Below the pieces are notes generated by a model that saw only the letters and a list, made by a program, of their open reading frames with translations, was not told the DNA's origin and did no database searches. Both the position numbers and the translations under genes were made by a program. Positions 1-64,000 of a stretch of 64,000 nucleotides of DNA are shown here, piece after piece. The DNA comes from Phallusia mammillata (Eukaryota): contig OZ281500.1 of the NCBI GenBank assembly GCA_965637545.1, positions 3,720,001-3,784,000 on the forward strand. The letters are read 5' to 3'. The first letter of the stretch is position 1. Every line of letters starts with the position of its first letter.

Positions 1-521
1 TCAATGCATTGTTGATAGTATGATACCCTCACTCAGTGGCATGTCAAAGGGGGTCTATGAGTTTCAGGATTGTATGTTTGTGTTTGGACCCTCTTACACT
101 TATGGACAAAACACCATGCCACTTTATATTCTAAAACGAAATAGGCACCAAAACAATTATAGGTGTTTCATGCATTAATTACAAGCATGCAGCAGAATCC
201 AAGCACATTTTTGAGAGAAAGCAGGATTGTTATCAAAGAGCATCATTAGGGAATATCCCAAATTCAAATATTGGACAACCCCTTTTCAAGTTTTAGGCCC
301 CCCTGCATTTACTGGTTGATTGCTAAGAATTGATGATCAATCCTGCCTAAAAAATATTTAATGTGTAAATTGGACACGCAACATGTTTTGAAAGTTGTAG
401 GGTCAAATTTGTCTTTTAAATCTGTGATTTTAAGTGGCCAAGAGTACTCTATAATGTTTGCAATTAGGCTATTTTTTCCTTGAAATTTTGTTGTTTGTAA
501 ATAAATTGTAAAAAAATACAG

Positions 522-3500
522 GTCCAACCTACTCCTCTGGTGGAAGAAGTTGACACTGAGAGTGAAACAGTTGAAGAATCGGAAGAAAATCACGTGGAGG
601 AAAACTTACATGATGAACAGCTCGATAAAGGTATTTACAAAAGTTCACACATATATGCCAATGAACCATGCATACATAACCAATCTGTGCAGTACACTAA
701 TAACAAGCTTCATTTAGGAATAAGATGCAATTCGATCCTTGTTTATAATTGTAACACACACATGTTTGACACATATGGTTCTGTTTGCTGTAGCAAATCC
801 CTTTTAGTAATTTATCAAATTGAATCATTATGAACTGCATACACAGTGCACACTGTTTTGACTGATATGGTCTTATCTGTGCAGTTGGTGATAGATTGGC
901 TGTATGAGCTAATGTACCTTATGGCACTCCAGTTTGTCGGAAGTAACAGGCTTGGTCATTATTAATATTTTGTGTCACAATTTTGAAATATTGAATTTTT
1001 TAACAGAAAATGATGAGCCCCCGAGATCAACTACGCGACCGAGGCCTAAGATTGCAAAAGCCATTGTCAGACCTAAAGTCAAGAAACATCCACCAAGTGC
1101 CAGATCAAGTAAGTTTTCAGTGTGTACAAACTGACTTACAGCTATAAGATATCAATCATTTGAATGAAAATTTGTGATAGCTTCGTACAGTGGTTCTTGA
1201 CCGAAGATTAAATATTCCTTAAAGGGTAATTTGACCTATTTCTGTGGGGTAATCAGTTATTTAGTTCTATGACATCATCAGCTTCTGTGATGTCATGTTT
1301 TTTAATTTTAGCTGCTTCTGATACAATAATCGTATAAAAGGACATAAACTACTGGCTGAGTGGAATTATTTTATCCCATACCCATACTAATACCTCAATT
1401 AATTTATTGTTGCAAAAATTGTATCTTTGCTATTTTACTTCTAGGTTCAATGAAGAGGACTCATGCTAAAATCGGTGCAGCTTCCAACAATAGCTTAATG
1501 AAAACACCAAGTCCACCAAAACAAAAGGTAAATTGAAAAATATATTTCTGTTGCAAATTATCAATGTTCATATGAACGCAACAAAATCAGTGGTTGTTCA
1601 TTGGAAAAACACAAATTGCCTTAACTATTTTTGGTTACATTCATGGTACAGTGTCAGGCCGTACAATGATATTTTCGTAGTTACGCTGTTAACAAAACCT
1701 ACCCACCAGACTACAAAAATGTGTAAAGCAGCTTTTTGTAATGTTTCTGTGATGTGACCTAATGCGATCACAGCCCATGAAAAAAATGTTTAATAGACTT
1801 ATAGGTAAAACAAATTATGTGATTGCAATTGTTTATGGCCACTGGTAAATGCAAAAACCCTTAAAGTCATTAAAAAAGTTGAAAAAAACAATAATTTAAG
1901 ACAAACAACATCTGAAAAGTAATAATTTTGCGCCGACAGAAAATTGAATGGAACACTCCAGGAATGTCAAAATCCCTTCGATCGAAGGTAGATATCAGTT
2001 TGTCACTAGGTGCATGGGGTGTTCAAGTAGCAGCATGTCTTTAAAAGTAATTTTTGCATGAGCTTAACTCTGTCAGTACTGTGCTGTGTTTGGTCCTAAA
2101 CAGTGTCTTAGTTTATGGTTTTATTATTTCTGGTGTGGAAGATTGTCCTGTTCAACTGTTTTATATAGTTCCTCATGTTTAGTCACGATTAAATCATAAC
2201 CAGTATTGTATTGTTAAACTTAATTTTACGAACTCACTTAAAGCCTTATATAAGTTAATCACTAGTGATGGGACGATACCAGGTTTTGAAGCGACTACCG
2301 ATACCGAGTACGATTACCGAGTACTTAAGTGTAGTGTTGTACTTAGTTGTATAGCACTGGCTAATTTATCTGCCATGGTCGGGGTACAGGTGTGCACACA
2401 CACACATGCCGAAAAATGTAATCTCACGTGATAGCCAAAATGATATACGTAAACTGGCGGAACTTTTTTCCAATTTTGTGCTGTCCGAAGCAAATATTGA
2501 AGTTGCCCGTGTTCTTATAGAGTATCGATACCACTGAAATCGTTCGATACCGGGTACTCGTCCCATCACTATTCATCACCACCATTTCGTTAAAGTATAT
2601 TGTTTGTTATGCTGGTATAATATAGCTTCACGCCTATATAGGTTGGGAAATGTGTCTTTTCTTGGTTTAATCAAAGGCATGACAGTTTTAAATCACGTAA
2701 CAATCATTTGGTTGTGCATGGTAAATTTAAATCATGCTTCTCTCTATTGTTTAACAAAAACTTTTTGACGATAACATGCATGCTAGTAAACTGCCTACTT
2801 TGCAATTATAACGGACTGTAAATTGACTGTGAAGCCCCTATAAGATTGGGCCAATATACACTAAACATGTAAACTTGTAGTCTAAAACCAATTGTTTAGC
2901 CCAATTTAACTGAACAATTCAGTTAAGGAAAGAAATATTTTTACTATTGATTACATCTTGTTACTGAAACATCCAAGCAGTGAGTACAGTTGTAATGACA
3001 TTTTGTTCTGACAGTTGAATAATTTGGACAAATGGAATATAATGAAGTGACAAGCATACATCTCAAGCTGGCACAAAAGTTTTGCAATATTGGCGACTAA
3101 CATTAAATATCTGTGATAATTGTACTGACCAATATATTTGTAAATGAAAAACAGCATGCTTATTACTCATGTCATCATCAGTGATTTTAACCATCTTTTT
3201 TTCATGAGGAATAGGCAAATTCTTTCCTTAAGATTTAAAAATGCTTGCCCATTGATTGAAGTAAAATTCACTAAACTTAATCCCACTTGTTATGCAGAGA
3301 GCAAAGACAACATATTCTACTGGAAAGCATAATCGATCTACGGAGGCAAGTAGAGCTAAGCGCACACCAGTTCGAGCATCACCTGCTAATGTGCGATATG
3401 GTACTGCTCTTTCTCATGCTCAGTTCACTAACATCAACAACACATTAAAGTCGTTTATTCTGAGAAACACTCCAGAGAAAGTAAACAAAGAAGTGAGTAA

Positions 3501-6500
3501 CTATTTTGTTATTTGAAAGACTATACACTGGTCTGTTTAATATCACATGACATGAGCAATTGCCAAAATGTTGGAGTAATTAAGTATGTCGCTTTTTTTG
3601 CCTTATATTTGTAATTAAACATATTTCTGTATCTTGTTTGAAAATTAATTTCAGGGTTGTGAAGTCAGTTAAAAAAAATTGGACTATGAGTGAGTCATCC
3701 TTTAGAAATATTTGACCCAAAATTCAACCAAAAACAAAACCTCTATGTTGCCCTTGCAAAATTTATTGCTGTTTTCAGAAACATCATGATTTTAACTTGA
3801 CATGATTTAAAAAAACCTCTTGACTCCATACCGTGAATAAGTTTCTTCTTTTTGATTAATTTTTGTTTGCTCTTTTTTTAATTTCACTGATTTCTTTAAA
3901 GGCTGAACTTGAAGCTAAGAAGAAAATGTTGGAAGAAAAAACTAGGAAAGAAGAGGAACGACAAAAACAGATGGAGGAACATAAACAAGCTAAACTTCTT
4001 GAACAAAAAAGGTAAAAAAATCTGATTTCCTTTATGAATGTTGCTTTGGATTATTATTCCATTTCCGGATGGTTATGAGGGTTTGCAAAAGTTTTAGAAT
4101 CATCGAACTTTAATAAAAAAGAAAGTCATTGATGATATGTCCCTAAAAGTTTCTTAATACATGTGCATCTCATTAAGAACGTACCATTTTTGCCCATTGA
4201 TTAAATCCCACAACGGCTTTGGTAACAAGTATGAACTATTTTTGTTCCAGAAAACGGGAAGAGAGAGCAAAAAGAGCAAACCAGCTTCGAGAAGAACGTG
4301 AACGAGCAGAGCGTGAGAAACAAGATCAACTTCAAGATCGATGGAAACAAAAGATTGCTGATGCTGATCGATGCAAAAATCTTCGCAAAGTGGAGGAGGT
4401 TGCCAAGATGCAGAGCAAAATGGAAAAACTGGTTAGTGTTGTAATTAGTAGAAAATGGCAAGATGTTACTTTCCAAAGCAATTAGGTTTTAATGAGCAAA
4501 ATATTAAAATTTTTTGCAAAAAATGTTTTTAAAAATGGCTATTTTCATTGGACTAAGGTTGTAAACAAATTGTTTGCATGTGAAAATTCATGGTAACACA
4601 TCAGGCAAAAGCAAAAACTAAAATCCTATTTGTCGATCAGTGTATATACATTTGGTAAAGTTCAAATGCCTTCTGTAAACACCAGTAATTAAAAAAGCAA
4701 CCATCTGGGGTTTTTGTTGTGGCCAAACAGCCATTATATCATCTTAACTGCATTTAAACATTAAACTGATTTTAGGCCAAGGCAGAAGCAAGAAGGAAAG
4801 AAGAAGAATCAGAAAAACTGGTTCGATTAAAAGAACAGGTAACATTAGTTTGGTGGCACTGAGAAAACGAAAGCAAAATTTCTTTAAAATAAGGTCATTA
4901 CTCAAACAAAAAAAATGTTTGATCCACTTTAATTTTTTTAATTGCCATAATCAGTATCATTTTAGTTTTTAGCATCAAAACAAATCTACATTGCAAAAGA
5001 AATTGGGGTTTATATATAATGTTTTAGGCAATTAAGAAAAGTGTCAGTATGTCTGTTCTTGTAACCTCCAACAATCATTCTTTTAGGAGGAAGAAAGAGA
5101 AAAACGTTTGAAACAACATCAGAAAGAGAAGAAGCTTCTGGAAGAACTAAGACTAAAGGAGAAGTAATAAATAAAGTTGCATATTTTGTTACCAATCAAT
5201 TGTTTGTTTTTTTAATTGTACAAATATTGATACTGATACTATCATAATGTTTATTTTTGTAAATGATCTTTTACATGTTTATTGGAAATTTTCAAATTTA
5301 TTTTTAACCACACTGCCTGACCAGGATTGATAAGTGGACATTTATGTTAACAAGGAGACAAGAGGAGAAGAGAGAAGAGCAAAGGAGGCTGGAAGAAGAA
5401 AGAATTCAGGTATGTTGTGTGTTTATTTTTGGTGCTGCTTGTATTTTTTAGGATTCTCTAGATCAGGGTGGCCTTTTGGGGCAATAAGCGCGGCATTCGA
5501 TGTCCAAACGCATTCAAAGATCTTGACGTGGCATGCAGTATCAGTCAATGAGAAATAAGTTGAAATGCCACTTTTATTCACCTTTGTTTTCTTTCTTACA
5601 TTACTATTTAATTGGTTCTAGACCAGCAGTTTTCACACTAGTTTTTTTCGTAGGACTGCCAAGAGCTCAAGGCTCAACAACCTTCTTCGTGTTGCAAATT
5701 AAGCAAATGTTTGCGCATAATGTAATAATTTTGATTTGTCTGTGACGTAACAAGCTTGTCTCAGATCATTAATATGCGCAAACAAACGAACTTGTAGGTA
5801 CAGCAAATCCTTAATGTTGTAGTGGGAAATTTATTTAGGTTTAACATTACACTCACCTTGGACCGTGCTATTCAGAAAAATTACAAAGTGACTATTATGT
5901 AAATCGAAATGTTTGGAAACAATTGTCATAAATCTGACAATTAGTCGATGCTGCCTACATGAGTGCCGGTGAAAATTTGGGTGGCTTTATCAATTAAAAG
6001 CTTCTCACCCATGCTCTAGATGCCTATTACTTGAAATATATGCACCTTTAAAAAATTTGTTCCATACTTACAGCAACAAAAACTGGAAGAGCAAAGGTTG
6101 GCAGAAGAAGAAGAGAAATTAAGGAGGAAGAGAGAGCAAGAGGAGCATGAGAGGGCGAGGAGGAAAAGAGAACTTGAAGCTGCTACAGAGGTGGCTGCGA
6201 AAAAGAAGAAACAAGAAGAGATGAAAAAACTTACTGTAAGTTGATGCTCATGTAATGTTTTCAGAAGAAAAATTTTTGGAAAAGCCAGTGTTTTTCTGCA
6301 ATGCCCTGACTTTTAATATTTATACGACATAACCACAAAAATATTGTGTTGCCATAAACACACAATAGGTCTATTGAGCATTTTCAAGAATTATTACTTC
6401 TAAGGAGATACACTGACTGTAACTGAAATTCACAAGTTTTATCATTGCAATTGACAAGGAAGCGAATTTGCACCTTGTAAAGCCTGCATAGGTTTTGCTG

Positions 6501-9500
6501 ATATTGTTTTGGATATGCTTTTTGTTAGGAATGGGCAAAAACTACAAATGGTCTGTTTGTTTAAACATGGCATCTCATGTTAATGCTCGTTGCATTGTGA
6601 CGTCACAAACATTCCTAATTCCACACTAGGTTTGTAGCTTTCCAAGGTCTCTTACGTCACCAGCAGTATATTAAACTGTACAGGCCCCAGAAGTACACGT
6701 TTTTCCACCAACTAACGCATCTAAAAACAGTTATTTTGTTCTGTGATACCCTTTCAATCTAGTTGATATTCCCCCAAGATTTCAAAATACATCATCATAA
6801 TTTTTGTTTAATTTGGATGCAGGAGCAAAGAGAAGAAGCTCGCAAAGAGAGGGAAGCTGCTCGTCAGAGGAGGATGGAGGAAAAGCGGCTCGCTAAAGAG
6901 GAGGAGAAGAGGCAGAAGGAGGAGCAAAAGAGAATTAAAGAGGCAGAAAAGAGAGCTCGTGAAGAGGAGAAACGAATCAGGGAAGAGCAGCTTATGCAGG
7001 TTGGTAAATTCCATGCAAAAGTGAAACTTACAAAATATATTTTTATTAGTACTTAAGATTAAAATTGTTTCTGAAACCTTTGAAACAATAGGCTTGCTTT
7101 TGTACGCAATGTTCATCGATATACTTTAAAATTCACTTGTTTTTTTATGTTTTTGAACACTAACTATCCTCTTTGCCTTATTTAATTTCCCAATATATTA
7201 CAAGCTAAAGTTTCTCACAAATAAAGAGGAACTTAGTGGCAAAACTAACTGACCTCATGTTTTTTCACCATAGCAACAAGAAAAGGAAAGGCGAGAGGAG
7301 GCTCAGCAAATCGCACAAGAAAAACTAGAGGTGTGTACTGGCAAAAACACAGCTTGGGTTCCCAAAAAAAAATGCCCAAATGGATGTCGTATTATTGAAT
7401 CTCTTGTGTAGCGGTGTAATACTTACATTAATGAAGATTTCTGTTTGCTTTGTAATACATGTTTGTTTAACTCTTGCTGTGTAAGTTATGTTTAAGATAA
7501 GGGTAAGTCACCCATTTTTGGGGGTTTTGAATCTGTGTTATCTGTATGGATCTATACTTTCCACTTAAGGAATCAAATTTCTTGTATATGTAACTGCAGG
7601 CAGAGAAGGAAGCTCGTCGCCAAGCTGCCAGGCAAAAGAAAGAACTTCTGCGACAAAAAATTGAGGCTGAACGGAGACTCCGAGAGGAAGAAGAAAAACA
7701 AGTAAGAATCCCATTTTACGTACAAATTGATTTGGTTCTTTCCTCCTAATGATTAGATTATTAATATATCTAGCTGTGTGTGTGTAACTTCAGTGTTCTC
7801 ACCCTTTTCTGGTTTCCAAAATCTTAAATTTCCATTGAAAGCTGTATTAGGGCTCAAATAAGATAACTGGATTTAGTTCTTAACACCATTCTATGCCAGT
7901 GGCTGTATACTGCCAGGTGTGTGGCCAGTTGCGATCCTACGATAGAACATAATGTAGAACACCTAAAACATCATTCAAATAACAGGACACTTGGGTTGAT
8001 AACCAATGGATTTTTTAGTGTTTTTGCTGTTTTACAAAACTGTTTAACAATGACAATAGGGTAAAGTGACAATGCGAATGAAACTTGACAAATTTAAGTG
8101 GAGAGTTGGTAATTATTGTCTTAACTATGATGCTTGTTCGCACCCCTGATACACAAATAACAGCCAAGGGTAATGTGACCTCCTGGTTTTAAACGAATAC
8201 ATAAATACAGAGCAAAACTATTGCTAGTGTAACCACTGGTTTACAATTTTATTTTTTGCACAGAAACGAATTCGTGAAGAACAAGAAAGACGAAGAATCA
8301 TGCAGCACGAAAAAGCAGAAATGGAAAGAAAAATCAAGGTAATTTAGTTTCTAAGTTTGCGTCAATACTTCTGTGCAATGAGCATTTTTTTCATTAGTGT
8401 GATAGCCGATATGGCATAACGAAACTCACTGATTAAAACAGAAAAAAAAGTGTGAATGATTTTTTAAAATTTGAAACAGCTTACTTAAATCAGTGCATGT
8501 GCAGATTTTGAAAGACCAACTTTTCTTAAAATGCCTAAACTTTGAAAGTTGGGAAAGCTACAATAAGATATACAGTGGTACAAACTAGTGATGCACCGAA
8601 GTTTCGGTTGGCCGAAACATTTCGGCCGAATCCGTTGTTTTCCAATGTTTCGGTTTCGGCCCGAACTTTTTTGAAAATTCGGCCGAAACCGAACTTTTTT
8701 GTTGTATGGAATTAAAGCCTTAAATTTCATTTTCGATCATACGAAACATCATAAATTAACTATTTGTTGTATTTATAAATTACGAGCCACGTTGTCTGCA
8801 AAATATTATAAGTTTAGCAAAGCTTATGCATTGTGAAAGTTATTTTGGTTTGTCATAATTGAGGTCACTCGCATCAACAACACAAGTTTCAGTTGAAAAC
8901 ATCCATAAGAATGGGGATTTTAGGTTCAGCCTGATTCGGCCGAAATTATTCGGCCTCAAGGCCGAATATTCGGTTTCGGCCCGAACCTTTTTAGGCGGGT
9001 TCGGTGCATCACTAGTACAAACTTAACCTGATCCATACAGTGGTACAAACTTAACCTGGTCCATTTCTTGTATACTTCATTTTACTTGCCATCATTGTAC
9101 TATTATCACAGAAATTTCAAGCTGACAAATATGTTTTATTTTGTAGGAAGCTGAAAAGGCAAAACAAATGCAACTCAACTCGACTTACACTGCAACAGCA
9201 CATTCCAGTGTCCTTGAGGTTTGTATTAAGTTTAAATTAGGTTTACTATATCTGCATGAGCAAAATTCCTGGCACAAAAAATATCTTAGGCAACACCAAA
9301 CTTGTGTTATATAGCAAATTGTGAACTATCACAGAGATTGAAGGCGCAGTTTTGTTCTGCAATCCGGTCAAAATAACTTAATTGCAATTCATGCGGATTA
9401 GTTGTTTTGCATGTATGTTGGTTGCATCTTGCACTCAAGAAAAACACAGAAAACGGTTAAACCTTTCCTAAGGAAGTCCTTAAAATAATTTGAGAAATAA

Positions 9501-10756
9501 GTTAGGCTACTAATCGCTAAAATTTCATACACTCAGTGTTTTTGGAAATTATTTCTGGACACAAATTTTATACCCAAAATACAAAATGTCTGGCAAACCT
9601 AGGTAGTATTTCTTGTATATTGGTAACACTTCTGTTGTTTGAAAATAGAAAGATATGTTTTATCGCAAGAGGAACATAGAACAGACCTTAACACAACCAA
9701 CTTACAAAACAACTACTTTCAACCTGTTTCCAGGATTCTCATAACAACTACAACATGACCCCTAGAGGACCAGATCGCCCCCTTCTACCTTCCACCACCA
9801 CTGATTATGTGATTGCTGATTTGAAAAGTGACGATAGCACCGATAATGAAGATGAACCAAAGAAACCAATCCCCACCTGGGCTAAAAGTATGACCTTTTT
9901 TCAAATCATATATTTCAAAGTGTTTTCTCTTCATGCTGATAAATACATATATAGCAGCGTTCTTAACCCTAGCTACAAGCTGTATTCTGGGGGCACAGGT
10001 GTAGGGTCACTAGGTACGCAAGCACTGCTCAATGTGTTGATGTAATGTTTATACTGTTCGTCGTTTTTAGCAGTAATTAATACTTATCCTTGTAAATTCT
10101 TGACTATAAGTGAGTTTTTCAGTTGCTTTTTTTAAAGAAGAGGGAGGGTCCTAAGAGGTTACTTAAGGGAGGGCTGGTCCTCAAGGTTAAGGGGGGACTT
10201 GTCCTGAAGTGGGCCATGCTCTATGAAGAACCACTGGTATATAGCATGGTACTTTAGAAGAGAAGTTGGCAACTCAGGTGACATGGCCAACTATAGAAAA
10301 ACTTGTATATCTTTAATGGTTTTGCAAGGTTTTTTGCGTCCCATATGTTATAGTATGCTATATGTTATATTTTTAGTACCACTATTTAATGAATAAGCAT
10401 TTTCGATGCTACTCAAAGTACATGAAAATTCATGCGGACCCCATTGTTTTTTCAGTGTCTGTTCGGTGCCGTAATTCCAATGTAGATAAAGTCATTGTAG
10501 GTACAAAAGCTTTCATAATGTTTGATTTTATTTTTTAGGTTCTGCCTTGAACTTGGCATTGATTCAACAGCACCATAATGACCTGTCATCAGCTGATGAA
10601 GTTTTTAAAGGATTACTTCAACCAGTCAGTCTCTCTGATCTCTTTCCCAACAAAATAAAGGCCCGTTATTTTAAGCGAACGAGCTCAGCGCATTGGACCT
10701 CTCCTATTCGACCTCCGGGGTATACAAGCTTCACCAGCCAATGTAAAGGATTTTAA
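522..10756 (+). CDS. INCENP: Inner centromere protein INCENP, 5'-truncated by the window edge; 18 coding exons seen
   Basis: Phase-consistent GT-AG exons: 522-630, 1007-1108, 1445-1527, 1940-1987, 3298-3492, 3902-4011, 4251-4431, 4776-4838, 5087-5163, 5355-5409, 6074-6235, 6823-6999, 7274-7330, 7600-7701, 8264-8338, 9147-9218, 9734-9887, 10539-10756(stop). Long E/R/K-rich single-alpha-helix region followed by the IN-box: DYVIADLKSDDSTDNEDEPKKPIPTWAKS...LSDLFPNKIKARYFKRTSSAHWTSP, matching the remembered vertebrate IN-box pattern (DLNSDDSTDDE..P.KPIPTWA...RY.KRTSSA.W.SP). Confidence 0.95.
2263..2571. mobile_element. hAT-type MITE (309 bp) in an INCENP intron
   Basis: TIRs TAGTGATGGGACGA / TCGTCCCATCACTA; 8-bp TSD ttaatcac / ttcatcac (7/8); subterminal CCGATAC/CCGAGTAC repeats. 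Confidence 0.85.
8586..9014. mobile_element. hAT-type MITE (429 bp) in an INCENP intron
   Basis: TIRs TAGTGATGCACCGAA / TTCGGTGCATCACTA; perfect 8-bp TSD gtacaaac (8578-8585, 9015-9022); many CCGAA/TTCGG subterminal motifs. Confidence 0.92.
9955..10236. mobile_element. hAT (Buster-like) MITE (282 bp) in an INCENP intron
   Basis: Ends CAGCGTTCTTAAC / GAAGAACCACTG; TSD atatatag / gtatatag (7/8). Confidence 0.7.
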
Positions 10757-11728
10757 TGCTGTACTTCAACCTAAATGTGTTTTAACCATCAAAGAGTTGT
10801 TTTACAAAAGGCAGTACCGCCAATTTTTTTTGACAAACTGTAAATTAGAGAATTGCTACTGTTACTGCAGCATGCTTAATATAATCATCACATGAATCTG
10901 CAGAAATGTCTTTGGTGAAAGCACGCTTGTGTGTTGCTCTGCATTTTTTCTATCTTGCTTCTGTTGGATGATAACATTTTAACTGTTTTTATTTTGTTTA
11001 TTTTAGTAAATAATTTTCAGTTCTGTGGTGATTTTTAGGCTACCCTATGTGGACCATGGTCTTTTAGTTAACAACTTACCTGTGTCAAAAATATGTCAGT
11101 AATTTATGAGTCAACTCACCTACTGAACTTTCATGTATTATGTTTTTTGGTCGCTTTTGTAAATAAACTTTCTTTGCATAAAAAGCTAACATTAAAGTAA
11201 TTTGTGAAGACCCCTATTCTCTCCTAAGAGTAACATTATCCAATTAATCTGGTAAGATCAGTATCAACTAAGAAAACAGTAACTTTTTCTAGAAAATAAC
11301 AAACCTGTCAATATTTTGCTCAATATGTTTTTTATGCTTCCTTTGTACCAGTGGGTCCCTAAGGGTCTGTGGATGGAAAAACTTAAAAATTCCACATCAT
11401 GTCAACTGTATATACCAGGGTCCCAAAATTTGGCACTTTTTTTGAAAAAGGTATAAAACCTACAAAAAGGTTAAAAAACAGATGCTTTTTTGAATCAAAT
11501 AAGCTGATATTTACCTTGCAAAACTGGCAACTTGCAAAAAGAAATGAATATAAGCACTGTTCTAATCAAAAAGTAAGCAATATGGTTGCAAAGTTGTGGC
11601 TCTGCAACTTCCAACATTAAACAAAATACCAACAAATCATGCATTCACTAAGAATGTTCTTACCAAATGCATCAACAACCACTTCCAAAATAACAAAAAA
11701 ATATAACACCAATTTTATAAAAACACTG

Positions 11729-11986
11729 TTATGTCGGAGATGAATCGCTGCTGCTTTCGGAGTCATTTTTAGGTTTGTCTTTAAATTCAAATTGAAGGTG
11801 TTTCAGATAAGGTGACTTGCTCAGTTCACGGACCTTATCGTAGCGCCCTTCTATGTCTAATTTCTTCATTTCCCGTAACAGTTGTGCCTCTTTAATGCTG
11901 GGGTAAGCTACATAGTAACTTGCCAGTAACCCACAGCCACCAGCTACAAGCATACGCAGTGTATGGGCGAATTCTTGACTTAGCAT
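11729..11986 (-). CDS. 85-aa single-pass membrane microprotein (PIGBOS1-like layout, unconfirmed)
   Basis: ATG-initiated ORF MLSQEFAHTLRMLVAGGCGLLASYYVAYPSIKEAQLLREMKKLDIEGRYDKVRELSKSP...; one hydrophobic segment followed by a charged tail; strong polypyrimidine acceptor (ttctttgttcttttccag) 14 nt upstream of the ATG; higher GC than flanks. Confidence 0.65.
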   Translation of the reverse strand: MLSQEFAHTLRMLVAGGCGLLASYYVAYPSIKEAQLLREMKKLDIEGRYDKVRELSKSPYLKHLQFEFKDKPKNDSESSSDSSPT

Positions 11987-12944
11987 TTGTGATTAATGCC
12001 CTGGAAAAGAACAAAGAATTGTTAACAACAGTTTTATGGCTACAACTGTGCGCTGAATGTCTTAAGAACAATACTTTGTTACAAACCATTAAGTATTATA
12101 TCCTAACACTGCAAGGGTTTGCAATATGTGGCCTGTGGGCCCAATTTAACCCATTAAATATAGGTTGTACAGGTTGCAGAGATGTTTGGATTTTAAATAA
12201 GGCATGGCCAACTTCTTGAATTTAACAGCCAAGTAACATTTGAACATATACAAAACGTTGTCGCAATACTTAACCTAACTGAAATATAAAAAACAGTGGC
12301 TGTCAAAACTGTCAATCCTACAGAATGACAAGGTGGCCACCCCTGCCCTATTCGATTGATCACAAAATAGAGAATCAATTTTCAAGTTGTAAATTTATGA
12401 TTGGGTTAGTCAGCCTTTAATATGTTACGTCGTTTAATCAAAACCGAGTGTATCATGTCGCATATTACTAATGTTTTTAAGCAAAAAATGGAAATAAAGT
12501 TATCATCCATTCTAGAAATCCTAAATGCGCAGTTCGGATTGGAATCGATTATAATGCAACCTTTTCTAAATAAAATAAAACATAAGTTTGATACTAAACA
12601 AACTTAATCAGCGAATTTTCTTGCTCAAAAAACAAACAATCTAGTAAGTTTTTTTGGCTTTCTTGAAAATCGGAAATCCCCCAAACCAAACACTAATAGA
12701 AAACATAAATATATATTTTCTAAGTGTGTTGAGGGCATAAACTTTAAAGCAGCAAAAAGTTTCAATATAGTTTAGATTCCGGCGATGAAATGTGCAATAT
12801 CAAACGGATTAAGAATGAGGCACAAATATTGATTTGAGCAACGAGGTTGTGAGAAACTTTTTTCACGGGCTTCGAACAGAAGCCGCCGACGGGGACGAAT
12901 CCCGATCAGGTTCTTTATGTTTGCATATTGATAAGGCATGCTTG

Positions 12945-13223
12945 CAGTGGCGTAGGCAGCCGAAAATTTTGGAAGGGGCCCAAATCATATGTTGTCCAGT
13001 ACCGATTTTTGCTAACGCTCGGCGTAAAGGCCATGTTTGCATAAATATATAAAAAGCATGGATTTTGTCTAACGACTTGGCGAAAACAGTCATCTTTGGT
13101 AAGTTATATATTCCTTTGACAGTTAAGAGACGAAACTACACTAAATTCAAGTTTCTTAATATACAACTTTAAAAATTTGGGAGGGGCCATGGCCCCTTTA
13201 ACCCCTTCCTGGCTACGCCACTG
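12945..13223. mobile_element. MITE (279 bp) with 8-bp TSD, hAT-like
   Basis: TIRs CAGTGGCGTAGGCAG / CTGGCTACGCCACTG (14/15); perfect TSD catgcttg (12937-12944, 13224-13231). Confidence 0.92.
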
Positions 13224-13429
13224 CATGCTTGTGTTTAGCACAGTTTGAAAACCCACAAACGAAAGCGTGGACACAAAATAAAAATGGAATCATTTTCAGG
13301 TTCAGATTATAACGGTATGTCTGCACTAGGCCTATCTGCAGTAGGCCTACTAAAAAAAATCTTTCGATGCTTTATCCCTTGTCCCGCATACCTTAATGCG
13401 TTTATCGAGCGGACGGTCGCACCTCCCAA

Positions 13430-14130
13430 ACACAAAGTGTGACGCTGACAGGCGGTCTCCGACAGCCGCTGTTACCAGCGAAGTTCAGTGTTAAATCCAA
13501 TGCGCCGAAGGTGGCGACTTGTACTTCGGTACCAAGTCGTCTTTACCGATGACGCCAGAAAACGAACAGCCGAGTGCCCGCTAGACGGTCGTGGGAAGAC
13601 GATGTCTAGTTGCAGTGATGGCTTTGCGTTGCGCGTGGGTAAGCGCTTGCCCGCGCAATTGCGACATTCCATCGCTTCGTTACCACCTTACGTCGCTGGA
13701 CGTACTTTTGTTTCCATGCATTCGCTCACGTGACAAAACGTTGTCTGTACGAACAATTGCAGCACATTCTCACAATCCTCAAACAGAAGTTGGTTTGCAG
13801 CATTTAAAATGGACATTTTTTCCTGTTCAATAAGCTTTGGGAGGTGAAATCTTGCTGATTCGGAACTCGACACGTCACTGCTTAGCGGGTGCTTCAGTAC
13901 ACAAGGTTTTCGTTGCACAAGTACCATGCTACGGACCAGCTCCGCTCCCTTGGGCGAAGGAGGGCGCAGTGCTGGGGCTAAGTGCTCCAGCATTGCTCCC
14001 CCTCTCTTCCTCAAGAAGCCGCCTAGCGGGATGCTTTTGCTCCCGCTGTGGATGGCTACTGTGAGTGGGCTTGGTATAAAAGAGCCGTGTGCCCTATTTT
14101 CATTTGTCTCATTTATTGATCACCTCTAGC
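13430..14130. other. GC/CpG-rich island without a convincing ORF (possible promoter, LTR relic or ncRNA)
   Basis: Three 60-nt lines counted (13441, 13921, 13981) are 55%, 67% and 58% GC against a visibly AT-rich background; hairpin AGCGGGA-tgcttttgc-TCCCGCT near 14025-14047; TATAAAA near 14074. Confidence 0.4.
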
Positions 14131-14356
14131 TACGTAAAAATACTACTTCCCCGAGTTTTTTTAGGGGGCTGCTCCCAATTTTATTTAGCAGCGAATTTTG
14201 TGGTAGCAGCGCAAGTGGAACGACAAAAAGTGGTCTCGCCGTGTATAAAACTATACGTCATAGTTAGTAACTTACAGAGTATTACATGAAAAACTTTTGT
14301 GGCTTTTGTGCTTACATGTTGGTAAACAAAAAAGTTGTTCAAGGCGTACAATGTCA

Positions 14357-16990
14357 TCATTGTTTTGGAGCAAATACAGGACTTAACATTGCCTTAAGGC
14401 GAGACTCCGGATCGTAGTACGCGGACGGTGTGAGTTCATACGGCAACGATTCAGTTAAACTCAAACTATTCTCACTTTTCCGACAAAAAAAGACAAACGA
14501 GACAAATCTCTTGTCAACGCAGCAGTTTTCAAACAAGATCTGACACAACTTGACGCCACAATTGGCGACAGAAATACTCTCGCGGTATCTCATAGATTTG
14601 TGGAAACCTATAACCAGATCACAAAGAAAACCTACTCCATATTCAGCATAAAACACACTTTCAGTTAATTTTGCAAAGCCCAAAGCCTCTTTTGCGCAGA
14701 TGATAAGTTCAGTAGTCTGTGATTCCGGAAGCTCTCGAATTTTTCGTTGGTATTCAGTTAGGTGTGAAACTGTTTTTCTCTGGTTAGTAGTTGCGCCAGT
14801 AACGGTCAATTTCAATTTAGGAACAACCGTTTCCGCGTTTGTTGGAAACCGTTTGTCTGCACTGTTAACACACTCCTCTCGAAAACATTTCGATTTGATA
14901 AACCGTATATAATCCGTGGTTAAGTCCAAATCATCGTCAAGATGCATTTTTCTTCTCTCCGATAAAAGTTGGTCGCAAATATCTATTGCTTTCTTGTTTC
15001 TTCCCATTCTGTTGTGGTAAAGTGCGTTAAAACTCAATGAATCTGCATCAGTTAGACTTGATGATACACGGCGAAAATATTTCAAAGATTTTTTTAAACG
15101 ACCGATGCTTTCAAAGCAAACTCCCATAAAAAAGTATATTTCATCGCAAAAAGTCTCTTTACACCGTCCATCGTAGCAAGCAAAGTTTAATTTTCTGTTC
15201 CACTTTAGGGCCAGCTTGTATTTCTTCAAATTAAGCAACGCGAACGCATAGGTATTCACGCAACCAGCGTTTAAGCTTGATATTCCGTAGTCTTTGTGTG
15301 CGGTTTGATATCGCCTGTAATTTGCTACCACTGTTTCATGTTGTTCAAGCACAATCAAGCTCTGCAAACAGTACATCAGCAATATGATTCGGTTATGCGG
15401 GTCATTCTGAAACTCGAGTACATTTTGCAGCTGCAGAAATTTTTTTTCACAAATGAGTGCATTCTGAAGTATGATGCTACAGTAACTTTAAGTTTTTCAT
15501 CCACGCCGAACCGGACAAACGAGGGAATGTCTTTTACATCGTCGATCTCCGAAAATAGACCTTGAAATTGTCTTGCGACGACATAACTATCCACTATAGC
15601 TCCTTCACCAATAAAAGTGGACAGTTGTCGCATATTTTGACTTTTTTCTCCAAACTCATCAGCAGCAAAAATGTCTTTTTGGCCATCGTTGAGCAGACTT
15701 ACTCGAAGACGAATTTCGCACGCAACGGCAAGTGAAAAATTTATTTGATCTCTATCAATCTGTGAAAATACGCCTCTTTTCCATAACTCATTGACAATGT
15801 CGAAACATACTACTGCTTGTAACTGATACAAACGTCAAAGCGCCAAGACAGATAACGTTGGAGTTCTATAGATAGACCGTTTAATGTCAAACATTTTTTC
15901 ATTAAAATCGTTTTGCAGAATGCAGTTCTGAATATCACTTTTCAAAAGGTTCCAAGAGTCATTGGTAAGAGGTGATGCTCTGTTTAACACTGTCGTCTGG
16001 AAATGTTGGTACAAATCAGTACTTCCATGTATATAACATGTTTTTGTTAACATATCGGCCAAATGATATCCATTCTTTAAATCCTCTTCTGTGTCCAAGT
16101 ACTTTACCATCTCACTGACTGGTTTGATCAGCTCGACTGTTGTTTCCCAATGGATTCTTACTAGCTTGCGGAGCAAATCCATCAGGGCGAATTCCACATC
16201 TAGTGTGTGCATCATAAAACCAGTTTTCCTCATCATTTAAAGGATTATTTAGGCATGGAATAGCCAAGAAGCGAAGTACAGTTTCCCCTAGGCGAACTAA
16301 AATGACTTCAAACAATGTTGCAAACCATCGGAAATATTCCAGAATGTGTTCATAGTTTGGATACTGTTGAATTCCATCTTCCAGCACAATAATGCTTTCA
16401 AAATCAGAATATGGAGTTATTTCTTTTCTGGCTATTGAACCCATTCCTATCAAAGCAAACTGACAAGGTACGGGCTCCCCCATTATGTGAACGGTGTAGT
16501 TTGCAATGCGGTTCATTAGGTATTTATATGTAACTGTAACATAAGCCTGTATTTCTCGCACTTCTGAAATTCTTTGTATTCTTTCTTTATTTAGTACTTC
16601 GGCATGCTGGAAGTCATCTAACATTGGTTTCAACTTTAGAACTTTATCTTGAGTAACTTTCCGATACTGTTGAATCTCACACTTTATTTCAGCAACAGCC
16701 TTGTCTATCAGTTCTGTATTTGGTTGTTTGCATTTAGCCAGAGTCATAATATGTTTACACACGTCGTCTAGATCCTCAGTGACTTGATTCTCATTAAAAG
16801 GATGACGTAGAGCAGCCGACGTCATCAAAGCAACACTTTGAATGAGACTGATCTTATCTGGACTTTTCTCTTTGTACACAAGCCCCAACTGATGCAAAGT
16901 TTTTGCTGATTCTTTTGGTTTGATTTCTTCTCCATATGAGCACTGCTGTTTTAACTTTTGTACCAAGGTTTTTTCTCGAGAATTAGCCAT
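14357..16990 (-). pseudogene. Disabled intronless paralog of the DUF294-type nucleotidyltransferase-TPR gene
   Basis: Four listed ORF fragments are colinear with the 874-aa + strand protein from MANSREKTL to TPSAYYDP. Lesions: net 26-nt deletion/frameshift after SKNPLG (about 16137-16146), GGA>TGA nonsense (15835-15837), and a 1-nt loss in an A8 run (15440-15447). ATG at 16990 shares the CAAATCATGGCT context with the intact copy. Confidence 0.9.
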
Positions 16991-18571
16991 GATTTGACTG
17001 TCAAAAGCTTCACTTAAAGTCAACATAAACTATGTAACTTCACATCCAATTGATTTATTTTCCTGTTACTGTACAGTTTACCTTCGCAAAAAGCGATGAA
17101 GCGCCCGTTTACAGCTCAAGTTTCAGCTTGGCAAAGCCTACACCAGGCGTTGGTAACCTTTAGAGTTTAGAACGTTGGCAACTGCGTGTCAACTTACTTT
17201 TTTGTCAAAAAAGCATTGGCTTCGCCTTCCAACATTTTGTGTAAAAGTTATTAGTGCCATCAGATTTGAAATGTATTATTGGATTGTAGTTTCCACTAAA
17301 CGCAGCAAAACTAAAGTATACTTTACAAATGGGAAGGATCATTTGAAGTGCGACAGGCTAAAGTTTAAATAATGAAATAACTGACAAATCGTGGCTCAAA
17401 CTTTCTCAACAGCTGGTATGTTTACCTAACAAGATTTATTTAAAACAATATTATTACCATAACCTTATACACTAATCATTGTGTAATATTGTGCCACTGC
17501 CATAATTATTTTTAGTCACACTTTACACTTAATGTAAAAACAAAGTATACGCGAACAGGTTTCATGCCAGGTACAAAGCGAACATCGTACAACACCTCCT
17601 GGTAGTACGCGAGTAAAAAGATGAATTGTTCTTTGTATTATACAGTATTTGTATACTTCCGTCAAATCGCGCATTAGAAAACTTTGGAACCAACATGGAC
17701 AGCGCAGTTTAAACGTCCCCTGCACAGCACCAAACGTGGTACTTTCCCAGACATTGTTTTGACAAGGGGTAAAACCCTAATGCGTGCCGCAAAGAACAGG
17801 AACTGGTTGATCGAGACTTAACTTTCGCCACAATTTGGCTGCGCAACTTATCATACAGTCAGTGTGGTTATGTAGACCAAGGAACAACATACCATTGTGA
17901 CTTTAGTTAAATGAACGAGATAAATAATGTAATTACAGAAAAAGTTACTTTCAATCAAGTTTTAGTTATGCGGCATCAGAGGAAAAATTGACAATGAACA
18001 GTCTATATTTTTATACTGGGCTTTTTCCCATATTACCAACAACTTCAAATGTTCTTGAGATTGCCAATAAAGGAAGGAAACTGTTGCCATATTATGATTG
18101 TAAAGCGACACCAAAAAGCAAGCAGTTGTATATGACGGTCACCACGCATACCACCATGGGTTCGAAAGAGGAAAAAAACATAAAGATATCGAGAAGACTA
18201 CACATGTCAGTGGTTCTTAACAAAGTGTAAAACAGGTCTAAAAACAGAAGGCGTTGACATAAACTGTCATTTTTCCGAATCTAGATCAGTTTATATTCCT
18301 AGTGTACATAAATGCTACCGATCTGCTTTGAATTATTATTATTAGCCCAATTTATTTAACATTCTAAAGCAGTGGTTTTCAACCTGGTATTCGCAGATGC
18401 AGAATAAAAGAGTTTACAATTATAATAAGTAGTCGTTACATTGTCACAAGAAAGATAAGAACCATTGATCACTGACCCAAAATTATACCGTCGTAACAAA
18501 CTGTCGCATTACAAACATGTTTTGACCGTTTTTTTTATGCAGGGTGTATTTTATAAAGACCAATACAAATC

Positions 18572-21196
18572 ATGGCTACTACCCGAGAAACTAAGCTGGT
18601 AGAAATGTTAAAGCGACAATGCTTACATGGAAGGGAAATCAATCCAAAAGAATCAGCAAAAACTTTGCATCAGTTGGGACTTGTGTACAAAGAGAAAAGT
18701 CCAGATAAGATCAGTCTCATTCAAAGTGTTGCTTTAATGACGTCGGCTGCTCTACGTCAGCCTGATAATGTGAATGACGTCACTAAAGATCTTGATGACG
18801 TGTGTGTGCATATGATGGCTCTAGCTAAATCCAAACAAACGAATGCGGAACTGATAAGCAAAACTATTGCCGAAATGAAAAACAAAATTGATCTATTTCG
18901 CAAAAACACAAAAAGTAAGGTTGAAAAACTAAAACCAATATCTGACGACATGGAAGGAGATCTACTTTTGGAAGAAAGAAGACACAGAGTTGAAGAAGTG
19001 CGAGATATACAGAACTATGTTACTGAAGCATACAAAGATATAATGAGTCATATTGCTAACTCTACTGTTCAAATAATGGGTAACCCACCTTGCAAATTTG
19101 CTTTGATAGGAATGGGTTCATTAGCCAGAAAAGAAATAACTCCATATTCTGATCTTGAAAGCATTATTGTTTTAGAAGAAGGAATTCAACAACGTCCAAA
19201 CAATGAACACATTCTGGATTACTTCCAATGGTTTGCAACGTTGTTTCAAGTTATTTTAGTTCGTATAGGAGAAACAATTCTTCGCTTCTTGGCTATTCCA
19301 TGTCTCAACAACCCTTTGAATAAAGAAGACAACTGGTTTTATGATGCATACACTCCATGCGGAATTTGTCCTGATGGATTTGCACCACAAGCGAGTAAAA
19401 ACCCATTGGGAAGACAAACAAAGACACAGAACAAGCCGTGGACAACTGAGCTGATCAAACCAGTCAGTGAGATGGTGAAGTACTTGGATACTGAAGAAGA
19501 TTTAAAAAACGGATATCATTTAGCAGATATGTTGACCAAAACCTGTTTTGTCTACGGAAATGCTGAATTGTATAAACAATTCGAGTCACAAGTCTCAGCA
19601 GCAATAAATAAATCACCAAACAATACTGAAAGGATTTGGAAAGAATTAGACGCTGACCTTCAAACGTTTGACTTCGAAAAATTCTTCAACAGTGTTGATT
19701 TTGACATTAAACGGGTCATCTACAGAACATCGACGTTGTTCGTACAAGCCCTTGGACGTTTGTACCAATCACAAGCAGTTGGGTGTTTTGATGTTGTTGA
19801 AGATTTGTATAGGAGAAGTGTGATATCCAACTTTGACAAGGAGCAGTTGCAGTTCTCACTTGCCATTGCGTGTGAAATTCGTCTTCGCGTTTGTTTGAAT
19901 GAACGAAGTCAAAACGATATCACAGTTGCAGGAAACTCAGTAGAAAAACCTGGAAAACTTCACCAATACTCGGAGTCATTTGGGGAAGAAGCTATAGTTG
20001 ATTGTCATAATATCGCATGGGCTTTGGAATTATGGCTCGATCGATGCTTTAAATCTAAACAAGTTCCCCTTCAGTGTCAGCTACCGGTGACGCAGATGGC
20101 AAAAATGTTGGCCGCTATGAAGCTAGAGATGCATTCGTGTGTAGAAAAGATATTCGTGCAACGAATTTCTATTTTAGAATCAGAAGAAAGGGAGTACCTA
20201 GTCTGGTATACTGCCATATCCTTGTGGTGCTTGGAAAAGTCTGGAAAGTACAATGACGTACTCGCACGGTACAAAAAGTATCAATACGTAATACGGAAAT
20301 GTAAAGACATAGGAATCGCCACGCATTGCATACACGCCTATGCAAACGCACTGGTGCAATTAAAAAAATATAAGCAAGCTTTGAAGATTCTGAAAAAGAT
20401 TCATTTTCGTCTATTTAGCGGCCAATGTACGTACGACACAATTGATTCGATATATCTTCAAATTGGGATGTGCTATGAGGCGATGGGACGTAACAAAAAA
20501 GCTTCGAAGTATTTCGATCGAGCCCAAAACAAAACATGCGAACCCAACTATTTCAGTACATCAATGAACTTAGCTGAACAATTCAATTCTTTGGAAAGGT
20601 TTAGAGAATCAGTAGAAACTTGCGAAAAATTGTTATTAGCCAGAAGAAAATTACATCTTGATGAAGACAATGATGTAACTTCTCAAATGATTTTGTTGAT
20701 GAAAAGTGACAGTTTACAAGGACGTTCCAGGAACTATTTAAAAGGTATGGCAAAGTTCTCTGCGAAGGAGTTAAGGGTATTGCGATATGCTGAGGAACAT
20801 CTCTCTCAATATAAACGATGTCTCGCCAATCTTAATTTCGACAATTCTGTTATTCATGCCAAAAAAGGTCTGAATTTCGCATTTCAAACAAATAGCAAAG
20901 GACTACAAACGGCAATTCACCTCATATTCTATGTGTCCTACAGTCTTTACCAATTGGGGAGACTATTTGACAGTTGTTTAGCCGCTGCCAAAGGTATAAA
21001 ATTATGCCTGAACCTTTACGAAAACTGCTCCGACAAAGTACTTTTTGCGATGCTTGTTCAGCATTTTCAGGCGTGCGAGCGGGATTTGAACCGCGAACCC
21101 TCTTATCCGTACTTGTGTACCCCTTCGATGTTTTTTGACCCAACGACACGCAGTTCCCAATTGCGACAATTTAAAAATGTGGAATCAAAGTTGTGA
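18572..21196 (+). CDS. 874-aa intronless protein: N-terminal helical/TPR-like region, Pol-beta-superfamily nucleotidyltransferase (DUF294 / GlnD-N type), DUF294_C-like helical bundle, C-terminal TPR repeats
   Basis: Single 2625-nt ORF. Motif FALIGMGSLARKEITPYSDLE (G182-S183, D194, E196) fits hG[GS]x9-13Dh[DE]; candidate third acid D268 (CPDGF); DIKRVIYR...ALGRLY...IACEIRLR helical module (about aa 378-440); TPR-like helices YANALVQLKKYKQALKIL, IYLQIGMCYEAMGRNKKASKYF, LAEQFNSLERFRESVETCEKLL, YSLYQLGRLFDSCLAAAKGIKL. Confidence 0.9.
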   Translation: MATTRETKLVEMLKRQCLHGREINPKESAKTLHQLGLVYKEKSPDKISLIQSVALMTSAALRQPDNVNDVTKDLDDVCVHMMALAKSKQTNAELISKTIAEMKNKIDLFRKNTKSKVEKLKPISDDMEGDLLLEERRHRVEEVRDIQNYVTEAYKDIMSHIANSTVQIMGNPPCKFALIGMGSLARKEITPYSDLESIIVLEEGIQQRPNNEHILDYFQWFATLFQVILVRIGETILRFLAIPCLNNPLNKEDNWFYDAYTPCGICPDGFAPQASKNPLGRQTKTQNKPWTTELIKPVSEMVKYLDTEEDLKNGYHLADMLTKTCFVYGNAELYKQFESQVSAAINKSPNNTERIWKELDADLQTFDFEKFFNSVDFDIKRVIYRTSTLFVQALGRLYQSQAVGCFDVVEDLYRRSVISNFDKEQLQFSLAIACEIRLRVCLNERSQNDITVAGNSVEKPGKLHQYSESFGEEAIVDCHNIAWALELWLDRCFKSKQVPLQCQLPVTQMAKMLAAMKLEMHSCVEKIFVQRISILESEEREYLVWYTAISLWCLEKSGKYNDVLARYKKYQYVIRKCKDIGIATHCIHAYANALVQLKKYKQALKILKKIHFRLFSGQCTYDTIDSIYLQIGMCYEAMGRNKKASKYFDRAQNKTCEPNYFSTSMNLAEQFNSLERFRESVETCEKLLLARRKLHLDEDNDVTSQMILLMKSDSLQGRSRNYLKGMAKFSAKELRVLRYAEEHLSQYKRCLANLNFDNSVIHAKKGLNFAFQTNSKGLQTAIHLIFYVSYSLYQLGRLFDSCLAAAKGIKLCLNLYENCSDKVLFAMLVQHFQACERDLNREPSYPYLCTPSMFFDPTTRSSQLRQFKNVESKL

Positions 21197-22606
21197 AAAC
21201 ATCCACAGTTAATTATGTATTGAGCAATGTATTGAGTCATACAACAGTCTCACTCCGTCCAGCAATAAGGCGTGTTATTTCTACCTCACTGACAAACTGT
21301 AGTGACATATACGGGGGATAAACTATTTTTATTAAAAACAATATTGCTAAGCTTATGTACAGTGTACATATTATATTATGAATACAGTGTACGTATTCCA
21401 AAGTTTTCACTGCCCAAGTTCTCAAGTCTCAGACATTTTTTTATCAAGCTGCTTTTTTCGTCCGTATAGTGTTCGTAAGCATTTATTGATAAAAGTAAAA
21501 CGACCAAACAAATTTTTTTTTTGATGAAGTTGAATTTCATATTTTTACTGTTTACTTGTGGCATTGTTGCACTTAATGATGTTTTTTTAAATAACGTGTT
21601 CATTCCCCGCGACTTTTTCCTTACTTGAAAATTCGAATTTGATTTTAAGTAACAGTATTGAAAGGTAAAACTTAAAAACACTTCTTAGCAATACCCATTA
21701 GTTCATAACTGCAAGAAAAAATCTAAAAAATCTAAGAATCTTCCAACCCGTGAATAAAACGAGTAAAACATGGGAAAACGAAACGTTTTTGTAAGTAACA
21801 TCACCAATTCTCCGCCAAACGACCATTCATTTTCGTCTTTCCCCAATTGTTTGTTTTCATACAATTGATATCCAGGAAATTATCAGGAAGTCGTCAGTGG
21901 CGAACATTTCGTAATACAGTGTTTTTAGGCTGCACTGGGTTAAATGGCAAAGTAGAAAGGTAAAACAACAAATTAAACCATGTAGTTTTTGTATTCACAG
22001 CACAACTAAACGCCGCGATCGACCTATTGATCAACAGACCTATTTACCTACTTGTGTTATTGTTTTGATCGAGGCTAGGTAAAGAGCTTCGTTGTATTCC
22101 CCATTCAAAGGAACGTTAAAAGAAGTTATTGTGAGAGAAACGTCCCCAACCGTGTACCCTTTGTGTGACTTACGCCGTTCAAAACTCATCAATTGTAGCC
22201 GAAAGAATGGAGTGTTGAATATAAATACCAAAATGCTTTGCACTTAACCGAACTTAATTTTGGATGTTTCCAAACTAATACGTAATTTTTTATTAGCAAA
22301 GTGATATTGTTGTATACGTAATGGCAATTAATTAGTTTTATAAAAACTATCGGCATATTTTCTTGGTATCACGAATGGAAACGTGCTGTCACTAAACGAA
22401 TGCGGGGGATAAGACCCACCCGTTTCCTCGATAACAAAAGCGAGTAAGACGATCAGCATATACAAAGCATATGTTAGTTGTAGCCACAGCAGCGTGCAGA
22501 ATAATAAGGAAGCAAATTATCAGTCTTAGCGTGAATTGTTGTGTTTTACAAAGGTTAAAGCTGAACTACAATGCAAATGCAAGATTTTTACGCAAATAAA
22601 TAGATT

Positions 22607-24489
22607 ATGGCCACTGAGGCGAAGAAAAGATTCGCCATACTAATTGGATTTGCTATTTTCTTCTTTATTGTTAATCAGGTAGAAATCAACCCAAAGACAA
22701 GGTTACCAAGGTAAGCCTTGTAAAACATTATGCAATATGTGTATACCATTGCAGAAACATCTGAATTCAGTGTAAATGCTTTATGCTATTACAACTTAAA
22801 TTCTTTTTTCGAAGTTACCTCGTGTTAATGTATTGTGTACCGAAATATACAAGCATGCTTTGCTACTAAATTTCTTCATAAATGCACATGCTTAGTGTAA
22901 TACAAGAAAGGCTAACAAACACAGCAGAGTTATAATCTCGGGCCTGTTCATTTTTTTATGCTGTAGAGAAGCTACATCAGCAACGCCGGTACACAAAGTA
23001 CTGCCAAACGTTAGCACAACACCATATATGCAGCAAAATACAACGACAAACGATACTACCTACGAAAGAACTCCGTTTAAATACCTCATACAACCGAGTT
23101 TCAACTCCAACTATGGTTGCAACTTGGAAAAATGCCTTAAAGGCAAAGGTATGTATTTGTAAGGTTTAGTTTTTCTGAAAAGCTAAAGACGTACATTGAA
23201 TATTATGTTATCAATAGAAATTCGTTGGAAAATGACAATCTTTATCAAGTCAGCTGCGGCCAACTTTCAACGGCGCGATTTTCTCCGTCGCACGTGGGCG
23301 TCCTTGCGCTACATTGCCGGTGGTCGGATTGAAACAGTTTTTGTTTGCGGGAGTACAGAAGGAAGCAGTTACTTGCTACTGACAGAGGAAAGCAAACGCA
23401 ATGGTGACATACTGCAGTTCGAGGGCCCTGACGACTACAGGTACTCCCACTGTATGCCTTAAAAACTAACCATACTAGCCAAAGCAACACCAAAGGCGAA
23501 AGTATAACAGCTGCAACAGCACAGTTGAATCAGTGTAGAGCTTAACAGCTTAACGTTAATATCGATTTCGCCAAATATAACATGGCTTAATTAGTCCTAA
23601 TCAGGAAATAATTCAAGTCATAAAATAATAAAAAGAACATAAAATAACGCCAGAGTTAGACACCAAAGGATGCGCCCTAGCTTGAAAAAAGCTTAATGCA
23701 AGGCCAATTTGCAAATTCATTTTGCAAACACCATGGTGTTAACAGTAGGTGGACATACTTTTGACTATTTCCACGTTGAAACATAACGCCCAGTTGACCT
23801 TACAAAAGTCAAACAATTGTAAGGCACGAAAAATGGCAACCGCTTATGTGTAAGTTGGACTATATATGTCTCATGACAAAATTAATAAGTGACGATATCA
23901 TATACTTTGTTTTGATAGCAACATCGCCCTGAAGACGTTGGCAGGAATGCAGTGGGCGGCGGATAATTTGTCACCGACTGACCTTTATTCGTCGGGCGAT
24001 GACGATTTTTTAATCAATGTCGGTCAGTTGCAAGACGTGGTTGACAAAGCGGCGGCATCAGTAAAGAAACAAAACTGGCCCGAATTTCCCATACTTTGTG
24101 TATACAACACACTACAGCACGCGAGTCCGTACAGGGACATAAAGGGAATTTACAACAAGTGGTATATCACAACTGAGGAATACAAATGGCCTTTCTACCC
24201 ACGGGCCTGTTTTGGGGGGTTCTATACAACGAGCGTGAGTGTGGTGGCGCAGCTGTATGAACAGTCAAGGACGGAACCCCATCTACGCGTTGACGACGTT
24301 TGGATAACCGGAATCTTGCGAATGAAAATTGGGATGCCTGAGGATATGGTGATGGAGAGTAAAGCGAAAATCGCTCAGCATTTGGTGGGTTATAAAAAAA
24401 AGACGGCCAAAACGAGACGCGACTTCTTATGGAAGGATTGGGAAAAAATTACGCGAACTTTTAGACAAAAAGTCAAATGTTTTTGTTGA
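22607..24489 (+). CDS. GT31 family beta-1,3-galactosyl/GlcNAc-transferase-like type II membrane protein (359 aa, 4 exons)
   Basis: Exons 22607-22710, 22967-23148, 23218-23440, 23919-24489, all phase-consistent. N-terminal TM (FAILIGFAIFFFIV), FKYLIQP, IKSAAANFQRRDFLRRTW, DDYSNIALKT, GDDDFLIN, PRACFGGFY, DDVWITG. Confidence 0.92.
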
Positions 24490-25104
24490 TATTTCTTATG
24501 GTGCATTAAACGTGTCGATCTATTTTGCATTGAAAGCTGGTGTTGTGCTAATTAATTTAGCACTTTGTCGTAAAACAAATATGCAATGCGCGTGCTGGAG
24601 GAAATGTTATCATTTCAGAAAATAAACAGGTTTAATACCAATTCGCACACACGAATAGCCAATTAAAAGTTCAACCAATCCAGGTGTCGTTTTGGTGACT
24701 GCTTGCGTTGACACATATGTTTTACTTTAGTTTTTACACAAACCTCACAAGGTTTTGTGTAAGCAGAAAGTTAGAAGTAAAGCAAGTGCGAGCTCGTACC
24801 ACCCACGTAAAACGTGAAAAAACATTGTCAAATTCCGATAAAACACATATCCGTTATACTCCCACATACCTAAATGACGTCCAAATAAAAGGAAAAGCAG
24901 TCAACGACCTTTCTCTTGCATTATGACGCAGATTTGTGTGGGACCTGTTCGTCAGAAATCACCTGTCACAAAAACGGAAATCGTTAATATACAGGTTATG
25001 TGCGGCACACAGTTTTACACTGGAATAATTCAATTTCAGTGTATGACTTGCAAGACAGGGCGTTTTAACTAATTGCGGCTAGGTATATTTACATAATGAT
25101 TCAG

Positions 25105-25425
25105 GTTTTTCTATGGTAAGTATACGGATATAAAAACACATTTATGATTAATGTGTCTACACTTACTCTGCAGGGTTTTGAAGGTAGTAAGTACGGCTAT
25201 AACAAAACAATTGTTTAGAGTACGATTCTTTTGAAACTAATGAGTACGGTATGATAAAACAATTGATATCATTGTTATTCATTTGTACTTAGGGTTTTGA
25301 AACTAGTAAATGTGCTATAATAAACAAATGCTATCAGTATTGTTCATTTGTTCGCAGGGTTTTGAAACTAGTAAGTTCGGTTATGATAAACATTTGATAT
25401 CAATATTATTCATTTGCAAGTTTTA
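25105..25425 (+). repeat. Degenerate tandem array of about 65-bp units, each resembling AG | 13-nt micro-exon | GTAAGT intron
   Basis: Cores at 25105-25115 (GTTTTTCTATG), 25174-25186 (GGTTTTGAAGGTA), about 25229-25239 (degenerate), 25293-25305 and 25358-25370 (GGTTTTGAAACTA); the intact ones are preceded by cag/tag and followed by gtaagt/gtaaat; 52-nt spacer between the last two. Confidence 0.75.
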
Positions 25426-26437
25426 GAAAACAGACTATGTTTCGTTAAAGTCTAACAATCAAAAATGCGGGTATGGAGATGTAGATGGAAACGAAATCAA
25501 GTTTCATTCGTCTCAAGTTTTTCGATCATATCTTTGCTTCTATACATTTGGCTACTGTGGGACACTGACAAACGCCAACTGTAAGTAAACACCGACAATG
25601 TTGTTGTTAACTGTCACATCCGTTTTACCCGTTTCCGGATAATAATTACAGTGCAATAGCGTTGTCAACTATAGTTATTAAAATATAGGACCGTTCGCCA
25701 TTGCTGCTGCTGTTTAAACTTTTGTTAAAGTTTCGAATTCGAATAACAAGAAAATCACAAATAAAAAACTAGTGTCAACTATGCTTGAAAACGCTCATAG
25801 CCAAAAGTTTGTTGTCTAACGTTGTGGGCCTATACTTTGCCTTCCGTAAACAATTTACCAATTAAAAGCATATGTAGTCATGGGGATTTATGTAAAGTTA
25901 AATGTATCCCTAAAGCTAACATTTGGAGCCCATTGTCAGTCACGATTTTTTACGTTTATTGTGTATTATTTCGCGGATGGTCACAACATTAGGAAAACCA
26001 CTTCTTCCTTAAAAAGAAACTAAAAGTAGGTATATATGTATGCTGGACATGTTTATTGCAGGGATTATCAGCATGGGAGCGTTCATGCAGAAAAACGATA
26101 ACAGCACACTATAGCAGTTAAACTATGGAACGCCGGACTTGCGGTTCAGAAAGGCAACATTCACATGCGGTTCAGTGCAGCCAAGTTAGAACATATAATT
26201 TCCATGCGGTTTGTCGTTTGTCATTGCGCCATACGACTTAAAACAACGACAGGAGCGTATCCGCTACTTGTGCAATATGAACTGAGGACACATCAGGCGA
26301 TGTATGCCATCCGAAAGTCGAATATTACGCACCGTTGTCGGCTGCTGATTCTACACATGCCATTTTCATTTTTTGGCAGGCAGTTGCTCTGTTGGTAAAG
26401 CGCCAGTCCTGGAGATAAGCTCCTGACGTGTTTTCAA

Positions 26438-28348
26438 ATGCTACCGTTTCTACTGCGTTTTTGCCTACGCGTTACTGCACACAAACGCTTTAATCGGTAA
26501 CACGTCCGTTGTTGTCATGCGCTAACCGTTGTTTTTTTTTTCAACATCAAGTTTTGCTTCAAGCAACACCAACTTCGACAAAGATTTTTAGCGCAAACCA
26601 CTGTAGGTTTTACACAGCTTGCGGTACAGTTCAATCTACCGACAAAATCATTTTTTGCGTTTTCAACATATATATTTCGAAACCTTACCCAAAGTGGGCT
26701 ACACCACGTTTCCATTGTTATAACCCGCCCTGAGAACACGAGTTATCTAAAAATGGAACTATACGCTTTGTTTTAGGGCTGCTTGTAACCTTGAGGAACG
26801 TCTTCTACGATTTATGTCACCCACTCGACCAACGGTCTTGGTTCTCAGTAAAACGTCATTTGAATTTACAAAAACACCAAACATTTCGAATGTTACTTGT
26901 TCTGGCCTAAATGAGTGTCTCAAAAAACAAGGTTGGTACTTAAATGAAAACAAACAAACAAACAAATAATTGAGTCATTTTGAAGATGAAACAATTGTTT
27001 GACTCTATGTACGTACAAAACGACTGTAGTGAATAATATAGTAATGTTAATGGATGTTGTACAATAACATGTTTTAAAAATACCTCAGACGACAGTTGGG
27101 AGTCAGTAAACACCCAGATTATGGGACTACAAGGATAATGTGAAACATGCTCATACATATATCTAACATGATAAACTTCTAATTTACAGACGTAAAGTGG
27201 CGATTGGTTGCTATTGTGAAGTCTCCACCAGGAAACTTTCAACGCAGAAATAAAATCAGAAATTCGTGGGGTTCGCTGCGTTTCATGTACGAAGGTAGAT
27301 TGGACGTCGTGTTTCTGATGGGGAAAGAGCGTTCTGATGAATCCAAACGATTACAGAAGGAACATGATTTAAACGAAGATCTGCTGCAATTTAATAATGA
27401 CGATGCGGTTAAGTAAGTACGTTATGCTTAAAAAAGGGTTGAGTCAAACTGGTGGGTTTCAAGCTTACTTTGCCTGTGTATTACTATAGTAAGTAAGTGT
27501 AACGGTGTACATACATAAGGTCGGGTTCGGGCGCGTCCTAATATTACTTCTAATTGCGAAAACGTTGCTGGGATTTCGTTGTTACCGCACCGACGGCAGT
27601 TTTCTTAATTCCAATTCCGTGGACTCAAATAAAGCCATGAGTTCATAACAATGGAGTTGAGTCCATAAACTGTTATGCGGAGGCACAAAATGATCTGAGA
27701 CCTAAAATGGTGATGAGCTCCCCCAAAAAATAATACTCTTGTTTCAGAAATGTGCCTGTGAAGTCGCTGGCAGAACTACAGTGGGCATCTGCCAATCTTG
27801 ACGACCACCGCTTTATTCTCTCCACTCATGACAACGTCAAACTGAACCCAATCGAATTACTAAACTACACCAAAGCTACAATGCACAAAATGCGGAAAAA
27901 CAAATGGCCTGAATTCCCATTGGTGTGCCCGTACAACCAACTTAAGACATTGCGCGTAAGCAGAAACAAATCAAGCGACTGGTACGCCGCTGTGGAACAT
28001 TTCCAATGGTTGTTTTATCCACCCGCATGCACTGGTGGCACGTATTTGATCAGTGCAGGTGTGGCAAAACTACTTTACACAGAATCACGCAACATTTTAA
28101 GCGTAAGAAAAGGCAACATTTATGTCACAGGACTGCTGCGACGGCAAATTGGCATGCCAGACAAAATGATGCTAGAAGCACCAGAGAATGTAATTTTGGA
28201 TTCTGAGGTGTATACAACCCCCACAAACACATCAAGAAAGTTCAACAAGTTTTGGGCTCAAACTTTGGGGTTACTAAGCAAAGTACCTCAATGCATATGT
28301 AATCCAAACGATGTTTTAAACAAAGAAGATGTTTTGGGGAAGGGTTAG
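26438..28348 (+). CDS. Second GT31-like gene (tandem paralog) with degenerate catalytic motifs; first coding exon uncertain
   Basis: Exons 26777-26931, 27190-27412 (223 nt, same length as the paralog's exon 3) and 27748-28348 with the same intron phases as the upstream gene; KSPPGNFQRRNKIRNSW, KWPEFPLVC, YPPACTGGTY. Exon 1 candidate 26438-26496 (phase 2) lacks a good TM, so the start is low confidence. Confidence 0.8.
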
Positions 28349-29178
28349 TTGACTCGTCAGGACATTTGACTCTATAACCATGTTTTTTTCTGTTCAATAA
28401 TGGAACTGTAATGATAAAGTGACTATGCAAATAAAACTGAACTTGACTTAGTTCAGGGGTCGGCAACCCCAGGCATGTGTGGAAAGGTTCATGCAACAAC
28501 AAACGATTTGTGTGTTTAAAGTACTAATTTAACAGTTACATTGCTTGTTTTCAGTTGTTTATCAGTCAATTTCAATATTCCTAAAATCTCGACAACACAC
28601 ACAAATCTGTCTGCCTTCCCTTTACTATTGATATCAGCTGGCACAAACCACTATCACTCAGCAAAATTTTGGCATGCATAGTCATTACCACATGGAAGCA
28701 ACAGGTAAATTAGCATGAGTCACAAAAGAGGAAAAATGCTGTTTCAAACTGTATGTTTTGATGTGTTTCTCACTTTTTCTTCACTAATACTGCATTGGTA
28801 ATAAACATCATATTTTTGTATTAGTAAGTTCTGTACATTCAGATTTATATACCTATTTTATATACTGCAAGTATAAAACTAACATAAACCTAATCCAAAA
28901 CAAGAAATGCAATGTTTTTAGTCAAGTTTTAGGGACAATGTATTATTTGACTATCATCCAAATATATTTGGGCTCCCAAATCTGAAAATGTAAACACATT
29001 TCAATGCAGTTTTCAGATTTTAAACCCATAAAGATATTAATACATCATAAGTACACAGTGTAGAAGTTGTTTTAACAAACACACACAAAAAACATGCACA
29101 CTTCCACAAAAGTTTCTTGGCCACAAACAAGGAATTTTCCCTTTTTTGCCCATACCAACAACCAACAACATATGATAC

Positions 29179-29366
29179 CAGTGATTTCTAACCTTGGTTG
29201 ACGAATTCCTCTCTTAACAATTCAAAACATTTTAATTCCTCCCCCAAAAGAATAGATGGCAGATGCTTAACCATACAAAAAAGATTTAAAATTAGATCTT
29301 TTGTCAACTTCATAGGTTATATTTCCAGAACTGAGGTGTGTATTTACTTCCGGTTTGGAACCACTG
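29179..29366. mobile_element. hAT (Buster-like) MITE (188 bp)
   Basis: Ends CAGTGATTTCTAACC / GGTTTGGAACCACTG; TSD tatgatac / tattatac (7/8); subterminal sequence (gaattcctctcttaacaattc) is shared in reverse complement with the 57898-58135 element. Confidence 0.75.
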
Positions 29367-30949
29367 TATTATACCATCAAAAACAAACCTTTGTAGTCCA
29401 TAGATTACTCATCGACATTGTGGTCCATGGATTATGCTTTGTTGTTTCTGTATTTGTATCAACTCTCTGTGTTGCTGTGGAGATCCTAGATTTAAGCACA
29501 TAAACAACCAAATTTACACTTGCATCACCAAGAGAATATTTACATTGACAGTTAGAAGTTAAATACATATTTTCATTTCACAACACACATATGCTGGTGT
29601 GGTATGCAACACAACATAGCTTTTGTGTATCCCACAGACCTTTGAACGAATAAATAAATTATGCAGCTAAATGTATTTTCATGTATTTTGTTTGGAAAAT
29701 ATTTTAGCTAATCTGGGTCATTTTTTAATGATCATCACACCAATTATGTTAACATTATTTCAGAAATATTGTTACAAGCTATTGCCATAATAATATCAAC
29801 CAATGTGGAAATTACTGATGGTAACAATAAATTGATGAAAGTTGTACATTGTCAACAAAACATCAGCCAAAATATCCCGATTATTTCATCAGCAGAGGTA
29901 GGTAACCATTTAAATGGAATTAGTTTGAATGTACGACTATGTATTTAGTTTTATTTAAACGAAAGTAAAGCACTATAAGCACGAAAGGTATACCTTTCTG
30001 CTTTCTTTAAATGTTTTGAAGTTGTCTTCAAGTTCCCAACGTCACATGCCCATCCATTTGTATTCTCGTTGTGTAGGTGTCTTTATCTTTTTTTCTTCTT
30101 TTCTTTCAATCAGCATGCTTCAACTAAATCCAATTATTTACGGCATTTTCTCATAACTTCAAAATAAAAAAGTTCCTAAAGTTTTCTGCAAAACAAAAAT
30201 TTGTTGATAAATTTGCCGCCAAAAATCTTCACAATGGTTCAGCCATTCTGACTGCTCAACAGCGGAAACTTATCCTCGGTTTATTGCACAAACGTTGATT
30301 GTTGTTTAAAGAAAAATAATTAAAAATAGCTAATTTAGGATAGAACATGCTAATTTTACCAACCTTAGGCAAAAATAATATTTTTTTATCTCTCGTCACA
30401 CTTGGATTTATATTCGGCATGGTCTACTGGTTTTGTCACACGTGATTGACTACACAAGTGTTGTTAGTTGCAATGGTGGGATTCCAAAATAAACCGCGAC
30501 AGTCTGACCTCATGAACGTCAGGCAATGGCTGTTTTTTTCTTTATTTGCGTTGCAAGTAATTGGATAATATAAGGGAGTTTTTCCAAGTGTATTAAATTG
30601 GATTTTTTCTGGCAGGTTTTTTTTACCTAAATTGGCCATCGTTAAATTAGTAGAAGATTTCATGCAGATGCAAACAGAAAGTGTTTTCACTGGAATGCAA
30701 ATAGAAAGTAAACAATTGCATAGGGTAACTTGCAGTTTTACAGCGCTAACTTGCAGTTGAGGCTGTAAAGTAAAAACAGATGTATTTATTGCGGTTATGA
30801 CTAAAACAGTATTTGACTTAATCCTAAATTTAAAAACATTTTTAGTTGCAATGCACAAAACTGAAAAAAAATTGTTTATGCAATTTAATAAAAGGATAAA
30901 AGAATACAGAAAGTTAGATGTTTGTATGGTGAGGTAGGGTTTGAACAAA

Positions 30950-33900
30950 ATGACATCCAAAATCCGGCAAGTGGGATTGGTAACTGCTGGTTGTCAGCCA
31001 TGGAATAACAACATGGTGTCGGGTTGTGGACCCACATTTGCTTATTGTGCAACATTAGCTGTCTACATATATCAGGTTTGACTTAGCTTTATGGTTTGAA
31101 ATTTTAGTAATGTTCTTGTTGTCTTTGTGTGGAATTCTCGGAACACACTTATGTTATAGTTACCATATTGTTTAAATTGTTTTTACTGTATAAATGTCTC
31201 TGTTTACAATATGTTTTGAAAATGTAAACAACATGTTTAAAGGGTCACGTCTGTATTTTATAGCTACCAGGATTCTGTGCAAAAGAAATACACTAATTAT
31301 TGGAACATGCAATAACCTTGACTATCCTAATTTATGAAAAACTGCAGTTTTGGTTATAAATGACCAACTAGAATTGTCTGAGAAAAGCACCAGTAGGTCA
31401 TTAAAAAAACAAAACACTGTTTTTAGCACATCTAATGTGAGACAAAGTGTAAAAACAAAGTTATGATTTGCAGTATGATTCTGCTTATGAGGAGTACAAG
31501 TTAACATCAATCAATGCATCACACTCCAAAACAATTCTGTCTTTATCATGGAACATGGGAAATGGTGATGTGTTTGCTACTGGAGGTGCAGACCACTTGA
31601 TCTGTGTTTGGGATGTCAAGAAACGCAAGTGTATTACCAAATTGGAAAACACACAATGTATGTAACATTTTATATAGTACTTAAATTCTAAAAAAATTGA
31701 AGGTTAATTTATGGCGTTCCCTCTGGAATGATTTCACAGTTGCCATTTGTAGTTGAGTATTTCTTATCTCATATCATCCAACTTAACCCTATTTCCAAAC
31801 ATGTTATGTGTTATTTTACCAAATCAGGTTTGAACTAGATTTAATGCAACAACATAGATTCAATAACTCCTCAGTCAAGTAAATTTATCTTTTCTTAAAC
31901 ATTTTGCACACATCATACGTGTTTCCAATTGCTATGGCGAAGTAATCACTTTAAGCCCAACCTTTTTTGACCAACACAGGTTATCCAAGATGTATTTGCT
32001 GGATACCTGACAAGAAACAATCAACATCTTTGGCATTTTCTGGCCAGCAAGGGCCAATACACATATGGGATACAATTTCAAATTCTGTCACATCATTAGA
32101 TGCCACAAATGGCTTTGACTGTCATATTAGCCTCTTCAAATGGCATCATACTGACCCAAAAAAGTTTGTTGTCGGACACAGCGATGGAAGTCTTTCTCTG
32201 TTTTTATCTGGTAATTTTTGTTTCATGCAAATTTAATATATTTGTTAATAAACCAAAGATCCTATGTCATTATGAAAACTAGATTAACCTTGGATATGAA
32301 ATTCATCTGGGCTTAATTGAATGTTGTAAAAGTTGTAAAAGACCATATTTTTTGACTGTCTTTAAATTGATGAGTATCGGTAGTATAATATTTATTCATA
32401 AATATATAAGTATTAGGTAGCAATGAAATGTTTATGGTTTGACTTCACTTTGCAGGAAAGCGAAATAAACACTGTTTAAGGCCATCAGAAGAATCAAATA
32501 CAGGTGACGTCGACCCAGTACTGGCAGTTTTATGGGATCCTCTCTCATCTGACTATTTGCTTGTGTCAAGAAAAGTGTCAGGTTAAAGAGTATTTGCTTG
32601 TTTTGTGTTTAAACTCATAGTTCATAATGCTTGGCATAAAATGTTAAACCCCCAAGTTAATTCCAATGTTCAAAATCTATTCTATAGTTAAAGTAAATAA
32701 ATTTACATTTTTTCTCAAATTTATATTTTTTTGTTTGAAAAAAGTTTGTTCTAATTCCAAAACCTTTTCTTAGGAATGCAACTGGTGGACACAAATTCAT
32801 TGTCTGTAATCACAGAATTTATGATGCCCAGCAAAATGATTTCCACTAAATCATTATCCTGGGTTGATTCTGCACCGGGAATGTTTATCACTGGAGGTAA
32901 ATACAGTTGCTAATGTTTATTTCATGAAACACTGAAATTGTGTTGTTATGTCTGGGCAACAAATCTATTGAAATGTTTCTCAATTGTAATGTATACTAAA
33001 TTTCATATGGGTTGTTCGGGTACATGACAAAATGTAATCTTTTTAATGTTTTTGTGATCCATTATTTAAGCCAGGCTATTAAATATTAAAATTCAGCCAT
33101 TGCATTTCAAGCTCTTGGGCTACACTTAACTGATGCACATAATGTTGCTCAGGCATTTGGCATTGTACAACTGTTATAAAACCTTAAATAAGTTTTTAAT
33201 GAGAATTTAAAACCTTAAAAATGTTTAAAAACTAAAAAATAGTGGCTATTGGTTTCTTGCTTAAGCTTATTATTTTTATGCCATGGTTTATTAATTCTGG
33301 AGGATTTTGACAACTTACGATATGTATGTTACTGTACTATGGTACAAATACTACTTAACGATTTCATTTTTAGTCTGTAATTAAGAGAAATGAAGATATA
33401 CAAAATTTCATCTGCTAATCCATGCCGATGCTCCTTTTGTGAATGCAAACCAAAACCATTCATCAAACCTGTCTTCTTGCTAACACATTGTTATTTAATT
33501 TAAAAAAAGGTTTTTCACTGTGCATTGAGCATGGAAAACCCTGAACTGAAGTTTTGTACAACAAGTTTTGGTTTTAGACCAGGAGGCTGGTGTTTTACGA
33601 TTATGGAGTGTATCTCATTCTTCACCGCTGGAAAGCATTAAACTAAAGGCGACTGGCTTTCATTGTCTACATGCCCTCGACACAATGCATTCCCAACCAA
33701 GTAAGCTTGTATGCTCAACTTAATTGTTGTATATGACATATTTTATCATGATGAACATTTTGTTGTTTGAACTTCGATATGCTAAAAGCTTTTTTTTCAA
33801 AAAACAAACTTTCAAGTTAATTGAGTTGAGTTAATTTTGATTCAAAGAAAACATAGCCACAAAATAGTAATAAACAATGACCAAGTTGGAAATACCTGGG

Positions 33901-36900
33901 CAGCGTTAAAATGTTATGGAGGCTATGAAAGATAATATGAAACTAAACTGTTTTAGGTCAGGACTTACAGAAACGAACTTCAAACTTGGAAGTATCAAGG
34001 AACCGGCTTGGTTCAACAGCTTCCAATCAGGCCTATTCAGTTCCACCAGCCCACGTTGTTTGCACATTCGCAGATGGTGGAGTCGGCCTATATAATCTCC
34101 AACATAAAAAGTGGAACTTTTTACGAGAGCAGGTTTGGGATTTTTGGATTGGTCATTGATTTGCAAACAAAGATTTTACTGCCTAGGAACTCATTTGAAT
34201 ACAATTTACAAGGTTAAATAATAACACACAAAGGAAAAGGCAATTTGAGTCCATTGACAACCTTTTAAGCAAAGACAACAAGAGAAAACCATTTTAAAGT
34301 TTAACAATTATTTCCAATATATATTAAAAGCTAATCCATGATAATAAATACATTACTTTTGATGTTACAAAAAAAATATCATACCTAATTGGCTTCAACA
34401 AAACCGATATGCTTGAACATGTAACCCAAAGTTAGTTTTGCATTCTTAAAGTTTAAAGACATGTACTTAAAAGTTAGGCAAAGAGAATGCAAATGGTAAG
34501 TGACATTTTTGATTGAATGGAAATATATCTAAACCTCATTTTTTACGCTTGGAAGCAAAATTGTCATAAAGAAAAATTGCTTTGTTCAATATTGTGATAA
34601 TCCATCTGCAATTCAAAGCAGGATTTTTGCTAGGCCTTAAAATATTCATTTTGTTTGGAATTACAAACGAGCAGGTGCACTCACATTTAGTTATGTTTAA
34701 ATTACAGGCCCATATTGAAACCATATTTGACTGCAAATTCAAACCGGACAACCCAAAGATCTTGGCCACAGGGTCATTTGATGGGACAGCCAAGCTATGG
34801 TCAGTCGATGACCTCACCACAATTCAAACCACCAATGGCAATGAAGGAGTCATTTATTCTGTTTCATGGGCACCTGGTAAGAATAATTATACTTTACTTG
34901 AGTTTTTGTCTTTTTACAGGAGTTGTTAATTAATACTACAATGTTATTATTTAAATGCTTTGGCCATCTTAAACGGTCGTAGGTGTATAGAATTTTGCCC
35001 AGACTTTAGACCTTGGTGTACCTACCAGTTAACCGGAGGCCCTAAAAACGTGTCCTTTTATTGACAAGGTTTTGGTGCTTCCCGCGAAAATGTGTTTACT
35101 ATATTAAATGTACTCATAAAACCTTTCCCGCGATATTTATTGCTATGGAACGGCTTTAAGTTGTCAAACCAACACACCATTATAGCGGCATTGAAGCGTT
35201 TTAGTCTTGCCACTAGTGTTAGCAATGGAAAACTTTTATCCAGATTTATATCTTGTTGTAACATGTTGTAATGTGACTTGTCATTCGTATGTAGGTGCAT
35301 TGATAACTACGTGTGAACGAGCATTCCGACATTACTTGTTTACATGTTTTCTTGGCCCATTGCGTTAGCCACCATGTGGAAATTCGCCAGAACCTTTCAG
35401 GTGGTTCGCGAGTAGCTTTCTGTCAAACTCAATTAAAGTCAGATCAAGAATTGCAACTCATCTACCCCAAACAGATCAGCCCTGGTTTTGGGCGAAACTC
35501 GTGTTTTAGACATTTTTCAGGAATTGCCAACCTTGCGGGATTCAGAATTATGTTAGCCTGGTCTTAAAAAGGCCTTTTCCTTGGCCTACCTATTCAAACC
35601 GGGTTTAGGTGGTACGCAGCGATAGAAAACGTCCCCAGTTGGTACGCGATCCGTAAATGTTAGATTTAGATGTCTACTTGGAAAGCAAATTTAAGATTTT
35701 TTTTTATACCCAGTAAAAACCGATTTGACAAGCTCCTTGGCCAAAGTAATTTTAAATACAATGAACCATAAGCTCTTGTAAATCCCTTTCTATACCGAAA
35801 GATTAATTCAAGCGTAAAAGACGATTATCTTGAAAAGCCCTTGACGGCATTCGACCATTGAATGAAAATCAAACAAATGTTGTTAAGTACTCATACATAT
35901 TTTGCAGCCGACTTGAACTGCCTTGCTTGTGGTACCAGAAAACGCGGTGTGTTCATTTGGGACTTGAACCAAGGCAAAGTCATACGACGCTTTAAGGAGG
36001 TCAGTATATCTTGTAACTTGGTGATAACGATTTACCCAAAGCAAACACTATGGGCGCGAACATCGCCATAAATTGCTCAATCTTGTTTGGTTTCTGTTTG
36101 CTTACTCGCTATAGCGTCTTGTGGGTCTTATTTGCTGTATACACTGGCCTTGGTTGTATAACGCTAGCTAACCTAATCTATTACAACGCAAGCTAACTTG
36201 ATCTATGTTGACCAATTGATCCGTATACGCCGATTTCTTATAAACTTCGAGGAGTGCTATTTTCGCTTACAAAGGGCCAAATTTTAAGCTTTCCAAAACT
36301 TTGGTGTACAATTTTAATTTCTGTGTTTTCAGAAAAGTGGTACAACACTAAAATCTGAATCTGTTTTGCGTCCATTAAGAGTTACAAAATCAAAATATTA
36401 CATCCTTGTTATTGTAAATTAATTATTTCGAGTAACTTAAAAACTTGAATAGTGCAGTTTTATTAATTATACATAACAAGAAATAAGAATACAATAGGGG
36501 AAAAAGTTAACTGTTTAATTTTGAAACATATATTTTGACAATACAGTAGCGGCGGTTAGTTTTTGCTTCAGTGGGTTTAAATGTTTCCAAACAATACTTC
36601 TATAAGTTTTCGTGCCTATCAAAACAACGCCTGTCTTGACTGCTCTGGCCATGGTAACAATGGGTTGTTTAAAGATAACATTCACTTGTTTCAATCAACA
36701 AAACTGTTTATTTCTCCGTATCTAACAACAATCAGTACTGTACTGTATTGTTTCAAACAACCATTGCCGGATGCACACTTAATTAGGGCTCCACTTTGTG
36801 GTTATCAACAACTCCGTTTGTAATATAACCAGGGAGTCGAACCGCTTGTTATGTGAATTTATGTTTAAGTAAGACTGTACTTTGTTTTTGCAGCACGGTC

Positions 36901-39900
36901 AACATCCAGTTTACTGCGTGGCTTGGAATCAGCGAGACTCTCATCGGCTCGCCTCTTGTTCCTCTGATGGTTACTGGTGAGTTGGCCCGATATGTGCCAC
37001 TAAGCAATGTGCGGCATAATGTTGGTTTTTGCACTGTGCATCAACTTTCCTGTGTTTTCAAAATGTGCCTCGAAAAAATAGTTTGTAAGTGTGTCCCTAT
37101 CTAAAATATTTTAGAACCACAAACCTAAAAAGGACAGTTTTATATGTATCCAGTACAAACAGCAGATATGATGTTGTTTCGACATCTTTGCCACGACTTA
37201 TAAACGTTTAGGCGAGGCCTGTAAGAGTCATAATACCCGCCCTTGTCTGAAAAATCTAGCTATTGGTGGGATTCGAACCCACGACAAACTCTACCTGGAG
37301 ATTTGCAAATGCAAAATATCTTATTACAAGTATAAAACGTTTGTTTATTGTCAAACTACAAGAAAAAACGCAAATAAGAAAGGACAAGGCCGTCAAGGTG
37401 CGACCAATAACATCCTGAGCATAATATCGCGACAAAAATTAAAAAACACCAAATGTCTTGTACAACATGATACCGATTAGGTAGTGCCCTCGTCAATAGT
37501 TCATCTCCTGCGTCACAAGCGTGACGTATAAGTTATGTCGTATTACTCGCGAAAAAATATGAAAGTTACATGGCTTTACCTGCAGTGTGGACTTGCAACG
37601 GGTAATAAATAAACAAGGATTTTTACATACATATGAGTCGCATGGAATGTTGAGTAAACTATTGGCACGATAGGAGTTCGGATTGTCTAAAGCATTTCCC
37701 TTCAAATCTTTCATCTCCATGAGCACAGACCCATGGCAATGAACACTGTTGCCAAGGTCTGCAGCAATAGGACAAATATCGACTGACTCCGGACACTTGC
37801 GGCGCCCCCATCACCTCCGCGCTTGGCTCCAGTCGCCAGCGACTGAAGGGTTGTGGTGACAACGGGCGTCTTGGTGGTTGTTTTTGTTGTTGATACAGGT
37901 TTTGGGGTAAGTGAGACGGTTTCTGCGATTGCATCATCACTGGTGACGGCAAGGGTTGGGGTGGTGACGACTGAGGTGGCTTCAGAGGTGGTAACTTCTG
38001 AAGCTGTAGTCGAGCTTGTGACGTCAGTGGTTTGTGACGCAATGCTGGCGTCACCTGCCGTTGTGGTGGTGTGACTTTCCGTGGCAAGCATTTTCGTTGT
38101 TGATGCAGCGTCGGTTTGTGTCGTTGAAACGGCAACAGTTGTTGTGGCTGTTATGACGGCATCGGTAACAGTGGTAATGACGTCACTTTCGGTAGTTTCG
38201 ACTCGTGTTTCTTCAGTTTCAGTGGTTTCCGTCATTTCAGTCTCGCTTTCCGTAGTTTCTGCTGTAGTCGGAATAATCGATGTCGTCATACTACTTGTCG
38301 ACATTGACGTCACACTGGTTGTGACGTCTGCCGTGGTGGTAGCTTCCGCAGATGTCGCTAGGGAGGTAGACTCTGCGACGGACAAAGTCTGCGTTGTTAC
38401 TTCTGCGCTGGTGCTTGTTGTGAAGTTGTCTATGTCGGTTGAGTTGTCGATGAGACCATAGTCGACCCAGTCAATACCGTCTGCAAACAAACGACAACGA
38501 TGTTAATTGCACGTTTGCGATTGTGGTTTTAAGGCCGCAAAGAGCCGGCAATTTTCAGTTTTTAAATTTTATTGCACTGTTGCAGCTATTACAAAATGTG
38601 GCAGTAAAATGGACTGAAGAATTAACGTCCACAGCTGTAACATTCTCTACATTTTTTAAGGGCCTTGTGAATGGTAATACTAACTCAGTGCCTTGAAATT
38701 TATAATAATTGTCGTATAAACAAGACATACTGTCGACTCCTTCGTCCGGACAATTAAACTCATCTTCTCCGTCGGGCAAGCAATCAATTTCACCGTCGCA
38801 GAGCCAGAACGCTGGGATGCAATTGCCTGCATTACATGCCACGTAGTCGTCGGGGCAACCTTGAACTAGAAGTACAAAATATATGAAATAGGCTTTATGC
38901 CAGGCATAATGTATAACCAAGTATTGCTCATCCAGCAGTTTTATTGTAAACAATCAACATTTCGACGTCCTATGCAAGACGCCTTCATCGGGATATAATC
39001 TATAAATATTTAATTCCAGAGCCGCCGCTTGGGCGTTATAACCCCACATTAATTTGGTCTGGTGTATATATTGCTACTTTAAAACCTAGAGCGATTTGAT
39101 TTGGTAACCACCTTGAAGAGTAGTTGTAACAGCCTGTGACGTCACTACTGATAACGTTGTTGATGATGGTTCTTCAGTTGTAGTAGTGTCGGGTCCAGAC
39201 GTGGTCAAAATTGGCGGCAAAATGTCGTTAATATCTAAAGGAAAAACAAACCGTTTATAAATTCCTATAAATGACCGGAAAAGAATTGGGTAAATTGAGA
39301 TTTTAAGTTTTATTCTCACCAGGGCAGTTTTGTTCATCGTCGTTGCCAGGGCAATCTTCCTGTCCGTCGCAGAGAAAAAACATGGGGACACATTTAGTTC
39401 CAGAGGCGCACTCGTATTCGAACTGCCCGCAGTCTACGCGAAAAAAAACCATATTTGTTTTTTGTTTTTAACAAACCCCACTGCCAAAGTATTCTACATC
39501 CACTAAGATATATGTTTCTCTTTCAAAAAGTATCTGAAGGGTATTACAAATGGCTGTTTTATGGCTTATGTTAGTTGTGTTATTGTATGAATTCATCGCT
39601 TTGGGTAAAAATGAAATTGGAGATAAGGTAGATCAGGGGTTCTTAACCAGGGGTACGTGTACCCCTTGGGGGTACGAAGCACCAAAGCAGGGGGTACGAT
39701 ATGCAGTGTGAAATTATACGCTATTTAGGCACATTTGTGAAGAATGCGTAACAATTACTTTGTTATATGTCTTTGACTGATTTGAATTTACTGATTGTTG
39801 GTGTGCTGTAAATATTGTTGAACTTACAAGACTGTTTTAATGCATGCATTCAACGCATAAGTTATAAATGCACGAAGTTTAATTCCTATTGTTACAATTT

Positions 39901-42900
39901 TGTTCACTTCCGTCAGGCTTTGTAGACAGGGGGTGCGAGAATATTTTATAAACGCTGAAAGGGTACGAGCACTAAAAAGGTTAAGAAACACTGAGGTAGA
40001 TGCTTACTTAGTGGTGGAGATGTTGCTGAAGCCGTAGTGCTGGTGGCTTGGCTTTCGACCGGTGTTTCTGAGTGAAAAACATGTAATTAGAAGTGCTGTA
40101 AAAACTAGGTCCTGTGCCTGCGGCGTACAGCAACCAAGGTCATGTCGGTTGTCGAACACTTTGATTGTTTGAGTTGCATGAAAACCACATAGTTTTTTTG
40201 TGGAAAAGTTATTTTAACAGCCAATTTGGTGTTTAGCACAAGCATGTAGTCACCTTGCGTTGTAACTGGGCTACAGCTGCCGTCTTCTATTGTGATGTCG
40301 TCAAGAGCGATATCTCCTTGATGGCTTCGACCTCTCACCCCGATAAACACAATCTGTAATTGCAAAGTATTTCGTCAATGGAAACCCTAGTTTTTGTTTG
40401 CCTGCTTGACCCTCGCACAATTTGGTAACAAAAACCAGTGTTTGTTAATTTGTTTTTGTTGCGGGCTAAACCAGTTTTGTGAAATGGAATGTCTACAATA
40501 AAACGTCTAAAAACACCATTTCTTACCCGGAATGGTTCGTTCTGGTGTGTGATGGTTAATCTTCCCTCGATCCACATTTGACCCTGGTTACCAGATTTAA
40601 ACCAACTGATGGTGCTGGTGTTGCCAACCATAATGGCAACTTTAAGAGAACCAATGCTGCTTCCATACATATGGTACCTAAAAGAAAAAGACCATTTTCA
40701 GTTTGTTCCGGAATTTTACTGGTTTCACGTTTTAAAAGAAAAATATTTTTCGCAAAACCACTTTGACGGAGCTGGCTGATATGGTTGTTTCTGCTTACCA
40801 AAATTTGAGGCACATTTCGGTGACATCAACGCCAAAAGTTTGCTCTGGGGTGATAAGAATTGCTTCGTCATCAGGTACGCGAGGCAGAGATGCTTCAATA
40901 AACGCATACTGGCCATCTGCAATGAATATTGTTTGGTGAATGAGGTGCAAAAACCAAAGTGTGCAGTCATATTTTTTTGACGTTGGTCATTATTTTACGG
41001 TTCATTAGAACTTTACCAATCAAACATCATTTTTTAACATTGTGGACGGTTGTTGTGGTTTAAATTTCTACTAAATACTATTTACGAAAAGTATGACTTC
41101 AGAGCTGGTTAATTTCAGGAGCTGTTATTTATCTGGTTCAGATTTCTTATTAGGTTAGGTTACATACTTTCATTCTTCAGTGTGTGGTCGTATGTTGGTC
41201 CGGTCATTGCTGTTCTGGTTCCGCGCTTTTGAAATTCCCAATCAAACTGGTCGTTGGGAAAACCCAAGTCAACCCATCCTTCGCACAAACCTTGCTCGAA
41301 ATCGCAGTTAAACTGATCTGCAAATTAAAATTCATTTTGCTCGTTATTGTTTGCAATTCTGTACAAAACTTTTAGAGGCATTTTGAAATGATGGTTTTAA
41401 AGATAAAACCTTCAACCATCACTGTTGTAGTACATCTACATTAGCAGTCGTTTTTGTGAGCTGGTTTAATTAAGACCAGTTTCACATTGTTTCACCATTT
41501 TGGCTGCAACTTTTTTAAAAACAAGTATAAAAATGCCAACCATCATAACTTACCAGGCGGAGTGTCTACTGCTGTCCAGGTTAGGTTAAAACCTTTAGCT
41601 TCCATATCATCGTCAGAATAGAAGGCTACAACCACACGGTTTGTGCGACTTTTAACTGGTTCAACGTCCAAATCCCCACAAAACCGAGCCTTTCCAATGT
41701 AGCGACTGGTCTGTAGCTCGTTCGTGACGTTTAGAGTAAAATCGCCAGTGACGTCATACATGACGACACCGTCGAAGGAGCACTCGGGCGGCGCGTACTC
41801 GATGTCAATACTTTCGAATTTCAACTGTGACGTCATAATAGGTAAAATTAGTAAAGGGAAGAAATTTCGTATTAGTGAAAACCCATGATTACATAATTTT
41901 TTGAACGTTATTGATAATTAATCCACCTAATAACGCTAATAGTCAACGAAAATTTATCAAAATGAACTGCATTTCTTAAACAAATACCCTATTTTAGCTA
42001 CATTGTTTTTTACAGTTTTTACAAATTAATTTGATATTATTCATTACCTGTACTTGCTTGCCGAATGGGACAGTGATTTGCCACACACAGTAGGCGCTTG
42101 GTGGGTATTTTCCTGAGCTAAATCCAGGGCTGGTTATTTCTCCGGTTACACCCATAAAGTCTCCACCGCAGTTATCTGCAAAGCATCAGAATTAAACCCA
42201 GTTCAAAGAGTGTGTATAAATATGCTACAATAAAAATTTAGGACTCAAACAAAAACGCTTGTACGCAATGTTCCTCATATTTTCAAGTGTCTGGGTGTAA
42301 ATATAAATCCTTCATAAGGAAAACATTCGTTGAAACCGGCCATGGGCATTGGTTTGTAAGTTAGCTTTTCAAACCATTTTAATAACGTTTTGGACTCCTT
42401 TAATCGAAAGTTTTAATTTCTTATTTGGGCAAATAAAATGATTACAAAATCAAGTGATTGGAACTGTACAGATAATTACGGATGACTTTGCCGGTAATCA
42501 TTGTGCTTCTCGGTCACAAATTAAGCAAGCTATTCATTAAGACTTGTTTTGTCGTAAAAAAGTTTCGTAGAAATCGAACTCATTCCTAGTAAACCGTCAC
42601 ACGCGTTCTAATCTCGAAGCAGCCATCTAAAGCACTCTCTAACCAGTCTCGCTGCTGTTGTGATGTCACAGAGGGATTTGTTTACGTCATAATTAAGCGA
42701 TCTGTCGTTACGGGGAAATCGCTACTTGGCGAACGATGATTTGTTTTTGATTCGTTTTCAATAGTTGGCCTAGATCCAAATTAATCTGTTTGTGTTTGCT
42801 GTTTTGTCTCAAAGTTCAGCCACTTTATTAGAGATATGAGAAAAGTTTTGCCTTGGAAATGTTAGCGTTCGAATTATGACTTTTTTCGTTTATGTTTAGA

Positions 42901-45900
42901 AAACTATTGTGCTATAGTTATATGAAACAGATTATGTCAGTACTGGACAATTTAAAAAGTTCAAAAAAGGCTCTTATCCAGCGGAAACTAAAAATGAAAA
43001 AATCAGATTTTCTAGACTTACGTGTTTGCTTGTTTAATACTGAAATATGCAAAACCCTAATTACTAACCCCAAAAACGAAGCTAGTGTCAAATATAAGAA
43101 AAAAACTTAACTGACGAATACATTGTCCCATATTGTCGTACTTTATTATCAAAAAGAAATAAATGATGCAAGATGCAAAACAACTTGTTAAAAAGCATAT
43201 TATCACTTGAATTATAAACCGATCCATGTAGATTATTTTAGTGCACAGAACAGTCTATTAGTCATGCATTAATTTTTTCGACTTTTAAATATGCGAAGGT
43301 GGTAATTTAGCGAAAATCAAACTACCGTTTTCCACTTGATGTAGTGCTGTACTAATTAACCATGGATGCTTGTGTCGCACGTGGACTTACAAGGCAATGA
43401 CCTTTGCAGAATTGCGACGCGCAGGCGTTCTTTTGCCTGCCTCACAGATTTCGCACGCCACACAAACCTCCAATTAAACGTTAAACTACCAGTTAGTTCC
43501 AAGTGCTTTTCGCTCTCCCGCTAAGTTGTCATTTACCTTCATATCGTTTCGAAGCGATTTTTCACCACCACAGGCATTTATGGTCACAAATACCAGTAGC
43601 CACACCAAACAATTAGTTTTATATGTAATACTACACTGACATTGTTTTGTAGTTAGCTGTGTTCAAATTTATTCGTTTCTCTTACTAACTCGTATATCAA
43701 TTTTAGGGCTTCACTATTATCATAGGATAAAATACCAACCAATATTTGTGCATAGAATATAGACTACCATGAAATTTCAATGTACAACGCTTGATATAAA
43801 ACTGTACATGCATTTTTTGGGTTGTCATTTGCTAGTGAAAGTATGTGGCTTTTTGAAAGGTGCCAAGCCTTTCTAAACCATTTACTCTTTTTGGAATGAA
43901 ATGTTCATGTTGCTAAAAAAAATGCGAAAACACATATATTGGACATTCATTTCTATGTAGACCCACAAACTTACTTGCTTCATTGATGAGTGTTTGGGCG
44001 AATGTAGACACAACCACAGACAATACAAATATAACAATCTTCATTCTTACCGACATATAAAAAAACCTTTGCACCTAAAATAAAGTCTAAATACAACAAA
44101 ATAAATTAGCGATGTTTTAAATTTAAAAATATTCTAATTGTTGCATACAGATTTAAAAAAATATATTTTCAATTCAAACGTATGATGATTTTTCGCATTT
44201 TACAAGATTATTGATTTCAATTTCGCAAATCCTCACGTAATGTTATACAAATTATTACTATACATTCAAAAACTTTCTGTCTGTACTATTTTTGTTCGCA
44301 ATCGACCTTTCAAATTCTACCCCACTGCTATACTTCACTTCACGAGCGAAAGTTTTCCATTTGAACCGCAAGCAGACCGAGCTATATGCTTTAAAGATCG
44401 CCCACCACGTCACAACAGCAATTTAATTGGGGTCGTTTAAGACTGAAAACGCGTTTTACTCGTCAAACCAACTCAGACAAGAAATTATCTCACTATCAAG
44501 GCTCCAAAACTTAATTAAACAAGCATTGGACGCTAACAAGGCGAAACCGCAATGATGTTGATTTTCGTCTGGTCACTCATATCCGCTCATTATTTCGTCA
44601 TAATTGGCAAGCAGGCGACCCGACGCAACTGGTCCACGTTTAAGCTGGCTGCGACATTTTTGACATGTAATCTAGAGACTGCGACCTTGGAAACGCTGGC
44701 AAGGTGTAATTTCAAGACACAGCTGCATTTTTCTGGCATGTCTTTACCAGGTTTGATCGCGGTAATTGAAACCTGTGTTATTATAAGTGTCAGAAACCGG
44801 AAATTGGACCTTTCCAGGAATAACTACTGCTTGGTAATTAAAAAAGAGATTTAAAAGACTTATTGTAAACTGCAATAGTTTTCTTTTCTTAACCAAAACA
44901 AGGTTTTGAAACGCGTTTTCGGTTTGTATTAATTAATATCAAAACACACAATGGTATACTGCGTTTGAACGGAATGTAAAGACAAACTTATGTAAATCTT
45001 AAACACTTTGTATAGGTTCTTTAACAAAAGTCGCTTGGCCTATCACGTAACATATCTAGTAATACAAAACTTAATTCAAATGGTTGTAACGTTTTTTTTT
45101 TTAATTCCATCTGCAAACCGTCTAATGAACTGTAGTCGACCTCACACCGCCTAATTTTCTGAAAATCTGTCGGGCGTAACATTTAATTAAATGCTGTACA
45201 GTGTGATAGAGTTTTCCGGTGTGTTGGCGAAAACATCTATTTGCATGATTTGCAAAAAGTAAGAACATGTCGCCTCTTTTCTAATTGTTTTTTTAATTGT
45301 ATCACATAACATGTAAACCACAATTTGTCGTAGAACCATATTATACCGTACATGTTTGATGTTATAAGATGCGGTTTTTAAACGTTTCTAACTGCCGTTT
45401 GTTGGGCTACATTTTTGGTCGCCAAGCCGATATTTTCGACCGCCCTGCATTTTACTACAAATTAATTTTCGCATGTATACTTAATTTACAGTATTCAAGA
45501 CCATAACATGCGGCTTGCAATCAAGGGCGGCTTGTTATTTTTAACACCTTAACTTTCGGCTTACAATCGTGTAAACACGGTTTAAATTCGTGGTTGTGAT
45601 TAAATTGCAACGAAAACATTCTAGTGGGAGATCTCAATATACCTGCATTAGATATAAAGCCCTTCTGTTATCGCAGCGCCAATGTAGATTTAAAAAGAAT
45701 AGACTTAGCTTGTTAAAAAACTGCCTGTAACGTTCTCTTATCAAACCACTACAGTAATTTATAACAAACTGCGTTAAACACCCATGCTTACAAACGAATA
45801 CCACTGCCTTTGAAATGCATCAACCCAATTGATTTAACAACGTACATCCAGAAAACCAAAGGACAACATATGATTATAAGAACTGCATTCGTCTGAATCT

Positions 45901-48900
45901 AAATGCTACACAAGCATTGGCTGACTTTTTACTCTTCTCTGTGCCTTTTTTCCAAGCAACTTTCAAACGTAAATCATTATTGAAACTTTTCAATTCCCAC
46001 AATGCCGGGGGTGCAGCGTCACGATTACGTCACAATGCCCTTCTTACACGGCGTCTGCGGCCGGTGCATTTCAAGCCCGACAACCCAGCAATTAACTATT
46101 TGAAGATTGATGTTTGTGTTATACGGTATCAATTGTAAGCAAAATTGCCATCACATTCGGTCTTTACTATTAACACCAAGTAACTTTGTATTCAATCATT
46201 CTGAGTTACATTTATTTTTGGCAAATTTGGTATTAATTTATAGTTTTCTATTTATCGATAATGCATTGAGTTCAAGGGATGATGCATAAATACGCACAAG
46301 TTTTTGAACGCCTTAACAGTAAGCGAATTGATATATTTCTTTAAAAAAGGTAGTTTGAGCAAACTATTTGTTTTGTTGTGAAACGCATGTCCAAATGCCC
46401 TCTTAACAACATCCAGCGATTTTTACAATGATTACGCTTCGGGCGTAAATCAAGGTGTAACGCGTCAAAACAGTTCCTTGAATAAATAAATAAAAACGTT
46501 TCATATAAGGTTGTATTTTTCCTTGGTATTTTTAGTAAGGTAATGTCGTTTTTTTAGTGCCCTCGTGGTTTATGCATGTCACTTTTGCGTATATCTGGGC
46601 CGTCAGATTCGTCATTCAACTTATAAACAGATCCATGTGTATTCTTCCATTATTTCAGTTTGTTTTTATCTTTATTGTAACTAAGCCTAGCTTGCTGTTA
46701 AGTAAATATGATTGCAACGAATAGCCTGCGAGCATATATAACAATTATTCATTTTTCGTTGGCGTTTGACGCATTTCGTTCATACAACGTCCAAGTAATT
46801 GCTGTGAACACTCGTTAAACGCATTTCTAAAGCCCAATAACCACAAACACCAAACAATAATAAACTAAAATGAACTTTTGATTCGTAACGGTAGACACCA
46901 CCATAAGCAAAATTACTCATACCATGTCCCACAATTCAAACCAGCCTGGCACTTTCTAATCCAGTTGCGTAAATTTCACCAACCAAGCCGTGAGCAACGT
47001 GATGGCGTTCTAACCTGATATACAGACACCTCTAAAATCACAACAGTTCCGTTGGCAACATGAACTTGTGAGGTAAATAGGCCGTTTAAACTCGATTGCA
47101 TTTGGTTAAGGCGCTTAGGAAAGCAACGATTTTACGTTTTCGACCTTTAGGTTTCGATTTTTGGCGAATTTAAGATGCCACACGTGTTTTACCTGTTATG
47201 CGATGATTTGCATGCAGATAGCGATCGTGTGAGCTGCAGTACAAATTCACCGAAAATTTGTATATGCCACCACTATGTGTTTCGTACTATAAATGCCAAG
47301 CGTCTGGTGTTAAGGCTAATACTCATTTCTTTCATAATTTTAAGCCAAGCCATTTGTCAACAAAATTAAAATAAGAAGCGTATAATTCGAAATGAAAGCA
47401 AGGTTTCCAAAGCATGCGTACCCATACTAAAAAGCAAAATGACCCTCAAAATGCACGCAAAAGATTTTTACTATTACTTGTAATGCAATCGATAAATAAC
47501 ATTCATTTTGAGCAACATTTACCAAATGGTGTTAGGTTTTCTTAGGCTTCCCCATAAAGCTGCTTGTATTAAGACAAACATTTCAACTTCCAGTTTACAG
47601 CCTTCCACGTTTTGTGGGTGTAAGACATTAAAACAGGGAGTGTAGACTTTCATGTGTCTCACCCCGCTTTCAGAAAATACCTTTCATCTCTCACTGTCGT
47701 TGCGTTAACAAACTAACTATAACCCAACGCTGTATTATTATGGGTCCTCTTCCCTGAATCTAAAAATATTCACATGATATTATTACCGCAGCCAATTCGC
47801 ATAAACACGTATGTGGGGACCCCTTTCCGCAAAAAAAAACAATCAAGTTAGTAGGTCAAATGGTGTGTTAACAGTAAGTCGCTGTGGTAAAATAGGATAT
47901 GGAATAAAAAAAACTAGGCACTATATAGGAAAGCCACCTGTTTACTTTAACTTTAGTATTAGCCAAGACGTCTGTTCTAACCGAAAATTTGGATGTCTTG
48001 TTGGAAACGGTTGTCGAAAATGCCGACCGTAAAATTTAGGAAACTTATCCTAATTGACTCAGGATGAATCTTGGTGACGTATTTATGTTTCAAACAGCCA
48101 GTGGGGAAATTTGTTGACGTTATTTTACTTTTTTTAAAAACTTTAAAACAAGACAAACGGTCAGCATGCGTTTGGCACACTTGTATGGTAATTGCGATGC
48201 ACGGCAGACATTTTGACTTGTTGCCTTTCTTACAAAACTGTAGTTTTTAAATTCCAGTTTCCCAAAACAAAGGTTGGCGTTTCACGACTTAAATTGTCGT
48301 CTGCATTTTTAGGAAAAGTTATTGAGTTTGTTGTTTCGAAAGAAATCTTAATTTGTCCCAAACTGCTTACAAAAAGTCTATTGCACGTGGAAAGATAGTA
48401 ATAGTAACATATGGACGAAATAAATTTTATGCGCCTGTATGTTTTTGCATTCCACATAGATTTGTACAGTGCCAAATATAATTTTGCGATAAATTAACGC
48501 AAAATTTAAACCTGTTTCATAACACATTGGAAACGGTTTTTGCAGTTCGTGTCACATCTCAAACAATATATGGTTACAATTTTAATCCTTTCTTTCTTAA
48601 ATGAATTAATTTTGACCAAACCTCCGAAGGCAAAACGGTTTTGACTTTCTTTTGTGGCAATGAGGGTCATGTGGCTTGTCAACAAAAGCCTCAACGCAGC
48701 CTGTGCACACGTGATTTAGATTGGTTTCTGCCACGTGTGTCCGTCACGATAATTGTACCAAAACTCTGTAAATTGTCGACATGTTGCAATGTCTGGAAGT
48801 CATGACTCAAAAACGTGCTCAGGACTCATTTTATCATGGAAAAGATTTACAAATTCATTTTGTCCATTTTGTTGGAATATTAATAGCCTTTTGTTGCAAC

Positions 48901-51900
48901 AAATTATAAGTAGGTACATGAACGTAAAACGTAAATCAAGACGTTCTCGGCGTTCTTCTTTCGTTAACCCCTTGGCAGAGATGAAAGTCGATCAATGTTT
49001 GCGTGAAATTAGGCGACTTTTTAATATTGTCCTATTTTAGCAATAGGGTCAATAAAGTTGTATGCGGTCCTGAAATTGAGGCCAGAGCCCGAAAGTACAA
49101 GCCCGAAACCACACCTAAGCCCGCATTAGGCCACAATTTGGGAAACTTTAGCGTAAATGAGCCAGAGTTTAAAGTCAGGCCCACATAAAACATTTTTTTC
49201 AACTTAAACCCGAACTCGACCCGAAAATTCCGGCCCGACTTACAAACTTGAGATAGCCGTGTTCGCTCGAAGCATTAGCCATACTACGAACAAGATAAAA
49301 AATATTTTTAATGCAAAGTTTCCACCGACACAGTAAATTAAAGTGGTTCGCAATCTCTTAAAGGCACTTGTTAGACTTCGGACAAAAGTCTTCACGGCAA
49401 TCGATAAACACATACAAGTAAACCGCAATTTCAAATCGACCACCTGGATTTGAAAACACAATAAAACTGCGTCCTTTGTTTCACGATTGCTGCGTTGCAA
49501 CGCGCGTCTTGAGAACGCTGCCAGATGAGCAACTTAAAAGAACTATTTCCTGGTGTGCTTTCACACTAGCAATTAACTACTTTAATGCCTTTGTGGACGA
49601 TTTTGTGGCTCTTTTTCGCATTCTTTTGATGTTTGTTATGATGTAAGCCGCGATAAACGATTTAGGACTCTTTTCGAATCAATATGTGGTATGGTTGTTA
49701 TGTAAGTTGCCTTATCTTTTGATTAAGTCCCTACGTTTCGGACAACAAAATCAAAAAAAAATTAAACGCAATACTAACGAACGATGCTGAAATAAATCTA
49801 AAACTTGAACAACGTATGTAAATAAAAATGTTAAGACGGAAACTGACGATGGCATTTAAATAGGCGAAAATAATATTTCTGTTCGAACTTAGAGATTTCA
49901 CTGACGCTGATCGTCTGCCGCTCCTTTTGTTTAATTTTGGATAAACAACAATCATTAACCTTTATTTCTATTTGACTATTTGTAAATCAGTTTCATTTCT
50001 TTAAACTCTTTTAAGTAACTGCTTTAAACAAACTGTTAAAACAAAGGATTTAACCCATTATAGTGATTTTTGTCCACTCTACCGCTTTCTTCAAAATTAT
50101 ACGAAGGTTTAAGAAGTTTTGCACCTGTTTTAAGTTTACAGGATTTTTTTTACAACACATCAACATTAAACAGCTCCAAATTTATTCTTTTCATTTTCCA
50201 AAGTAGTTACAACCTTTTCAGTTACTGGGCCTGTTTAGGTTAATATTACTATTATAATCATTAATCAAACGATATATAACTCTCTAAGAAGCTACTGACG
50301 TTTCTTTCTGATATTTCACAACTACGCATCAAATGTAATGGAATCAATTTCACCGATCTATTAGCTTTGACAATTTTCACCATGACCCAGTTTTCGACCT
50401 AACCAACACCTGTCGCAAAATATGAACGCGTGCCCCCGTTTTTTGTCCAATCCCCGTCTTTGTATGCAATATTAATGCAAAAACACAGAGCCGGACATAT
50501 GTGTATTACTGGGAAATTAACCATTTTTACTAATTACTACACTAAGCATGCTGTTTAGGATAATGCAATGATAGTCTTATGCTGTAATATGTTGTGATTG
50601 CATCAAAAAATTACAAGAATGGTTTTGTTCTTGGGTACGTTTTCTGTCATGGACAATTCCAAGTTATTATGGGGTTAAAAATTTAGTAAGACTAGTTTTA
50701 CTTTACTTACAAAATAAGTTAAACCCGTTTAAAATTTATATTTGCAAACATTTTTCAAAAGGAGATTCTTTTGATAATGATATGTTATTGTTGAAACAAT
50801 AAAAGTGTATTAACCGACCTGGACAAATGGCCATGTGTGGTTCGTTCCACTGACGATTTTTCTTGCGCAGCGTCGTGCGTCGGATGGACGGGGAAGAGCT
50901 GAAACGATTTCAACATCCCGATGAAGCGGTCGGCTGTGATTGGAGCATCGTTGATAAGTAAGTCACGTGATCACCAATGTAGTTACTGTCCAAACAGTAA
51001 TATAACTGATTGACTGATAAAACTACGTCTGTGCTACACCGGGCAATTTCTGACACTGTTTAAATATAAACTTGGCAGCACAAAGAATTGTCAAAGCAGG
51101 GTCACGAATTTAAAAGTACTGACTCTTTGACAGTTCGTTTGGTCTTTTTTATCAACCCCTATGCTGTTGAGTTACTCTGGAGGTTGGTGTGTAAAACTGT
51201 ATGAATACGATTTTGGAAGTTTTTTTAATGCTGATATCATTTTTAGTGCAACGTGGTGTAAAGTTGTTGCTACATCAGATCTAGAGTATATGTTTTTGAT
51301 TTTTACATCGTCTGCTTAATGTGTTCTTTTTAACTTTTGCGCGATAATTAAAACTGTTGGGAATATAGGTAACCTGGTTTATGTTATGTCTCACTGAAAC
51401 CTTTCCTAACACTATTGCGAAATTGATCGTAAAAGCGATTCGTTCGATTGTTGTGGCAATAAACAACAAAACAGCACGGTACCACGTGTTTAGTTTCAAA
51501 CTTTGTCAGTTTAATTTTTGTTTCAGAGATTTGCTGGCAACCGGTTGTCAAGATGGAATCGTTCGCGTCTGGAACATGTTAGCCAAGAACAATTCTCACT
51601 ACAGGGCGCTAAAGGGCCACACATCAAGAGTGTTTCATGTTCGGTGGCATCCCCTAATCCGAAACCTGTTGGCAAGCGGTTCTGATGACACGTAAGCGTT
51701 TGAGTGATATTTTTAGAAAACGCTGTTTAAAGCGGTCAGGTGCCACATCCCTAACCCCTTTTCATAGCCATTGTCTTCTTTATGCAGGGTTGCCATACCC
51801 TTATTTTTAAGTTTTGTCCTTATTATGAAGGGCAATGTCTCAGAAAAATTTCTTGTCCCTATTTCTAAAAAATATCCTTGTTTTTGACTTGAATCATTAT

Positions 51901-54900
51901 TTCGTCTTATTTTCAACAATTACAAGTCAAAACCATTCTACAAGTAATAGTAAACCTAGACCTGAACTCTCGTGAGTTGCACAAAGTATTTTTACGAACA
52001 AGGAGTTGATGGAACATATTGTTTCTAGCAAAAAATATGACATGTGATATGTCATAGCTCGTATAAATGCAAAGATTTATTCCAAAACGTTTGTTTCGTT
52101 TCGTATGAAATTATAGTTTTTCGGTGGTTCTTGTTTTGGGGCCCATGTCGATAGCAACCCTGTCTATGTACAAATTAAAAAAAAAACATTTTTGCAGGGT
52201 CCACGAATATCGCAGTTTAATTGGAAAGGGCAATTATGCATTACCGTTTAGTTGTTATTTTGAAGCTGAAAAATATTCATGTGAAATTTCGAGTATAGCA
52301 TTTTTTTCTTCTCTTTTTGTACAAATGAGGGTCCATTGTTTGAAAGAGGCCAGAAAGCAGATTTGTATTTCTCTCCCGAGCTCTGCCCCTTTTGATGTCA
52401 AATAAATTACAAGTTTGTTTTAGGACAATCCGCGTGTGGGAGGTAGAGAGTGAAACGTGTTATGCTCTGTTGGAAGGTCACACTTCAAGTGTTAGAGGTC
52501 TGTGTTGGAATCACGAAATCGCCTATCTGCTCACCTCCGGCTCATGGGACAGCACGTTGCGATTATGGGACGTACGCGACAAAAAATGCATCGAAACTGT
52601 CGACGACCATGGTGCCGATGTGTATGGTAAAAAAAGTTGGTTTACTGGTTACGTGATTGTTGGTTTGTATGTTCAATTTATGGTTATTTGTAGTGATGTA
52701 CCGAATCGGCGAAATTTCGATTCGGCCGAAACCGAATATTTGGTGGTTTTGCCGAATAAATTCGGCCGAATCAACCGAATCAAACCGAATCATTTATGGC
52801 GTCACGCGAAGTCGTACGCTACACGTTTGACATGAAAATATAAGTTTATCTACTAGGCAATTAGTGCAGTTTAACATTGCCTCAAGCATGATTGCCAACC
52901 CGACAATGAATTACTGATTAGTTGTCTGCAGTGGGAAAACGATAATGTGTTAAAAAATATAATGATTTGCGCGATTTTCGTTGGTACTAAGCAGAAAAGA
53001 CACGTTTAACGCTTTAAATATGTGTTCGTAAAAGATTCGGTTTCGGCCGAGTCGCAACAAATTATTCGACCGAAACCGAATCTTTGCAAAAGTGGCCGAA
53101 ATCTTTGCAAAAGTGGCCGAATAAATTCGGCAAACCGAATATTCGGTACATCTTTAGTTATTTGGTTGTTTTGTGGTATGTGTACAGTTGTTTCAAAAGG
53201 TTTGCATGTGAACAGTTGGTTGTTTTAATGGTTTGTTTAGTATGGTTGTCTGGTTGTTTTTCATAAGTTTTGTACTTTTGAATACATTACTTGATATTTA
53301 AATCGCAAATTAGCTGATTATTCGAAACAGTTCTACAGGTTTAAATAAAAGTATTTCATACTAAAATACAACTGTTGGGAAAAACGCCGCTGCTTGGAGT
53401 AATAACAAAGGTCAAAATCTTCACTTTTAGAAACAAACTTGTTTAAATCACTAAAAAATAATATTCTTGCTATTCTAACTACTGGTAACTTTAGGTCTTA
53501 CAACGCACCCCAACAATCCCTTTACAATCGCCACCTCGTCACGTGACTCAACGGTCCGAATATGGTCGCTAGGTGGCGTAACGGAGAGTCTCTTTCTTCG
53601 TGTGCTGGCAGGCGAGCCAGTCGATTCCATAGTCACCACCCCAGGTAATTATCTGTAGAACATTCGGACAGTAAACTATGATTTTTAACCGACTTAAATG
53701 ATTCAATGGTTTTACCCTCAACCTCTGATAGACTGTAATAAAATTTTGGCGATAATTTATCAAAAAAGTATGAAAAATTTTGTAACATGTTTACAAAATA
53801 GTGGTATATACAGGGTCTATATATCTAATATTAGACATATTAATGTGAACCATCGCCAAGTGTAAGTATAGACTGGTTTAGTAGTAATGGTAAAGGGCCA
53901 AAAGGAGCAATGTTTCTGACTCAAAACCAGTCAACATAACTGCTCTTTCAAATATAGAATCTATATGTTCAAACGGCATTCGACGTTTTCAGTTTGCATT
54001 TCTGTTATGAAACACATATTTATCAATACATTTATTGGATTTAAAATACACTTGTTTATGTATTCGCTGCAAAAACAACTTTGATGTTTTTTAGACGACA
54101 ATATGAAACCAGGATCAGCACTGAAACTCTCCGGTAACATGTCGCGTCATATTACGTCACTATTACGTGAGAAGAAAAACAGCGACTTCGTGAAGTTGCG
54201 ATGGTTTTCCGAACTTTTCTGTGTAAGTAACTGATAGAACTAATTTCTATCTTATATCATGGTAGGCAATGCCTTTTGAAGGCGTCATACCCGCGTTTCT
54301 GCTTTCCAATTATATTTAAGACACGATTTCACTATTGTTTATTACTGCATATTGTCAAAATTTTTGGTCGGAATCTGATGCAATAAAATACGACAATACG
54401 GTAACTGTTTCAGTATTCTTAAAAAGGTTCAACCGTTTAAGATAACATAGGTTTTGTTCAATGTTGTTTTATATTTTCTTGTTGAATTGCAGTCGTCTCG
54501 TGGCTTGGAGAACCTGTGGGATTTGGTATGTACATGTCGGGGTCAGAGAGAATCAACTTTATCACAGTCTTACAGGAAAGGAATCCTTCACACCAAACAT
54601 TTGACCAAATACAAAGCGGTATGAAACTATGTGTAATTGTACTAAGTTTTAAACAATGCTGAAATTGGAACTATGGTTCCTCTTTCTTCAGCAAAGATTG
54701 TTTGACATTTTTTGAAGCTTTTTTTAAGAACTAAATTGTCAGAGAGCTTGTACGCAGTAATTACATTTTCCCGCAAATTTTACAATAATCGTTGTTTTTA
54801 TCATCAGTGCCAAATTATCACGAACAATATTAACAGCGATTGATACACTGCATTCGCTGCATACGAGGTGCCTGGCATTGTAATTTTCCATCGGACTTAT

Positions 54901-57900
54901 TTTCTACTGACATGCCTTAGCTCAGTGTTTTTCAACCATTTTTTAGCCACGTAACACTTTGTGCATAAAAATAATTCTCCGGAACACCAAACGAAATTTT
55001 GTAATGATAAAATAAAACAAACAATTAAGCTCACATTCACCTAATGCATTATACTTAAACAGCAACAAGCCCACGCAAATACATTCTTATTATATTGCAC
55101 AACGTGTCGTATTAAGACACAACAATAAATGAAGCAAATCAAGATGGAACATTCAAACGGAGGATAGTGGATAACTAAGTTCATAAAAAACTATTTACGC
55201 CCATTGTGTTAAACCAGTGATTTTCGACTGGTATTCCATGAAACCGTAGTCAAACTAATAAATTCTTGCGGAACACCTTTCATGGAACACTGGTTAAAAA
55301 TCACTGTCTTAGCTGACAATTTTAGCCCAGTCAAATCAGTCTGTGTTGTACTTCTTTCTTTTCTATCGGTCTAGACGCTAGACTAGAGTTTTGAAACTAA
55401 CTCTCAACTAATCTGATTTTTAACCAGGCGGAGGCGCAAGAGTGCGAACGCGAGGTGGCGCAACACAAACCCGGCCTACGTCACAAAGAAAGGTCGCTCA
55501 TGCGCTCTGCCGACTTGCATCTTAAACTGGGAAACATACGAAGACATTGCGAAATTCTTGTGGAACTCGGAGACTGGGAACGGGCTATCTCTCTAGCGCC
55601 GGGAGTGTCCATATCATTTTGGGCCAGTCTAACGGAGAAGTAAATGTATTTTGTTCCCCTAACAGTAGCAGGTTTCTCCGTGATAAAATATAATCTAAAA
55701 TGCGGTTCAAAACTGAATCGACCGGTATACTTAACTAAATATATTTTGCCGAAAGGATTTGCCATTGCAAGTTCCCTTTTTAAATAGAACATTTTGGGAA
55801 AAACATATATTGTGCATATATAGCCCAAATTTTTGTACACTAGGTGTTTGGATTTGCAACAATGATTTACTTTCAATTAACGAACCTACCATACTGAAAT
55901 GAAATGTGGAGTTAAGTTTAAACCACTAAAGTTGGTGAAGTCCGTGTTTTAAATGCTTGACACGTTTTTCCAGATACGCCACTGTTTTAGAATCAGAACG
56001 CGATAAAGATGCAACGGCGTTTCACATCGCCAGTGGGAAAGTTCGAGAAGCTGTCCGCTTTATTACGTCACAGGGTGATTTGCAGGTGAGTCAGCAAATT
56101 TTCAATGACGCGCAAAAGCCGAAAGTTCATTTTTCTTGATCGACAGGATGCATTGATCGTGGCACAGAGCGCCCAAGAGGGAAATACCCCTCACGTGACC
56201 GCAACAGAGGAAATCCACAATGGTGACGTCACAAGCGAACATGAATCCTACGACGAGTGAGTACTAAGTCTTGGAATATATTATGATGAATTTTTTTTTG
56301 TTTCGGGCTTTGGATGTTGCACATTACAACGTAAACTAATACTGGTTATTATATTATTTTTCTTCATGACTGAAATGTTCTTAATTTAAAATTTTGCAAA
56401 AATTTGCCATGAAGAAGGTATTCGTATCTTATGCTTTATCTTAGGCCTTTGCGCGTTTTTACACGATATTTAACCAAACGTAGCCTAGTGCCTACGAGGG
56501 GCACGGTAAGGTTTTAAAAATTTGACATTAGGACCCAATTTTTAAAGTTAGTTTATGAGGATTTAATGATATAATACCCTACCACTTAATCTAGGGTCAT
56601 TTTTGTAAGTCTCACTAAAGTTGAACCCCGTTGGAATTAAACTACATCATAATATGTGTATTGCACACAGAAGGTAATGTTTACAATTTCCACAGTTTAG
56701 TTTCGGAATGTTGCGATCATCTTTCATCCCGTTACTTCCACAAATCATCACCTTATTCCGCAGCATCGGTTCATCTCGCCAACGACGATTTCCACAGTGC
56801 CATCGACTGCCTAATTAGGGTAACTCTTGAGTATTTACTAGTCAATAAATCCACCCAAATGTTAATGGTTTTCGTGACATAATGTTATTCTGTCTGCACA
56901 AGATCTTTTGTTATTGGCATTGATTTGTATATTACTGATGTGTGCATATAAAGCTAGACTTCACCTGGTTTTATTACTGAATGTTCTTACTGGATTGTCA
57001 GTGAAGCGCCTTAAGTGTATCAAAAAAAGTTTTTGAGGTAAACTTCGTTTTTATTTGCTTTACAGTCGAACGAGCTTGCCTTGGCTTTGTGTTTGTCTAA
57101 AAATCTTAAAGGAAGCTCAAATCGATCTGTGATTCCAGCGAGACTTCTAGCACGAAAACTGGAAAGGTTCGGCAATATACAATGTTTTAACTTTGTTATG
57201 CTTGGCAGTAAAACACTAAACAATTGATGCACAAGCTTTTCGTGTTTGCCTGCACATCACAAGCTATGATTTCGCCAATGAGTGTATTGCACTTACCTAA
57301 ATAGTCCACCAGCAGGACTTGAACATTCACTTGGCGTGTAGGGTATGAAATTGTGAATGCATTGAGCAAAAAGATACAACCCAGTATTTAGGTGTAAAAC
57401 ATACAACGTTTCGACAGTTTCTATTCTCATCGTCAGTTGAAACAGAAGGGATTGATTTCATTTCACCTGAAGATGAAAAAATGAAACTGTTTTACACCCA
57501 AATAGGCTACTAGCTTATATTTTTTTTTGTTAGAATATTTAGAACCGTGCAGGGTGTACTTATGTGTGTGTTTTGTTGACAAAAGTTCTTTAGGTTCAAT
57601 TTTAGAAGTCAAACACCCAAGACGAGAGTTTTCTTACCAATGCTCGCAAGCCAGTTAATATAACATATTTTAATGACACCCATGCACCATGTGTAAAACG
57701 GATTCCTCTTTAATTCAATTCAACTTTATCATTTGCAGCTTAAAAATGCCGGACATTGCAATCAAACTGCTTAAGACCTTTGACCCTCCGGTGCCCAAAT
57801 CTGATTGGTCAGCGATACATGACGTTTGCGCGCGTTGTGACGTCACAGACCCTGACACGAAGACTCGCCTTCATCAAGCAGCAGGTAAGCTTTATACGAG

Positions 57901-60181
57901 CGGTTTCCAACCGAAAAGGGGGGAATTTTAAACCTTGAAGGGAGGAATTTCTTTAATTTTTTACACATGGTTTTAAATACAATTTAAAGCTCTGGGAATA
58001 GGACCTGTGAAGTTGTTAAAAGATCCATTTTAAATGATCTTTGTATGGTTTAGCATACTTCGTAGTGTATTAGGGAAGGTTAAAGTGTTTGGAATTGTTA
58101 AGAGAGAAATTCGTGGAGAAGGTTGGGAACCACTGCTCTATGCGGGTTTATTGTGTTCATTTGGTGGTTATTTTTAGGTCTGCCCTCGCCTTCGGAGTGC
58201 AAGGACCGCGCGGTGTCGCACCAGAGCAACGGAGATTTAAGTGATGCGATGAGATACCACGTACTGAGTGGGGAATCACAAACGGGTCTGGAGCTTGCTA
58301 TACAGTTATTCACAGGTGTGGACACAAACATAATGATTTTCTTCGGTTTCATATACTGGTAATGAAAAAGGCTATTGCACGTTAAATTAATTAAAAGCAT
58401 GTCTCTTCTGTGATAAATTCGGCACAGTTGGATTAATTTCTTTACAATTTTATGTATGCGCTTCATGTAAATTAACAGAGCAGGCTACGATAAAACAAGC
58501 AAATACCACTATAGCTTACTCTACCCATACCAATTACCATATTCTAAACTTAAACTACCAGTAATCAATATTTTTTTAAACACAGCTCGTTTCAAAGAAG
58601 ACGCAAATTGGACAGTTGACGCTGTTATGCTGGACTTGGCAGCATCCTTTGCCGTTCGAACTAGTGTTCTTAAACAACAGAAAAACAAAACCCTGCGTAC
58701 GAAACTCCTGGCAATTGCAGCCTACTTTGGAGCGCTATTAGCTGTCAGAAGGCAGTACGACTCCATTGTGAAGCCGCTTTTCGTACATGCTAAGTAAGTT
58801 TAAAACAATTTTGTTGCGCTGTCTGTCATTATTGCGTGTTTGACATTTTGCTTCAAATTAACAACCCACAACAGGATCTGGCAACATTTTTCACTTAACT
58901 TCGCAACGAGACAATTTTTTCAAAGGAAAAGAATATTCAGCAGTTTTGCTTGATAAATTTCGCTGAATCAACCGAACCGTTTAACACCATCACACATATT
59001 TTCCGTTCAGGCAAATACAAAGGGTTACGTCTTACGTAGATCGAATCAAAAGTTCTGTGGATTTTAATGTCCCACAGGCTGTTTTAAAGCTTGTGGTAAC
59101 CAGGCTTCAGCAAACATTCGTGGCTTAAACCTAAGTTAACAATTGTTTAGCTTTTTAACATTCATTTCACGTTAAACTCTGGTATTTAGGTCCCTGGTTC
59201 AACTAAGTCAATCTTTCGACCCCCACTTCCCACTATCGCCCTCAAATGTCCACGAAGAACTTCAGGCTTGGTTAGACAAGTCTGACAATGACGTAGCGAC
59301 ACGGTTACGTCACCGAGCGGGCGAGGAAACGCACCCAAGCATGACGGGCATCACTGTCGTCGATTCTTCAGATTTTCCTTCCCACTCCAACACAGCAATG
59401 TCGACGATATCAGGCAAAAAGATAAGCGTAAGTGAAAATCGGCCTTAAAGCATTATATTTAACTGTCGGTTGCAAAACTGTTATCAAATTTACCTGTCAT
59501 CAAATAATATGCTGAGTTAACAGTTTTTGTCAAAAGCACTCTCTTTGTGCAACCGACTTTAACGTACTTATACAAACTAAAAAACATGACAAAAAATCGT
59601 AGTTATAAATAGGCTAAGATGATTCGACTTCCAGCGGGTTCACCACTGAGCCTGTGTAGCTCAGTTTGAAGAGCGCGAGTTCCGGAAAGACTCCTGTCGT
59701 GAGTTCGAATCCCACCGCACGCTAGATTTTTCTGGTCTGTGCCTTGCCATATAGGAACGCTTGGGAGACCGGCTCAATTCGGATAACGCCTTCAATGGGC
59801 CTGGCGTCCAATGATAGTTACAGTTGCCACCCACTCTTTGCGGATACCAGTTCCAGAAACATAGACCAAACTCGTTTTTGATTTGAAATTCAAATGGTTT
59901 CACCACCACGGTGCTACCTCTTAGTTTTTGAAAGTCAACATTCTAAAACGCTTGCAAAACAACACAGTAACAGCTAAACGCAGCGAATTTGTAAATGGCT
60001 TATCAACCATAGACATCAAAAAAACATTTGCAACATTTCAAATGTGTGTTTCTGTCACCAGGGTGCGCCGTTTATCCTTGACGACGGTCGGTCAGTGCTC
60101 TCTATCAACGAGGCCATCATGTGGGCAAAAGTCAACCAATTTTCTCCTACTTCGTCCGGAGAAAGAATCTGTCCGTTCTAA
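30950..60181 (+). CDS. WDR17: WD repeat-containing protein 17, complete, 26 coding exons, about 1266 aa
   Basis: Exons 30950-31075, 31474-31657, 31980-32210, 32456-32581, 32774-32896, 33578-33700, 33957-34132, 34708-34876, 35908-35999, 36894-36976, 50871-50957, 51527-51691, 52424-52626, 53495-53644, 54095-54222, 54493-54618, 55428-55639, 55974-56085, 56147-56256, 56696-56819, 57066-57166, 57739-57884, 58178-58315, 58586-58793, 59190-59427, 60062-60181; total 3801 nt, all phases consistent. N-terminus [14 protein letters not shown]...[13 protein letters not shown] and C-terminus [17 protein letters not shown]...RICPF match remembered WDR17 termini. Confidence 0.95.
37195..37292 (-). mobile_element. 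5'-degenerate tRNA-derived SINE fragment
   Basis: Minus strand tgtcgtGGGTTCGAATCCCACCaataGCTAGATTTTTC: B-box plus downstream sequence shared with the 59650 element. Confidence 0.6.
37711..44044 (-). CDS. Nested antisense gene: signal peptide-CUB-MAM-LDLa-LDLa-Thr-rich mucin stalk-C-terminal hydrophobic (GPI-type) tail, about 729 aa, 12 exons
   Basis: Exons (- strand) 44044-43975 ([17 protein letters not shown]), 42175-42048 and 41824-41554 (CUB: [15 protein letters not shown]...CVWQI), 41317-41168, 40916-40799, 40677-40527, 40353-40254 (MAM: [41 protein letters not shown]), 40067-40008, 39433-39320 (LDLa [24 protein letters not shown]), 39234-39112, 38865-38731 (LDLa), 38480-37711 (mucin + tail). 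Total 2190 nt, all phases consistent. Lies entirely inside WDR17 intron 36977-50870. Confidence 0.9.
38955..38992 (-). other. Degenerate minimal hammerhead-ribozyme-like motif (Penelope-type relic)
   Basis: Minus strand CCGATGA-A-GGCGTCTT-gcat-AGGACGTC-GAAA-TGTT, with an 8-bp stem II and a downstream AATAAA; core deviates at U4. Confidence 0.4.
39634..39993. mobile_element. hAT (Buster-like) MITE (360 bp)
   Basis: TIRs CAGGGGTTCTTAACC / GGTTAAGAAACACTG; perfect TSD aggtagat (39626-39633, 39994-40001); GGGGTAC subterminal repeats. Confidence 0.92.
45346..45580. mobile_element. Degenerate pogo/Tigger-like MITE remnant
   Basis: Left TA-CCGTA..., right ...TAAACACGG, with internal GCGGCTT...AT motifs reminiscent of the 62118 element; TIR match is poor. 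Confidence 0.35.
49062..49249. mobile_element. Degenerate MITE with CCCGA subterminal repeats
   Basis: Imperfect inverted ends (taaagttgtatgcggtcc / ggcccgacttacaaactt) and repeated AGCCCGA/ACCCGA motifs; no TSD found. Confidence 0.4.
52691..53156. mobile_element. hAT-type MITE (466 bp), related to the 8586-9014 family
   Basis: TIRs TAGTGATGTACCGAAT / ATTCGGTACATCTTTA; perfect TSD gttatttg; CCGAA repeats and an internal duplication (atctttgcaaaagtggccgaa x2). Confidence 0.9.
54923..55306. mobile_element. hAT (Buster-like) MITE (384 bp)
   Basis: Ends CAGTGTTTTTCAACC / GGTTAAAAATCACTG; TSD ccttagct / tcttagct (7/8). Confidence 0.85.
57405..57436 (-). other. Degenerate hammerhead-like motif
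   Basis: Minus strand CTGACGA-T-GAGAATAGAAACTGTC-GAAAC-GTT; core intact but stem II has mismatches. Confidence 0.3.
57898..58135. mobile_element. hAT (Buster-like) MITE (238 bp) filling most of a WDR17 intron
   Basis: Ends gAGCGGTTTCCAACC / GGTTGGGAACCACTG; TSD ctttatac / ctctatgc (6/8); same family as 29179-29366. Confidence 0.7.
59650..59898 (+). mobile_element. tRNA-derived SINE (about 250 bp) in the last WDR17 intron
   Basis: tRNA-like head 59650-59722: A-box TAGCTCAGTTTGAAGAGC, B-box GAGTTCGAATCCC, imperfect cloverleaf; possible flanking duplication ttcaccac (59639-59646, 59899-59906); second related copy at about 37.25 kb. Confidence 0.7.
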
Positions 60182-61066
60182 AATATTGCTACGGTTATAT
60201 TATTATATATATTAAGAATTGGTTATATTGGAAGTCACTTTGTTATGAACTTCTTCCTGATTCTTTTCTAACATTAAAGTTAATCAAAAAATGACGGGTA
60301 ATAGACCAAGGGCCCACAAAGATTTTTTTGATGTAGTGTTCCATTTTTACTTGCGACCATGTTTTGTGGTAATTAATATTGGAATGTCTGAACTTGCTTA
60401 CCGCTTACGTTGGGATAAGGGAAAGGGTAGTAAAAACATGTTATTGTGCCTAGCAGCAGAAATGTTGGCTTCATAGCCTGTATCACAATAATATCTGTTG
60501 TTTGCTCTCTAAAATGGCCTGGGCAAAAAAGTGTGTAAGACAATTGTAACATTTGCAAAATATTTCATTACCACAAGATGCACACAATATTTTCATTTAC
60601 TACAAGCAAACAAAATTCAAGTAATGAGCTATTGCACTTTTGTAGAGTATTTATTAGTGTATATACAAGCAGTTTGGTCCTTATATGCTTCGTACCATAT
60701 CCTACACAATTTTCATGCTGAATTGAAGAAAAGAAAAACCTCATTGCATAGAGGAAATACATTGTATTGCATGATATTTCTATGATTAATCATTGTCGTC
60801 ATTATCAGAGCAAAGTACTGTTATCCAAGAACTGGTGTGCCGTATGGTGTACAGCTAAATCCAGTTAATAGCATAATCTGTTTAATTGCATGGGGATTAT
60901 CAATCCCAACTATAGCCATTTGTTAAGAAAATCATCCAGCTATTTGCATAATCCAGTTAATTGCCAGAAATAGCTTGGCAAATGGTTAAGCAATTAACTG
61001 AATTAAGGTGTATCCCTTACACAGCCTGTATCTAGTGTTCCTAAATTTTGCGCATTCTGATATTAT

Positions 61067-64000
61067 TTATTTGTTTTCACACAATTGTGCTACCTGAACA
61101 AAAGCCATGCATAAAAACTTAACTAAACCAACCATTAACTAATAGCAAATGTTACCTGTTTCAAACAAAGCTTAGTTCCTAATGTCCCTGTCATATATGT
61201 TTTATTTTATCTGTAATTTTTTATAGTGTTTTGTCATGCACCAGTATTATTATTTTTCACTGTGTTATATCAGTGCTACTTGAATGTTAGTGCTTTTATT
61301 ATGGAACAGTTGTTTACACTGCTGCAACAAATACAAAAAATGTGCATGGAACTTTAGATTTCTTACCTTTTGTGTATGTGCGTTGACACAATGTTTGCAA
61401 CTGATTCAATACAACTGCAAAATAGCCAATTCAAATTTTGTGTTATTTTAAAAACAGCCACACCTTTGTAAGTCATATTTACCAAGTCAGGTTTGAAGAA
61501 CATTAATAATTTGCTCATTTGCTAGTAATTGATTTTGAACTGCTTTTAAAGCTGTATCCTTTGGTAGAAAATTACTGCTCTCATTTAAAAAGCTTCTTGG
61601 ACGCTTGCTGGGTAAAGAAGGCTCATCTGCAAGGTTTAATGAAGCAACTGGCAGCAAATCCGTACTGTGTTTTTGTTGTGAATCTTTGTATACTTGAGTA
61701 ACACTAAAATCATGAGGTACTTGTTCTTTGAAAAAGCCCAGGAGAAGATTGCACTCCAACTCAGATCTATAAAACGGAAATGTAAAAGTTTTTACAATAT
61801 AAGAGTCGACTTATGGCATCCACAACATAGAAGCTAACTTTGGAAGAGACAGGGATTTGTACGAATTTAATTAATTGAGCCAACAGCTCCAACTATTGTT
61901 TCGTGACAATTGACATACATGATTCTTACAAAGATTAAAAAGTTCAAAAAACATGGTACTGAAAATCAAGTTCACTGTAATTGCAAAGTATGCTAGCATG
62001 TGGGTTACAGGATTTTCTGTTAATTTTGGGAAATTGTTGTGATGGTGTGTATTATGTAAAAACCCATTATTGTTGGAACTTAGCTAAGTTGGTTTAATGC
62101 CAAAATGTCTGGCAATACCGTATTTTACGGACCATAAGGCGCAATTTAAATCCTTTTTTTCCTCATAAATTGATCATGCGCCTTATAAGCCGGTGCGCCT
62201 AATGTATGGATCAAGTAGTGCTTTATTGCCTACACTCAAAACCAGTACCAATACTATTATTATATAAATAAACCATCGTCGTACACAATAAACTACGGTA
62301 AAAGCAACTAGGAACTGCGATATTCATTTTTTCTTTTGCTCATTGTACTATTGTGACTTGCTTAAATTTATTACGTAACAAGTAAACTTTTATAACCCAT
62401 ACTCCTTAAAATACGTTGCGTTCTATAGCCCGGTGCGCCTTATGTATGAACAAAAAACTAATCAAAGCAATTTAATGACAGTGCGCCTTATAATCGGGTG
62501 CGCTTTATGGTCCGTAAAATACGGTAATTTGTTTCCAAATTTTGGCATAAAAATTGGTAAACTAATGTGCTAATATGGCCAACACTGTTCTTTTTGTATG
62601 TGAATGATAAATTTCTGCCTATGTACTAGGTCACAAATGATGGTGGGATACATCTAGAGTAAAATAACATACCAAACGTTGTTAAACCGAAGGACAATAA
62701 GGTAAAGCGGGTTAAAACTGAGAACATCCATTGTTTACCTTGAATGGACTGTAAGTTTTACATTCCTTCTGGTAATTGCCTGCAACTTTACAATTACATA
62801 TTGTAGTGATCCCATTTCCATACACACATAAGCCCCAAGCTCAGCAATGAGTTTAAAACCTAGTTGTTGCAACAGTATCTGTGAATACAAATAAATTGTA
62901 CACTTGTACCTAGTAAATGGTGAAAAATATGTCAAACTGACCTCAATAATAGACAAAACATCATTTGCGTCAGACATTGCAACTAAGTTGGATTTTGTGC
63001 TTGAATATGAATTCAATGTTGCAACAGATTCAGTAAACTTTTCTGAAAAAAAAAATATATACAGTTAAAAGTGCGTGAATTTAATTACAAATTTTACTTT
63101 ATTTCATACTGAATCCCAACCTTTAAATGCCAATAGCTAAAATATATTACAAAAACTAGAAAAGTGGCTTTCTGATATACTTCCATTGTATATATTTTAT
63201 ACGATATTTACCAATTTACTATACTATACACATAATTTGATCTACATATATGATTGTTTTTGCAAGCAAAAACGAATGGGTCCCCACACAGGTGTTTATG
63301 CGGATTTACGGTAAACCTATGTTGCGGTTATTTTTAGATTCTTAAGGACAAATTTTAACTTTAAGCATTAACTTAACTTTAAAACTTTTTGTCCATATTC
63401 TTTTTGCATCATTATTGTCATATAATTACAAAAAATCTTCACTTCAGTACTTAAATTAGGCTGAACGGTTTTTCACTTAACTTTGTTTCGCAAAAACGAC
63501 CGTTTAATGATCTTTTGACACTGTTTTTAACAGCATGCAGTCCTTAGTGTTCAACAATACAGTTCAATAATTTTAAACCACTTTGCCCGTATTCTTTTTA
63601 TATCATTGTAGTCATATATTTACAAAAGCAGTAAAAAAGAACAGGGAAAAATAATCCCATATTTCTGGATATACAATATCCAGCTTTAACTTTGCAGTCA
63701 TTTGTGTTCACCATTAAGGTTTTGCCTAGTTTACAAATAACGCAAGAATTGTTTCTCTCGTTTATTTGTCAAAAATAAAAAAGCAATTCTTCTGCTAAAT
63801 ACAAAAAAAGGTTGACAAACAGTGTCAACAACCAGAATTGTTTGTTTTCAAAAAGGTGATTGTGACAAAATAAAACAAAGATTGGTGGCACACATAAAAC
63901 AAATAATAAAGTTGAAACAAAACTTACCACTTGTAGAAGATGACAATAAATCTTCATGTCTTAAAAGTAACAAGCCTCTTGCAACTTCACTGGCCGATAT
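61067..64000 (-). CDS. 3' part of an unidentified protein-coding gene entering from the right edge
   Basis: Phase-consistent exons 64000-63928 (ISASEVARGLLLLRHEDLLSSSTS), 63042-62942, 62878-62739, 61766-61576, 61414-61367, 61187-61156, 61093-61067(stop). No recognisable domain; the last three exons are less certain. Confidence 0.6.
62118..62524. mobile_element. pogo/Tigger (Tc1-mariner superfamily) MITE (407 bp)
   Basis: 25-bp TIRs CCGTATTTTACGGACCATAAGGCGC (24/25), TA TSD on both sides, internal GCGCCTTAT repeats. Confidence 0.92.
63378..63630. repeat. Degenerate intronic duplication (two copies of about 55 bp, about 190 bp apart)
   Basis: tttaaaactttttgtccatattctttttgcatcattattgtcatataattacaaaa versus ttttaaaccactttgcccgtattctttttatatcattgtagtcatatatttacaaaa. 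Confidence 0.5.

What the first reader, a model, noticed from the sequence alone, without database searches (positions are those of the whole stretch)
18572..21196. Animal DUF294/GlnD-type nucleotidyltransferase fused to TPR repeats: candidate sensor-coupled NMPylation or second-messenger system
Seen: an 874-aa ORF with an intact Pol-beta NTase signature (GMGS-LARKEITPY-SDLE; G182/S183/D194/E196, probable third acid D268), then a DIK..IYR...EIRLR helical bundle like the substrate-binding domain that follows DUF294/GlnE-type NTases, then at least four TPR-like units. Established: this NTase clade (GlnD, GlnE, DUF294, MNT antitoxins) is mainly prokaryotic and transfers NMP to proteins, while other animal Pol-beta NTases (OAS, cGAS-like receptors) are innate-immune sensors. 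Inference: a TPR ligand-binding half on a bacterial-type NTase, duplicated and diversifying, fits a sensor-effector immune or stress protein that AMPylates/UMPylates targets or makes a nucleotide signal. I know of no characterised function for this architecture in animals.
Basis: partly seen in the sequence, partly recalled or inferred. Interest (0 to 1): 0.85.

Follow-up and report, generated by a model that had tools for sequence, protein, structure and literature searches.

The report
Sea-squirt-type protein-tagging enzyme with TPR arm
This is an intact, probably transcribed, intron-free animal gene from a very large, unstudied invertebrate family that joins a bacterial-style protein-nucleotidylating enzyme (the fold of GlnE and Legionella DrrA) to a TPR binding arm; what it does is still only inferred, and the scan has already met this family elsewhere in this genome.

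Summary
Window 18572-21196 (+) is an uninterrupted 874-aa ORF. It scores above Pfam's cut-offs for DUF294 (45.6 bits against 21) and TPR_12.

The predicted structure of residues 1-500 (pLDDT 90) matches the AMPylation domain of Legionella DrrA (Z 25.3) and both halves of E. coli GlnE (Z 20.4 and 19.4). It does not match cGAS, OAS or CD-NTases. Residues 505-840 are a generic TPR solenoid.

The gene belongs to a tunicate-type clade (28 Clavelina and 4 Ciona proteins among the top 120 hits). More distant relatives are in amphioxus, octocorals and intracellular bacteria (Holosporaceae, Parachlamydiaceae).

Contigs from four probably-RNA runs cover only the 3' half of the ORF and stop about 150 nt after the stop codon, next to an ATTAAA signal.

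An inverted neighbour (14357-17026, minus strand) is a frameshifted paralogue.

Most likely this is an active protein NMP-transferase whose TPR arm picks the target or ligand. An immune role and second-messenger synthesis are unsupported.

The scan has already found this family at eight or more other places in this genome. I rate it a new variant of a known kind, of moderate interest.

The parts
18572..21196 (+). Intact single-exon ORF, 874 aa: NTase-TPR protein
   Evidence: ORF list. Homologues start and end at equivalent positions. Pfam DUF294 and TPR_12 are above cut-off.
18572..18850 (+). N-terminal TPR-like cap of about two repeats (aa 1-93)
   Evidence: Model residues 1-93 match the KLC2, LGN and Ctr9 TPRs at Z 8.0-8.6, which is only a middling Z for helical repeats.
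18848..19078 (+). Two long helices leading into the NTase core (aa 93-169), shared with DrrA and GlnE
   Evidence: Secondary structure H93-118 and H129-169. This stretch lies inside the aligned ranges 49-499 (DrrA) and 90-491 (GlnE).
19079..19561 (+). Pol-beta nucleotidyltransferase core (aa 170-330)
   Evidence: Pfam DUF294. Fold matches to DrrA (Z 25.3) and GlnE (Z 20.4 and 19.4).
19115..19159 (+). Catalytic motif G182-S183 ... D194-x-E196 (G-x11-D-x-E)
   Evidence: G182, S193, D194 and E196 are invariant in 71 sequences. The same motif is present in amphioxus, octocoral, Holosporaceae and Parachlamydiaceae relatives.
19373..19375 (+). D268, the probable third metal-binding acid
   Evidence: Invariant column. 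It sits in the conserved G-x-x-F-D-G motif shared with the bacterial relatives.
19562..20071 (+). Helical bundle after the NTase (aa 331-500), DUF294_C / HEPN-like, with invariant K380, R385 and R437
   Evidence: Pfam DUF294_C is detected in 30 of 71 family members but not in this copy. Residues 343-499 match the HEPN-type protein YutE (1ylm) at Z 7.3. Invariant residues.
20084..21085 (+). C-terminal TPR solenoid (aa 505-838); confidently modelled to about aa 720, less so beyond
   Evidence: Full-length model. Residues 505-640 superpose on designed consensus TPRs at rmsd 2.1-2.5, and LGN, Rap, KLC and OGT match at Z 12-14. Pfam TPR_12 covers aa 587-651.
21197..21348 (+). Probable 3' UTR, with an ATTAAA signal at 21331-21336
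   Evidence: Contigs of runs X7, X9 and X10 end at 21290-21348 and nothing is laid beyond that point. Sequence read.
18530..18542 (+). Pyrimidine tract followed by CAG, 29 nt before the ATG: a possible splice or trans-splice acceptor (inference only)
   Evidence: Sequence read. No read evidence covers it.
14357..17026 (-). Inverted (head-to-head) paralogue, broken by two frameshifts; only a 304-aa N-terminal ORF remains open
   Evidence: tblastn finds three pieces in frames -1, -2 and -1 at 71%, 49% and 32% identity. There is a net 26-nt deletion opposite focal 19412-19441, and a second shift lies near an A8 run at about 15440.

Best explanation
The ORF encodes a cytosolic, catalytically competent nucleotidyltransferase of the GlnE/DrrA/DUF294 fold. 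By analogy with every characterised enzyme of that fold, it most likely transfers an NMP (AMP or UMP) from an NTP onto a hydroxyl side chain of a target protein. Shown here: the gene is intact. The fold and the metal- and NTP-binding residues (G182/S183 loop, D194, E196, D268) are conserved, as are three basic residues in the following helical bundle. The enzyme half has evolved under purifying selection. The copy appears to be transcribed. Inferred: the substrate is a protein. The C-terminal TPR solenoid, helped by the small N-terminal TPR cap, recruits the target or binds a regulating ligand. The many paralogues with divergent TPR arms address different partners. The gene is one member of a tunicate-type expansion of a family shared with amphioxus, octocorals and intracellular bacteria.
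For: The ORF is intact and its start and end are conserved with homologues. Pfam DUF294 and TPR_12 score above cut-off. There are 23 invariant columns, including all catalytic acids, across 71 sequences. The AF2 model has pLDDT 90.2 and pTM 0.91. Foldseek gives GlnE 1v4a at E 1e-7, DrrA 6yx5_B at E 1.4e-7 and GlnE 3k7d at E 6e-7. VIA gives DrrA Z 25.3 (322 of 339 residues, rmsd 3.8) and GlnE Z 20.4 and 19.4, with the next NTases (ANT, AadA, KNTase) at only about Z 7.5. In the ESM Atlas the nearest non-family folds are bacterial sensor-coupled DUF294+DUF294_C proteins. DUF294_C is found in 30 of 71 family members and SidM_N in 32 of 71. dN/dS against the neighbouring paralogue is 0.17 over the NTase core. 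Zero-mismatch contigs from four probably-RNA runs are confined to 19918-21348; none lies in the flanks or on the broken paralogue. The family is large: 857 representatives at 50% identity with E<=1e-30.
Against: No activity, substrate or nucleotide preference is known for any member of this family or for any DUF294 protein I could find. Sequence identity to DrrA and GlnE is only 11-14%, and their Pfam and NCBIfam models score below cut-off, so the chemistry is inferred from fold alone. The same fold includes a deadenylylating (phosphorolytic) domain, the GlnE N-terminal half, which matches as well as the adenylylating half does. The RNA label of the runs is a guess by the tool and depth is low (about 4-6). 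TPR arms also occur in non-enzymatic scaffolds. The C-terminal 150 residues are poorly modelled.
Confidence: 0.5

Rival explanations
1. The enzyme nucleotidylates a small molecule or a nucleic-acid end (as the aminoglycoside NTases ANT, AadA and KNTase do, or as a tailing enzyme does), and the TPR arm acts as a scaffold.
For: ANT(4'), AadA, AAD(9) and KNTase share the two-domain layout of NTase plus helical bundle and match residues 149-499 at Z 7.2-7.7. The Pol-beta signature itself does not specify the acceptor.
Against: These matches are far weaker than DrrA and GlnE (Z 19-25) and have rmsd 6.5-7. The long helices before the core are shared only with DrrA and GlnE. TPRs typically bind peptides or proteins.
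Confidence: 0.12
2. The enzyme is a sensor-activated synthase of a nucleotide second messenger, working like cGAS, OAS or CD-NTases.
For: It has a Pol-beta NTase core, is fused to a potential ligand-binding repeat arm, and belongs to an expanded family, as animal cGLRs do. This is an analogy only.
Against: No cGAS, OAS, Mab21 or CD-NTase structure appears among the fold matches. There is no Pfam hit to those families. PADLOC gives only a weak 43-residue motif hit. No characterised member of the GlnE/DrrA/DUF294 clade makes such a signal (established knowledge).
Confidence: 0.06
3. The enzyme removes NMP groups (phosphorolytic de-AMPylation, like the N-terminal half of GlnE) or switches between adding and removing them.
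For: The deadenylylating GlnE domain 1v4a matches as well (Z 20.4) as the adenylylating domain 3k7d (Z 19.4).
Against: The best match by a clear margin is DrrA, a dedicated AMP-transferase (Z 25.3). There is a single NTase domain, so no paired writer and eraser as in GlnE.
Confidence: 0.08
4. This copy is a non-catalytic binder, or a copy on its way to decay, in a family that throws off many pseudogenes.
For: The adjacent paralogue is frameshifted. Earlier notes of the scan report mostly broken copies in other arrays (not checked here). The apparent expression level is low.
Against: All 23 family-invariant residues are retained. The 874-codon ORF is open. dN/dS is 0.17-0.42. Contigs of this exact copy appear in four probably-RNA runs while none covers the broken neighbour.
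Confidence: 0.1
5. The sequence is bacterial contamination, or a very recent bacterial insertion, rather than an animal gene.
For: It has no introns and a bacterial-type domain, and there are relatives in Holosporaceae and Parachlamydiaceae.
Against: GC content is 36-37%, like the rest of the gene-poor window. The flanking ORFs are animal-type galactosyltransferase ORFs. A diverged paralogue lies next to it. The nearest relatives are tunicate proteins, in a clade separated from the bacterial ones by a long, fully supported branch. The bacterial relative is only 26% identical. The stretch is held by DNA runs from four studies of the same organism.
Confidence: 0.02

Closest known systems
Legionella pneumophila DrrA/SidM AMPylation domain (PDB 6yx5, 3nku)
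   Same: It is the best structural match: Z 25.3, 322 of 339 residues aligned, rmsd 3.8. It shares the G-x11-[DE]-x-[DE] motif and has the same long helices, NTase core and helical bundle.
   Different: Sequence identity is only 13-14%, and Pfam SidM_N scores 17.4 bits against a cut-off of 27. DrrA carries a Rab-GEF and a PI4P-binding domain rather than TPRs. It is a secreted bacterial effector, not an animal gene family.
E. coli glutamine synthetase adenylyltransferase GlnE (PDB 1v4a, 3k7d) and the PII uridylyltransferase GlnD
   Same: Same fold for the NTase plus helical domain (Z 20.4 and 19.4). Databases name the animal proteins after the GlnD N-terminal domain.
   Different: NCBIfam GlnE and GlnD equivalog models score 12-20 bits against cut-offs of 487-799. 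There is no tandem NTase pair (GlnE) and there are no HD or ACT domains (GlnD). The hmm of this family does not detect GlnE at all.
Bacterial DUF294 + DUF294_C signal-transduction proteins (CBS-, cNMP- or Cache-coupled)
   Same: Pfam DUF294 is above cut-off. The Atlas fold search gives TM 0.56-0.59 over residues 96-500. Both follow the logic of a sensor domain joined to an NTase.
   Different: Their sensor domains are N-terminal small-molecule binders, not a C-terminal TPR arm. Their function is itself uncharacterised.
DUF294-TPR proteins of intracellular bacteria: the Neochlamydia NEX2 family (PMC4209131), Parachlamydiaceae MAG proteins, Holosporaceae 'Namur'
   Same: Same order of domains, DUF294 NTase then a TPR array. 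The catalytic motifs are nearly the same. They too are expanded into large paralogous families. The NTase module is 26% identical between the window's family and the Holosporaceae protein. That protein is 33-38% identical to amphioxus, octocoral and Parachlamydiaceae proteins.
   Different: NEX2 proteins usually carry an N-terminal F-box (some an OTU domain), and some bacterial relatives carry ankyrin or methyltransferase modules. None of these is present here. The tunicate-type clade is separated from them by a long branch. Their function is also unknown.
Animal Pol-beta NTase immune sensors (cGAS/cGLR, OAS)
   Same: They share the Pol-beta superfamily catalytic signature, and both are lineage-specific expansions in invertebrates.
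   Different: They belong to a different clade of the superfamily. No fold or profile match was found, and the product chemistry is different.

Membership tests
Pol-beta nucleotidyltransferase superfamily | The hG[GS]-x9-13-[DE]h[DE]h motif plus a third acidic residue on a later strand, within an alpha-beta-alpha-beta-alpha-beta core | tested here: met
   G182-S183, D194-x-E196 and D268 are all invariant or nearly so. The model shows strands 176-181 and 195-201 flanking the motif. The fold matches NTases only.
Pfam DUF294 (PF03445) | Score above the gathering threshold of the family model | tested here: met
   45.6 bits against a cut-off of 21, residues 138-233. 70 of 71 aligned homologues also hit.
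Pfam DUF294_C (PF10335) substrate-binding domain | A profile match after the NTase core, with a helical-bundle fold | tested here: inconclusive
   This copy has no hit at E<=1, but 30 of 71 family members do (best E 1.1e-5). Residues 343-499 form a helical bundle that matches the HEPN-type protein 1ylm at Z 7.3.
GlnE (glutamine synthetase adenylyltransferase) | The equivalog model score, with two tandem NTase modules | tested here: not met
   NF008292 scores 15 bits against 487, and Pfam GlnE 16.4 bits against 24. There is a single NTase module. Only the fold is shared.
GlnD (PII uridylyltransferase) | The equivalog model score, with HD and ACT domains after the NTase | tested here: not met
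   TIGR01693 scores 12 bits against 519. There are no HD or ACT Pfam hits.
DrrA/SidM AMPylation domain | A Pfam SidM_N match, and AMPylation of Rab GTPases | tested here: not met
   SidM_N scores 17.4 bits against 27, although the fold match is Z 25.3. The activity cannot be tested with these tools.
TPR repeat proteins | A TPR profile above threshold and a helix-turn-helix solenoid | tested here: met
   TPR_12 scores 32.9 bits against 30.1. Residues 505-640 superpose on consensus TPR designs at rmsd 2.1-2.5.
Neochlamydia NEX2-type effectors | An N-terminal F-box, a mid-protein DUF294 and C-terminal TPRs | tested here: not met
   DUF294 and TPR are present, but there is no F-box or OTU hit. The N-terminus is a TPR-like cap instead.
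cGAS / OAS / CD-NTase signalling synthases | A Mab21, OAS or CD-NTase fold and profile | tested here: not met
   None appears among the Pfam hits at E<=1 or among the Foldseek and VIA matches.
Protein NMP-transferase (by function) | Covalent transfer of AMP or UMP to a protein side chain | not testable with these tools
   Inferred from fold only.

The most novel reading that the evidence does not exclude
The family is an undescribed animal sensor-effector system. Each paralogue's fast-diverging TPR arm recognises a microbial or self ligand and thereby directs or unleashes a DrrA-like AMPylase on a host or pathogen protein. That would be a third kind of animal protein AMPylator besides Fic (FICD) and SelO. 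It would share ancestry, through gene exchange, with effector-like DUF294-TPR families of intracellular bacteria.
Probability: 0.2. Interest if true: 0.85.

Novelty: new variant of a known kind. Interest (0 to 1): 0.55.

Why it matters
Protein AMPylation in animals is so far attributed to Fic-domain (FICD) and SelO enzymes (my own knowledge). The GlnE/DrrA-type enzymes are regarded as bacterial regulators or toxins. A family of hundreds of such enzymes in invertebrate chordates and octocorals, each carrying a different TPR arm, would be a large unexplored layer of post-translational signalling or host-microbe conflict. The family also has close counterparts in obligate intracellular bacteria. 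This locus offers an intact, apparently expressed copy that could be cloned directly from genomic DNA, because it has no introns.

Tried and rejected
1. A profile search of A1 against PDB sequences found nothing significant. The best hits were coiled-coil noise, and DrrA came in at E about 0.6. Only fold comparison links the protein to solved structures.

2. I tried E. coli GlnE as an outgroup. The family HMM does not detect it and hmmalign leaves it unaligned. The tree is therefore unrooted and I make no claim about the direction of transfer.

3. I tested whether bacteria are nested inside the animal sequences, which would imply several transfers. The quick tree interleaves them. However, the AU test does not reject a single split between the 46 named or presumed animal rows and the 4 named bacterial rows (p 0.49), so I dropped the claim.

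4. The genome-contig scan returned only one bacterial locus. The pattern-based search is too narrow to measure how widespread the family is in bacteria.

5. Literature searches on DUF294, PF03445, metazoa, tetratricopeptide, uridylyltransferase and amphioxus found no study of the animal family. Several 'DUF294' hits appear to be other DUF numbers picked up by prefix matching; the one I opened had no whole-word match.

6. The sigma-70 promoter scan of the intergenic region is irrelevant for an animal gene and I ignored it.

7. I considered dN/dS for the TPR half against the paralogue. I rejected it because at 32% amino-acid identity synonymous sites are saturated, and the partner is a pseudogene.

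8. Read laying allowed only one call, so population variation in the DNA runs was not examined.
Full report
**Observation.** Window 18572-21196 (+) is a single open reading frame of 874 codons with an ATG start. The window has no N runs. GC content is 32-42% across the window and about 37% around the gene.

I aligned residues 1-500 with 70 database homologues (alignment A1). Twenty-three columns are invariant, among them G182, S193, D194, E196, D268, K380, R385 and R437. S183 is conserved in at least 90% of sequences. The spacing G182-x11-D194-x-E196 is the classic Pol-beta nucleotidyltransferase signature.

Pfam places residues 138-233 in DUF294 (45.6 bits, cut-off 21) and residues 587-651 in TPR_12 (32.9 bits, cut-off 30.1). 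SidM_N and GlnE give sub-threshold hits over the same NTase stretch.

**Structure.** AlphaFold2 on A1 gave a confident model of residues 1-500 (pLDDT 90.2, pTM 0.91).

- Foldseek against the PDB returned only four significant chains: both halves of E. coli GlnE and the AMPylation domain of Legionella DrrA.
- Re-alignment with VIA-align gave DrrA 6yx5_B at Z 25.3 (322 of 339 residues, rmsd 3.8, model residues 49-499). The GlnE N-terminal domain scored Z 20.4 and the GlnE C-terminal domain Z 19.4.
- The next nucleotidyltransferases (ANT, AadA, AAD(9), KNTase) reach only about Z 7.5 at rmsd above 6.
- Residues 343-499 resemble a HEPN-type bundle (1ylm, Z 7.3). Residues 1-93 look like two TPR units (Z 8.0-8.6, middling for helices).
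- No cGAS, OAS or CD-NTase structure appears in either list.
- In the ESM Atlas, apart from the protein's own family (TM 0.93), the nearest folds are bacterial DUF294+DUF294_C proteins coupled to CBS, cNMP or Cache sensors, and GlnE (TM 0.56-0.63).
- Across the 71 aligned family members, 70 hit DUF294, 32 hit SidM_N and 30 hit DUF294_C. This copy itself does not reach DUF294_C.

The full-length model (pLDDT 82.3, pTM 0.76) shows about 16 helices between residues 508 and 838. Confidence is low for residues 722-775 and 846-874. Residues 505-640 superpose on designed consensus TPRs at rmsd 2.1-2.5, and LGN, Rap, KLC and OGT TPR domains score Z 12-14.

The architecture is therefore: TPR-like cap, then long helices, then NTase core, then a helical substrate-binding bundle, then a TPR solenoid.

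**Family and distribution.** The word-indexed search found 884 hits among the 8000 candidates it scored. The best are only 40-42% identical. The named ones among the top 120 are 28 Clavelina lepadiformis and 4 Ciona intestinalis proteins, either 'uncharacterized' or named by UniRef after the GlnD N-terminal domain. Conservation is concentrated in residues 1-490; the TPR half aligns poorly or not at all.

An exhaustive profile search counted 2466 cluster representatives at 50% identity with E<=1e-3, and 857 with E<=1e-30.

The closest relatives (P0001-P0007) lie on metagenome contigs that are gene-poor. One carries a Pao retrotransposon fragment. They are evidently host eukaryotic DNA, and the genes there are also single-exon.

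A scan of bacterial and archaeal genomes recovered one locus, in Holosporaceae bacterium 'Namur'. It encodes a 1295-aa protein with DUF294 followed by TPR_12/TPR_10. I searched with that protein's NTase region. It is 33-38% identical to dozens of Branchiostoma proteins, to octocoral proteins (Dendronephthya, Paramuricea, Xenia) and to Parachlamydiaceae MAG proteins.

One unnamed relative sits on a gene-dense contig with Pirin and shikimate kinase genes and a second, ankyrin-bearing paralogue, so it is bacterial.

The only paper I found on this architecture describes the Neochlamydia NEX2 expansion: 50 proteins, with F-box, DUF294 and TPR (PMC4209131). The catalytic motifs are almost identical between the animal and bacterial members.

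**Tree.** I built a tree of 67 NTase modules over 405 columns.

- The window's protein falls in a fully supported tunicate-type clade: 26 rows, SH-aLRT 100, stem length 1.45.
- Within it, the protein groups with the metagenome-eukaryote proteins (8 rows, support 98).
- Amphioxus, octocoral and bacterial sequences lie on the other side of the stem.
- The tree is unrooted, because GlnE could not be aligned.
- The quick tree interleaves bacteria with one octocoral group. However, an AU test does not reject a single split between animals and the named bacteria (p 0.49).
- I therefore make no claim about the number or direction of transfers.

**The neighbour.** tblastn finds exactly one other copy in the window, on the minus strand at 14399-16990. 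It comes in three pieces in frames -1, -2 and -1, at 71%, 49% and 32% identity.

The first frame change is a net 26-nt deletion opposite focal 19412-19441. The second lies near an A8 run at about 15440. Only a 304-aa N-terminal ORF stays open, so this copy is most likely a pseudogene.

Nucleotide similarity between the two copies runs from 6 nt before the ATG to about codon 440, at 74.7% identity, and is absent upstream. It is mosaic. The tract 18644-18735 has one mismatch in 92 nt, and 19122-19153 is identical. Synonymous divergence ranges from 0.32 to 1.17 between segments. That pattern suggests short gene-conversion tracts.

dN/dS is 0.42 for aa 1-90, 0.27 for aa 91-170 and 0.17 for aa 171-278, the NTase core. 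Most of the divergence therefore accumulated under purifying selection, strongest on the enzyme.

**Expression.** DNA-type runs from four studies of the same coded organism hold 83-97% of the ORF's sampled words.

Four small runs from one further study, which the tool guesses to be RNA, hold 6-32%. When laid on 15900-21899, their contigs match with zero mismatches only between 19918 and 21348. A single A>T difference lies at 21301. Two short one-mismatch pieces in the conserved region 19334-19444 probably come from paralogues. Nothing is laid on the intergenic region, on the broken paralogue's first piece, or beyond 21348.

An ATTAAA signal sits at 21331-21336.

Coverage restricted to the copy-specific 3' half plus about 150 nt of trailer is what a 3'-biased poly(A) library would give, and is not what genomic DNA would give. 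The RNA label is unconfirmed and depth is low, so I treat transcription as probable rather than shown.

A pyrimidine tract followed by CAG ends 29 nt before the ATG (18530-18542). It could be a splice or trans-splice acceptor, but this is untested.

**Mechanism.**

*Shown:* the gene is intact, the catalytic constellation is conserved, the fold is GlnE/DrrA-type, the enzyme half is under selection, and a TPR arm is present.

*Established knowledge:* every characterised enzyme with this particular fold adds or removes NMP on a protein tyrosine. These are GlnE on glutamine synthetase, GlnD on PII and DrrA on Rab1.

*Inferred:*
- This protein binds Mg-NTP through D194, E196 and D268 and the G182-S183 loop.
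- The invariant basic residues K380, R385 and R437 of the bundle contribute to binding.
- The enzyme transfers NMP to a protein brought in, or gated, by the TPR solenoid.

Paralogues keep the enzyme and vary the arm. This fits a family with one chemistry and many partners.

An immune or conflict role is a reasonable guess. It rests on the expansion, the turnover of copies and the kinship with effector-like families of intracellular bacteria. Nothing here tests it.

The second-messenger idea is disfavoured by the fold results and by the lack of any profile match.

**Membership.** The protein is a member of Pfam DUF294 and of the TPR class. It is not a member of the GlnE, GlnD or SidM families by their own score cut-offs. 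It lacks the F-box that defines NEX2. It probably works like DrrA or GlnE, but it is not one of them.

**Novelty and score.** Automatic annotation already labels the family in Branchiostoma, Clavelina, Ciona and octocorals. The scan has reported the family at eight or more other places in this genome, several of them followed up with the same fold assignment. I found no functional study.

This locus adds an intact and probably expressed copy next to a decayed one. I rate it a new variant of a known kind, with interest 0.55. The family is worth an experiment, but this report establishes no function.

Noticed in passing
window 18644-18735 and 19122-19153 versus the minus-strand copy near 16918-16827 and 16440-16409: There are near-identical nucleotide tracts (1 mismatch in 92 nt, and 32 of 32) inside an alignment that is otherwise about 75% identical. 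dS varies from 0.32 to 1.17 between segments. This looks like short gene-conversion tracts between the inverted paralogues and agrees with the separate first-stage note s1-355975.
   Followed up: partly
window 23938-24489 (+) and 27752-28348 (+): Two ORFs of 183 and 198 aa both match Pfam Galactosyl_T (beta-1,3-galactosyltransferase type; 51.8 and 37.5 bits against a cut-off of 23). They are probably tandem duplicate genes or exons, and ordinary animal neighbours.
   Followed up: partly
L005:2563-6447 (Holosporaceae bacterium 'Namur') and L007:4886-9742 / 10001-13564 (unnamed bacterial contig): Intracellular-type bacteria carry paralogous DUF294-TPR proteins. One has added ankyrin repeats. A second Holosporaceae paralogue (P0268) lies on the same 22-kb contig. 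Their catalytic motifs are nearly identical to the animal ones.
   Followed up: partly
window 18530-18542: A run of T followed by ATGCAG ends 29 nt upstream of the start codon. It looks like a 3' splice or spliced-leader acceptor. No read evidence was available.
   Followed up: no
proteins P0151 (3112 aa), P0152 (2060 aa), P0153 (1560 aa, Branchiostoma lanceolatum): The top profile hits contain three to five separate matches to the NTase module in one predicted protein. These are either true multi-NTase fusions or tandem genes merged by gene prediction.
   Followed up: no
window 18833-18887: There is a 24-nt tandem repeat of 2.3 copies (75% matches) inside the coding region, around aa 88-105, in the poorly conserved linker between the N-terminal cap and the long helices.
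   Followed up: no
window 37711-38490 (-) and 30436-30960 (-): ORFs of 259 and 174 aa have no Pfam match at E<=0.01. They were not examined further.
   Followed up: no
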